Positions 1 through 45,425 are shown, counted from the first letter of the stretch. The stretch is 45,425 nt of DNA from Verrucomicrobiota bacterium (GCA_039815855.1 JBCBYL010000003.1:1-45425), one strand, 5' to 3'. Translations and numbers: made by a program. The notes: a model not told the origin generated them from the letters alone.

Positions 1-2
1 TC

Positions 3-98
3 TGGCTCGATAGATACATTTCAATCTCAATCAAGAACTCACGCGACCAGATGAAAGAGGCATCCAAATTAATTGAAGAAAGTAGAACAAAGCCGTAG
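3..98 (+). CDS. 3' end of a gene-cassette ORF (partial, runs off the window start)
   Basis: Open frame WLDRYISIS...EESRTKP* whose stop (96-98) falls inside attC1, as for other cassette ORFs here. Confidence 0.55.
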   Translation, partial: WLDRYISISIKNSRDQMKEASKLIEESRTKP

Positions 99-152
99 TG
101 GCAACTCCGAGGAGCTATCGCTCCTCTTCGTGTCACACGGCCCACGTTCGAT
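82..152 (+). mobile_element. Integron attC site 1
   Basis: R'' GTAGAAC (82-88), 5 bp, L'' CGTAGTGG (94-101) ... L' TCACACG (133-139), 6 bp, R' GTTCGAT (146-152). Central hairpin GAGGAGC/GCTCCTC. Confidence 0.85.
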
Positions 153-159
153 ATAAGAA

Positions 160-429
160 ATGAATAACGAGAGTGAATATTCAATTTGGCTAGATCCGGC
201 AGTGAGAGACTTAGCCGAAGCCCTTTTCTATGGGCCTGTCGCCATAGTTATCGGGTGCATATTATTGTTTCGCTCTGACGAAGCTAGCGACATGATTATC
301 GGAAGAGGCACTTTTAGAGGACTATCTATTTCCTCTACCCCAGGATGGATGCTCAAGCCATTTGGTGTTTTGTTTATATTGGGCGGCATTTATTTCACTG
401 TTACAGGCATCTGGATTTTCCTAAAATGA
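160..429 (+). CDS. Cassette-borne small membrane protein (two hydrophobic segments)
   Basis: 89 aa, ATG 7 bp after R' of attC1, stop just before attC2. Confidence 0.75.
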   Translation: MNNESEYSIWLDPAVRDLAEALFYGPVAIVIGCILLFRSDEASDMIIGRGTFRGLSISSTPGWMLKPFGVLFILGGIYFTVTGIWIFLK

Positions 430-433
430 ACTT

Positions 434-505
434 ATCGAACAAGCACGTAGATCTAATTCGTTACAGCCTTCGGCTTCCACTCTTGGATCACGCTTAACGT
501 TCGCC
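434..505 (+). mobile_element. Integron attC site 2
   Basis: R'' ATCGAAC (434-440), 5 bp, L'' CGTAGATC (446-453) ... L' GATCACG (486-492), 6 bp, R' GTTCGCC (499-505). L''/L' pair perfectly once the 4th base (A449) is looped out. Confidence 0.88.
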
Positions 506-521
506 AGAATAGGTTTGCACG

Positions 522-1199
522 ATGGCCAAAGTTGATCACAAAAAGGAGCTTCGAGAGCTATACAAGCCGTCCTCCAAGGAGGTCTGTGAAGTAACGGTTC
601 CCCAGATGACATATCTGATGGTTGATGGACATGGTGACCCAAACAACGCCCCGGCCTACGCAGAGGCTGTGGAAGCATTGTTTTCCGTTTCCTACACTGC
701 TAAATTTTCTCTCAAGCGTTCCACTGCATCGCACGACTACACAGTGATGCCTCTGGAAGGCTTGTGGTGGGCGGACGATCTCTCCGTGTTTGAGAGCAAC
801 GATCGATCGAATTGGCAGTGGACAATGATGATTATGCAGCCTCCCGAGGTGAGCGAACAGTTGATAGAAGAGTCGATCACGACCGTGGAGCGCAAGAAGA
901 ATCTCCCTGCGTTAAGCAGCTTGCGATTTGAGGATTTTGCAGAGGGGCGATGCGCTCAGATTCTACATGTCGGACCGTTTACGGAAGAAGGTCCGACAAT
1001 TCAGCGAGTGCATGATTTCACTCTTGCCAGAGGTGAATTGGCTGGCAAGCATCACGAGATATATTTGTCGGATATCAGACGAGCCAATCCAAAGAACCGG
1101 AAGACTATCATACGCCAACCTATGCGGAAGGCCAACAACGGCGAACAAGGCGGTGCTGGACAACCGGCTACCCGCTCCGAGTCGAAATGTTCCCCGTAG
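522..1199 (+). CDS. Cassette-borne GyrI-like small-molecule-binding protein
   Basis: Motifs G.GDPN, PLEGLWW, W.WT.MI.QP, Q..H.GP...E, HHEIYLSD.RR, KTIIRQP. The C-terminal tail reads into attC3. Confidence 0.9.
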   Translation: MAKVDHKKELRELYKPSSKEVCEVTVPQMTYLMVDGHGDPNNAPAYAEAVEALFSVSYTAKFSLKRSTASHDYTVMPLEGLWWADDLSVFESNDRSNWQWTMMIMQPPEVSEQLIEESITTVERKKNLPALSSLRFEDFAEGRCAQILHVGPFTEEGPTIQRVHDFTLARGELAGKHHEIYLSDIRRANPKNRKTIIRQPMRKANNGEQGGAGQPATRSESKCSP

Positions 1200-1266
1200 C
1201 TACACCCTTTTACCCGAAATCGAAGGTGCGCCGCTGGTAGCCGGTGCCAGACCTTAGACGTTCTAC
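1140..1266 (+). mobile_element. Integron attC site 3 (127 bp)
   Basis: R'' GGCGAAC (1140-1146), 5 bp, L'' GGTGCTGG (1152-1159) ... L' CCAGACC (1247-1253), 6 bp, R' GTTCTAC (1260-1266). Inner stem ACCGGCTACC/GGTAGCCGGT. Confidence 0.9.
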
Positions 1267-1272
1267 AGATAA

Positions 1273-1668
1273 ATGAAAACCTTCTCATGGACATTTCCGG
1301 ATCTTAGCGAGAAGGATTCGAGTCTGGCTCCATTATTCATCAGATTTCTCCTCCGAGGCAAGTTGTGGCATTGGTTCGTCATTGGAAACCTTGGGATTAT
1401 TTTATTCACAGCATCACCTATACTTTCAGCGATGGCGGCAGGCTATATTGGTGACTTATGTGGCTGTCGGGTTGACGAGGCAGGTGTCTATCCTTGTGTA
1501 GTCATGGGTATTGATATTGGCGGCATATTGAGCACAATGTTTGTTCTTGGATGGGCCTTTATATTTACGATATTTATTGGACCTATCCTTATTGTAGCAT
1601 GGAACATCTTTCTTCTTTTCCTATGGGACTACAGGAGTAAAAATGCAGGAAGTAGAACAAGCGCGTAG
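1273..1668 (+). CDS. Cassette-borne membrane protein with Cys-containing loop (GCRVDEAGVYPC)
   Basis: 131 aa with hydrophobic segments. Starts 6 bp after R' of attC3 and ends in the left half of attC4. Confidence 0.8.
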   Translation: MKTFSWTFPDLSEKDSSLAPLFIRFLLRGKLWHWFVIGNLGIILFTASPILSAMAAGYIGDLCGCRVDEAGVYPCVVMGIDIGGILSTMFVLGWAFIFTIFIGPILIVAWNIFLLFLWDYRSKNAGSRTSA

Positions 1669-1671
1669 AAT
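1652..1671 (+). mobile_element. Truncated attC site 4 (left half only)
   Basis: R'' GTAGAAC (1652-1658) is the reverse complement of GTTCTAC at this cassette's start. A 5 bp spacer and CGTAGA.. follow, as in attC2. No matching L'/R' downstream. Confidence 0.65.
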
Positions 1672-1780
1672 CCGGAGAGGCAAAACTCGTGGACTGGGAT
1701 AGCGTTAAATCATCCATCGGGCGATAGTGACTCAGATACGTATCTCAGAGGATGCCATGGAAGGAACCTGAACTGATGGA
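1662..1780 (+). pseudogene. Remnant of a toxin-antitoxin pair: addiction-module antitoxin C-terminus plus frameshifted RelE/ParE-like toxin N-terminus
   Basis: RVESGEAKLVDWDSVKSSIGR* (1662-1727) overlaps (TAGTG) a GTG-initiated MTQIRISEDAME.., which then degenerates. Confidence 0.55.
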
Positions 1781-1797
1781 AATAAGAACAGAGTTTG

Positions 1798-1978
1798 AAT
1801 TCAACCACGAATAGACACGAATGAACTCTCATAGAGAAAAAGACTAAGAAAAAATCAGTGTCCATTGGTGTCCATTCGTGGTTAAAGCACTTCCCGCCTT
1901 CCAATTCTCCCCACCTCCCTGTAAAACAAATCAGTGTCCATCAGTGGTTAAAAAAATTAGCTTGTTACAAGCACTCCG
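1798..1978. repeat. Palindromic 10-bp-periodic repeat element, copy 1
   Basis: Arms 1803-1829 and 1857-1883 are inverted complements at 23/27 positions. A third partial arm lies at ~1931-1951. Highly similar to 2650-2844. Confidence 0.9.
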
Positions 1979-2145
1979 AATCAGGTTATCAGAAACAATG
2001 ACTATTCTACCGATGACTGCACCTGAAGATCAATGTTCTGGCCTTAAACCAAGTCGCCTCAATCCGGCTGAACGACAGCACAAATTACAAGGGATCTTTC
2101 ATAGCTCATATGAACAAATGAGAACAATGGCTTTTGTTCAATAAA

Positions 2146-2577
2146 ATGAAAAAAATTGGAGTAAGCGTTTTTTCTGTTATCGCGCTATCTGTTGCGGTCT
2201 TTGCCTGGTCCTTCTGTGGAACACATCAATCTCTAACTACATCACGTGTAGACCAGCGCTTTAACCTCACCGCCAAAGCGCCATACGGAATTATATGGGG
2301 AATAGGTAGTGCTTATGCTCTGCTACTGGGGGAGATCAATGGCACAGCAACAGTTGAGATTATCGGAAACCAGAAAAGGGACAGAGTCGAATTTACAGTT
2401 GGTCCTGGCTCGGTAGAGATCGCGCGTGGTGGCCCAGAAGAATGGATTGGCGATTACAGCATTCGCTACACACCATTGACTGCCACCTCAGGTAGTATTT
2501 ACGCATCGGTTTATTGCGGCGAAGGGATGTCAGAGGCCGACAGGACTCTATATCACGAAATCTTAGGACGAAAGTAA
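2146..2577 (+). CDS. Hypothetical secreted or membrane-anchored protein, cassette-like
   Basis: MKKIGVSVFSVIALSVAVFA signal-like N-terminus. ATG is 3 bp after an R'-like GTTCAAT (2136-2142). Confidence 0.75.
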   Translation: MKKIGVSVFSVIALSVAVFAWSFCGTHQSLTTSRVDQRFNLTAKAPYGIIWGIGSAYALLLGEINGTATVEIIGNQKRDRVEFTVGPGSVEIARGGPEEWIGDYSIRYTPLTATSGSIYASVYCGEGMSEADRTLYHEILGRK

Positions 2578-2649
2578 GCTGTATAGGATGTCAAAGCCAT
2601 TTTCTTGATGGGATCGTTCTTGGCTAATCATCAGCACCACGCGGAAATT

Positions 2650-2844
2650 AATTCAACCACGAATAGACACGAATGAACTCTAATAGAGAAAAAATAAGAA
2701 AAAATCAGTGTCCATTGGTGTGCATTCGTGGTTAAAAACACTTCCCCCCCCTCCTATTCTCCCCACCTCCCTGTAAAACAAAAGTCAGTGTCCATTGGTG
2801 TGCATCAGTGGTTTAAAAAAAATCAGTTTGTTAAAAGCACTCCG
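2650..2844. repeat. Palindromic 10-bp-periodic repeat element, copy 2 (direct repeat of 1798-1978)
   Basis: AATTCAACCACGAATAGACACGAATGAACTCT ... CCCCACCTCCCTGTAAAACAAA ... GCACTCCG shared with copy 1. Has one extra 10-bp unit in the third arm. Confidence 0.9.
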
Positions 2845-2927
2845 GGCAGGGTTATGAGGAGCGATTGCCTTTCGTCACGTAAACGTCACTGGCGCTCTGA
2901 GGGGAATTCCGTTAGCACTGGAGCACG

Positions 2928-3446
2928 ATGGGATTATTTGACTTGATTATCGATTCGATTGCGAATCCGGAACAGAAAACAGAACCGACCGATCTCTCTG
3001 GCCTTCTCGATAGCATCCAGAATGTAGCTCAGCAAAAGGACACGAGCGCGGATATGATGCAGACGGTGATCTCCGCCCTCGGTAAGCATGTGAAGACGGG
3101 CTTGAAGGAATACACTGGCTCAACTGAGGAGCTGGTCGAAGAAGTGGCTTCTGCGCCTGAAGCGAGTTCTGATTTACTGGGAAAGCTATTTGGTTCTCAA
3201 GGCCCTGAAAAGGTATCTGAGGAAGTCAGTCAGAACACGGGGCTGAATTCCCAGACCATTCTTTCTCTGCTTCCAGTTCTCGTTCCGATTGTGATGAGAC
3301 TCTTCCAGTCCGGCGGAACCAAGGAAAGCAGCAGCCAGAAGTCACAACTCAATCCACTGCTACAGGGGTTTCTGGATTCTGACCGGGATGGTGATGTGGA
3401 CCTGGCCGATGTGCTAAAACTAGCCGGGCCCTACCTGAACAAGTAG
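2928..3446 (+). CDS. DUF937 family protein
   Basis: MGLFD.I...I.NP N-terminus, helical body, LL..L.P.V, C-terminal EF-hand-like LDSDRDGDVD. Confidence 0.75.
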   Translation: MGLFDLIIDSIANPEQKTEPTDLSGLLDSIQNVAQQKDTSADMMQTVISALGKHVKTGLKEYTGSTEELVEEVASAPEASSDLLGKLFGSQGPEKVSEEVSQNTGLNSQTILSLLPVLVPIVMRLFQSGGTKESSSQKSQLNPLLQGFLDSDRDGDVDLADVLKLAGPYLNK

Positions 3447-3513
3447 TTCATCTCCGGTTTCATTCCCATTCCCTTTTAGAGTGGATCGAGCGATAGAAGA
3501 GGACTGAGCAGAG

Positions 3514-4176
3514 TTATGAAATTTCCCGGATCAGGTCACGGACTTCAGTCTGGACATTGACACTGGGTGGCCCCAGACCCCGATGAATCTGAACGAGAGG
3601 ATGGTCCCAACTTATCAGTTCATAGAAGGCGGCCTCTCCGGTCATATCTCGCACCCGCGCGTGTTTGAGCTGGCCACGGCTAAAATAGAGCTGACCTGCC
3701 TCCGTCCCTGAGATCAAATCCATACGGCAGGTTTTGTTCTCGAGCATGATGACTTGAATGAGCATCACTGGACTGAGTCCGCGAATCACACTCTCCGGAT
3801 CTGTCTCGAGGAAGTGTTCCACATCATTGAGAAAGAGCTCTAACTCGAAAGGCTTATGGTAGAAACGCATGCCTTCCCGTTGCCCGGTCATATTCTGAAT
3901 ATCATCGAGATAATCGGTACCTGAAAGGACCATAATGGGCATGTGGGGGACCAGGGCCTGAGCCATTAAAATTAATTCTAATCCTCCGTAATTAGGCAGG
4001 CAGACATCGGTGAGCATCAAGTCGGGAGAATGATCCCCCAACCAGGAAGCGGCTGGGGCTCCATCTGCAAAGCTTTGGATATCGATACCCTCGAACCGTT
4101 GTTGGAGGGCACGCTCCATCATCTTCCGAAAGCGTTCATCATCTTCAATGATCAGCACTAACTTATTTTCACCCAT
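3514..4176 (-). CDS. Response regulator, REC plus DUF4388/PATAN-like domain
   Basis: IIEDD, TDVCLP (phosphoacceptor Asp), HKPF; C-terminal KTC.....GQLYF..G...HA......GEAAFYEL..W. Confidence 0.85.
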   Translation of the reverse strand: MGENKLVLIIEDDERFRKMMERALQQRFEGIDIQSFADGAPAASWLGDHSPDLMLTDVCLPNYGGLELILMAQALVPHMPIMVLSGTDYLDDIQNMTGQREGMRFYHKPFELELFLNDVEHFLETDPESVIRGLSPVMLIQVIMLENKTCRMDLISGTEAGQLYFSRGQLKHARVRDMTGEAAFYELISWDHPLVQIHRGLGPPSVNVQTEVRDLIREIS

Positions 4177-4178
4177 GG

Positions 4179-4601
4179 TTAAGCTCTCTGCTTCTTCCAG
4201 AAATACTTTGCTGATGGGGTACTATTCGCAGGAATCTTGTCTAAGAAATCCCCTCCGAGAATCTCGGTGGTTTTTTTGATTTTTAAGCCTGCTTTGGGTC
4301 GCTGGACCTTGACCCGATAAAGGATGGTGACATTCCCGCTCGCATAGCGGTCATAAAAATCAATAGGCTCTAAATGAATCACCTTCAGGTCAGTCTCTTC
4401 TTTGATCTCACGCTTGATAGCAGAAGAGAGGGATTCAAATCGCTTCACCTTTCCGCCCGGTAATGCCCAGCGCTTCGGCCCCTTCGCCTGCTGGACAAAG
4501 AGTAGCTCTCCATAGGCATTTTCAATCCATGCCATCACTGAAACTTCTTTGTTAGCAGGGTGTCGGAATCGGGAAACTGGAGCTTTGGCAGCGTTCGCCA
4601 T
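4179..4601 (-). CDS. NUDIX hydrolase
   Basis: Nudix box WALPGGKVKRFESLSSAIKREIKEETDL. Start taken at ATG 4601. Confidence 0.85.
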   Translation of the reverse strand: MANAAKAPVSRFRHPANKEVSVMAWIENAYGELLFVQQAKGPKRWALPGGKVKRFESLSSAIKREIKEETDLKVIHLEPIDFYDRYASGNVTILYRVKVQRPKAGLKIKKTTEILGGDFLDKIPANSTPSAKYFWKKQRA

Positions 4602-4669
4602 GGAGGTAACATAAACAAGAGCGTCGATCTGACAAGCTGACAAAGCTGGCAACGATCATCATTGATCAT

Positions 4670-5398
4670 CTAAGCAGACCAGACTCCAGCAGCGTTAAGC
4701 TGTTTACTGGCAGCTTCAGCCCAACCGCGATTCGCCGCCGGACTAGCTGGACTGGGGTGGAGAATTTTTGCCAGTCGAGGTTTTGCTCTTAAATCGGGCA
4801 AGATTTTTTCCAGACGCTTCTCGGCAAATCCGCCCACCCCAATGACCCACTCCGGTTCGAGGAAGTCCAAAGAACGGATGAGGTGCTGGTCACAGATCTG
4901 GAAAAGCGGTCGACTCTCATCGACCGGCAGCTTATCCGGAGTGACGTTGCGCCCGCTCATTTCCATGAAGACTAATGGACAATAGTTCAGGACGAAGTGG
5001 TCCTTAAAAAAATCACCTGCGCGCGGGTAACGCTCAGAGAAGAGCCCCCATAGGCGTCGGCCACTGACTTCGGAACGGGTGCAGGCGAATCCGGTCACCG
5101 GGCGCTTTGGGTTCTCGAGCTCAGGTTTGTCTACCTCTGCGGAAATTCCCATCCAATCACGCACCATTGAGATTTCACCAAAGGGGACCCCTGTTTGGGC
5201 CATCCCCCATGGCCCTGGATTCATCCCGAGAAAGACAACGCGCTTTTTACCCTGCCCATACTTGTTTAAATAGGTCTGTTGGGGTTGAGCGGCATAGACC
5301 AGCGGATTGTAAACATGAGTCACCGGGGGACTGAATCGAAGAGGGTCAAGGTCACGACAAAGATCTTTTGCTAATTGTGGCAGTCCCGCTTTACTCAT
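4670..5398 (-). CDS. SMUG1-type (family 3) uracil-DNA glycosylase
   Basis: GMNPGPWGMAQTGVPFG, RSEVSGRRLW, NYCPL, HPSPASP motifs. Start at 5398 or 5404. Confidence 0.93.
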   Translation of the reverse strand: MSKAGLPQLAKDLCRDLDPLRFSPPVTHVYNPLVYAAQPQQTYLNKYGQGKKRVVFLGMNPGPWGMAQTGVPFGEISMVRDWMGISAEVDKPELENPKRPVTGFACTRSEVSGRRLWGLFSERYPRAGDFFKDHFVLNYCPLVFMEMSGRNVTPDKLPVDESRPLFQICDQHLIRSLDFLEPEWVIGVGGFAEKRLEKILPDLRAKPRLAKILHPSPASPAANRGWAEAASKQLNAAGVWSA

Positions 5399-5438
5399 CA
5401 ACATACTCTGACACGTCACTGAACCACCTGTAAAGCGA

Positions 5439-7259
5439 TTGAAAAACAGATTCAAACTACCAGCTCACTTAGCTTCTCTCTTCCTTGTTGCCTTTAATGA
5501 TAATGCCGCCAAGGCCATGCTTCTAGGGTTAGCCGGGTATGTTCTCTCTACTCAGGAGGCAGGACTCTGGCAAGGAGTCGCAGCTGCGCTCTTTGCCCTT
5601 CCTTTTGTTCTTTTCTCCCCGATGGCAGGGTGGCTAGCAGATCGATATTCTAAACAGCGTATCCTCTGGGTCTTTCTCCTGGTGCAATTGATCGCAGCGG
5701 TGGCGGCCTACATCACGATCCAAGCCGAGTCGTTTTACCTGGTCCTCGGGATCTTTTTTTTACTCGCCATGCAGAGCGCCTTTTATTCCCCGGCAAAGCA
5801 GGGAATTCTGATTGAATTGGTAGGATCGAAAAAGCTGGGAATGGCCGTCGGCCTCATGGAGATGGCCACGATTCTAGCCATTCTGTTAGGCATGGCAGCA
5901 GGACAGCTAGTTGACCTCACCTGGACGGGGAAGGCGGTCGCAGGCCCTTGGGATGGCGCTGAACAGGTCGTCACGCTCATTTTGCTGACGTCCATCCTGT
6001 CGCTTGTCTGTTTCTATTTTGTTCCGCGAACTCCCAGCCAGTCGTCGAAACCATTTCAGTGGACGATTATCACTTCTCACCTGCCCCAAATCAAGCGACT
6101 CTGGCGTGATCAGCGCCTGCGCTACTCAGCCCTGGGCAGTGCCTGGTTCTACAGTTTAGGAGCCTTCTTAAGTCCGGTCTTCTTTCGGCTAGGAGCTGAA
6201 GCACATGACGGTGAAATCGGCAGTGCAGCGGCCGGAAGTCAGATGATGCTCATGCTGGGAGTGGGGATCGCCCTCGGCTCTCTGATCGCTGCTTTCTTTT
6301 CTCGAAAGCGGATCGAGCTTGGAGTGGTTCCCCTCGGTGCGATGGGAATAGCGATCACTCTCTTCCTGGCAGGGCTCCCCGCACCGCTCTCTTCTATCCA
6401 TCTTCTTATCCTCGGGCTGATGGGGATGAGCGGCGCCCTCTTTGTCGTTCCATTAACCGCATATTTTCAAAACTGTGCCACGGATGAATCGAGAGGGGAC
6501 GCCATCGCTGGTAGTAATCTCCTAATGAACATAGGCGCGGTCATTGCCGGGCTACTGTTCTCTTTATTGGCTGGCTCCCTCAACCTTTCTGCTACGAATC
6601 TGTTTATCGTCGCCGGCCTTGCCAGCCTCCTTGTCACGGGTTTTGTGCTCTACAAACTACCCACCGCCCTCATCCGGCTCAGTGTCATTATCCTCGTGCG
6701 TCTTCTCTATGAGTTGAAAATTCAGGGGCGGGAACACGTTCCTGCTCAAGGTGGAGCCCTTCTGATCTGCAACCACATTAGCTATGTCGATGCGGTGCTC
6801 CTGCAGACCATTTCTCCGCGACCGATCCGTTTTATGGCCCATGCTAATTTTGAGAAAATGCCACTGCTGGGTTGGGGATTACGCTCCTTCGATTGTATCT
6901 TTGTCTCACCCAGCAAAGCGAAGGAAGCCTTAAAAAAGGCTACGGATGCTGTTAAAGAAGGGACCGTCGTCTGTATTTTCCCAGAAGGCGGATTGACTGA
7001 AGATGGTGAATTACAGCCCTTACAAAAGGGCTTTGAGGTCATCGCCCGCAGAGCAGACTGCCCTGTCATCCCGGTGGTGCTGAATGGGCTTTGGGGATCT
7101 ATTTTCTCCTATGAAGGCGGACGCTATTTCTGGAAATGGCCATCACGACTCCCTTACCCGGTCGAAGTTATTTTCGATCAACCGATGGAGGAGCCTACCG
7201 TCGATAATGCAGAAGCCACTTTTCGCATGCTTTCTGCCGCCACTAGCGATAAGATTTAG
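5439..7259 (+). CDS. LplT-like MFS transporter fused to a PlsC-type acyltransferase
   Basis: FNDN, AG.LADRYSK and QSAF.SPAK.G in a multi-TM MFS domain; NHISYVD and FPEG acyltransferase motifs. Confidence 0.9.
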   Translation: MKNRFKLPAHLASLFLVAFNDNAAKAMLLGLAGYVLSTQEAGLWQGVAAALFALPFVLFSPMAGWLADRYSKQRILWVFLLVQLIAAVAAYITIQAESFYLVLGIFFLLAMQSAFYSPAKQGILIELVGSKKLGMAVGLMEMATILAILLGMAAGQLVDLTWTGKAVAGPWDGAEQVVTLILLTSILSLVCFYFVPRTPSQSSKPFQWTIITSHLPQIKRLWRDQRLRYSALGSAWFYSLGAFLSPVFFRLGAEAHDGEIGSAAAGSQMMLMLGVGIALGSLIAAFFSRKRIELGVVPLGAMGIAITLFLAGLPAPLSSIHLLILGLMGMSGALFVVPLTAYFQNCATDESRGDAIAGSNLLMNIGAVIAGLLFSLLAGSLNLSATNLFIVAGLASLLVTGFVLYKLPTALIRLSVIILVRLLYELKIQGREHVPAQGGALLICNHISYVDAVLLQTISPRPIRFMAHANFEKMPLLGWGLRSFDCIFVSPSKAKEALKKATDAVKEGTVVCIFPEGGLTEDGELQPLQKGFEVIARRADCPVIPVVLNGLWGSIFSYEGGRYFWKWPSRLPYPVEVIFDQPMEEPTVDNAEATFRMLSAATSDKI

Positions 7260-7264
7260 TTCTC

Positions 7265-7978
7265 GTGTCTCAAACCATTTGTATTACAGGAGCAAATCGG
7301 GGAATCGGTCTCGATTTAGTCAAAGCGTTTTTAAAGCATGGTCACCGTGTCATTGCTGGCGCTCGTGACCTGGAAAACGCAGCTGGCCTTCATACCCTGC
7401 GAGATGAATTTTCAGACTTTCTCATTCCCTGCCGAATGAACCTGAATGACCATGATTCTGTCCAGACCACGTTTTCCGAGCTGGCGGAGGCCGTCAGCGG
7501 AATCGATCTGCTCATCAATAATGCTGCGATCCTTCCTGAAGAGGGAAATGAGTCTTTTATGGATCTGGACCTGAAATGGTTTGGCCAGGCGTTCGATACG
7601 AATGTGATGGGAACAGCTGCAGTCACTCGCTCTGCCCTTCCTTTGCTCAAAAAAGCAAACCATCCCTGTATCGTAAACATCTCCTCGGAAGCCGGATTAA
7701 TTACACCCAAAAGCGGCTACAGCTATTACTGCTATGGCCCCTCAAAGGCGGCCCTGAATATGCTGACCCGCACCCTTGCCGAGGAACTGCGCCCCGAAGG
7801 CATCTCCGTGGTGGCGATCAGCCCTGGCTGGGTCCAAACCGAAATGGGAGGGCCTCATGCACAGATTACAACAGAAGAGTCTGCCCAAGCACTCTACGAA
7901 ACCACCATCGGGCTTTCCCTGGAAGAGAGCGGAAAATTCATGCGACGTGATGGAAGTTCTATCGGAATCGAATGGTAA
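7265..7978 (+). CDS. Short-chain dehydrogenase/reductase (CsgA/C-factor-like)
   Basis: TGANRGIG, INNA, NISS, YGPSK, SPGWVQTEMGG. Confidence 0.9.
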   Translation: MSQTICITGANRGIGLDLVKAFLKHGHRVIAGARDLENAAGLHTLRDEFSDFLIPCRMNLNDHDSVQTTFSELAEAVSGIDLLINNAAILPEEGNESFMDLDLKWFGQAFDTNVMGTAAVTRSALPLLKKANHPCIVNISSEAGLITPKSGYSYYCYGPSKAALNMLTRTLAEELRPEGISVVAISPGWVQTEMGGPHAQITTEESAQALYETTIGLSLEESGKFMRRDGSSIGIEW

Positions 7979-7982
7979 GCTG

Positions 7983-8474
7983 ATGAAATCCAAATTCCTT
8001 ATTCTCTTTATTCTCTCCGGATTCTTAGGACTTTCCCCGGCCAAAAGCGAGGAAACTGAATCCAGTTCAGAAAAGGACATTACCTTTGAGGCCGCCTTAT
8101 TCACCGGAACCTGGAAAACCGTCTATATCTACGGAGACCTGGAGGGAGAGGGAACGTGGGAGCTTCGTCCCGACGGCACCGGCACGATCAAAGAAGTGGT
8201 TCGCAGAAGACAAATGGGGGCAAGTAACCCACGTGATCATCCTCTCCGGAACGGTGTTGGTAGAGAAAGAGAGCTCACATCGGAGGTTCAATGGGGCGTG
8301 GTACAAAAATTTCTCGTCATTAAGCGCGTCAGCTCAGATACCAAGGGCTTGACCAAACTCAATCACGCCCTCATCCCACTCGAGTTAGGCACCGACCAGT
8401 GCCTCTTCCAGGATAAAGGAAATCCCAAAAGCCGCCTTTCGATGACGAGAGTTTCTATGGATCGAAAGGAATAG
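7983..8474 (+). CDS. Hypothetical exported protein
   Basis: Start corrected to ATG 7983 (MKSKFLILFILSGFLGLSPA, signal-peptide-like), 4 bp after the SDR stop. GTW motif suggests a beta-rich, lipocalin-like fold (weak). Confidence 0.65.
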   Translation: MKSKFLILFILSGFLGLSPAKSEETESSSEKDITFEAALFTGTWKTVYIYGDLEGEGTWELRPDGTGTIKEVVRRRQMGASNPRDHPLRNGVGRERELTSEVQWGVVQKFLVIKRVSSDTKGLTKLNHALIPLELGTDQCLFQDKGNPKSRLSMTRVSMDRKE

Positions 8475-8570
8475 CATTCATCCGGAATCGTAACTATCAG
8501 GAAACAGCTAAGTTCTTCTGAGACAAATAGAGCGTATTCTTCCTGAAGGAAAAAGGGAAATCACTAAGAG

Positions 8571-8653
8571 TGCGGTCGAGAGGAGTCGAACCTCCACGGG
8601 GTTGCCCCCACCAGCCCCTCAAGCTGGCGCGTCTGCCATTTCGCCACGACCGC
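8571..8653 (-). tRNA. tRNA-Leu (anticodon GAG), CCA not encoded
   Basis: Minus strand GCGGTCG..TGGCGAAATGGCAGACGC..CCAGC-TTGAGGG-GCTGG, long variable arm GGGG-CAA-CCCC, GGAGG-TTCGACT-CCTCT, CGACCGC-A. Confidence 0.96.
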
Positions 8654-8789
8654 GTCAATCGAGCCTGAAAAGATGGACTAGACTGAGGTGAAAAGCAATC
8701 ACCTATTTGAGTGATGATACGATCCTCACCAGGCTCCGAATCACCTTTCCAATTCACTCAACTTCAACTAGTACCTGCGGGTAGTCCTA

Positions 8790-10432
8790 TGATCAAACTC
8801 GGCCCCCATGCAAAGCTGGTGCCCCTGATAAAACAGGTGATTATAGCTAGTTTATTGATCACCAACACCCTGGCAGGCTCGATCGATCGAAACGCGTTTC
8901 TGGAAACACTCACGCCCACTGAAAAGGCCTGGCTCGATGAACGCACCCATCTCACGGTTAGTTTTGCTCCGGATTGGCCTCCGTTTTCGTTTTCTGACGG
9001 CAATGATCCTTTCGTCGGGATTGATCGTGATTTTATTTCTGAGTTAGAGGCCTTACTGGATAAGCAAATCGTTCCGGTGAAAGTGGCAACATGGGTCGAG
9101 GCTTATGACCTCGGCGTTCATAATCAGGTCGATTTCATTACCGGGATGGCCGTGACGCCTGAGCGCAAAGCCCACTTCATTTTTTCAGATCCTTACCTGT
9201 CCTTTCCAGTAGCGATCATTACCCGGGAAGATCGTCCCTTTCTACTCAGCATCAGCTCACTAGATGGGTTACGCTTTGCTCTCCCAGGTTCCTACATCAC
9301 CACGGAATATTTTATCCGTGACCACCCAAATCATATCGCTGTCATCACCCGAGACTCGATCCAGGCCATGCGCATGGTTAGCACTGGAAAAGCTGACGCC
9401 ACCCTGGCCAATCTGGTTGCGGCTAGTACGATCATCCGACAAGAAGGACTGACTAATCTCCGTGTTTCCGGGATTTCTGACTATCATTTCAATCTCTGCT
9501 TCGGGGTGCCAAAAGAACGGAAAATCTTAGCGAGCATCCTCAATAAGGCACTCGTTCAAATCCAACCTGAGAAGGAGAACCGAATCCTGGCTAACTGGAT
9601 CCACCTGGATTTCAGTAATCTCATCCTCTGGTCAAAGGTGCGTCCCGTCCTCATTGCCCTCTTCTTTCTCATTCTTTCTATCCTGACGGTTATCCTCATT
9701 TGGAATCGAAAACTCCTCATGGAAGTCACGATGAGAAAACGACTGGAAAACCAACTCCTGGCTTCCGCGCAAAAGAAGGAAGATTTTCTCGCCCGCGTAG
9801 CCCATGACCTCAGTGGCCCGCTCTCGACCGCTAAACTCTACCTGGAGACGAAACAAACCGAGCATGATCCGGATGAGGCAGAGTTCCTCCATGGAAGCCT
9901 GGATCAAATGTCCTATTTAGTGGAACGGCTGAAAAACCTGAGGGAAGTGGAAGACGATCATGTCGTGGTCAAAAAGCAGCTGGTCAGTATCAAAGCTCTT
10001 TTTTCTAAGTTAGTGAAGCTCTCTGCACCGGCCGCCCGGAAAAAACAAATCGATGTCATCTTCGATATCCGGCCGAATGATCTGGAAATCCTCAGTGATC
10101 GGCACCTCCTCTACGAAATTCTCGAGAACCTCTTATCCAATGCGCTTAAATTTTCCCATCCGAAGACGATCATCGAACTACGAGCAAGTCAGGAGGGTCG
10201 TTACGTCAAGATTGAGGTAGCTGATCAAGGTCTGGGCATACCCGAAAACGAACACCGATACATCTTTAAACGTTTTGCTAAACTAAGTAACCAGCCGACT
10301 GGGGGAGAAAATTCCACTGGCATCGGGCTAACGATAGTCAAAGAGCTGACCGAGCACCTGGCCGGGAAAATTTATTTTAGTTCAAAAACAGGAGTGGGAT
10401 CGACTTTCACGATCAAGCTGCCCCTCGACTAG
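8790..10432 (+). CDS. Sensor histidine kinase with periplasmic solute-binding (BvgS-like PBP) domain
   Basis: LT..EKAWL and WPPFSF PBP domain, a TM helix, H-box AHDLSGP, NLLSNALKF, D.G.G, G.G.GL. Start uncertain (8711-8838). Confidence 0.9.
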
Positions 10433-10532
10433 AAGCGGCTTTACCGCGAGACTCTAATTTCAAGCGCACTTATCGTCACCTCAGGGAGCATAGGCGGGCA
10501 GAATAGGATGTGAGGGGCCATCGATACCGCGC

Positions 10533-10569
10533 TGGATTGCAGCGTCGCCTGGCAGCTCCTCGCAATGAC
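10533..10569. repeat. REP-like palindromic element arm
   Basis: GGATTGC..CGTCGC....GCTCCTCGCAATGAC resembles the widespread GTCATTGCGAGG..GCGACG..GCAATC repeat. A degenerate opposite arm may start at ~10475. Confidence 0.45.
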
Positions 10570-10578
10570 TTTACTTCT

Positions 10579-10803
10579 CTAGTCACTCGCCTGAGCGCGA
10601 CGACCTTGTTCTACTGACTTCAGTTCGACCATCATCTCATCGAACTTTTCTCGATTACAGGAACAGTAAAGACATAGACCCGAGTGATATTTCAATGCCA
10701 CACGTTCGGTGAGGCGAAGCGGGCGCGCAAGGCCTTTCTCGACCAATTCAAAAGCGTCCTGGCAATTAGGAAGCGTTAACCATGATTTTTTTTCACCACT
10801 CAT
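10579..10803 (-). CDS. Small zf-HC2/ZAS-like zinc-finger protein
   Basis: C-X25-HxxxCxxC (NCQDA...HSGLCLYC). ATGA overlap with the upstream OYE gene. Confidence 0.7.
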   Translation of the reverse strand: MSGEKKSWLTLPNCQDAFELVEKGLARPLRLTERVALKYHSGLCLYCSCNREKFDEMMVELKSVEQGRRAQASD

Positions 10804-11894
10804 GACTCTGGATCATAAGGAGGGAAGGTGGTGTAGCCTTCGGCCCCAGTCGGAGAATACCAATCTTTCACATCCGCTTCCGGAGCGAGTGGCCAGTGGT
10901 TAGCAAATCGTTCCACCAAATCCGGATTACTAATGAAAGGACGTCCGATCGCAATCAGATCTGCTTTACCCGCCTGGATCGCTTTTTCTGCCTCTTCTTG
11001 AGAATATCCGCAATTGCCCATAAGTGGATTCGTGAAGAGAGGCCTGATTTCTTCCAATGTCATCGGTTCACCCAACTCATGGAAGCCGAACGCTAATCCA
11101 TCCATGACATGAAGATAACCCAGATTAAGTTCATTCAGCTCGTTGATGACATAGGTAAATTGCTCTCGATAGTCAGGCGAACCCATATCATTAAAGACTC
11201 CATTAGGAGCGAGGCGGACTCCGACCTGACCAGATGACCAGACGCTGAGGACACCTTCCAACACTTCTTTCAGGAAACGGTAACGATTCTCAATCGACCC
11301 TCCATATTCATCGTCCCGGTGGTTGGTCTTGGATTGTAAAAATTGATCGATCAGATAGCCGTTAGCACCGTGAACTTCCACCCCGTCAAAGCCTGCTGCT
11401 TTTGCCCGTTCCGCTGCTTTGCGATAGTCGTCCACCACACCCGGAATTTCACTCGTTTCTAGAGCACGAGGCACTTCGTACGCTTCCTTTCCCTTGGGAG
11501 TGTGAACATACTCGCCCCCGTTTTTGATCGGAGAGGGAGCTACCGGAAGTTGACCATCTTCCTGAAAGCTGCTGTGGGAGGCTCTGCCGCAGTGCCAGAG
11601 CTGGAGCACAATCGGACATCCCTTAGCGTGAACCGCATCCACGACTTGTTTCCAGCCTTCTGCCTGCTCATCGGTGTAAATTCCCGGTGACTGGACCCAC
11701 CCATTTCCTTGCGCCGAAACCACGGTCGCTTCCGTAATGATGAGCCCGGCAGAGGCACGCTGGGCATAGTATTCAGCCATAATCGGCTTAGGAATCCGGT
11801 CTTCGTCGGAGCGAGCCCTCGTCATGGGTGCTAAGACGACTCTGTTTTTGAGGCTCTTTCCGAGAGCAGAATAGGGTGAAAGGAGATCTGACAT
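10800..11894 (-). CDS. nemA: Old Yellow Enzyme / NemA-like alkene reductase
   Basis: APMTRAR, QLWHCGR, GFDGVEVHGANGYLIDQF, GRPFISNPDL, GYT. Confidence 0.93.
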   Translation of the reverse strand: MSDLLSPYSALGKSLKNRVVLAPMTRARSDEDRIPKPIMAEYYAQRASAGLIITEATVVSAQGNGWVQSPGIYTDEQAEGWKQVVDAVHAKGCPIVLQLWHCGRASHSSFQEDGQLPVAPSPIKNGGEYVHTPKGKEAYEVPRALETSEIPGVVDDYRKAAERAKAAGFDGVEVHGANGYLIDQFLQSKTNHRDDEYGGSIENRYRFLKEVLEGVLSVWSSGQVGVRLAPNGVFNDMGSPDYREQFTYVINELNELNLGYLHVMDGLAFGFHELGEPMTLEEIRPLFTNPLMGNCGYSQEEAEKAIQAGKADLIAIGRPFISNPDLVERFANHWPLAPEADVKDWYSPTGAEGYTTFPPYDPES

Positions 11895-11941
11895 AAACGC
11901 AATCTAACCTAGCTTGTAGACCGGTCAATGAGAAGGCAGGT

Positions 11942-13735
11942 TTAGTTCGAGCTGTTTGGCTCGATGGAGAAAAAGCGCCGGTCACCAGAACCGGTATAGC
12001 GATAGAGGACCGTCTCCATGGGATCCGCATCTCCATCACTGACTTGATTTTCAAACGTGACCTGCGCATCGGCATCATCCCAAGGGCTCAAGTTCGCTGA
12101 TTCCTGAATCCGGTACACCAGTCCTTGACTGCTAAATGCCTTTCTCCGTTTGAAACTCAGACATGGATCACCATTGTCGAAAAGGATGGAGAGAGGAATC
12201 GAAGACGGCCGGTCCGGATCATTCGGATCCAGGTTAAAGGCAAATTCGGTTATATTATTCAATCCATCTAAATCGGGATCTGCGATATCGGATTGTTCTG
12301 AGGCAGAAAGAGAGGCCAATTCCCGCATTTTCCATTCATTGAGAAAAAGGTCACGAATCGTAAAAGTCAATTCCCTGGAAGCGATCAGATTGGATTGTTC
12401 ATCTAACGTCTCCACCTTAACCGTGTATGCTCCAAAGTTGAGCACACCGGGATTGAATGAAATTACGTTACCGCTCACGGAACTTTGAAACTGATTATTG
12501 AAATAAAGGCGAACCTCATCCGCATCATGGTTGGTATTCACTTGCAATTCAATGGGCGTTTCTTGGGGAACAGTCTTATCCAATGCTGGCAGACTGACTT
12601 GAACTAGCTCCGCCGGGCTGTTAAGAGGCTTGAGGAGAAAGCCCCGCACGTCACCATCCTTAATTCCATAACCCGTGATCCATCCTTGATCATTAATATC
12701 CTCAGCCCGTAAGAGGACCCAACCTGACTCCGTATCAATCAAATCGTTCAAATTAAGCAGCGTCTGTCCGTCCCAAAGAAACGCGCGAGTGATATCATAA
12801 TCCCGAAGAATGGTGTTCGATTGATCCTCTTCAGCTGGTTCACCATCAAAAGGTACATCAAACTCGTTCGTCTGCGTTTGAAAGATAATCTCGATCGTAT
12901 CGGAAGGATTCGTTGTCGAATAGCCAACCACTTGCCCAAAATTATTGATCCCTAAGGCATGGCTCTGACCGCCACCGAGATGACCAAGAAGAAAAACCTG
13001 ACCATCAACCCAACAACAGGCCACTTCCTCCCCTTCTCCCTGGCCGCTAAAGCCTGCACTGTGACCTAAATTATTGACTGCCAGCGCCTTACCAAACTGG
13101 CCCCCAGTCAGGTTCGGAAGACTGTTGGATTGAAAACCAGATTGAATAAATCCGGATTCATCATTGGCAGAGAGGCCAGAGCCGGTTACGGCACCATGCT
13201 GATTGAGTCCATAAATCCGACTGGAGTAGGCCCCGGTCAGGGAAAATAATTCCAGCGTTGTTCCTCCTGTAAGAACAAACCCCTGAGCTATCCCATTCTG
13301 AAAATAAAAGCCACCAATGTCTCCACGGTCGTTGATGGAGAGTGCCTCAGATGGAGAGACACCGATTAAGGAGTCGAGATCGGACAAGTTGCCACTAGCG
13401 TTCCAAAGACAAGCATGAATCTGGTTGGACGAGTCAGTGTAAGCTCCGACCACCGAGCCAGCTCCATTGATCGAAAGGGCTTTCGAATAAGGTCTTCCAA
13501 CCGTGATTAACGGAGTGGCTGATCCAGTCGAATCCCAACGTACGGCTTGAGGCTGTCCGTTCAGATCAATAGAAATCCCAACACTTTGACCCGATTCGTT
13601 CAGACTGATCCCATGGCTTTCAAGATCACCTGAAACAGGTGCTAATTCGACCACTTCATAATCCACACTTGCCTTCAACGCGCTGGCGCAGAAGCAAAGC
13701 GAAAGAACGAAGATGAGTGAGCGGTAACGTTTCAA
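11942..13735 (-). CDS. Secreted HAF-repeat protein with Ig-like and C-terminal DPDxDG module
   Basis: Signal peptide; repeats S.A.(S/G)IN..G..VG and (R/H)A.LW; C-terminal ADPDLDGLNNITEFAFNLDP..Y....S.NL..W. Confidence 0.8.
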   Translation of the reverse strand: MKRYRSLIFVLSLCFCASALKASVDYEVVELAPVSGDLESHGISLNESGQSVGISIDLNGQPQAVRWDSTGSATPLITVGRPYSKALSINGAGSVVGAYTDSSNQIHACLWNASGNLSDLDSLIGVSPSEALSINDRGDIGGFYFQNGIAQGFVLTGGTTLELFSLTGAYSSRIYGLNQHGAVTGSGLSANDESGFIQSGFQSNSLPNLTGGQFGKALAVNNLGHSAGFSGQGEGEEVACCWVDGQVFLLGHLGGGQSHALGINNFGQVVGYSTTNPSDTIEIIFQTQTNEFDVPFDGEPAEEDQSNTILRDYDITRAFLWDGQTLLNLNDLIDTESGWVLLRAEDINDQGWITGYGIKDGDVRGFLLKPLNSPAELVQVSLPALDKTVPQETPIELQVNTNHDADEVRLYFNNQFQSSVSGNVISFNPGVLNFGAYTVKVETLDEQSNLIASRELTFTIRDLFLNEWKMRELASLSASEQSDIADPDLDGLNNITEFAFNLDPNDPDRPSSIPLSILFDNGDPCLSFKRRKAFSSQGLVYRIQESANLSPWDDADAQVTFENQVSDGDADPMETVLYRYTGSGDRRFFSIEPNSSN

Positions 13736-13755
13736 TGGATTTTCTTTTTAGTCGA

Positions 13756-14712
13756 TTACTTTGATTCGGGCAAAGGATTATCTGCTAAGATCGCAGTTTG
13801 ATTCATCCATTTCTGTAAATAGAGACTATCCTCTTTACTCCACTCGATATCTGCAAATTCTCTCGCAAGTCGGTCTGCAGCCTTCATTACTTGCACCCAG
13901 GCGATTCCTCCTGAGTGGACTTCAGGAGGAAATTGAGGAAAACTTTCCCTGTTTGAAGTGATTTCTCGTAAAGTCGCTAACTTGCCAGCTTCATTGATAG
14001 GGTGTGGCTCATCTGACTTCTCCCATTGACTCAACACATAGGCCATTTCACGCAAGGCCACTGCTTCCCCTACGATCCAGATCTGTTCATTGGTCCAAGC
14101 TTCCTCCCAATGCCGAGGCTCTCTCTCTTGTAGGCTGGCAAAATCAAAGACGAGTTCAGGGTGCCCCGCTTGTTTCAACTCAGGCGCTAACGTCTGGTGG
14201 CAGGCCACACAGGTATTGGCTCGATTGTAGAGGTCATGTAGATCCCGAAGTCCGGATGCTACCTTTTGGTCATAGCTATAGTCCATGCGGGTATGAGCCA
14301 GGAGGTACTCAGAAGCCGGTCCGTGGCAGGATTCGCAGCTCACCCCCTCCATGACAGTCGCCGCAGACGTCTTCCACTCCGGTTCCACTTCAGCTAAGGG
14401 AGCGTGACATACGGTGCACTGCGAGGACTTGGCCGGATCTTTTATCTCCAAACTCTCTGCCATCCGTTTCGACCAGGCCGTCGTTAAGGTGGCATAAGAC
14501 TTGGAATGCGGATCCAGATTTTTCCAAATCATGTACTGCTTACTCAGCTCGGCAGCTCCTCCATGGCACATGGACGTCTGGCAGGTCAACCCCCCGAGAT
14601 ATCCGGGACGCTTTTCCGGTTGCTCAAAAAATTCATACGATCTGGCCGTGGCCGGAAGAAGACACGTGATGATCCCAAACCACACTGTCAGGTAATTGCG
14701 ACGCCGTCTCAT
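13756..14712 (-). CDS. Cytochrome c554-family multiheme cytochrome
   Basis: Signal-like N-terminus; CQTSMCH (CX4CH), CTVCH, GVSCESCHGP, CVACH, AGHP. Start at 14712 or 14739. Confidence 0.85.
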   Translation of the reverse strand: MRRRRNYLTVWFGIITCLLPATARSYEFFEQPEKRPGYLGGLTCQTSMCHGGAAELSKQYMIWKNLDPHSKSYATLTTAWSKRMAESLEIKDPAKSSQCTVCHAPLAEVEPEWKTSAATVMEGVSCESCHGPASEYLLAHTRMDYSYDQKVASGLRDLHDLYNRANTCVACHQTLAPELKQAGHPELVFDFASLQEREPRHWEEAWTNEQIWIVGEAVALREMAYVLSQWEKSDEPHPINEAGKLATLREITSNRESFPQFPPEVHSGGIAWVQVMKAADRLAREFADIEWSKEDSLYLQKWMNQTAILADNPLPESK

Positions 14713-14766
14713 TAACAAAACTAATCCATCCTTGTTCATATTAAATTACCTGATAGCCAGTACCTA

Positions 14767-16479
14767 GTGGAGTTAGTAGAGAACACAAGCAAACTCGAAC
14801 ATGGGCGTACTCTTAGCGGTGAGGAACTTCTCGATTTCTTACCTGCTCTTAAAGAAGTACCCAAAGGGGTTTTCAATAAATTTGCTCAAGACGCGGCTGC
14901 CTTACGCGAGATCAAAGCAGGAGAGATTCTTTGCCGTGAGGGAGAGTTCGGCTCAACAGCGTTCTATCTTGTTTCCGGCTCTGTCGAAATTTTTATCGAG
15001 AATCCCCTTGCTCATGTTTCAACAACACCCGCTTCTGCGAATGGTCTTTTTGGACACTTCTACAAGCGGATGTCCAGCTTCCTCACTAGCGAGGGCAGGC
15101 CGGCGGAAGACACAGAAGGGAAAAGAAAATTTTTTCCTGTTGATGCCTCCGTTGACCTGAAAATCGATCATCCTCAAGCCACTCTTGAGGCTGGGGAATT
15201 ATTCGGTGAAATGACCTGCCGGACCTTCATGCCACGGTCCGCGACGATTCGAGCCAAAGAAGACTGTGTCATCGTGGAAATGCTCCGGGTCATTCTCGAC
15301 ATGCTGGTGGGCACCCGAGAAATCCAGAGTGAGATTAAAAGCACGACCAAGGTAAAAGCGCCCACCTTTAAAGGAACCACATTTAAAGAAGAACTGGATA
15401 AAAAATACCGCGAGCGCTCCCTCAAGAATCATCTCAAAAGTGTGCCTATATTCGAGGAACTCAGTCAGGATTTTATTGATCAGTTAGCAGAGAACGTCGA
15501 GCTGAAGACCTATCATAAAGGGGAGGTCATCTGCCAGCAGGGAGATGTGGCCGATCGCTTCTACCTCATCCGCCAGGGACTGGTCAAAGTATCTCAAGCC
15601 ATGCCTGGCGGTGAAATGGTCAAAACCTATCTTTGCCGGGGGGAATATTTTGGTGAAATGGGGCTGATTCTTCAAGCCCCCAGAACCGCCACCTGCACCG
15701 CCTCTGAAACCGTTGACCTGGTCGAGATCGGGCTAGATGACTTTGAGCAAATGCTAGCCCGATTCCCCAGTGTCTATGAGGAGCTGGACCGCGTTTCAAA
15801 CGCGCGTCTGGATGCACAGACTCGCCAAACGGTGACGACACCAGTTGCGGGATCAAAATCTTTAGAAGAAGCACTCGATCAGGGACTGCTCCAAGCCCAG
15901 AACTTACTCCTCATCGACCTGCATAAATGCACCCGCTGCGATCTCTGTGTCCAGGCCTGCGCAGATGCACATGATGGGATTAGTCGCCTGCTCCGTGATG
16001 GATTGCGCTACGAAAATTATCTGGTCGCGACCGCCTGCCGTTCCTGCCAGGACCCACTTTGTATGACCCAGTGTCCGGTAGGCTCCATCCGCCGCAAAGA
16101 CAATCTGGAAATCATTATTGAAGACTGGTGCATCGGGTGTTCGAAATGTGCGGAATTGTGCCCCTACGGAAACATCAACATGCATCCGGTTCCTGACCTG
16201 CCCATGAAGGGTAAAAAAAGAGGGGAAACGAAGAAAAATGGAGCTGAATCTGCTGATGGCAAGAAAGCCGCCCCTGCGAAAAAGGCTAAATCATCGAAAG
16301 CGACCACCTGTGATCTCTGCACTGAAATGAAAACTCCCAGCTGTGTCTATGCCTGTCCACATGACGCTGCGATGCGAGTCAACCCGGTTGATTTCTTTTC
16401 CAGGAAAATGCCTCACTTAAAAAATTTCCTCTATGATGCCCGTAGTCGGGCTCGAAAAGACTTTAGAACCACTCACTAG
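14767..16479 (+). CDS. Tandem cNMP-binding domains plus 4x[4Fe-4S] (DmsB/NrfC-like) ferredoxin domain
   Basis: FGEM......PRSAT and FGEM......PRTAT cassettes; Cys motifs CTRCDLCVQAC, CRSCQDPLCMTQCP, CIGCSKCAELCP, CDLC......CVYACP. Confidence 0.92.
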   Translation: MELVENTSKLEHGRTLSGEELLDFLPALKEVPKGVFNKFAQDAAALREIKAGEILCREGEFGSTAFYLVSGSVEIFIENPLAHVSTTPASANGLFGHFYKRMSSFLTSEGRPAEDTEGKRKFFPVDASVDLKIDHPQATLEAGELFGEMTCRTFMPRSATIRAKEDCVIVEMLRVILDMLVGTREIQSEIKSTTKVKAPTFKGTTFKEELDKKYRERSLKNHLKSVPIFEELSQDFIDQLAENVELKTYHKGEVICQQGDVADRFYLIRQGLVKVSQAMPGGEMVKTYLCRGEYFGEMGLILQAPRTATCTASETVDLVEIGLDDFEQMLARFPSVYEELDRVSNARLDAQTRQTVTTPVAGSKSLEEALDQGLLQAQNLLLIDLHKCTRCDLCVQACADAHDGISRLLRDGLRYENYLVATACRSCQDPLCMTQCPVGSIRRKDNLEIIIEDWCIGCSKCAELCPYGNINMHPVPDLPMKGKKRGETKKNGAESADGKKAAPAKKAKSSKATTCDLCTEMKTPSCVYACPHDAAMRVNPVDFFSRKMPHLKNFLYDARSRARKDFRTTH

Positions 16480-16481
16480 CC

Positions 16482-17396
16482 ATGATTATTGATCGCACAC
16501 ATCGCCAATGGGCTATCATCACTACCCTCCTATCTCTGATCGCCGTGGTCGCCTATCTCATCGTTTATCGGGAAGGTCGCACCAGCTACCTCCATGAGAG
16601 TGTCGGTGGCACTCCCCTAGCCTTGTCTTATGGAATCATTTCTCTGTTGATCTTCGTCTTTGCTGCCCTTCTGGGATGGCGCCGCAACCATCCGGCCCTC
16701 CGAGTTGGACGCTTGCAGTTCTGGCTCAAGGGCCACGTCTGGTTCACCCTCCTGACCATCCCGCTCGTCATCATGCATTCCGGGAATGAATGGGGAGCAC
16801 CGCTCACCCAGGTGCTGATGTGGATTTATTGGATTGTGATGATCAGTGGCTTAGTCGGCATCGGACTGCAGCATGTTCTCCCGCGGATGATGTTCCAGCG
16901 CCTCAAAGAGGAAGTCATCTTCGAACAAATTCCATTCCTCAAAGAACAACTACTGAAACGGTCTGAAGAAATTCACAAGATCCTCTCCACTCCGATACCG
17001 GATCCTGACTTTGAAAAACCAGTCCTGGCCACAGGTGAAGGCGAAGAAGAGCCGGAAGAAGTCGTCCCACCGATGTTGCCTGTCCCTCAAAGTGCGGTCA
17101 CGATGGTTGAGAAGGAATTACAACCCTACTTTCAATCCGAAGATGGCAGAAAGCAGCACCTGGGAGACAGTCAGGCGGCCTATGATTTCTTCCAAGCCAT
17201 GCGACTTCAATCGGCCGACCTCTGGCATCCTCAAATCGAGGAGCTCGAAGCGATGGTCCGCCAACGCCAGCAACTGGACCAGCAGGCACGCCTGCAACAT
17301 TGGCTTCACTACTGGCTTCTACTCCACGGTCCACTCTCCATTCTCCTCCTCGGCTTAACGGTGTGGCATGCCATCTTTTCACTGATCAGCTATTAG
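16482..17396 (+). CDS. Multi-pass inner-membrane protein with intramembrane His (putative b-heme, ferric-reductase-like)
   Basis: About five TM segments; WLKGHVW, MHSG, SGLVG, WLLLHGP, WH. Confidence 0.75.
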   Translation: MIIDRTHRQWAIITTLLSLIAVVAYLIVYREGRTSYLHESVGGTPLALSYGIISLLIFVFAALLGWRRNHPALRVGRLQFWLKGHVWFTLLTIPLVIMHSGNEWGAPLTQVLMWIYWIVMISGLVGIGLQHVLPRMMFQRLKEEVIFEQIPFLKEQLLKRSEEIHKILSTPIPDPDFEKPVLATGEGEEEPEEVVPPMLPVPQSAVTMVEKELQPYFQSEDGRKQHLGDSQAAYDFFQAMRLQSADLWHPQIEELEAMVRQRQQLDQQARLQHWLHYWLLLHGPLSILLLGLTVWHAIFSLISY

Positions 17397-17405
17397 AACA
17401 AAGCG

Positions 17406-18869
17406 ATGTCGAACGATCAGAAGGGAAAGCTAAACCAGAAGCAAATCGCGAAGCGATATAGCGGGAATCTGGACTATTTTAGTAAGCCACACTACTTCCG
17501 CTCACTGCGGGCGCGCATCCTAATCGGAGGGATCATCACTTCGGTGACGATCGTCGCTTTTTTCTTTCTCTGGGATGCCATCGCCTCCGAGGGTTCTGGA
17601 CCAGATCAACTCCTTAAGACCCTGCAAAACCCCGGCCCGATTTCTCAAGCCCATGCTGATTTCGCGATGGACTGCGCTCAGTGCCATGGAGAAGCGAATT
17701 TATTTGTTCAAGGAAACCTCATCCAATCACCAGTGGATGCCTCCTGCATCGACTGCCACCCCGGCTTTGAACTCCATCAGCCCAATATGCCGCGTGAGCA
17801 TTCGTGCACCGCATGTCACCATGAACATTTAACGGATGGGCCAATGAAACCTGTCAACGATGCGAACTGCGCTTCTTGCCACGGTTCCGATGACCTGATG
17901 GCACAGGCCCGCGAGCTGGATGAAAAAGGGGAAAGTGGGAAAATCCCGGAACACGCTTTCGACTACACCGCCGAAGACGGCCATGTGTATTTCAAGCCGG
18001 CACGGCCAGAAGAAGGCTATACGGCTGTCTTTACTCAATTTGATCAGGGGCACCCTGCCTTCCAGATCCATCGCGAGAATCTTTCCGACCCCAACACCCT
18101 CGATTTCAACCACGCCATCCATATGACAGGCGAGAGCATTCCTGATCTAAATGGACGCCCGCTGAACTGTGCGGACTGTCATGAGCCGGACGCATCGGGA
18201 ATGTACATGCGCCCGATCTCGTATGAAGCACACTGTCAGGATTGCCACGCCCTCCAGTTTGACATGAATAATCCGGACATGGAATTACCTCATGGAAATG
18301 CGGAGGACGTTCTCATTTACCTGGCTGGATTACCACTACACTATGAGAGCAAGGCCATGAAGTTGGGGATCACCGACAAGAAAGAGACCATGGCCTTCGC
18401 CGCAACTCAGCTCATGAATTTGAAAAAAGACCTCCGCTCGACCATGCCTCTGGAAGAAAAAATCTTCTTTGAAGCCGGGGGCGAAGCAGAAGCGATCAGC
18501 CTTGGCAATACCATTGGCAAACCGACCGCGGACTACCCCGGCTGCATCTACTGTCACGAGGTAAACCGCGACGACATGGGACGTCCACAGGTCACCGCTC
18601 CGGTAACCCCGGATCGTTGGATGGGACAGAGCCTCTTTAATCATGCCAAGCATACCCACATGGAATGCGCTGACTGTCACCAGGTCGAAGACAGTGAACT
18701 CACCTCGGATATCCTGATGCCACCTATTGAGAACTGCCTCGATTGTCACAGCCAAAAAGGAAAGATCGTTCACTCCTGTCAAACCTGCCACGGCTACCAT
18801 GCCCCGTCATCATCACAAGGTGCGCTCTGGTGGATTGAGCAAAACTCAGAAACTGTAGCTTCAGAATAA
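17406..18869 (+). CDS. Membrane-anchored decaheme cytochrome c (c3/c7-like modules)
   Basis: N-terminal TM, PGPISQAH, ten CxxCH motifs, two FNH..H distal-ligand motifs. Confidence 0.92.
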   Translation: MSNDQKGKLNQKQIAKRYSGNLDYFSKPHYFRSLRARILIGGIITSVTIVAFFFLWDAIASEGSGPDQLLKTLQNPGPISQAHADFAMDCAQCHGEANLFVQGNLIQSPVDASCIDCHPGFELHQPNMPREHSCTACHHEHLTDGPMKPVNDANCASCHGSDDLMAQARELDEKGESGKIPEHAFDYTAEDGHVYFKPARPEEGYTAVFTQFDQGHPAFQIHRENLSDPNTLDFNHAIHMTGESIPDLNGRPLNCADCHEPDASGMYMRPISYEAHCQDCHALQFDMNNPDMELPHGNAEDVLIYLAGLPLHYESKAMKLGITDKKETMAFAATQLMNLKKDLRSTMPLEEKIFFEAGGEAEAISLGNTIGKPTADYPGCIYCHEVNRDDMGRPQVTAPVTPDRWMGQSLFNHAKHTHMECADCHQVEDSELTSDILMPPIENCLDCHSQKGKIVHSCQTCHGYHAPSSSQGALWWIEQNSETVASE

Positions 18870-18874
18870 GTCCA

Positions 18875-21253
18875 ATGGTCAGGCAATTACAGCAGCAAGT
18901 TTTATTTTGGAGTGTGCTTTCACTTCTAAGCTTGATGGTCTCCTGTTCACCATCGGACGATCAGAAAATAACCGTCAAGAAGCCGGTCCAAGCAGCCTCT
19001 CAAGAAGAGTCAGACTCTACGCAATCTGAGCAAACAACCGCTCCGCTCCTGGAAAACTCAGAAGAGTTCAAAAACATCTCCCCCTCTCAAGTTGAAGGCT
19101 GGATGAAGCGAGAATTGAAAGCATCACCTGAACCGGGACAAGACCAAAAAATCAAAGTGAAAACCGTGACTCCTCTAGAGGAGAATTCAAATCGATCTAC
19201 TCCCTCCCCGGCACAAATTATCGTCTCAGAAAATCCATTCATGGACGCCACCAAAGAAGTCTTCAACCCGGATCCCGGAGCCTATGCCAGCATGTCAGTA
19301 CCTCAGACCGTTCTCAGCCAACCCCTCCCGGAAGCGAGCGACTACGAACTGGGAGAGATGCCTGAATCCATAGATCAGAGAGGCCAGTCTGCCCGATCCA
19401 TTCCCGCGAAAATGCCTAAGTTTAAACCGGGCTCGATGCCAAAACCAGGTGATGTCTATGATGGTCTCCCTGCTCACACCGAACTAGCCGGCAGCCGCTG
19501 GGTTCCTTACAGTCAACATCCCCGTTACCCGGACCCGGAAACCGCGGAGACACCGCTCCAGGATGAAATCCCCTACCTCTGGCACCCCTACAAACAAAGT
19601 ATCTTGAAAGGGGATGTCCCCATTCTCGGAGAAAATGTCTTTTTAAAAATCACCGCCCAGTCACGGACGGATTTCGAAGCGAATGACACCCCAACTGGGA
19701 GTGGCATCAGCGGAGCCGATCCAAATAATGCCGAATTTTTTGGTGAAGGGGATACTCTCATCGTTCAGCAAAATACCTTACTGACGATCGACCTGTTCCA
19801 GGGCGAAACGGAAGTCTTCAAACCATTCGAATGGAGGCTCCGCCTCCAACCCGTCATTAACGTAAACTACTTCCAAACCACAGAAACCGGCGTACTGCAG
19901 CCAGATGTCCGGGGAGAGACTGCTACTGCAGATACGGTCGAGCAGTCGTTTACTGTTTTTGATGAAAGTGTTTTGAACCCTGCTAGCATTGAAGCAGACA
20001 AAAGCTCACTTCTCGACAGCGCCCCGGGTGATTATAATGAAGAGGTAGTCACGCGACGCCGTGAATTCGTCGCCCTTCAGGAAGGGTTCTTCGAATTTCA
20101 TGTCACTGACATCAGTAGCACTTACGATTTCATTAGTACACGTTCCGGCTATCAGGTCTTTAACAGCGACTTCCGTGGTCTGGTCTTCTTTGACACCAAT
20201 CTGGGTTACCGGATTTTCGGCAATGCGGAAAACAACCTTTGGAATTACAACCTCGCCTTCTTTGATATCCGGGAAAAAGACACCAACTCGGAATTGAATA
20301 CCTTTAAAGACCGGGGACAAGATGTTTTTATCGCCAACCTCTACCGCCAGGATTTTATCTGGCCCGGCTATACCATTAATCTCAGTGGACTCGTCAATAT
20401 CGACAGCGGAAACCAATACGATAATGAAAACGATTTCCCCATCCGCCCGGCCATCATTGGCCAGATCGATCAACAGGTTCGTAAAGACGTCAATTCCTAC
20501 TACCTCGGATTTAGTGGAGAAGGAAAATTTGGCCGGGTTAATATCTCCCACTCGTTTTATCAGGTCTTTGGTAAAGAGACCTTTAATTCACAAGCCAACC
20601 AGGAAACGGAAATTAACGCGCAGCAGGCCCACGTGGAAGTTTCCTATGACCGGGATTGGATTCGTTACAAAGGGACGTTTTTCTACGCTTCTGGAGACAG
20701 TGATCCGGAGGATGGTGTTGCCGAAGGCTTTGACAGCATCATTGACAACCCTTTCCTGATTGGCGGTCCTTTCAGTTACTGGGTGCGCCAAGGCCTCGGA
20801 CTCCCTGGCACTGGAGTCGCGCTGAAACAACGTAACAGTCTGATCCCTAACTTTCGAGCACCGAATAAGTTTGAAGGTCAGTCCAATTTTGTGAACCCGG
20901 GTGTGATGATTTTTGGAGTCGGTACCGATATCGAACTCACCTCGGAAACACGTCTATTCTTTAACGCCAACTACATTCGTTTCGTTGAGACCAACCCCCT
21001 CAAACAAGTTCTGTTTGATAATAAAATTGATCACGAAGTCGGCTACGACTTGAGTGCTGGCATCATTGCCCGCCCGTTGCTCAACGACACCTTCGTGATT
21101 AATGCAGGCATTGGACTCCTCATTCCAGGACAGGGATTTGAAGATATTTATGGATTCAATGAAGCCCCGGTGGAAACGTTTGATTCCGGGGATGGAAAAG
21201 ATTTTGAAGAAGTGCTCTACAGCGCCTTCATTCAATGCATTTTGACTTGGTAA
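18875..21253 (+). CDS. Putative outer-membrane beta-barrel protein with lipobox-like N-terminus and long low-complexity linker
   Basis: LSLMVSC, then a Pro/Ser/Glu-rich stretch, then an aromatic/Asn/Asp-rich alternating-strand region (YASGD.DP.DG...GFD), ending in terminal Trp. Confidence 0.7.
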   Translation: MVRQLQQQVLFWSVLSLLSLMVSCSPSDDQKITVKKPVQAASQEESDSTQSEQTTAPLLENSEEFKNISPSQVEGWMKRELKASPEPGQDQKIKVKTVTPLEENSNRSTPSPAQIIVSENPFMDATKEVFNPDPGAYASMSVPQTVLSQPLPEASDYELGEMPESIDQRGQSARSIPAKMPKFKPGSMPKPGDVYDGLPAHTELAGSRWVPYSQHPRYPDPETAETPLQDEIPYLWHPYKQSILKGDVPILGENVFLKITAQSRTDFEANDTPTGSGISGADPNNAEFFGEGDTLIVQQNTLLTIDLFQGETEVFKPFEWRLRLQPVINVNYFQTTETGVLQPDVRGETATADTVEQSFTVFDESVLNPASIEADKSSLLDSAPGDYNEEVVTRRREFVALQEGFFEFHVTDISSTYDFISTRSGYQVFNSDFRGLVFFDTNLGYRIFGNAENNLWNYNLAFFDIREKDTNSELNTFKDRGQDVFIANLYRQDFIWPGYTINLSGLVNIDSGNQYDNENDFPIRPAIIGQIDQQVRKDVNSYYLGFSGEGKFGRVNISHSFYQVFGKETFNSQANQETEINAQQAHVEVSYDRDWIRYKGTFFYASGDSDPEDGVAEGFDSIIDNPFLIGGPFSYWVRQGLGLPGTGVALKQRNSLIPNFRAPNKFEGQSNFVNPGVMIFGVGTDIELTSETRLFFNANYIRFVETNPLKQVLFDNKIDHEVGYDLSAGIIARPLLNDTFVINAGIGLLIPGQGFEDIYGFNEAPVETFDSGDGKDFEEVLYSAFIQCILTW

Positions 21254-21257
21254 TATT

Positions 21258-24200
21258 TTGAAATCTGAACTAAGAGCATTCATTGGTATCGGAGCCCTCG
21301 GCCTCAGCGGAGTCGCCCTCTCCATGCTCCACGCTCAAAATGCGCCGTCCGCCTCCGGGCCCGAGACGGCGGCTCAGCTCGAACGCACCCCTGAAGTCAG
21401 CCTTCCTGAAGAAAACTGGATCGATCAGTCACAAGAAGAAGCCAACTTGAAAAGCAGGGGCTGCATGGAATGTCATGAGGGAATCGAGAAAATGCATTCC
21501 TCTCCTCAAGTCGTTCTCGGTTGCGTCGATTGTCACGGTGGTGACCCGAGCCCGGGACTGACCTTGGAAGAGTCTCATATTTTACCAAAGAATCCGGAAT
21601 ACTGGCCCACCTCAGCGAACCCAATTGATTCCGGTGTCCTTCTGAATCAGGAATCTCCTGAGTTCATCCGCTTCGTGAACCCGGGTGATCTGCGGGTAGC
21701 CAAACAAGCCTGCGGACAGTGCCACCAGGAAATTATTGATCAAGTTGGCCATAGCATGATGAATCACGGAGCCATGCTTTGGGGAGCCGCCCTGTATAAC
21801 AATGGTTCCTATCCTTATAAAAACTATATCTTTGGCCAGTCCTACGGACCCAATGGAGAAGCACTCCGCCTCAACAGCCCAATTGAAGTCACTCCGGAAA
21901 TGACGAAAGAACAGGGAATCCTTCCTTTTCTGGATCCGCTTCCCCGCTTTCAGTTTAGCCAGCCCGGAAATGTTCTCCGTATCTTTGAAAAGGGTGGCGA
22001 GATCGTTCCGGAATTCGGAAACCCCTTTCCTATCGAGCCACCGGGGCGTCCGATCCGCCGACTGTCAGAACGTGGCCTGGGCACTGGAAATCGAATTGAT
22101 CCCGTCTTTTTGGGTCTTCAGAAAACCCGCCTCCATGATCCGCTTCTGGGCTTTATGGGCTCGAATGATCATCCTGGGGACTATCGCTCCAGCGGCTGTA
22201 CCGCCTGCCACACCATTTACGCCAACGACCGCTCCCCGGCCAACTCCGCCTGGTATGCGAAGTATGGCCACCAAGGCCTTTCCTACAGTGGTGACCCGAC
22301 CATTCCCAAGGATGAAAGAGGTCACCCCATCAAACACCAATTCACCCGTTCCATCCCATCGAGCCAGTGTATGAACTGTCATATGCACCAGGGAAATCTC
22401 TTCGTGAATAGTTACCTCGGCTATACCTGGTGGGATCAGGAAAGTGACGGAGAGCACATGTATCCTAAAGAGCAGAAACGTGTCACTCCTAATGATATTG
22501 CCCGCTCGGTAATCAAAAACCCGTCCGAGGCAGCCGCTCGCGGAAATTGGACCGATCTTGAGTTCCTGGAAAAAGTATCTGAACTTAATCCTGAACTCGA
22601 GCACACCCAGTTTGCTGATTACCATGGCCACGGCTGGGTTTTTCGCGCTGTTTTCAAGAAAGATCGCGAAGGAAATCTCCTCGATCTCAAAGATCAGGTC
22701 ATTCCGCATGATCATCCGAACAAGTTTGCTGAAGCCGTCCACCTCAAGGATATCCACGTTGAAAAGGGTATGCAGTGTGCCGACTGCCACTTCCTCGGAG
22801 ACGTTCATGGAAATGGTCTTCTCTACGGAGAACCCCGAAACGCAACCACGATTGAATGCCAGGATTGCCACGGCACCGCCACCAAGCGCCCGACTCTCAT
22901 CACTTCCGGTAAGGGTGGACAGAATGATCTCAATGAAAGCTCCACTCCTTGGGGGCCACGTTTCTACTGGCAGGGTGATCGACTCTTTCAGCGCTCCATC
23001 ATGTCTCCGGACGTGACTTGGGAAGTCACCCAGACCATCGATACCCTGGACCCCAGCTCACCGCATTACAACGCCAAGTCTCATTACGCTAAAACCATCC
23101 AACGCGATGGCGAAACCTGGGGAGATGTGCCTGATGACGAACTCAATCGCCGTCTAGCCCTGGCCCATAACCAGGAAGATATCAACTGTCAGGTCTGCCA
23201 CACTTCCTGGGCCACCAGCTGTTTCGGATGCCACCTTCCGCTCAAAGCCAATAACTACAAACCGACCAATAAATATGAAGGAACTGTTTCCCGCTTTTAC
23301 ACTTCCTACAACCCGCAGGTCATTCGCGATGATGTCTTCATGCTCGGGCTCGATGGCACGGTGAAGGACAATCAGCTGGCAGTGATCCGCTCCTCCAGTG
23401 CGGTGGTAGTCAGTTCCCAGAATGCAGCGCGGGAATGGTCTTACGCGCAGCAGCAGACCATCTCATCAGAAGGCTACAGCGGCCAAGCCTTTAACCCTCA
23501 CTTTGCCCATACGACGAGCGGAGTCGGCACCACTAAAAATTGCACCGACTGCCACCTTTCTAAAGAAAACGATAATAATGCCATCATGACCCAGCTACTG
23601 GGCTACGGCACCGGGACGGTCAACTTCTTTAGCCGTTATGCTTACGTCGCCGCCTATGATAAAGGAGTCTACGCCATCCCGTGGACGGAACGGGAGGAGC
23701 CCCAGGCCGCCATCGGTAGCTTCCTCTACAGTATCGTTTACCCCGGTGATCATCAGGAGCATCTGGACCGCGGAGGGCGCCTGACTGAAGCTCATCACCA
23801 TCACGGTCATGACACCTTGAAACAGATTTCGAATCTCATCAGTGGGAAACATGCTAAGATCCAGGACATACAAAGACGTGGCGAGTTCCTTTACACCGCC
23901 GCAGGCACGGGCGGATTCGAGGTTCTGGATATTGCCAACATCGATCAGAAGGGATTTGCTGAACGCATTGTGACCGCTCCGTTCTCTCCGCTGGGCTGGC
24001 GAACGTACGTTCGGACGAAATATGCCACCTCGGTGGTGCTTCCCAGCACCCTGGCCAATGATCCGGCTCGAAACCGAAATCCAGTCAATGAAGAGCAACC
24101 GATTCACATGCTCTACGCTTATGTTTACGTCACCGATAAGGAGGAAGGCATCATTGCTGTCAATGTCGCTACCCTTCTCGACGGAAACCCAAGAAATAAT

Positions 24201-25076
24201 TTCCTCGAACGAGCCGTTACCTTTAACCCGGAAGGGAAGCTTAAAGGCGCGATGGCAGGCTACATTGCAGGGCATCACCTCTATGTTGTTGCGGATAAAG
24301 GCCTCTTCGTCATTGATGTCGACGATCCTCTCAATCCGAAGATCGTAGGAGAATATACCGGTGACTTCTTAAATCACCCCCAGGATATCGAAGTTCAATT
24401 TCGTTACGCCTTCCTGACTGATAAGGACGGAATGAAGGTCATGGATCTCAGCGATCCTCTCAACCCCGCACCGATTGAAGGAGCCGTCGTTCCACTCAAG
24501 AAAACCAGACGCCTCTACCTGGCCCGCACCTATGCCTATGTCGCTGCCGGACCTCAAGGTCTGGCCATCATCGATATCACCAACCCGGAAAAACCAGTCG
24601 TTGACCAACTGTTCACCGACGACGGAAAGATCAATGATTTGAAAGATGTAAAAGTAGGCTCCGTCAATGCCTCCATGTTCGCCCTGCTGGCGGATGGAAA
24701 AAATGGTTTCAAGGTCGCCCAGCTGATTTCCCCGGACACGGTTCCCGGTCATATGGGTTTCAGCCCACGCCCGAAACCGAAAGTCATTTCCTGGTTCAAA
24801 ACTTCTGGCCCGGCCTATGCCATCAGCCGCGGTCTCGATCGTGATCGAGTCGCTGACGAAACCGGTAACCAGACCGTGGTCTTCGGGCGTCGTGGGTCAC
24901 GTCCGTTCCACCTCGATGAAATGCAGGCCTTCTACCGCAAGGGTATGGGCGCCTATGCCCGCCAGGAAGGAACCGCAGAACCCGGTGACTTTTATTTTGT
25001 CGAAGACCTTTCCAATGATACGGAAAATCGACGTGACCTTAAAACCAAGAGTGGCAAAATCATCGAACTTCCCTGA
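21258..25076 (+). CDS. Large secreted decaheme cytochrome c with C-terminal LVIVD-repeat propeller
   Basis: Signal peptide, ten CxxCH in the first ~770 aa, then repeats YAYVA....GL.IID..P..P. Confidence 0.9.
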   Translation: MKSELRAFIGIGALGLSGVALSMLHAQNAPSASGPETAAQLERTPEVSLPEENWIDQSQEEANLKSRGCMECHEGIEKMHSSPQVVLGCVDCHGGDPSPGLTLEESHILPKNPEYWPTSANPIDSGVLLNQESPEFIRFVNPGDLRVAKQACGQCHQEIIDQVGHSMMNHGAMLWGAALYNNGSYPYKNYIFGQSYGPNGEALRLNSPIEVTPEMTKEQGILPFLDPLPRFQFSQPGNVLRIFEKGGEIVPEFGNPFPIEPPGRPIRRLSERGLGTGNRIDPVFLGLQKTRLHDPLLGFMGSNDHPGDYRSSGCTACHTIYANDRSPANSAWYAKYGHQGLSYSGDPTIPKDERGHPIKHQFTRSIPSSQCMNCHMHQGNLFVNSYLGYTWWDQESDGEHMYPKEQKRVTPNDIARSVIKNPSEAAARGNWTDLEFLEKVSELNPELEHTQFADYHGHGWVFRAVFKKDREGNLLDLKDQVIPHDHPNKFAEAVHLKDIHVEKGMQCADCHFLGDVHGNGLLYGEPRNATTIECQDCHGTATKRPTLITSGKGGQNDLNESSTPWGPRFYWQGDRLFQRSIMSPDVTWEVTQTIDTLDPSSPHYNAKSHYAKTIQRDGETWGDVPDDELNRRLALAHNQEDINCQVCHTSWATSCFGCHLPLKANNYKPTNKYEGTVSRFYTSYNPQVIRDDVFMLGLDGTVKDNQLAVIRSSSAVVVSSQNAAREWSYAQQQTISSEGYSGQAFNPHFAHTTSGVGTTKNCTDCHLSKENDNNAIMTQLLGYGTGTVNFFSRYAYVAAYDKGVYAIPWTEREEPQAAIGSFLYSIVYPGDHQEHLDRGGRLTEAHHHHGHDTLKQISNLISGKHAKIQDIQRRGEFLYTAAGTGGFEVLDIANIDQKGFAERIVTAPFSPLGWRTYVRTKYATSVVLPSTLANDPARNRNPVNEEQPIHMLYAYVYVTDKEEGIIAVNVATLLDGNPRNNFLERAVTFNPEGKLKGAMAGYIAGHHLYVVADKGLFVIDVDDPLNPKIVGEYTGDFLNHPQDIEVQFRYAFLTDKDGMKVMDLSDPLNPAPIEGAVVPLKKTRRLYLARTYAYVAAGPQGLAIIDITNPEKPVVDQLFTDDGKINDLKDVKVGSVNASMFALLADGKNGFKVAQLISPDTVPGHMGFSPRPKPKVISWFKTSGPAYAISRGLDRDRVADETGNQTVVFGRRGSRPFHLDEMQAFYRKGMGAYARQEGTAEPGDFYFVEDLSNDTENRRDLKTKSGKIIELP

Positions 25077-26695
25077 TGAATTTAAAACCATTGCATATGA
25101 ACTGCCTCCCAAACCCCGCGATGACTCATCCTGTCTTTATTGCTCTCTGCTTACTGCTCTCTGTTCACTGTCTACCCGTTACCGCTCAGACGCTGGACGC
25201 AGGGGAGGTCACCACTATCGTCAATCAGGCCGCCACTGCGGCAGCTGCCCTCAATCCTCCTCAAGATGCCCTTATCTCAGTAGTAGACCGTGAGGGAAAT
25301 GTTCTGGTCGTCTGGGACACTATTCCCGGCACTGTTCCTACCCCAGAAGAGGTTGGGGATGTCATCAGCCGGGCTGGAGTCGCCTGCTTTCTCAACAGTA
25401 ACCAAAATGCCCTCACCAGCCGCACTGCCGGCTTCATTGTGCAAGCTAATTTCCCCCCCGGATTCACTAATCGAATCAATGGACCTTTGATTGGAGTCAA
25501 CTTCTCCCACTTTAGTTGGTCTGATATTAATCGTTTTCGAGCCCCGCCGTTTCCTGCTGTTCCAGCTAACCCTGCAGTATCTCCGGCATTGGGAGCTGCC
25601 ATCCCGAATACTTCCCTTTCTGGCACTCCCGGTGGGGTCCCTCTTTATGAGAATGGGGTTCTGGTTGGCGGAGTTGCTGTTATCGGTGACAACAATGACG
25701 AGGTTACTCCCGGTTCGATTGCAAGCGCTGATACTGATGAATCCTTAGCTCTCGCCGGCCAGATCGGATTCGAACCACCCGTTGCCATCCGTGCTTTCCG
25801 GATTTTCTTTGATGGGATCAGTCTGCCCTACGTAAAATCATCAGTTCCCAGCCTCGGAGCCGTAGGGCCTGTTGGCGCACCCGCTGTTGGATTCGGATTC
25901 CCTATTACCGCCTCTCCATTACCGGCTGGCTATCCCAACGTTCCTATTTATCCCACCGACACTTTCTCGGGGGTAACAGGAGAGCTCCGGGCTCCAATTA
26001 TTGACGCTGCTAATCCCGGCGGACTAACCAGCCCGCTCACGGCAGGGGATGTGCGAAACATCATGACCGCTTGTGTTGCTCGAGCGAATATTACTCGCTC
26101 TCGGATCAGGATCCCGCGAGGCAGTGCAGCTGCTGTCTATGTTGCAGTGGTGGCAAAACAAACCTCCGATCCTGCGCAAGCTGGTCAAAATACTCCTGGG
26201 CAAGTGTTGGGCATTTTCCGGATGCCTGATACCGTCAGCCGGAGTTGGGACATTTCCGTCCAGAAAGCAAGGACTTGTACTTTTTTCTCGAATAGCGATT
26301 CTGCCTTTACTACCAGAGCTGTCGGATGGCTGAGTCAGGAATTTTATCCTCCCGGAATTAACAACCCGATCACCCCGTCAGGTCCGTGGTTTGCGATTCA
26401 ACCCGGAATTTCTAATATCAACTCGCTTGTTCCTGTGAATGCAAATTTTCCCAACGGCATTACCATCTTTGCGGGTGGGCACCCACTTTATAAAGACGGT
26501 CAGTGTGTCGGAGCGGTTGGCATTAGTGGGGACGGGATTGATGAAGATGACATCATCGCGGCGGCAGGAACCGTCGCTCCCCGGGCGGATGGTCAGGGGA
26601 CCTTTGCTGCTCCAGACGGTATTCGTGCTGACAAATTTACTTTTCGCGGAGCCCGCCTCCCCTACGCCAAATTTCCACGTAACCCGGTACGATAA
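25076..26695 (+). CDS. Secreted tandem GlcG/HbpS-like heme-binding protein
   Basis: ISVVDREG, PGGVPLYENG.LVGGVAV.G and second copy QKART..F, AGG.PLYKDG..VGAVGISGDG.DEDD. Confidence 0.85.
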   Translation: MNLKPLHMNCLPNPAMTHPVFIALCLLLSVHCLPVTAQTLDAGEVTTIVNQAATAAAALNPPQDALISVVDREGNVLVVWDTIPGTVPTPEEVGDVISRAGVACFLNSNQNALTSRTAGFIVQANFPPGFTNRINGPLIGVNFSHFSWSDINRFRAPPFPAVPANPAVSPALGAAIPNTSLSGTPGGVPLYENGVLVGGVAVIGDNNDEVTPGSIASADTDESLALAGQIGFEPPVAIRAFRIFFDGISLPYVKSSVPSLGAVGPVGAPAVGFGFPITASPLPAGYPNVPIYPTDTFSGVTGELRAPIIDAANPGGLTSPLTAGDVRNIMTACVARANITRSRIRIPRGSAAAVYVAVVAKQTSDPAQAGQNTPGQVLGIFRMPDTVSRSWDISVQKARTCTFFSNSDSAFTTRAVGWLSQEFYPPGINNPITPSGPWFAIQPGISNINSLVPVNANFPNGITIFAGGHPLYKDGQCVGAVGISGDGIDEDDIIAAAGTVAPRADGQGTFAAPDGIRADKFTFRGARLPYAKFPRNPVR

Positions 26696-26874
26696 CCAGT
26701 CTGGGTTGACTTCACCATTGAGGATGTCAGCTTATGGGCAGGATAACTGTCTCCCTTCAGACCTTAAACTTTTGATGGCATAGTTATCGCTTACTTATCC
26801 ATTTATCCATGAATCAAATTCAAACGAAGTCACGCAGGAGGTATTGCCTGCGATAAGCGGCGCAGGACAATTGC

Positions 26875-27903
26875 ATGAATTCTGATATTTGGATATGGAT
26901 AGGCATTGCATTCTGCCTGGCTCAAAGTGGCATCTTCTCCGGCCTCAATTTAGGCTTATTTTCCATCAGCCGTCTCCGCCTGGAAGCGACCGCTGCCTCC
27001 GGGGATAAACATGCCGCTAAGATTCTTAGCCTCCGAAAAAACACCAACCTTCTGCTGGCAACCATTCTCTGGGGAAATGTGGCTTCTAATTGCCTGCTCA
27101 CCTTGCTCAGTGATTCTGTCTTAGCTGGGATCACCGCATTCTTATTCTCCACCATTCTGATTACGCTTCTCGGGGAAATTTTTCCTCAAGCCTTTTTCTC
27201 CCGGTATGCCTTACAGATCGGAGCCTCTCTCTCTCCGCTGATGCGTATCTATATGGCTCTCCTCTATCCCATTGCCAAGCCGACCAGCTTCCTGCTGGAT
27301 TCGATTTTAGGTGAAGAAAGAGAATCCTATTTTCGTGAGGTCGATCTTCATTTTATCCTCAAAAAACATGCGGATACCGAGGGCACGGATATCAGCGAAG
27401 CAGAAGGTCTGGGAGCGATCAATTTCCTCCATCTCGATGACATACCTGTTTCTAAAGAAGGCTCCGTTATTGACCCTGATAGCATCATCGCCCTCCCCAC
27501 CAAGGATGGGGTCATTCTCTTTCCGGAAATTAATCAGGATGAAGATGAAGAAGACCCCTTCATTGCGGAGGTCAATCGCTCCGGCAAGCCCTGGGTCATC
27601 ATTGTCGATGAAGAAGGAAAGCCTCATTTTGCTCTTGATGCCGACGGCCTGGTCAGAGACCGCTTTTCAAGTGAAGATCGCCGCCCTTATTTTCATTGCC
27701 ACCGCCCCATTCTCGTAGAGGAAAGCACCACCACTCTGGATGATATTATCGGTAAATTTCATGTAAATAAAACCCATGCCGAAGATGATGTCATCGACAA
27801 TGATATCATTATCTATTGGGGCAAAGAGCAAAAACGGATCATTACCGGAGCTGACTTACTCGGCCGCCTGCTCCGCGGAATCGTCCAAACCCGCGTCCAA
27901 TAA
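26875..27903 (+). CDS. DUF21/CNNM transmembrane-domain protein
   Basis: SGIFSGLNLGLF, LLATILWGNV..N, GEIFPQA, YPIAKP. Confidence 0.88.
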   Translation: MNSDIWIWIGIAFCLAQSGIFSGLNLGLFSISRLRLEATAASGDKHAAKILSLRKNTNLLLATILWGNVASNCLLTLLSDSVLAGITAFLFSTILITLLGEIFPQAFFSRYALQIGASLSPLMRIYMALLYPIAKPTSFLLDSILGEERESYFREVDLHFILKKHADTEGTDISEAEGLGAINFLHLDDIPVSKEGSVIDPDSIIALPTKDGVILFPEINQDEDEEDPFIAEVNRSGKPWVIIVDEEGKPHFALDADGLVRDRFSSEDRRPYFHCHRPILVEESTTTLDDIIGKFHVNKTHAEDDVIDNDIIIYWGKEQKRIITGADLLGRLLRGIVQTRVQ

Positions 27904-27905
27904 AC

Positions 27906-28805
27906 TCAGGCAATCACCCGGACCGCACACTGAGCTAATTCTGTAGCACCAGGCGCAACATGGCGTAGCCCCTGACCATGGTGAATCGCATTCGGCAAAC
28001 CGAGCCAGGGCTCCACACAATAATAACCAGAATCCGGAAATTCTCTCCAGGTCGTGACCGCATACCAGGGCACCGAAGCAGGGAAATCCAAGTCGATCTG
28101 GATTTCTTCACCCTTCTTTTGATTCAATAGTTTCACTGGGGCCTGAGACGAAAGCAGGTGCATCGCATCCACGATTGATTCATCACTTAATTGCAATTCC
28201 GCAAAATCTTCTACTGCGTACATCGAACCATGCTGATCCTGTCTCACCGAGTTCGAGCGATCGATGAACACCTCCCAATCTGACCATTCCGTATGAGGAA
28301 TCGCAAAGTACCAATGATGCCCTGCGAAGTAGGGTAAGGCATGATCACCCGTGTTCTTCGTACTGTAGGTGCAATCGAGTCCACTTTCGCTCAGGATATA
28401 AGTCACCGTGAATTCGAAGCAAAATGGATAACCGGCGCGTGTTTCCTCCGTATCGCGACAGATCATGGTCAACTTAGACTCTGACGAATCCTCTTCCGCG
28501 ACTTCAAAAGGCATCTGTCTGACAAAACCATGCATGGGTAAATCTCTGATGACCCCCTCGGCATCTTTCCATTTCCCGATTTCACCATCCACCATATGCC
28601 GGGCAATGAAGGGAAAGAGAACCGGGTTTCCTCCGCGGACACTTTTCACATTTGACCAGTCTGCATCTTCTGGCCAATGAATGATGGGACGATGACCTAT
28701 ATCCCACTTCAATAATCTTGCACCGTAAAAGGGTGAGATCAAAGCACGTGACTCCCCGCATCTTAATTCAATAACGTCATGGCCCTGAAAGTGAACTGTT
28801 TTCAT
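27906..28805 (-). CDS. Aldose 1-epimerase family protein
   Basis: RGGNPVLFP, HGF, YPF, GHHWYF, CVEPW. Confidence 0.88.
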   Translation of the reverse strand: MKTVHFQGHDVIELRCGESRALISPFYGARLLKWDIGHRPIIHWPEDADWSNVKSVRGGNPVLFPFIARHMVDGEIGKWKDAEGVIRDLPMHGFVRQMPFEVAEEDSSESKLTMICRDTEETRAGYPFCFEFTVTYILSESGLDCTYSTKNTGDHALPYFAGHHWYFAIPHTEWSDWEVFIDRSNSVRQDQHGSMYAVEDFAELQLSDESIVDAMHLLSSQAPVKLLNQKKGEEIQIDLDFPASVPWYAVTTWREFPDSGYYCVEPWLGLPNAIHHGQGLRHVAPGATELAQCAVRVIA

Positions 28806-28983
28806 AGCACCTTCACCTTAGATACGTGTCTACGAACACGCCAGCTTATACATCTTTTTTACAAAATGCTCGCCTGCTTTTGACACCCTTATTGCAAGAT
28901 ACGATACGTTATATTCATCAATTCGATCCTCAACAGGCGCAATGCTGTTGAGAGTAGGTTTAAATTGTAGGTAATTATAGTAA

Positions 28984-29025
28984 TATCCCTCCTTGGCGTC
29001 GCTACCAGGGAGGGATAAACTTTTT
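28984..29025 (+). terminator. Intrinsic-terminator-like hairpin
   Basis: 13-bp stem TATCCCTCCTTGG/CCAGGGAGGGATA (one G-U), 8-nt loop, then AAC-TTTTT. Confidence 0.55.
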
Positions 29026-29033
29026 ATAGAACA

Positions 29034-30917
29034 ATGCGGCGAACTGTTATTCTGTTTTTAGCTTTAGTCCTCCTCCCCGCAGCAGTGCTTGGGATCTTGG
29101 CCTGGAAGACAGCTGCGGAGCAGAGCACCTTCATCGAACAACAAGAATCAAGGTTACGCCAGCAGGAAGTCGACAAACTCGCCAGTCAAATTCGCTTAGC
29201 CATTTTCGCTGAATATGAAAAATTCTCCGCTGCGGCTGAGACGGCCCTAGCTCTCTATCCCGGTGATCTTCTTCTGGCGAAGTATCCACAAGCGTTAGAG
29301 AGTAACTGGAATTCGAACTGCATTGCCTTCATTACGAGCCCGGATGGCCGTTTGCTCGCGCCTCAGGTGGGTGCCCGACCACAGGACAAACGAGTCATCG
29401 ATTTTCTGACCAACAATCGCGATTTTATTAATAGCGGAGTCGCCGAGGATATCTACCAAACCATTCCGGGAGCTCAGGCGGAATTAACCAATAATCTTTA
29501 TATCCGGTCCGGTAGTGTTTCAACCTTTAAGCTCAAATCAACGGAAAAGGGAATGATCACTGGCTACCGGAAAACCACCACCACCCAAAGTATCCCGGCC
29601 AACCGCGGAATCATTATCAGTAAGACCGGCGACTCCTCTCCATCTCGAGGAGTCGTCGTGCGCAGGCGCACTGTGATCCCACAGCAGGAGCCGACTCTTC
29701 CACATCCACAACTTCCGCCCGGACTTCCTCCTGCCTCAAACATAAAACCACAGGCGTCGACATTTGCCGATTCCGTTCAGAGTCAGGACCGGGGCATCCT
29801 GGCGCGCTACGTCGACAACCAACTACAGCTTTTTTTCTGGCTTCGCTCTGAAAAAAGCCCGGATCAGGTACTGGCGGCTCAAATTGACCCCCTTGTTTTC
29901 AAGCCCACCTTCGAGGCGATACTGGAGAGCCTGAATCCGGGCCCCAACATCAACCTCCAATTACTCAATAGCGGCGGGAAGCCGATTACCGCACTTACGA
30001 CCTTAGAGAAAATGAACTGGAAAGCTCCGTTTGTCGCGACCGAGATTGGTGAAGTATTACCCCATTGGGAGGCAGCACTCTACCTCCTCGACCCGGACGC
30101 CTTATCGCGCTCAGCCAATTGGATGAGTATTATCCTAATGGGACTGATCAGTACTGCTCTGATTGCGATCTTTATGGGGGGTGGCCTCCTCATTTCCGAT
30201 TTACGCCGCCAAAGACAACTCGCTCTGAAGAAAAGTGATTTTGTCTCCAATGTCACTCACGAGCTCAAGACCCCACTCACATCCATTAAACTGTTTTCTG
30301 AGCTACTCGAACGTCAGGCGAGTGAACTGACCCAACAAAGCAGACAATATATCGATGTCATCTCGAGTGAATCGGACCGCCTCAACCGCCTCATCGACCA
30401 AATTCTCGATTTTTCCCAGTTAGAACGAAAATCAAAACGCTACCAAAAGGAATCCATCTTATTCGATGAATGGCTCCATTCTGTACTGCAAACTCAGAGA
30501 GCGCGGCTGGAAGAAAATGGCGCCTCTCTCAAGATCGAGGAACCCCTACCTCAACTTCATCTCCTCGGTGATCCTGATGCGCTTAGCCAGATCATCATCA
30601 ACCTGCTGACCAATGCAGAAAAATATGCCGGTCCGACTGCGGAAATCGAAATTGCCACCAGAGTCACCAAACATGTCCTGGAACTCTCAGTCCTTGATCG
30701 GGGGCCTGGAGTGCCCTCCGGCACGGAGGAAAAAATATTTGAACAATTTTTCCGGGCCGAGGATTCGCTTGATAGCGAAATTCCCGGCTCAGGTCTGGGC
30801 CTCACCTTAGCCCGGGGGATTGCCCGTGATCATGGTGGTGATTTGAAATATCAACAACGAACTGATGGCGGAAGCCATTTCATCCTGACCTTACCTTTGG
30901 AAAATCAAAACTCATGA
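29034..30917 (+). CDS. Membrane sensor histidine kinase
   Basis: Two TMs, H-box THELKTPLTSI, NLLTNA.KY, D.G.G, GSGLGL. Confidence 0.93.
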   Translation: MRRTVILFLALVLLPAAVLGILAWKTAAEQSTFIEQQESRLRQQEVDKLASQIRLAIFAEYEKFSAAAETALALYPGDLLLAKYPQALESNWNSNCIAFITSPDGRLLAPQVGARPQDKRVIDFLTNNRDFINSGVAEDIYQTIPGAQAELTNNLYIRSGSVSTFKLKSTEKGMITGYRKTTTTQSIPANRGIIISKTGDSSPSRGVVVRRRTVIPQQEPTLPHPQLPPGLPPASNIKPQASTFADSVQSQDRGILARYVDNQLQLFFWLRSEKSPDQVLAAQIDPLVFKPTFEAILESLNPGPNINLQLLNSGGKPITALTTLEKMNWKAPFVATEIGEVLPHWEAALYLLDPDALSRSANWMSIILMGLISTALIAIFMGGGLLISDLRRQRQLALKKSDFVSNVTHELKTPLTSIKLFSELLERQASELTQQSRQYIDVISSESDRLNRLIDQILDFSQLERKSKRYQKESILFDEWLHSVLQTQRARLEENGASLKIEEPLPQLHLLGDPDALSQIIINLLTNAEKYAGPTAEIEIATRVTKHVLELSVLDRGPGVPSGTEEKIFEQFFRAEDSLDSEIPGSGLGLTLARGIARDHGGDLKYQQRTDGGSHFILTLPLENQNS

Positions 30918-31621
30918 AAAAAACCATCCTCATTGCTGAAGACGATAAGAATATCCGGCTCGGCATCAAAGAAGCCCTCCTGGCAGAAAATTATGAAGTC
31001 TGTGAAACCGGAAGAGGAACAGAAGTCGCTTCCCTCGTACGTGATCGCAAACCGCAACTCATCCTTTTGGATATCATGCTCCCTGGGATGTCAGGATATG
31101 ACATTTGCCGGGAAATTCGATCTACGGATGTCAGCACCCCAATTATCATGCTCACCGCCAAGGATCAGGAAATCGACAAGGTGCTAGGTCTGGAACTGGG
31201 GGCAGATGATTACGTCACTAAACCCTTTGGGACGCGTGAACTGATTGCACGGATTCATGCCGTCTTACGGCGCAGTCAACCTGTTGCAAATCAGTCTGCC
31301 TACCAAATTCCCGAAGAGATCCAAATCGGGGAAACCCTGATCCGGACCAAGGCCTTGCGAGGATCACGCGGCAATGAACAAATCGAGTTCACGGATCGGG
31401 AAATCAAAGTCATTGCCGTCCTCTTTAAAAATACCGGTGATGCGATTTCGCGCGATCAACTCCTCAACGAAGTCTGGGGCATCGATTACTATGGAACGAC
31501 CAGGACTCTGGACCAGGTCATCGTCAAAATAAGACAAAAAATTGAACCCGATCCTTCACAGCCCATTTTCCTGAAGACGGTTCATGGGGTTGGATACCGG
31601 ATGGATTTACCGAAAGGGTAG
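30914..31621 (+). CDS. OmpR-family response regulator
   Basis: AEDD, LDIMLP, GADDYVTKPF, winged helix TRTLD....KIRQKIE, TVHGVGY. ATGA overlap with the kinase. Confidence 0.95.
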   Translation: MKKTILIAEDDKNIRLGIKEALLAENYEVCETGRGTEVASLVRDRKPQLILLDIMLPGMSGYDICREIRSTDVSTPIIMLTAKDQEIDKVLGLELGADDYVTKPFGTRELIARIHAVLRRSQPVANQSAYQIPEEIQIGETLIRTKALRGSRGNEQIEFTDREIKVIAVLFKNTGDAISRDQLLNEVWGIDYYGTTRTLDQVIVKIRQKIEPDPSQPIFLKTVHGVGYRMDLPKG

Positions 31622-31638
31622 ATCAACCCATCAGGGGG

Positions 31639-32976
31639 TTATTTTTTACCGCCGCCAAAAATATTCATAATCCCTTTGCCGACGCCTTCGACGGCATCGA
31701 CTGCACCTTCACCAACATTCCCAACGGCTTTGACTGCATTCGCAGGGTTCGCCAAGACTTTCGCCACCATGTCGTCGGTAACGACTCTGGGTTGATTCGT
31801 TGTTCCGGTGAATCGGAAAGGAATGATGAGTCGGTTTTGGCCATCGCGCTCAAAAACATCCCGAACTATCGCAGGCACTTCACTGGCAATTCCAGGATTC
31901 AGTTTCAGATTTAAATTACCGGCGAGGCTCTTATCGAGACCGGCATCCACCTTGCCCGCGATATTCAAATTCGCATTACTGACATTGAATTGATCAATCA
32001 GGATACGATCTCCTGCCAGACGAAAACTACCTTCACCTGATAACCCTTTAATATTTTTTGCCCGCTGTAGGATATCCGCATCATTGAAAGCCGGAAATTT
32101 AGGCATGACGACACCGACCGCATCGACGTTGGAAAGCGAGTACGTTCCAGTGCCCTCCAGGTTTTTCAGTTCAGGTCGGTGGAATCCACTGGTTTCCACC
32201 GTGACATCCGCGGCACCGCGAAACGTCTTCGAATAGCCCAGAGCACCCAGGAGGGATGCAATATCAGTCGAATTCACTTCAACTTGAACCCCCTCCAAGG
32301 GCTGATTGTCATTCAATGACATTGATCCATTCACAGCCAGTGCACTCTCACCAGGTAGTGTCGCCTGGAATTCAGACAGGGTCAGCTTGCCTGCACTAAA
32401 ATTATAGGTGCCAGAAAGGCTGGTCAGATTGATGGAGCCAATCGTCGCACTCTGTCCATCAAAGCTTCCGGACATCCCTTCACCGTCTGGGCGTGCTTTA
32501 ATATCCGCTTCCTTCATCTCAAACGTGTAGCCATGAACGTTTTCGACAATCAGGTTCGCGTTCTTAATCGAGAAGGACTTCGCTTTAACCGGGAAAGCGA
32601 TCTGCTCAACTGAGCCGCCAGCCAGCTTGAGATGAATGGTTCCTCCTTTGGCTTTTAATTTCGTTAAATTGAGCTTAAAGGTGGCGACCGGAATCAACTC
32701 AAACCCGGCAGACAATTCTGCCATTTCAACCGAAAGCAAGTTCGAGGTTTCAGGATCATTAAATGTCAATTTTGCTCCACTTAATTTCGCAGCGGTAATC
32801 CCCCCGGATATTTTTTCAAAAGTAAATTCTCCTCCGCTCTGATCTTCAATCTGGGTAATGACCCAGCTTTGGAATTGTGGGAGCTGGTAAAGGACCTTAG
32901 GTCCTATGAAAAGTCCCAGCCCAATGAGTATCACGACCAGACCGAGCGCGACGATAAGTTTAAGTCCTGCTTTCAT
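31639..32976 (-). CDS. AsmA-like protein
   Basis: N-terminal TM anchor, beta-rich body, C-terminal IPF.FTGT..QP.V motif. Confidence 0.7.
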   Translation of the reverse strand: MKAGLKLIVALGLVVILIGLGLFIGPKVLYQLPQFQSWVITQIEDQSGGEFTFEKISGGITAAKLSGAKLTFNDPETSNLLSVEMAELSAGFELIPVATFKLNLTKLKAKGGTIHLKLAGGSVEQIAFPVKAKSFSIKNANLIVENVHGYTFEMKEADIKARPDGEGMSGSFDGQSATIGSINLTSLSGTYNFSAGKLTLSEFQATLPGESALAVNGSMSLNDNQPLEGVQVEVNSTDIASLLGALGYSKTFRGAADVTVETSGFHRPELKNLEGTGTYSLSNVDAVGVVMPKFPAFNDADILQRAKNIKGLSGEGSFRLAGDRILIDQFNVSNANLNIAGKVDAGLDKSLAGNLNLKLNPGIASEVPAIVRDVFERDGQNRLIIPFRFTGTTNQPRVVTDDMVAKVLANPANAVKAVGNVGEGAVDAVEGVGKGIMNIFGGGKK

Positions 32977-33054
32977 GCGCAGAGGATGGAGCATCCATCT
33001 GGGCGCGTCAACTTTTGTCCTCAGATCACCAGAGATGTGATATGCTCCTCTTCT

Positions 33055-33939
33055 ATGCTTTCACTCTCTTCCTTGTCCCAACTGGCTGAGCAATATGCCT
33101 CAGAGTTGGCCCACTCGGTGCAACGCTTTCAGATCAAAGGAATAACCCATGGCGCAAGTCCTCAGCTGATGGGAGTGGTCAACCTCTCAGCAGATTCCTG
33201 GTATCGAGAGAGTGTCTGCACCTCAGATGAACAGGCCCTGCGTCGAGCCCGTAAACTGTGGGCTGAGGGCGCAGCTCTCATCGATATTGGGGCAGAATCC
33301 ACCCTTCCTGATGCCCAACGCTCTCCCGCAGACCAACAATTGAAGCAACTGCTCCCTCTCCTCACTCTTCTCTCAGACGAAGTTCCACTTTCTATCGAGA
33401 CCTATCTCGCTGAAGTGGCAGAGCAGTGCCTGACCCAGGGAGCAGCAATTATTAATATGACTGGGAATCAGGATGCTGAATCCATCTATCACTCTGTGGC
33501 CAAGGCCAAAGCAGGTGTCATTATTTGCTACGTGCAGGCGGCGAACGTGCGCGAAGCCAGTGTCATTGACCTTTCGGAAGATCCGATCGGGGCTCAGGAA
33601 GCTTACTTCGCGACAGAAATTGAAAAAGCCAGATCCAAGGGAGTAGAGAAAATCTGGATCGATCCTGGCTTAGGCTTTTACTACAAGAATCTGAAAGATA
33701 GCGCTGAACGGGTGCGTTATCAGACAAAGGTCTTTCTCGAATCCTTCCGCCTGAGAAAACTGGGCTGGCCCGTGTGCCATGCCCTTCCTCATGCCTTTGA
33801 CTACTTCGGAGAAGAAGTGAGGTCTGCCGAATCTTTCTTTGCCCATGCCGCTTACCTGGGACAGACCTCTCTCTTTCGCACCCATGAAGTGCCTAAGGTG
33901 AAAGCTGTCCTCGATACCATCGCTGCCCTCGAACCATGA
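33055..33939 (+). CDS. Divergent dihydropteroate synthase-like (pterin-binding TIM barrel) protein
   Basis: MGVVNLSADS, IDIGAEST, IDPGLGF, RTHE. Lacks the SRK motif. Start taken at ATG 33055. Confidence 0.8.
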   Translation: MLSLSSLSQLAEQYASELAHSVQRFQIKGITHGASPQLMGVVNLSADSWYRESVCTSDEQALRRARKLWAEGAALIDIGAESTLPDAQRSPADQQLKQLLPLLTLLSDEVPLSIETYLAEVAEQCLTQGAAIINMTGNQDAESIYHSVAKAKAGVIICYVQAANVREASVIDLSEDPIGAQEAYFATEIEKARSKGVEKIWIDPGLGFYYKNLKDSAERVRYQTKVFLESFRLRKLGWPVCHALPHAFDYFGEEVRSAESFFAHAAYLGQTSLFRTHEVPKVKAVLDTIAALEP

Positions 33940-34652
33940 AAACGATCTGTATTACTGGTGCTGGCGGCGGCCTGGGGGCCGGACTGGCCAGACGATTGGC
34001 AAGACCCGACCGTCACCTCATTCTCCACTATCATCAGAATCACGATGGCGCCCAGAAAGTATACGGCGAACTATCTAGTGAGTATGCCTCGATTGAACTG
34101 GTTCAAGCAGACTTAGGAACTGAGAAAGGTGCCATCCACCTCGCAGAGGCAATCCAATCCATTCATCCTTCATTGGAAGTCCTCATTAATAACAGTGGTG
34201 TTTATCACGAAAAACCGTGGCCTGAACTCACTGAAGCAGAATGGCAGCAGGAATGGAACACGACTGCTAGCTCCGTCTTTTTTACCATCCGTGCCTGTGT
34301 TGATCTTCTTCGAGCTGCCGGACATGCGCACGTCATCAATATTGGAGACAGTAGTTGCGATAAACCCGGGGCGCGTGACTTGGCTATCGCCTATCACATC
34401 GGTAAAACCGGCGTCTTAATGCTCACTAAATCATTTGCGCGTGATCTCGCTCCAGACCAGATCTCCGTCAATATGATTTCTCCCGGCTACCTCGAGAAGA
34501 GTGTTGGCTTACCTGATCCGACTACCATTCCAGCAGGCCGCTTCACCACCTTTGATGATGTGGCTAAGACCATCGAACAACTCCTCACGAACAAAGAACC
34601 CATTTTGACCGGTTCCAATCTGATCCTCTCCGGTGGCTGGAACCTCCGTTAG
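33936..34652 (+). CDS. SDR oxidoreductase, pteridine reductase/FolM-like
   Basis: TGAGGGLG, LHY, INNS, NIGD, YHIGK. ATGA overlap with the FolP-like gene. Confidence 0.75.
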   Translation: MKTICITGAGGGLGAGLARRLARPDRHLILHYHQNHDGAQKVYGELSSEYASIELVQADLGTEKGAIHLAEAIQSIHPSLEVLINNSGVYHEKPWPELTEAEWQQEWNTTASSVFFTIRACVDLLRAAGHAHVINIGDSSCDKPGARDLAIAYHIGKTGVLMLTKSFARDLAPDQISVNMISPGYLEKSVGLPDPTTIPAGRFTTFDDVAKTIEQLLTNKEPILTGSNLILSGGWNLR

Positions 34653-34660
34653 GTCGTAGC

Positions 34661-35527
34661 TCATCGCTGAGGGCTCGTAGGTAAGGATCCACCAGCTAAG
34701 AGCTCAGTGTAGCCTTCCCGGAAAGAAGGATACTGCAGTTCCCATCCCTTTGATCGCAGCTTCGCATTCGAAATACGCTTACTGGTGAGCCCTCGCTTCA
34801 TGAACTCCTCTCCGCCTAAAGGTGGAACCGCCTTCCCGAGTTGCGGGCAAAGCCACTCATAGAGATCCAGTAAGCGAGTCGGCTCAGAGTCAGTGACGTT
34901 ATAGACCTCACCGTCGAGACCTTCGTTTTGGACAAGAAAATCGAGTGCCCCAAGAATATCTTCCAAATGGATCATATTCATAAAGCGTTGGCCATCACCC
35001 GGGAGTCGCGGATCATCACCCTCCAACCGTTTGAGATGATACGTGCGTCCCGGCCCGTAAATCCCCGAAAGACGCAGAACGGTCCCGCCGAATTCAATCA
35101 CCCTTTCTTCCGCTTTGAGCAGAATGCGAGCAGAATCACTCTGAGGCGAGACATCCTCCTCCTGCACGGTTGAATCATCATTTTGAGAATATACAGAGGT
35201 AGAAGAGGTATAGAAAAAGCGCGCTTGGGTCTTCCGGGCAAAGGCCAGGGCATGAGCTAACCCCGTCCGGTGGATCGCCACATATCCCTCCACCCCCCGG
35301 CCTTGAGTCGAAACAGAATAAAGAATCAGGTCAAAATCAGAGGGCAGGGATTCCCAAAATTCAGCACGGGTCACATCACCGACATGACAGCGGTCTCTCA
35401 GAGAATCTGGCATCCCCAGTTGTGAGTTTTCTGTCCGCACCACGGCAACGACCTCATCCCCCTTGCCAGAACGACGCTCAAGCCATGGCTTCCCCACATA
35501 ACCCGCCCCGATAATCAGTATTTTCAT
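34661..35527 (-). CDS. NAD-dependent epimerase/dehydratase family (YeeZ-like atypical SDR)
   Basis: GAGYVG, YTSSTSVY, LRLSGIYGPGR, N.IH..D, KRISNAKL, YPSFREG. Confidence 0.88.
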   Translation of the reverse strand: MKILIIGAGYVGKPWLERRSGKGDEVVAVVRTENSQLGMPDSLRDRCHVGDVTRAEFWESLPSDFDLILYSVSTQGRGVEGYVAIHRTGLAHALAFARKTQARFFYTSSTSVYSQNDDSTVQEEDVSPQSDSARILLKAEERVIEFGGTVLRLSGIYGPGRTYHLKRLEGDDPRLPGDGQRFMNMIHLEDILGALDFLVQNEGLDGEVYNVTDSEPTRLLDLYEWLCPQLGKAVPPLGGEEFMKRGLTSKRISNAKLRSKGWELQYPSFREGYTELLAGGSLPTSPQR

Positions 35528-35571
35528 GTTTTACACATACACCAAGTTTGGGAAGATCTCGATAGCGCTTT

Positions 35572-36489
35572 ATGAAGACCACCTGGATCCAAACAAAAAA
35601 ATTATCAGTTCTCATGAACCGCTTTCTCTACTTTCCCTGGATCTTAGCGCCCATTCTCTTGATAGCGATTCTCACCTGGCTCATATGGCCTGATCCCGTC
35701 CACCCATTTCGGGTGACGATGGAACCAGTCGAAGTCCCCGTTCAATTTACTGCCTACTACATTGCTGAAGTAGAACTGGAGAACAAACCAGAAGGAGACG
35801 CTACCATGCCCATCTGGTTCACCCGCGAAGATGGGAAACGGATTCGGCAATTTCTAACTCCTGAAGACTACCAGACCATGGAAATGGAGGGATCTGCCTT
35901 GAATATCATGCCGGGAGGAAAGAAGAAGCCCGCCTATCGATTGAGCTCTGGAGAATGGAAGGAACTTCCCGATGGAGTCATCGCCAAAGGAAATAAAATG
36001 AACCCGCTTGTCGCCTACCGCCATATCGCGGCGGATCAGGGAATCTATCCCTACGGCAGTCTGGTGCATATTGATTACAAGAAGAAACCCAAACTTCCAG
36101 ACGGGCGAGCATTCGACGGCTATCTCTGGGTGGCAGATGTTGGTGGCATGATCAACGGCAGGAGTCATTTTGACCTCTTTGTCGGAGGAGAAGAAACCTA
36201 CGAAAAGATCCTTCCCATGACCTCAGACAAGAAGCACAAAGTCAACATCTACAAACTTCCTCACCCCCCGACCGGATTGGATCCGAGACAACCTTCCGGA
36301 TTAGCGAAGCTGCTACATCAATTGGGCCATCACCGTGATCCTGAAAATACTGAGCTCCTTGAGCTGGAAAAGTCGGTTAAACGGTACCAGAAAACGATTT
36401 CTCATATCCCCAAACAAGAACATGGCTTCCGCACCGGTGCCGCTACTATTTGGTATTTAACTCAGGAAGCCCTCCGGCTTTCAGAATAG
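35572..36489 (+). CDS. Membrane-anchored 3D-domain (MltA-like) protein with possible peptidoglycan-binding C-terminus
   Basis: TM segment; TAYY; IAAD...YPYG, ADVGG.I.G...DLF (three Asp). Start may be at 35614. Confidence 0.75.
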   Translation: MKTTWIQTKKLSVLMNRFLYFPWILAPILLIAILTWLIWPDPVHPFRVTMEPVEVPVQFTAYYIAEVELENKPEGDATMPIWFTREDGKRIRQFLTPEDYQTMEMEGSALNIMPGGKKKPAYRLSSGEWKELPDGVIAKGNKMNPLVAYRHIAADQGIYPYGSLVHIDYKKKPKLPDGRAFDGYLWVADVGGMINGRSHFDLFVGGEETYEKILPMTSDKKHKVNIYKLPHPPTGLDPRQPSGLAKLLHQLGHHRDPENTELLELEKSVKRYQKTISHIPKQEHGFRTGAATIWYLTQEALRLSE

Positions 36490-36503
36490 CAGCACGCTCT
36501 TTT

Positions 36504-37625
36504 TCAGGAAGGAGAAGTGAAGCTGCTCGAATTCGCTTTCCGGTATCGATGTGGCGGCATGCCATAAACTTCTTTAAAGACACGCGAGAGATGAGGCGCA
36601 TTGGCGAATCCGGTCATCGCCGTGATTTCCTCCACTGACTCCTGTGTCTGCTTAAGCAAGTTCTCAACTTTTTTTACACGTATCTCAAGGCATTTTTGGT
36701 GGACCCCTTTATTCAGAGCAGCCCTGAATCTATATTCTAACTGGCGGCGAGAAAGATGAAGTGCGCTGGCGATCTCGCTGACACTGAAGGAACGTTGGAT
36801 GTTGTCTTCCATATACCCCAGCGCCTTTCGCACCATAGGATCAGCAACCGCCAGCGCATCCGTGCTCTCTCTCGTGGTCACTCCATTCGGCGAAATTAGA
36901 GAAGGCTCTGCCGTTTTCTTTCCACTCATGAGTGCGTTCAGTAAGCAGGCTCCCGCATACCCGACCCCCTCCAGATCGTGGTTGATACTGGAGAGGGGCA
37001 CCGGTTGATTTTCACAAATGAGGGTATTGTTATCAACGCCAAGAATAGCAATCTCTTCTGGAACGTTCAGCCCCGCCTGGAGACAAACGTTCAATAACCA
37101 GGCGGCATCCAGATCACTTTGCGTGAAGATTGCAGTTGGATTGTCCAACTTGACCAAGAGGCGCTCTACTTCCATTGGATCCTCCGTCTGTTTACCCGCT
37201 AGCTGAGTGACTTTCAGACCTTCTTCACCGAGTCGTTCACGAAAGCCGAGCCAACGGGCCTGCCCCACTGGATTCCGCCCCAACGCAAACCAGCGGAAAT
37301 GCCGGTGACCGTATTCGAGAAAATGTTCCGCCGCTAGCGATCCGATAGCACGGTTATCAGCCGCGACACGTGGAAGCGGCACATCTTTGCGCCACATAGA
37401 GAGATCGACCGATGGCAAACCAGCCTCAATCACAAATTGAGCCAGACGGTCATTGTTATTGAGACTGCAAATAATCCCATCTCCTCGCCACCGCCCAGGC
37501 AATTTGAATGTCTTGAGCAGGCTGATGTCCAAGTGCCAGCCGTATTCACTTGCGGCCCGGGCGATTCCACGGTGCTGTTCTTGGTCATAAGAACCAAGGA
37601 GCATAAGAACCTTCTTAGAGCGCAT
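36504..37625 (-). CDS. XylR-type regulator (LacI-like sensor plus AraC HTH)
   Basis: DGII, DN.AIG..AAEHF, VPEEIAILGVDN, LSSI, RESTD, AraC GF.....SRVFK...G..P..YR. Confidence 0.92.
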   Translation of the reverse strand: MRSKKVLMLLGSYDQEQHRGIARAASEYGWHLDISLLKTFKLPGRWRGDGIICSLNNNDRLAQFVIEAGLPSVDLSMWRKDVPLPRVAADNRAIGSLAAEHFLEYGHRHFRWFALGRNPVGQARWLGFRERLGEEGLKVTQLAGKQTEDPMEVERLLVKLDNPTAIFTQSDLDAAWLLNVCLQAGLNVPEEIAILGVDNNTLICENQPVPLSSINHDLEGVGYAGACLLNALMSGKKTAEPSLISPNGVTTRESTDALAVADPMVRKALGYMEDNIQRSFSVSEIASALHLSRRQLEYRFRAALNKGVHQKCLEIRVKKVENLLKQTQESVEEITAMTGFANAPHLSRVFKEVYGMPPHRYRKANSSSFTSPS

Positions 37626-37695
37626 TGCGCAAATCTATAATAATGTATTGAAAGATACAATATGACGTTTTAACCGATTGACGCATGATTGCCTA

Positions 37696-38517
37696 ATGGT
37701 CGATAACTCACTTTGGAATTTAAAAGAGAAGGTCATCCTCGTCACCGGCTCAACCGGAGCGCTCGCTGGTAAAACCGCACAATACCTTCTCGATCAAGGC
37801 GCGAAGGTCATTTTCCTCTCGCGTAATCAGGAAAGAGCAGATCAGGCTGTCAGTGAATCAGGTGCTACACCTGATCAGGCTGCCGGATTTGTCGGCAGTG
37901 TGACGGATCGAGATGACTTGGAGAAAGTGCGAGATCAGATCATGAAACGCTTTGGTCGTCTGGATGCTCTCGTCAATGGAGCGGGAGGCAATTACCCCGG
38001 AGCAACGATTCAACCTAACCAAAGCGTTTTTGATTTGGACATCAACGATTACGATCACGTGATGAATCTGAACTTGAAAGGAACACTCCTACCATCACTG
38101 GTTTTCGGCAAGGTCATGGCTGAGCAGGGTGCAGGCTGTATTATCAATTTCTCCTCAGCCAGTTCTCTCCAGGTCCTGACCCGTGTACTCGGTTATTCCA
38201 ACGCGAAGGCCGCCGTCGATAACCTGACCCGTTGGATGGCAGTGGACTTTGCTAAGCACCACGGAGACGCCATCCGTGTCAACGCAGTCTGCCCGGGATT
38301 CTTTATTGGCAAACAAAACAAAGCACTCCTCCTGAATGAGGACGGATCTTATACAGAGCGCGGACACCAAATCATCAACAAAACCCCAATGGGAAGATTC
38401 GGGGAAGCAAAAGAAATTTGCGGGGCCATTCACTTCCTACTGAGTGACGCTTCACAATTCATTACCGGACAAGTCATCCATATCGATGGCGGCTTCGGAG
38501 TCTTTACAGGAGTATAA
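37696..38517 (+). CDS. uxuB: SDR-type D-mannonate oxidoreductase (fructuronate reductase)
   Basis: NGAGGN, LTRV.GYS.AK, PGFFIG.QN..LL, TPMGRFG; operon context with uxaC and kdgK. Confidence 0.8.
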   Translation: MVDNSLWNLKEKVILVTGSTGALAGKTAQYLLDQGAKVIFLSRNQERADQAVSESGATPDQAAGFVGSVTDRDDLEKVRDQIMKRFGRLDALVNGAGGNYPGATIQPNQSVFDLDINDYDHVMNLNLKGTLLPSLVFGKVMAEQGAGCIINFSSASSLQVLTRVLGYSNAKAAVDNLTRWMAVDFAKHHGDAIRVNAVCPGFFIGKQNKALLLNEDGSYTERGHQIINKTPMGRFGEAKEICGAIHFLLSDASQFITGQVIHIDGGFGVFTGV

Positions 38518-38519
38518 TT

Positions 38520-39500
38520 ATGATACGAATTCTACTGACTACCACCTCTTACCAGGACACCCCCGGGCCCCATCACCAATTATTAAAAAGCGCGGGAGCG
38601 GAAATCGTTCAAGAACGCGGCCCTCTACCTGAATCACGCATGCTCGAGCTAGCGGGGGATATTGATGCCTTCCTTTGCGGAGACGATGAAATAACTCAAG
38701 CTGTCATCGACAAGGCGCTCCCCCGGCTAAAGGTGATCGCAAAATACGGGATCGGGGTCGACAAAATTGACGTCAATTACGCTACTGCTAAACAGATACC
38801 TGTAGCCTTCACCCCCGGTGTCAATCACACCACTGTGGCCGAGCATGCTTTTCTTCTGATGCTCTCGCTCAGTAAAAAGTTCGTAGACCATGTCAATTGG
38901 GTTCGAGACGGTAACTGGAAACGTGTCACCGGACACGAAATCGCAGGGAAGAAGTTAGGCATCGTAGGCTTGGGCAGGATTGGAAAAGAAGTCGCTATTC
39001 GCGCCAACGCCTTTGGCATGACTTGCTGTGGATACGATCTTTACTGGCCAGACGAATTCGCCGCTGAACAGAAGGTTGAAAAAATCGATAGTATCCAGGC
39101 CCTGCTTGAGACTTCAGACATCGTCACGCTTCATACCAATTTAACCGAAGAAACCCATGGGATGATCAATAAGCAGAGCATCCCCTCCATGAAAGATGGG
39201 GCGATGCTGATTAACTGTGGCCGTGGTGAATTGGTCGTGAGTGAAGATGTCGCTCAGGCTCTCCATTCTGGTAAGCTTGGCGGGTACGGAACGGATGTCT
39301 TAGATCAGGAACCCCCTTCCCCTGATCATGTTCTTCTTTCTTGTGAGAACGCAGTCATTACTCCACATGTCGGCTCCCGCACTTACGAAAGCGTGGTTCG
39401 CCAGGCGACGAAGGCAACCGAGAATCTTCTCATGCTGCTCCGAGGAGAAGCCCCACATGCCCAAGTCAACGATTGTCCCCCACCGGAGAAACTCATCTAA
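38520..39500 (+). CDS. D-isomer-specific 2-hydroxyacid dehydrogenase (SerA-like, no ACT domain)
   Basis: G.GVDKID, VAEH, GLGRIG, INCGRG, DV...EP, TPH. Confidence 0.88.
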   Translation: MIRILLTTTSYQDTPGPHHQLLKSAGAEIVQERGPLPESRMLELAGDIDAFLCGDDEITQAVIDKALPRLKVIAKYGIGVDKIDVNYATAKQIPVAFTPGVNHTTVAEHAFLLMLSLSKKFVDHVNWVRDGNWKRVTGHEIAGKKLGIVGLGRIGKEVAIRANAFGMTCCGYDLYWPDEFAAEQKVEKIDSIQALLETSDIVTLHTNLTEETHGMINKQSIPSMKDGAMLINCGRGELVVSEDVAQALHSGKLGGYGTDVLDQEPPSPDHVLLSCENAVITPHVGSRTYESVVRQATKATENLLMLLRGEAPHAQVNDCPPPEKLI

Positions 39501-39512
39501 TCGCTTTCTGCA

Positions 39513-39672
39513 ACACAGAGCACACTGAGAAACACGAAGCACACAAAGTTATTTTTAGCAGGAAGCGGGAATTCAGAAAACACTCAATGAAATAACTGAA
39601 AGGATGGCCTCAAACGATATAAAATTTAAACAAATCTCAGAGAGCTCTGTTCCATCTCAGTGCTCTCTGTGT
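39513..39672. repeat. Intergenic inverted-repeat element
   Basis: ACACAGAGCACACTGAGA (39513-39530) vs TCTCAGTGCTCTCTGTGT (39655-39672), 16/18 complementary, with degenerate sub-repeats inside. Confidence 0.6.
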
Positions 39673-39685
39673 AATCAATCATTAT

Positions 39686-40792
39686 ATGAATAAAGAATCT
39701 TTCTCTATCATCCCGCAAGAAAGACATGACGCTCTGGTCAAAGCAGCTTACGAGCATCGTGGCTATACCGCTGAAGAAGCATCACAGGCGGCACGTTTTT
39801 CGGCTTATGCGGCGCGCCACGGGATCCGCACCCATAATGCCATCAAGGCCCTTCATTTAGATCACCTCTTCGGAAGCGGATCCGGTGGCTGCATACCCGG
39901 GGCCAAAATTGACAAATTCAGGGGAAATTCAGCCCGGTTCGAAGCAAGTCAGGTCTGGGACGCGAATAAGAAACTCGGACAAGCGACGGCTTATGAAGCG
40001 ATGGATTGCTGTATTCAACTCGCGGACCAATTCGGAATCGGTCAAGTTTCTGTCGACAATGCGTTCCATTATCTCTGGGGCGGCGGCTACGTTATGGAAG
40101 CCGCCCAAAAAGGATACATTGCTTACACCAACTGCACCGCAGCGCTGGCGGAAGTCGTACCTTTCATGGGAAAGCACCCCACCCTCGGGACGAACCCGCA
40201 CAGCTGGGGCTTCCCAACCACGGATGCCATTGGTTTTCCTATCGTCATCGACTGGGCTACAAGTGTCATTGCCATGGGCAGAGTGCAGCAATTCCTCCGC
40301 GAAGGAAAAGACCTGCCCCCCGGAGCAGCCGTGGATAAAGAGGGCCAGCCCACCACAGATGCAAACGCTGTTGCGGCTCTCACCACCTTCGGAGCCCATA
40401 AGGGATACGGGCTCTCACTCATTAATGAATTAATGGCCGCGTTTATTGGCGGGAGCCTTCCCACCCTGCGCAGCCGGGAAATTCCAAGCGGAGAAAAGCG
40501 GACCCCTGCATTCTATTTTCAAGTCATCCACCCGGACGCGCTGAGCGGAAGTGCTTTTGCCAAAGGGCGCTCACAATCAGAAAACGTCAAAGCGGTGATC
40601 GATGACATTCTTGGTCACGGTAATGAGAAGTGCCTCCTGCCTGGACAAATCGAGGCCACCTGGGCAACTCGAGTCGATCACGCTGGAGGCTTACTTTTCA
40701 GCGAAGCGGAAATCAACGCCTTTAGCGAAATTGCCCAAGAATGTGGACAACCGCAATGGAGCCCTCAAGAATTCAAACAAGCTGAAGATTAA
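39686..40792 (+). CDS. Ldh_2 family (AllD/YiaK/ComC-like) oxidoreductase
   Basis: HGIRTH, N..H...GG.Y, GTNP, DWATS, G.PTTD, GAHKGYGL, LPG. Confidence 0.88.
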   Translation: MNKESFSIIPQERHDALVKAAYEHRGYTAEEASQAARFSAYAARHGIRTHNAIKALHLDHLFGSGSGGCIPGAKIDKFRGNSARFEASQVWDANKKLGQATAYEAMDCCIQLADQFGIGQVSVDNAFHYLWGGGYVMEAAQKGYIAYTNCTAALAEVVPFMGKHPTLGTNPHSWGFPTTDAIGFPIVIDWATSVIAMGRVQQFLREGKDLPPGAAVDKEGQPTTDANAVAALTTFGAHKGYGLSLINELMAAFIGGSLPTLRSREIPSGEKRTPAFYFQVIHPDALSGSAFAKGRSQSENVKAVIDDILGHGNEKCLLPGQIEATWATRVDHAGGLLFSEAEINAFSEIAQECGQPQWSPQEFKQAED

Positions 40793-40817
40793 TCAAGAAA
40801 AACCAAATTCAAAAACG

Positions 40818-41927
40818 ATGTCATTACCACTTAAAGATCCAAAAGACTGTTATTATGATTCCGTCTCCCTCGGGGAGATCATGCTGCGCCTGGACCCAGG
40901 CGAAGGCCGCGTCCATACCGCCCGGCAGTTCACTGCCTGGGAAGGAGGCGGGGAGTACAATGTTGCCCGGGGACTACGCCGCTGCTTTGGACTCAAAACG
41001 GCCATCGTAACCGCTCTGGCTGACAATCCGGTCGGGCGCTTGATTGAAGATTTCATTCTCCAGGGAGGGGTCGACACCGACTTTATCCTCTGGCGTGACT
41101 ATGACGGAATCGGGCGCACTGTCCGTAATGGCCTCAACTTTACGGAAAAGGGGTATGGCATCCGCGGAGCGAAAGGTACCCCGGACCGCGGAAATACCGC
41201 CGTCAGCCAGATGAAACCCGGTGACGTCGATTGGGAACACATTTTCGGAAAACTCGGCGCACGCTGGTTCCACACCGGTGGAATTTTTGCCGCCCTTTCA
41301 GAAACCACTCCGGAAGTCATTCTGGAAGCAGTGAAGGCAGCGAAAAAGCACGGCACCATCGTCAGCTACGACCTGAACTACCGCCCATCACTCTGGAAAG
41401 ACTTTGGAGGATTAGATCAATGTCAGGAAGTGAACCGCACCATCGCCCCCTACGTCGATGTCATGATCGGCAACGAGGAAGACTTCACCGCTTGTCTTGG
41501 ATTTGAAGTAGAAGGCGTGGATGATAACCTGACGCAGATCGAAGAAGATTCTTTTAAGAACATGATCCAGGCGGCGGTTAAAGAGTTCCCGAACTTTAAA
41601 GCCGCAGCGACCACCCTCCGCAACGCCAGGACGGCCACCCTCAACGAATGGAGCGCACTCCTCTGGCATGAAGGTGAATTCTATGAGCCTGTTCGAAAAT
41701 TCCAGGGAGACGATATCCTTGAAATTTATGATCGGGTCGGCGGGGGAGACAGCTTTGCCAGCGGATTAGCCTATGGCTTTCTCGCCTTCAACGATCCGCT
41801 GAAGGCCGTCAGCTACGGCTGCGTTCATGGAGCCCTCGCTATGACCACTCCCGGAGACACGACCATGGCTAGCCTGGCTGAGGTCGAGAAACTTGTCGCA
41901 GGAGGAGGCGCACGGGTAGACCGGTAA
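40818..41927 (+). CDS. kdgK: 2-keto-3-deoxygluconate kinase (PfkB family)
   Basis: GEIMLRL, GGGEYNVA, DLNYR..LW, GNEED, DRVGGGDSF, TTPGD. Start taken at ATG 40818. Confidence 0.88.
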   Translation: MSLPLKDPKDCYYDSVSLGEIMLRLDPGEGRVHTARQFTAWEGGGEYNVARGLRRCFGLKTAIVTALADNPVGRLIEDFILQGGVDTDFILWRDYDGIGRTVRNGLNFTEKGYGIRGAKGTPDRGNTAVSQMKPGDVDWEHIFGKLGARWFHTGGIFAALSETTPEVILEAVKAAKKHGTIVSYDLNYRPSLWKDFGGLDQCQEVNRTIAPYVDVMIGNEEDFTACLGFEVEGVDDNLTQIEEDSFKNMIQAAVKEFPNFKAAATTLRNARTATLNEWSALLWHEGEFYEPVRKFQGDDILEIYDRVGGGDSFASGLAYGFLAFNDPLKAVSYGCVHGALAMTTPGDTTMASLAEVEKLVAGGGARVDR

Positions 41928-43339
41928 TGAGTAAAAGCACTTTCATCCACGATGACTTCCTGCTCGATTCCGAAGCATCCCAGGAACTCTACCACCAACA
42001 TGCTGCTCACCAGCCGATTCTGGATTACCATTGCCATTTATCTCCCCAGGATTTGGCGGAAAATCGGTCATTCAATAACCTCACGGAAATATGGCTCGAG
42101 GGTGATCATTATAAATGGAGGGCAATGCGTGCGAATGGAGTGGCGGAAGAATATTGCACCGGTCAGGCGGACCCTTATGAAAAATTTCTCGCCTATGCAG
42201 AGACGGTTCCAGCAACACTAAGAAACCCTCTCTACCATTGGACACACCTTGAGTTAAAGCGCTACTTCGGAATCGATACGCTTCTCAGTAAGGAAACTGC
42301 ACCTGAAATTTGGGCAGAAGCGAATCGCCAGCTCCAATCTCCAACGAAATCCACCTGGGGCATTGTCGATCAGTTCAACGTGCAGTTGATTGGGACCACA
42401 GATGACCCAACAGATGATCTTCTCTTCCATGATCAAATCGCATCCGGCGATTGCCCAGGCAAGGTGGTACCAACCTTTCGACCTGACCCCGCCTTTCTGA
42501 GTGATCAGGTTCAGCATTGGAATCGGTGGGTCGACCGGCTTGGGCATTCATCTGATCTCGATTGCCAGACACTCAACGATTTTCTTTCTGCTTTAGAAAA
42601 GCGAATCCATTTTTTCAAAGATCGGGGGTGCCGTGCCTCCGACCATGGGTTACAACGCTGCCCGGAATCCATCCTTTCTGAAACCAAAAGCCAGGAAGTA
42701 TTCAGCCAAGTGAGGAATGGCGGCAGCCTTTCCAAAGAAGAGGCAGATGGCTTCAATGGTTTTCTTCTCTGTTGGTTAGGAGAACAGTACGCCAAAGTCG
42801 ACTGGGCCATGCAACTCCACCTCGGCCCAATCAGGAATGTGAATCAGCACCTCTTTGATCAACTCGGGACAGATATCGGCTGCGACTCGATCGGTGATGA
42901 TCGCCAAATCCCTGGCCTCCAATGCATTTTAGGAGAACTCTCGAAACGAAATAAACTCCCGAAAACGATCCTTTATAATCTGAACCCCACTCACAATTAT
43001 CCGGTGGCTGCTATGTGCGGTAACTTCTCTCAGGAAGGCTTTGCCGGGAAAATGCAATTTGGTAGTGGCTGGTGGTTCCTTGATCAACTTGAAGGCATGA
43101 CTTGGCAAATCAACACACTCTCCAATCTGGGGCTTCTCCGTCACTTCATCGGTATGCTCACGGATTCAAGAAGCTTCATGAGCTTCCCACGGCATGAGTA
43201 TTTCCGACGCCTGCTCTGTCACTTGCTCGGCAATGATATCGAACGCGGCCTTGTTCCTCATGATATGAGCTTACTGGCCCCGATTGTAGAGGGCGTCTGC
43301 TACCGGAACGCTGCTCGCTTCCTTGATGCAGACGCTTAA
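41927..43339 (+). CDS. uxaC: Glucuronate (uronate) isomerase
   Basis: DYHCHL, GDHYKWRAMR, NPLYHWTHLEL, TTDDP, GSGWWFLDQ, GMLTDSRSF, RHEYFRR. Confidence 0.97.
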   Translation: MSKSTFIHDDFLLDSEASQELYHQHAAHQPILDYHCHLSPQDLAENRSFNNLTEIWLEGDHYKWRAMRANGVAEEYCTGQADPYEKFLAYAETVPATLRNPLYHWTHLELKRYFGIDTLLSKETAPEIWAEANRQLQSPTKSTWGIVDQFNVQLIGTTDDPTDDLLFHDQIASGDCPGKVVPTFRPDPAFLSDQVQHWNRWVDRLGHSSDLDCQTLNDFLSALEKRIHFFKDRGCRASDHGLQRCPESILSETKSQEVFSQVRNGGSLSKEEADGFNGFLLCWLGEQYAKVDWAMQLHLGPIRNVNQHLFDQLGTDIGCDSIGDDRQIPGLQCILGELSKRNKLPKTILYNLNPTHNYPVAAMCGNFSQEGFAGKMQFGSGWWFLDQLEGMTWQINTLSNLGLLRHFIGMLTDSRSFMSFPRHEYFRRLLCHLLGNDIERGLVPHDMSLLAPIVEGVCYRNAARFLDADA

Positions 43340-43385
43340 GAATTCCTAACCTAATAGGACCCGGAATTCTCTGGGTTCCATGTGT

Positions 43386-44432
43386 TTAAAACGGCACCTC
43401 GCCGCTTTTCGACCGGAGGTGAATAGTCTTTCTGACCAGGTTATGATGAGCCTCCACAAATCGAACTGTACCACTTTTAGCCCGCATCAAAACGGAGGAG
43501 GTCGTAGCGGTATTTCCTTCCACCTTCACTCCAGGAAGCAAGGCACTCGTGTTGATTCCAGTGGCAGTAAAAATGATATTTTCTCCTCTTGCCAGTTCTG
43601 CAGAGATATACTCGTGCTCCAGTTGATCTCCCCAACCGGCCTCGATGAGAGACTGGCGCTCCGCTTCATCCTGAGGCCAGATTTTAGCCCGCATTCCTCC
43701 ACCCAGACAACGAAGACCAGCAGCGGCCAGAACACACTCCGGGGTCCCACCTATCCCGGCATAGAGATCGATATTCGAGGTCCGCATCGCAGGGGCCAGA
43801 GCTGAGGCGATATCTCCGTCAACAATCATCCTCAGCGATGCGCCTTTCTTTCGAATCGCTTCCACCAGCTCCTGATTTCTGGGGCGGTCCAGGACACAGA
43901 TCACTACGTCACGCACATCTTTCTCCAGAATCCGAGCCGTGACATCAATCACTTCTCCAATCGGAGCATCTATACTGATGGGAAGACTCTTATCCGCCAT
44001 CCAAGCCTTACGCACCGCCAAGGGGTAGGCCAGCTTCTTCATGTAGAAAGCGGGTATGTCCTGGAGAAATGGGCCTCCTTCACTTTCATGCGACATCACT
44101 GCTGCAATACAGCTGATCGCATTCGGAAGCCCTTTCCCGACATTCGTTGTCCCATCGACAGGATCGAGGGCGATGTCGAACCGAGGCGTGCCTTCTTTCC
44201 AGGTTCCGACTTTCTCTCCTTTAAATAAACCCGGTGCTTCATCTTTAATCCCTTCACCGATCATCACCTCTCCGGAAATATCCATCAGGTCGAACATTCC
44301 TCGAATTGCATCGCAGGCCGCTTGATCCGCCAATTCCTTCTCACCCTTACCAATCCACTGCATGGTATTCAGGGCCGCTACTTCCGTCGCACGCATAAAA
44401 TCGAGCTCAATTTGTCTTTCGGTATCGTTCAT
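43386..44432 (-). CDS. glpX: Fructose-1,6-bisphosphatase class II
   Basis: IGEG.KDEAP, DPVDGT, YMKKL, LDRPR, DGD, GIGGTPE, ATGI. Confidence 0.93.
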   Translation of the reverse strand: MNDTERQIELDFMRATEVAALNTMQWIGKGEKELADQAACDAIRGMFDLMDISGEVMIGEGIKDEAPGLFKGEKVGTWKEGTPRFDIALDPVDGTTNVGKGLPNAISCIAAVMSHESEGGPFLQDIPAFYMKKLAYPLAVRKAWMADKSLPISIDAPIGEVIDVTARILEKDVRDVVICVLDRPRNQELVEAIRKKGASLRMIVDGDIASALAPAMRTSNIDLYAGIGGTPECVLAAAGLRCLGGGMRAKIWPQDEAERQSLIEAGWGDQLEHEYISAELARGENIIFTATGINTSALLPGVKVEGNTATTSSVLMRAKSGTVRFVEAHHNLVRKTIHLRSKSGEVPF

Positions 44433-44541
44433 CTGATATTCTCCTTCATTTTAAGTGTCTAGCGACTCAAACCCTGCTGACGATCTTTTAACGCTGGCCT
44501 CAGACTCCCCGTCGTCAAGCACTTGGCACCAGAGGCATTTG

Positions 44542-44577
44542 TTGACCAAATACCTTACTTATTGTAAGGTATTTGGT
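44542..44577 (+). promoter_or_regulatory. vapBC promoter with perfect 14-bp operator palindrome
   Basis: TTGACC (44542-44547), 17 bp, TAAGGT (44565-44570). Inverted repeat ACCAAATACCTTAC (44545-44558)/GTAAGGTATTTGGT (44564-44577). Confidence 0.75.
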
Positions 44578-44817
44578 ATGAAAGCAACCCTTACATCTAA
44601 AGGACAAATCACTTTGCCAGTGAAATTACGCCGTCAGCTCAGTCTTAAATCAGGGGACGTTCTCGAATTCGATGAAACCACTCCTTACTTGAAGGCGCAC
44701 AAACCGTTTAATGAAGACCAAATGGACCAGATCCTGGGACGGGGCAAATCTCGAACAGAGGGGCGAACCAGCTCAGAGTGGATTGATCATTTGCGTGGCC
44801 CCCTAGAACTGCCGTGA
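44578..44817 (+). CDS. vapB: AbrB/MazE/SpoVT-family antitoxin
   Basis: MKATLTSKGQITLPVKLR..L.L..GD.LEF. Start taken at ATG 44578. Confidence 0.88.
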   Translation: MKATLTSKGQITLPVKLRRQLSLKSGDVLEFDETTPYLKAHKPFNEDQMDQILGRGKSRTEGRTSSEWIDHLRGPLELP

Positions 44818-45215
44818 TTACAGCGGTCGATACCGCGGTCCTGATTTCGATCGATCAGGGTGAACCCGACGGTACATTCTGGCTGGAACAGCTCAAGCAA
44901 GCCAGGCGTAGCGGTGCGCTGGTGATTTGTGATGTGGTGGCTGCTGAATTTTTTGCCAGTATCATGGATGAAGCGGAATGCCTTAATATTATGAAAGCAT
45001 TGGGGCTCACGATAACTCCATTGAGTATATCCGCATCTTTCCATGCCGGCAGCGTCTTCCGAAAATACCGAGAAGCGCGAGGCCCCCGGGAGCATCTTAT
45101 TCCAGATTTCCTGATCGCAGCACACGCACAGGTAGTATGTGATAGATTGCTCTCCCCCGATAGGGGTTACCTGAGACAGTATTTTCCTGACCTCCACGTC
45201 ATACGACCAGAATAA
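44814..45215 (+). CDS. vapC: PIN-domain toxin
   Basis: VDTAVL, V.AE, DFLIAAHA, D.GY. GTGA overlap with the antitoxin. Confidence 0.9.
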   Translation: MITAVDTAVLISIDQGEPDGTFWLEQLKQARRSGALVICDVVAAEFFASIMDEAECLNIMKALGLTITPLSISASFHAGSVFRKYREARGPREHLIPDFLIAAHAQVVCDRLLSPDRGYLRQYFPDLHVIRPE

Positions 45216-45272
45216 CTCAATACTTCTGCCCGCCTCTTTAAGAAAGGGCGAAGAACTTAATACCATGGGACC

Positions 45273-45410
45273 GTGATTGATTGGATGACTGAAAAAGAAT
45301 ACGCGACGGTCAAGGAGATGGTCGGTGCCATGAGCCTCTCCAAATGCCCCGACCCGCAAGCCTTTGAACGGGCTAACTACCTCCGCACCCTCGAAGGTTG
45401 GACTTTCTGA
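45273..45410 (+). pseudogene. 3' fragment of a dihydroorotate dehydrogenase-like gene
   Basis: WMTEKEYATVKEMVGAMSLSKCPDPQAFERANYLRTL resembles the family C-terminus (WM...EY.S..QM.GSMS....PDP.AFERANY). In-frame TAA at 45258-45260 and no 5' part. Confidence 0.7.
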
Positions 45411-45425
45411 ACTATTCGCTAGTAA

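Follow-up and report, generated by a model that had tools for sequence, protein, structure and literature searches.

The TmcABCD and HmcABCDEF complexes of Desulfovibrio couple a periplasmic multihaem cytochrome c, a membrane-bound cytochrome b and a cytoplasmic Fe-S protein without a quinone, and both are thought to run inwards. In NOX, FRE, MsrQ and other di-haem b proteins, two His pairs are located on two helices, with a spacing of 13–14 residues. A ptdABCDEFG operon was named in a 2024 preprint, the authors of which call its function "completely unknown" (bioRxiv 10.1101/2023.11.21.568154). As the operon is described there, it lies beside a porin and encodes a tetrahaem cytochrome of the periplasm (PtdD), an Fe-S protein that binds cyclic nucleotides (PtdE), a membrane protein resembling ferric reductases (PtdF) and a decahaem cytochrome (PtdG), together with an FAD/NAD(P) oxidoreductase (PtdC) and a pentahaem protein with a beta-sandwich that belongs to the NrfA COG (PtdA), and it occurs in Alpha- and Gammaproteobacteria, Nitrospirales and Planctomycetes (bioRxiv 10.1101/2023.11.21.568154). 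In freshwater Verrucomicrobia, a porin gene clustered with multihaem genes was proposed to serve electron transfer to humic substances, and IMCC26134 and Ca. Udaeobacter are among the carriers named (He et al. 2017, PMC5615132).

The locus analyzed here is from a marine verrucomicrobial genome and consists of seven neighbouring ORFs at positions 13756–26695 of a stretch of 45,425 nt (the window), all of which lie at the coordinates given in an earlier note on this DNA:

13756..14739, minus strand: c554-like tetrahaem cytochrome, 327 aa, periplasmic, PtdD-like by description
14767..16479, plus strand: 2xCNB/4x[4Fe-4S] protein, 570 aa, putative cytoplasmic regulator/electron-input subunit, PtdE-like by description
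16482..17396, plus strand: inner-membrane 5-TM protein with four invariant His, 304 aa, PtdF-like by description
17406..18869, plus strand: decahaem c-type cytochrome with N-terminal anchor, 487 aa, PtdG-like by description
18875..21253, plus strand: predicted outer-membrane beta-barrel of an unannotated family, 792 aa (AF2 model, Foldseek)
21258..25076, plus strand: decahaem cytochrome fused to an LVIVD beta-propeller, 1272 aa (CxxCH motifs, LVIVD profile)
25076..26695, plus strand: exported tandem HbpS/GlcG-like (DUF336) protein, 539 aa (PF03928)

The gaps between successive genes of the co-oriented six are 2, 9, 5, 4 and −1 bp, in agreement with the gaps of at most 9 bp noted earlier. The 327-aa protein has three CxxCH and one Cx4CH motifs and the 487-aa and 1272-aa proteins have ten CxxCH each, which reproduces the earlier count of 23 CxxCH plus one Cx4CH, and their conservation across relatives argues that these motifs are not due to chance. 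Profile searches also recovered the c554-type, cNMP, Fer4, LVIVD and GlcG-type domains that had been named. Among the cluster proteins, the domain search gave no match to molybdopterin, HAO or NrfA families, and a motif scan found no CxxCK in any of the seven, so that the lack of such a subunit, as stated in the earlier note, was confirmed. The cluster is made up of two modules. Module A (13756–18869) comprises the c554-like cytochrome, the cytoplasmic Fe-S protein, the 5-TM protein and the anchored decahaem cytochrome, and module B (18875–26695) comprises the barrel, the decahaem/propeller and the tandem HbpS/GlcG protein.

In the 570-aa protein, two cyclic-nucleotide-binding domains (Pfam cNMP_binding, 126.8 bits) precede a HydN/HycB-like polyferredoxin (Fer4 families), whose four [4Fe-4S] motifs contain 16 Cys that are nearly invariant among the aligned relatives; the PDB matches are PKA/PKG regulatory subunits and HycB3/4. 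The FGE...R motif is present in domain 1 of all 40 relatives, and in domain 2 the G and E are kept in 39/40 and the R in 33/40. These kept phosphate-binding motifs, together with CHASE2 adenylate/guanylate cyclases in nine related loci (seven of them with a module-A gene), support the cNMP part of the earlier reading. A sequence scan revealed no signal peptide, TM or hydrophobic segment, which, with the predicted docking described below, supports the cytoplasmic place that had been assigned to this protein, and Pfam detected no DNA-binding or kinase output domain in it.

The membrane protein was correctly described as His-bearing: H85, H99, H282 and H296 are invariant in 17 of 17 aligned sequences and form two pairs on two helices, with 14 residues between the members of each pair, the classic pattern of di-haem b proteins. 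Four segments exceed the hydropathy threshold, and we infer a fifth TM helix at about residues 81–101, giving five TM helices with the N-terminus inside and the C-terminus outside. The four His would thereby be placed to hold two b-haems stacked across the membrane. Since the protein matched no Pfam family, PF01794 included, and profile comparison with E. coli MsrQ and YodB gave no similarity (probability 0.1–0.2%), the argument for haem binding is drawn from the His pattern; the nearest ESM Atlas clusters carry the automatic name "ferric reductase like transmembrane component". Co-folding with the Fe-S protein yielded an ipSAE of 0.62 (runs 0.58, 0.62 and 0.65), compared with 0.00 for the best of three controls. 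The pass mark, which 58 of 80 solved complexes and 2 of 110 mismatched pairs reach, is a rough guide here, as the alignments were home-made. The runs have at least 86% of contacts in common, with partner pLDDT of at least 77, and the interface brings the first and last cluster motifs (385–401, 521–533) to loops 68–82, 130–147 and 272–276, which adjoin H85 and H282. The predicted docking site of the Fe-S protein is thus the cytoplasmic side of the membrane protein, in fold and co-fold models that contain protein only, without haems or Fe-S clusters.

Two cytochromes complete module A. The 327-aa protein matches Cytochrome_C554 (50.3 bits, cut-off 20.8), in the PDB it comes closest to Nitrosomonas cytochrome c554 (E 1.3e-4), and all four haem motifs, including Cx4CH, are kept in 16/16 relatives, along with four conserved extra His; the true start is probably Met10, with an MRRRR... 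signal peptide. The 487-aa cytochrome has a single N-terminal TM anchor (residues 38–56) and is wire-like, with about 43 residues per haem. All ten CxxCH are kept in 19/19 relatives, and ten further conserved His would suffice for bis-His ligation of all haems; ten extra His for ten haems point to a wire rather than an enzyme. Its Pfam matches are Cytochrome_C7/c3, and the similarity to ActA and TmcA is weak (TmcA 35.6 bits, below the cut-off of 114).

The 792-aa protein of module B found no sequence match in Pfam, NCBIfam or the PDB, and all 120 listed of its 2930 related clusters are unnamed or "hypothetical". Its AF2 model (mean pLDDT 74.3, with pLDDT of at least 90 at 296 residues) is an outer-membrane beta-barrel, as predicted earlier, with about 18–20 long strands and about 230 disordered, low-complexity N-terminal residues, and an aromatic C-terminal residue is present in 60/60 family members. 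Foldseek placed AlgE on top (E 1e-16, TM by target 0.62–0.69). The nearest folds are the 18-strand AlgE and 16–18-strand porins, and MtrB is not among the matches listed (308 matches in all); thus, the barrel part of the likeness to MtrCAB/Pcc drawn in the earlier note was not supported, the nearest modelled fold being an 18-strand exporter and not MtrB.

The 1272-aa protein has a decahaem part (about 45–800) and an LVIVD propeller (about 800–1195; 52.8–64 bits), and in 71/71 full-length relatives all ten CxxCH are kept, together with 12 conserved extra His and four Met. It is bulky, with about 76 residues per haem, its N-terminus looks by eye like a plain signal peptide, and it has no lipobox. 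AF2 modelled the propeller confidently and the haem part poorly; the fold matches of the propeller are generic propellers, and the PDB sequence search gave no cytochrome match. Among named families, ExtM alone matches the haem domain significantly, although partially (E 4.8e-21), with 74.7 bits versus a cut-off of 800. Since the barrel is AlgE-like and this cytochrome is bulky and without a lipobox, a haem wire through the barrel is not supported. The 539-aa protein matches PF03928 (HbpS-like) with 70.1 bits over its whole length, its C-terminal half scoring 51.6 bits and its N-terminal half 22.2 bits, just below the 25-bit cut-off. The family assignment in the earlier note was thus real, but the haem role was not supported, because 29 relatives share no conserved His, Cys or Met.

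Module B is present in at least 597 species genomes, mostly of Verrucomicrobiota and Acidobacteriota, so that the guess of a widespread cluster was right. The barrel gene shares its locus with the decahaem/propeller gene in 67 of the 80 loci that contain the latter and lies directly upstream wherever both are complete; an HbpS/GlcG gene is found in 49 of 80 loci with the decahaem/propeller gene, usually divergent and upstream of the barrel. Among 41 relatives' genomes, the full-length decahaem/propeller occurs in four (G000, G003, G008 and G039), and strong homologues of the anchored decahaem and the membrane protein occur in exactly the same four. In a second sample, of 201 genomes of the phylum, four genomes carry module B and the same four carry module A, which bears out the co-occurrence that a search had been suggested for. 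G008, G039 and G092 carry the two modules on separate contigs, another four genomes, where a 10-kb interval holds module B alone, have the anchored decahaem elsewhere, and the Fe-S protein is present in 5/5 carriers tested. The inside-to-outside gene order that had been described is true of no lineage but the present one; in others, modules A and B occur in inverted arrangement, at kilobase distances or on separate contigs. In soil metagenomes, module A stands alone in 80/80 loci, including 35 loci of at least 9 kb, with module B nearby in none, and thus module B is not an obligatory partner of module A. An NAD(P)H flavoprotein adjoins in 15 of 26 loci with a module-A gene, either a NuoE/F-type FMN protein (8 loci) or, upstream of the Fe-S gene, a TM-FAD-NAD-2Fe2S reductase (7 loci). 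The window contains neither type; an OYE-family gene lies at 10800–11894, and genes for a CysJ-like protein and for a CHASE2 cyclase are on other contigs.

Tentatively, and at slightly below even probability, we favour a two-module redox system for cNMP-gated electron export from the cytoplasm, independent of the quinone pool. NAD(P)H-linked flavoproteins or ferredoxin would feed electrons into the four [4Fe-4S] clusters of the polyferredoxin, which would dock on the cytoplasmic face of the 5-TM protein; two b-haems (H85/H282 inside, H99/H296 outside) would relay them, on the periplasmic side, to the anchored bis-His decahaem wire and the soluble c554-like tetrahaem. Gating of this flow, an ungated leak of which would cost NAD(P)H and membrane potential, would fall to the two cNMP domains. 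The decahaem/propeller may be a terminal oxidoreductase working with the AlgE-like barrel, which we favour as an acceptor channel or docking site over a sheath around a haem wire; candidate acceptors are humic quinones, chelated Fe(III) or another anion. We infer the direction of flow, donor, gating and acceptor from the His pattern, the co-fold, the decahaem His, the flavoprotein and CHASE2 neighbours, the cNMP motif, the phyletic coupling, the barrel fold and the ptd preprint. Against export stand the missing NAD(P)H flavoprotein of these types in the window, the solitary module A of soil-metagenome loci, the cofactor-free models, the inward direction of Tmc/Hmc, the poor haem-domain model of the 1272-aa protein and the lack of a Pfam family for the membrane protein. 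The regulated wire from cytoplasm to surface of the earlier note is retained in its cytoplasmic input, His-bearing membrane protein, barrel, cNMP motifs and co-occurrence, but not in an MtrB-like sheath or a haem role for GlcG.

The same parts can be arranged as an MtrCAB/Pcc-type conduit, with a barrel-sheathed decahaem and a surface decahaem/propeller forming a continuous haem chain to insoluble or polymeric acceptors. The association of barrel and decahaem/propeller genes (here 4 bp apart), the wire-like anchored decahaem directly upstream of the barrel in the IMCC26134-type order, and the secretins encoded in the genome, which make export of a folded cytochrome conceivable, would fit this arrangement. 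So would the secreted NHL propeller downstream in 17 related loci, NHL proteins being described as a conserved component of the uet cluster in electroautotrophs, and a porin-multihaem complex has been proposed for verrucomicrobial clusters in overlapping taxa (He et al. 2017, PMC5615132). However, the barrel fold and the 1272-aa protein, bulky and without a lipobox, argue otherwise, the 487-aa decahaem is held at the inner membrane by its anchor, a lipobox-like motif (MVSC in the present barrel) recurs in only 14 of 60 barrel relatives, and the MtrB_PioB, MtrA/DmsE and OmcA/MtrC families had no match above cut-off; we regard a conduit as unlikely.

Inward flow, from a low-potential periplasmic or extracellular donor through the cytoplasmic Fe-S protein to NAD(P)+ or ferredoxin, would agree with the architecture common to Tmc/Hmc, the weak TmcA match and the presence of ptd in nitrite oxidisers as well as a putative lithotroph (bioRxiv 10.1101/2023.11.21.568154). 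It would, however, oppose the membrane potential and need a donor well below the Fe-S potentials. The cluster encodes neither a hydrogenase nor a formate dehydrogenase nor any other periplasmic donor of low potential, the genome encodes haem-copper oxidases, and we regard electron uptake as improbable. HbpS-SenS-SenR of Streptomyces is a sensing system with HbpS, and the haem chain could likewise report redox conditions in the periplasm or outside the cell to the Fe-S/cNMP protein, with the HbpS-like protein involved, in line with the frequent HbpS-family gene, the cNMP domains with CHASE2 neighbours and the two two-component systems flanking the cluster in the window. Yet 24 haems, four clusters and NADH-type flavoprotein neighbours far exceed the needs of a sensor, the Fe-S protein has no output domain and the flanking kinases are not conserved in the relatives' loci, so that a sensor is quite improbable. 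Finally, the separate or inverted modules in most related loci and the solitary module A of soil metagenomes might suggest two unrelated systems that are neighbours by chance in the present genome. This is highly improbable in view of the co-occurrence in two independent samples, even across contigs, the decahaem elsewhere in the four module-B genomes, and the Fe-S protein in every carrier tested.

Compared with known systems, the locus shares with MtrCAB (Shewanella) and OmaB-OmbB-OmcB/Pcc (Geobacter) a periplasmic multihaem cytochrome, a barrel and a second large multihaem cytochrome, but it matches none of their families above cut-off, its barrel is nearest to AlgE, and its input is a cytoplasmic Fe-S protein instead of a quinol dehydrogenase. 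The AlgE structures (PDB 4afk, 3rbh, others) have 10–12% identity to the barrel, which has no Alginate_exp Pfam match, carries a long disordered N-terminal extension and has no polysaccharide genes nearby. With NOX, FRE and MsrQ the 5-TM protein would share two b-haems across the membrane and an NAD(P)H-linked cytoplasmic feed; differences are the lack of a PF01794 match and of profile similarity to E. coli MsrQ, five helices instead of six, a 140-residue cytoplasmic loop and a separate polyferredoxin as donor. The cytoplasmic subunit is HydN-type with cNMP domains, in contrast to the HdrD/CCG-type of Tmc/Hmc, and the TmcA match is sub-threshold. ExtM (GSU2935), a 12-haem cytochrome of the Geobacter extHIJKLMNOPQS cluster, is likewise encoded with a porin-like protein, but, as described, it lacks a propeller, and its cluster uses a Rieske/cytochrome b pair (PMC5877670). 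The related loci include two carriers named by He et al., IMCC26134 (L048) and Ca. Udaeobacter (L019), and the two clusters are likely identical, although eight conserved haem sites are given there for the adjacent periplasmic cytochrome, versus ten in each decahaem here, and the section on the cluster does not mention cNMP/Fe-S, membrane or GlcG parts (PMC5615132). Module A has the same inner parts as ptdD–G, matched by description; the window has no PtdC gene, but PtdC resembles the TM-FAD-NAD-2Fe2S reductase of seven related loci, and the preprint's PtdE has two 4Fe-4S clusters, versus four motifs here. Thus, the "uncharacterised" of the earlier note holds as regards experiments, but the literature already has a name for the inner module, the ptd operon, and a 2017 proposal of a porin-multihaem cluster in Verrucomicrobia. 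Similar clusters have been described without experimental characterisation, and, going by these descriptions, the present one is set apart from ptd by its outer cytochrome, a decahaem/LVIVD propeller in place of the PtdA pentahaem, and by the added tandem HbpS/GlcG gene.

All seven open reading frames listed in the earlier note were recovered at their coordinates, and they form two modules. Module A (13756-18869) comprises a c554-like tetrahaem cytochrome (327 aa), a protein with two cNMP-binding domains and four [4Fe-4S] cluster motifs (570 aa, the Fe-S protein), a membrane protein (304 aa) and an anchored decahaem cytochrome (487 aa). Module B (18875-26695) comprises a barrel protein (792 aa), a decahaem cytochrome with an LVIVD propeller (1272 aa, the decahaem/propeller protein) and a tandem HbpS/GlcG protein (539 aa). 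The tight packing described for the six co-oriented genes was likewise found, with intergenic gaps of 2, 9, 5, 4 and −1 bp. By motif count, the seven proteins contain the 23 CxxCH motifs and the one Cx4CH motif noted before (three CxxCH plus the Cx4CH in the 327-aa protein, ten CxxCH each in the 487-aa and the 1272-aa proteins), and no CxxCK. Searches against Pfam and NCBIfam returned the domains that had been named, namely a c554-type cytochrome, cNMP-binding domains followed by a HydN/DmsB-like polyferredoxin, an LVIVD repeat region and two HbpS/GlcG-like halves. As the note had also claimed, they gave no match to a molybdopterin, HAO or NrfA family; no family was matched by the membrane protein or the 792-aa protein. 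All 71 relatives of the large cytochrome and all 19 of the anchored decahaem keep every one of the ten haem motifs, all 16 relatives of the c554-like protein keep all four, and the sixteen Cys of the four cluster motifs of the Fe-S protein are conserved as well. Because of this conservation across relatives, the haem and cluster motifs are not chance occurrences.

Two start codons are uncertain. For the barrel (18875-18913), the protein database entry has 779 aa, 13 residues fewer than the open reading frame, and the true start of the c554-like protein (13756-14739) is probably Met10; as annotated, the divergent starts of this gene and its neighbour lie just 27 bp apart. The stretch is contig C30 of its genome (G000; 2.64 Mb in 246 contigs, 94% complete), and the sequencing runs containing it amount to one DNA run labelled as a marine metagenome, possibly its source, with no RNA run among them.

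The genes are not confined to this organism. In a scan of one genome per species, at least 599 pattern matches were obtained, at least 597 of them encoding a relative of the decahaem/propeller protein, and at least 4925 and at least 2930 related 90%-identity clusters exist for the Fe-S protein and the barrel, respectively, which bears out an earlier guess of wide occurrence. Nearly all relatives among the matches listed are named just "hypothetical" or "CRP-like". The titles of the best 80 of the at least 599 matches are mostly verrucomicrobial (Chthoniobacterales, Pedosphaera/Limisphaerales, Opitutae, Ca. Udaeobacter and the cultured strain IMCC26134), and the last eight of these 80 are Acidobacteriota and one Binataceae, with 50-53% identity. 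Seven records titled Akkermansia, Klebsiella or Proteobacteria (L026, L046, L049, L054, L056, L071 and L076) hold 58-62% identical copies in verrucomicrobial-type synteny; such odd titles (e.g., Klebsiella, Akkermansia muciniphila) are likely binning or labelling errors. The carriers include dominant groups of soil and freshwater, that is, Chthoniobacterales, Ca. Udaeobacter, Pedosphaerales and Acidobacteriota. Within the phylum the cluster is patchily distributed: four of the 41 relatives have it at full length, and so do four of 201 genomes drawn evenly, the genome of this contig being counted in both.

The gene order at related loci reveals the two modules. Open reading frames were called and clustered in the fetched loci, 82 of which had at least one labelled gene. 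The decahaem/propeller gene is present in 80 of the 82, accompanied in 67 by the barrel gene, which lies directly upstream where both are complete, and in 49 by the tandem HbpS/GlcG gene, usually divergent and upstream of the barrel. Module A genes occur in only 26 of the 82 loci, in varying positions and orientations. Nevertheless, the same genomes carry both modules, as the earlier note had required for the proteins of the cluster. Of the 41 relatives, four (G000, G003, G008 and G039) carry a full-length decahaem/propeller gene, and exactly these four have strong homologues of both the anchored decahaem and the membrane protein; the same coupling was seen in four of the 201 phylum genomes (G000, G092, G142 and G211). 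The modules lie on different contigs in G008, G039 and G092, and the whole row is present in the window's gene order in G003. The cultured strain IMCC26134 (locus L048) likewise has the complete set in a single row. All five carriers tested also encode a homologue of the Fe-S protein. In four verrucomicrobial genomes, the 10 kb around module B contain no module A, yet each of the four has the decahaem elsewhere (40-42% identity), and an Acidoferrales genome has a more distant decahaem about 13 kb from module B.

Two genomes of the first sample deviate in detail. G016, which lacks the decahaem/propeller gene, has only a weak variant (G016:C49:11762-13746), in which a 287-aa protein, 35% identical to the membrane protein over residues 51-164, is followed by an 804-aa open reading frame with a weak decahaem match. 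In G039 (G039:C19:271687-272199 and locus L175), the membrane and decahaem genes come directly after the c554-like gene; no Fe-S gene lies between them, and the Fe-S domain resides in an 836-aa open reading frame on the module B contig, about 33 kb from module B.

The Fe-S protein was also used to fetch 80 metagenome loci (55-61% identity, mostly soil records). The Fe-S gene is present in all 80, the membrane gene in 76 and the decahaem gene in 49, the others being cut by contig ends. The barrel, decahaem/propeller and HbpS genes were found in none of the 80, including 35 loci of at least 9 kb. Thus, module A is an independent unit of many lineages, with module B as one of its partners. In one well-sampled soil lineage (L101-L170), the trio of Fe-S, membrane and decahaem genes stands amid housekeeping genes with no outer module in reach; its flanks (gamma-glutamyltranspeptidase, NlpC/P60, DUF1761, a PAD_porph-family deiminase, GAPDH and PGK) give no functional clue.

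The Fe-S protein lacks both a signal peptide and any hydrophobic segment. Its paired cNMP domains are similar to those arranged in tandem in PKA/PKG regulatory subunits, and its C-terminal half is like the electron-wire subunits HycB3/HycB4. In domain 1, all 40 sequences keep the G, E and R of FGE...R[ST]A, the phosphate-binding motif of cNMP domains; domain 2 largely keeps the motif, with G and E in 39 of the 40 sequences and R in 33. In the membrane protein, none of 17 sequences departs from the two His pairs H85/H99 and H282/H296, with 14 residues within each pair. A spacing of 13-14 residues between paired His on two transmembrane helices is the textbook signature of two b-haems stacked across a membrane, as in NOX/FRE, MsrQ and cytochrome b. 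The ferric reductase domain family (PF01794) shares this pattern; the membrane protein gave no Pfam match to it at E up to 0.01, and hhalign of its family was negative with E. coli MsrQ (probability 0.1%) and with YodB (0.1-0.2%). Its ESM Atlas neighbours are "ferric reductase like" purely by automatic labelling. As judged from sequence, the protein is no detectable member of the NOX/FRE, MsrQ or cytochrome b families.

Co-folding of the two proteins gave an ipSAE of 0.62 (runs of 0.58, 0.62 and 0.65), above the pass mark, and the best of three controls reached 0.00. Among solved complexes 58 of 80 attain this mark, as do 2 of 110 mismatched pairs, counts that are only rough, self-made alignments having been used. 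The runs shared at least 86% of the contacts, with partner pLDDT of at least 77 in a model that contains no cofactors. At the interface, the first and last cluster motifs (385-401 and 521-533) face the N-terminus and the loops 68-82, 130-147 and 272-276 of the membrane protein, resulting in a consistent N-in, five-helix topology. H85 and H282 are accordingly placed by the model, as a prediction, on the cytoplasmic side, and H99 and H296 on the periplasmic side. On the confidence of this cofactor-free model, the Fe-S protein is predicted to dock onto the membrane protein.

Of the periplasmic cytochromes, the anchored decahaem has one transmembrane helix, ten conserved extra His for its ten haems and about 43 residues per haem, and we read it as a probable bis-His wire. 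It scored 15.9 bits against the MtrA/DmsE family (TIGR03508; cut-off 192.2). The c554-like protein, with its four conserved motifs, belongs to the cytochrome c554 family (PF13435; 50.3 bits, cut-off 20.8) and, at 25.9 bits (cut-off 400), is not the equivalog of the Nitrosomonas c554.

The neighbours of module A at related loci point to its possible donor and gate. One of two flavoprotein types is encoded in 15 of the 26 loci with a module A gene: a NuoE/NuoF-type fusion (2Fe-2S, FMN, NADH 4Fe-4S) in 8 loci, and in 7 a TM-FAD-NAD-2Fe2S reductase, whose gene immediately precedes the Fe-S gene. In Chthoniobacterales, a gene for a CysJ-like FAD/NAD protein lies 3' of the decahaem/propeller gene in 14 loci. 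CHASE2-domain adenylate/guanylate cyclases are encoded in 9 loci, 7 of them with a module A gene; in G039, module A has a CHASE2 cyclase gene 2 kb away. From these neighbours we infer NAD(P)H or ferredoxin as the donor and a cyclic nucleotide as the gate. Outward electron flow would be favoured by the membrane potential, and it would be wasteful if ungated. The window itself contains none of these neighbour genes. On other contigs, G000 encodes a CysJ-like protein and a homologue of the CHASE2 cyclases (41% identity), and tblastn with a related-locus protein found no homologue of the upstream (PtdC-type) reductase in G000. Two genes of the window follow the c554-like gene:

10800-11894, reverse strand: OYE-family NADH:flavin oxidoreductase, on the same strand as, and downstream of, the c554-like gene; not kept at the G003 locus
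11942-13735, reverse strand: 597-aa secreted repeat protein, 20 bp beyond the c554-like gene and sharing its strand; weak DUF3466 N-terminal match, no haem motif

The OYE-family enzyme could be the NAD(P)H entry point of this genome. The repeat protein is kept in place in the closest carrier, G003 (46% identity), and not in other loci. The cluster is also flanked by two two-component systems, one with a histidine kinase carrying a solute-binding domain (8711-10432) and one consisting of a kinase and an OmpR-type regulator (29034-31621), neither of which is conserved beside the cluster in relatives.

For module B, the earlier note had required an outer-membrane barrel at 18875-21253, and the structural model agrees with this. 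The AF2 model (residues 125-792, alignment of 58 sequences) has a mean pLDDT of 74.3, with 296 residues at or above 90, and shows about 18-20 long antiparallel strands preceded by a disordered N-terminal region. The C-terminal residue is Y, F or W in 60 of 60 family members, an aromatic C-terminal residue being the usual signal for outer-membrane insertion. Foldseek placed AlgE first (E 1e-16, TM by target 0.62-0.69), followed by OprD/Occ, MOMP and OmpF-type porins. The likeness to AlgE is one of fold alone: the alginate export family (AlgE, PF13372) was not matched in Pfam, and a sequence search of the PDB gave no useful match (best E 7.6). A lipobox-like motif occurs in only 14 of 60 members, and being a lipoprotein is not a trait of the family.

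The sole named sequence relative of the decahaem/propeller protein, far below the cut-off, is ExtM of Geobacter, as presented in the portion of PMC5877670 that concerns it. Its ESM Atlas neighbours are unnamed multihaem proteins of 590-840 aa. A sequence search of the PDB found no cytochrome at E up to 1 (best E 0.34, unrelated), and the OmcA/MtrC family was likewise not recovered (19-24 bits for the MtrC/MtrF II-IV domain, cut-off 30; no match to TIGR03507). Twelve extra His and four Met are conserved, so that no haem site is evidently open. A catalytic haem of the NrfA, HAO, OTR or MccA type was set aside, there being no CxxCK and enough His and Met to six-coordinate ten haems, which is not proof. 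In the LVIVD propeller, Asp, Glu, Tyr and Arg are conserved, and His, Cys and Met are not. The fold search returned generic propellers only, namely cytochrome cd1 nitrite reductase (TM by target about 0.4), 6-phosphogluconolactonase, BtuG and AztD; as the haem part is too poorly modelled to compare (mean pLDDT 63.4), no function was read from these matches. A gene for a secreted 423-aa NHL-repeat propeller, absent from the window, lies 3' of the decahaem/propeller gene in 17 related loci (e.g., L012, L035, L038 and L053). The HbpS/GlcG protein matches PF03928 in tandem (70.1 bits, cut-off 25), the first copy being weaker, and its gene is conserved in place at related loci. When H, M, C, K, Y and W were screened in 29 relatives, only K397 and Y472 were conserved in at least 90%, and no His, Cys or Met.

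How electrons would pass the outer membrane can be read in two ways. The earlier note envisaged an envelope-spanning conduit, and this stood in part: the barrel is present and the proteins co-occur, but neither the barrel nor the decahaems match an MtrCAB-type family. An Mtr-like haem wire threaded through the barrel is a serious rival reading, though it seems unlikely to us. Barrels of the MtrB/PioB family have about 26 strands; no Pfam or NCBIfam match to that family was obtained, MtrB is absent among the Foldseek matches listed, and with AlgE and 16-18-strand porins as its nearest folds the modelled barrel is of the narrow, substrate-channel type. The 1272-aa cytochrome, moreover, has about 76 residues per haem and, read by eye, a plain signal-peptide-like N-terminus without a lipobox. 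In favour of such a wire, the genome encodes several secretins and could therefore export folded proteins. The genome also encodes haem-copper oxidases, so that the organism can respire oxygen. We favour the decahaem/propeller protein as the terminal oxidoreductase that meets its acceptor through or at the barrel.

A wider reading, which we regard as tentative and somewhat doubtful, goes further. The trio of Fe-S protein, putative di-haem b protein and decahaem would be a widespread, separate-subunit bacterial counterpart of the NADPH oxidases. Binding of cAMP or cGMP to the polyferredoxin would switch on the flow, electrons from NAD(P)H or ferredoxin would cross the inner membrane directly, bypassing quinones, and in Verrucomicrobiota and Acidobacteriota they would proceed to the lineage-specific barrel and decahaem/propeller protein, which would reduce extracellular humics or Fe(III). 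If true, this would be the first route of extracellular electron transfer to combine independence of quinones with allosteric gating by a second messenger, operating in abundant heterotrophs of soil and water that are not known as metal reducers. It would also add a new family to the transmembrane electron carriers, and export under second-messenger control would change models of respiration, fermentation balance and humic and iron cycling in these habitats.

In the literature, an LVIVD domain together with multihaem cytochromes was found only in a Tenderiales preprint, in whose relevant section the LVIVD protein is a separate surface protein. The closest described counterpart of module A is the ptdABCDEFG operon of marine Alpha- and Gammaproteobacteria, Nitrospirales and Planctomycetes (2024 preprint, bioRxiv 10.1101/2023.11.21.568154); a literature search for the ptd names found none beyond this preprint. 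According to its account of the operon, the products are a beta-sandwich pentahaem, a porin, an FAD/NAD(P) oxidoreductase, a tetrahaem, a cNMP-binding Fe-S protein, a ferric-reductase-like membrane protein and a decahaem, and the function "remains completely unknown". PtdD-G correspond to module A, matched by the preprint's descriptions only, with the cNMP Fe-S protein, the ferric-reductase-like membrane protein and the decahaem in a row and a tetrahaem nearby. [quoted passage not shown] For module B, He et al. (2017; PMC5615132) proposed, in the part on Verrucomicrobia, a novel porin-multihaem complex in genomes including IMCC26134 and Ca. Udaeobacter. Their porin is given at least 20 transmembrane strands and the periplasmic cytochrome next to it eight conserved haem sites, compared with about 18-20 strands and ten of ten haems here, in overlapping taxa; the complex is probably the same module B. 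Thus, as far as these accounts extend, clusters of this kind have already been described in print, from their genes. What is new here is the split into two co-occurring modules, together with the His pattern of a candidate di-haem protein and its predicted docking, the neighbouring genes for flavoproteins and cyclases, the modelled AlgE-like barrel fold and the decahaem/propeller protein as the lineage-specific outer part. If the wider reading is true, the question left by ptd becomes testable through a concrete path and named residues.
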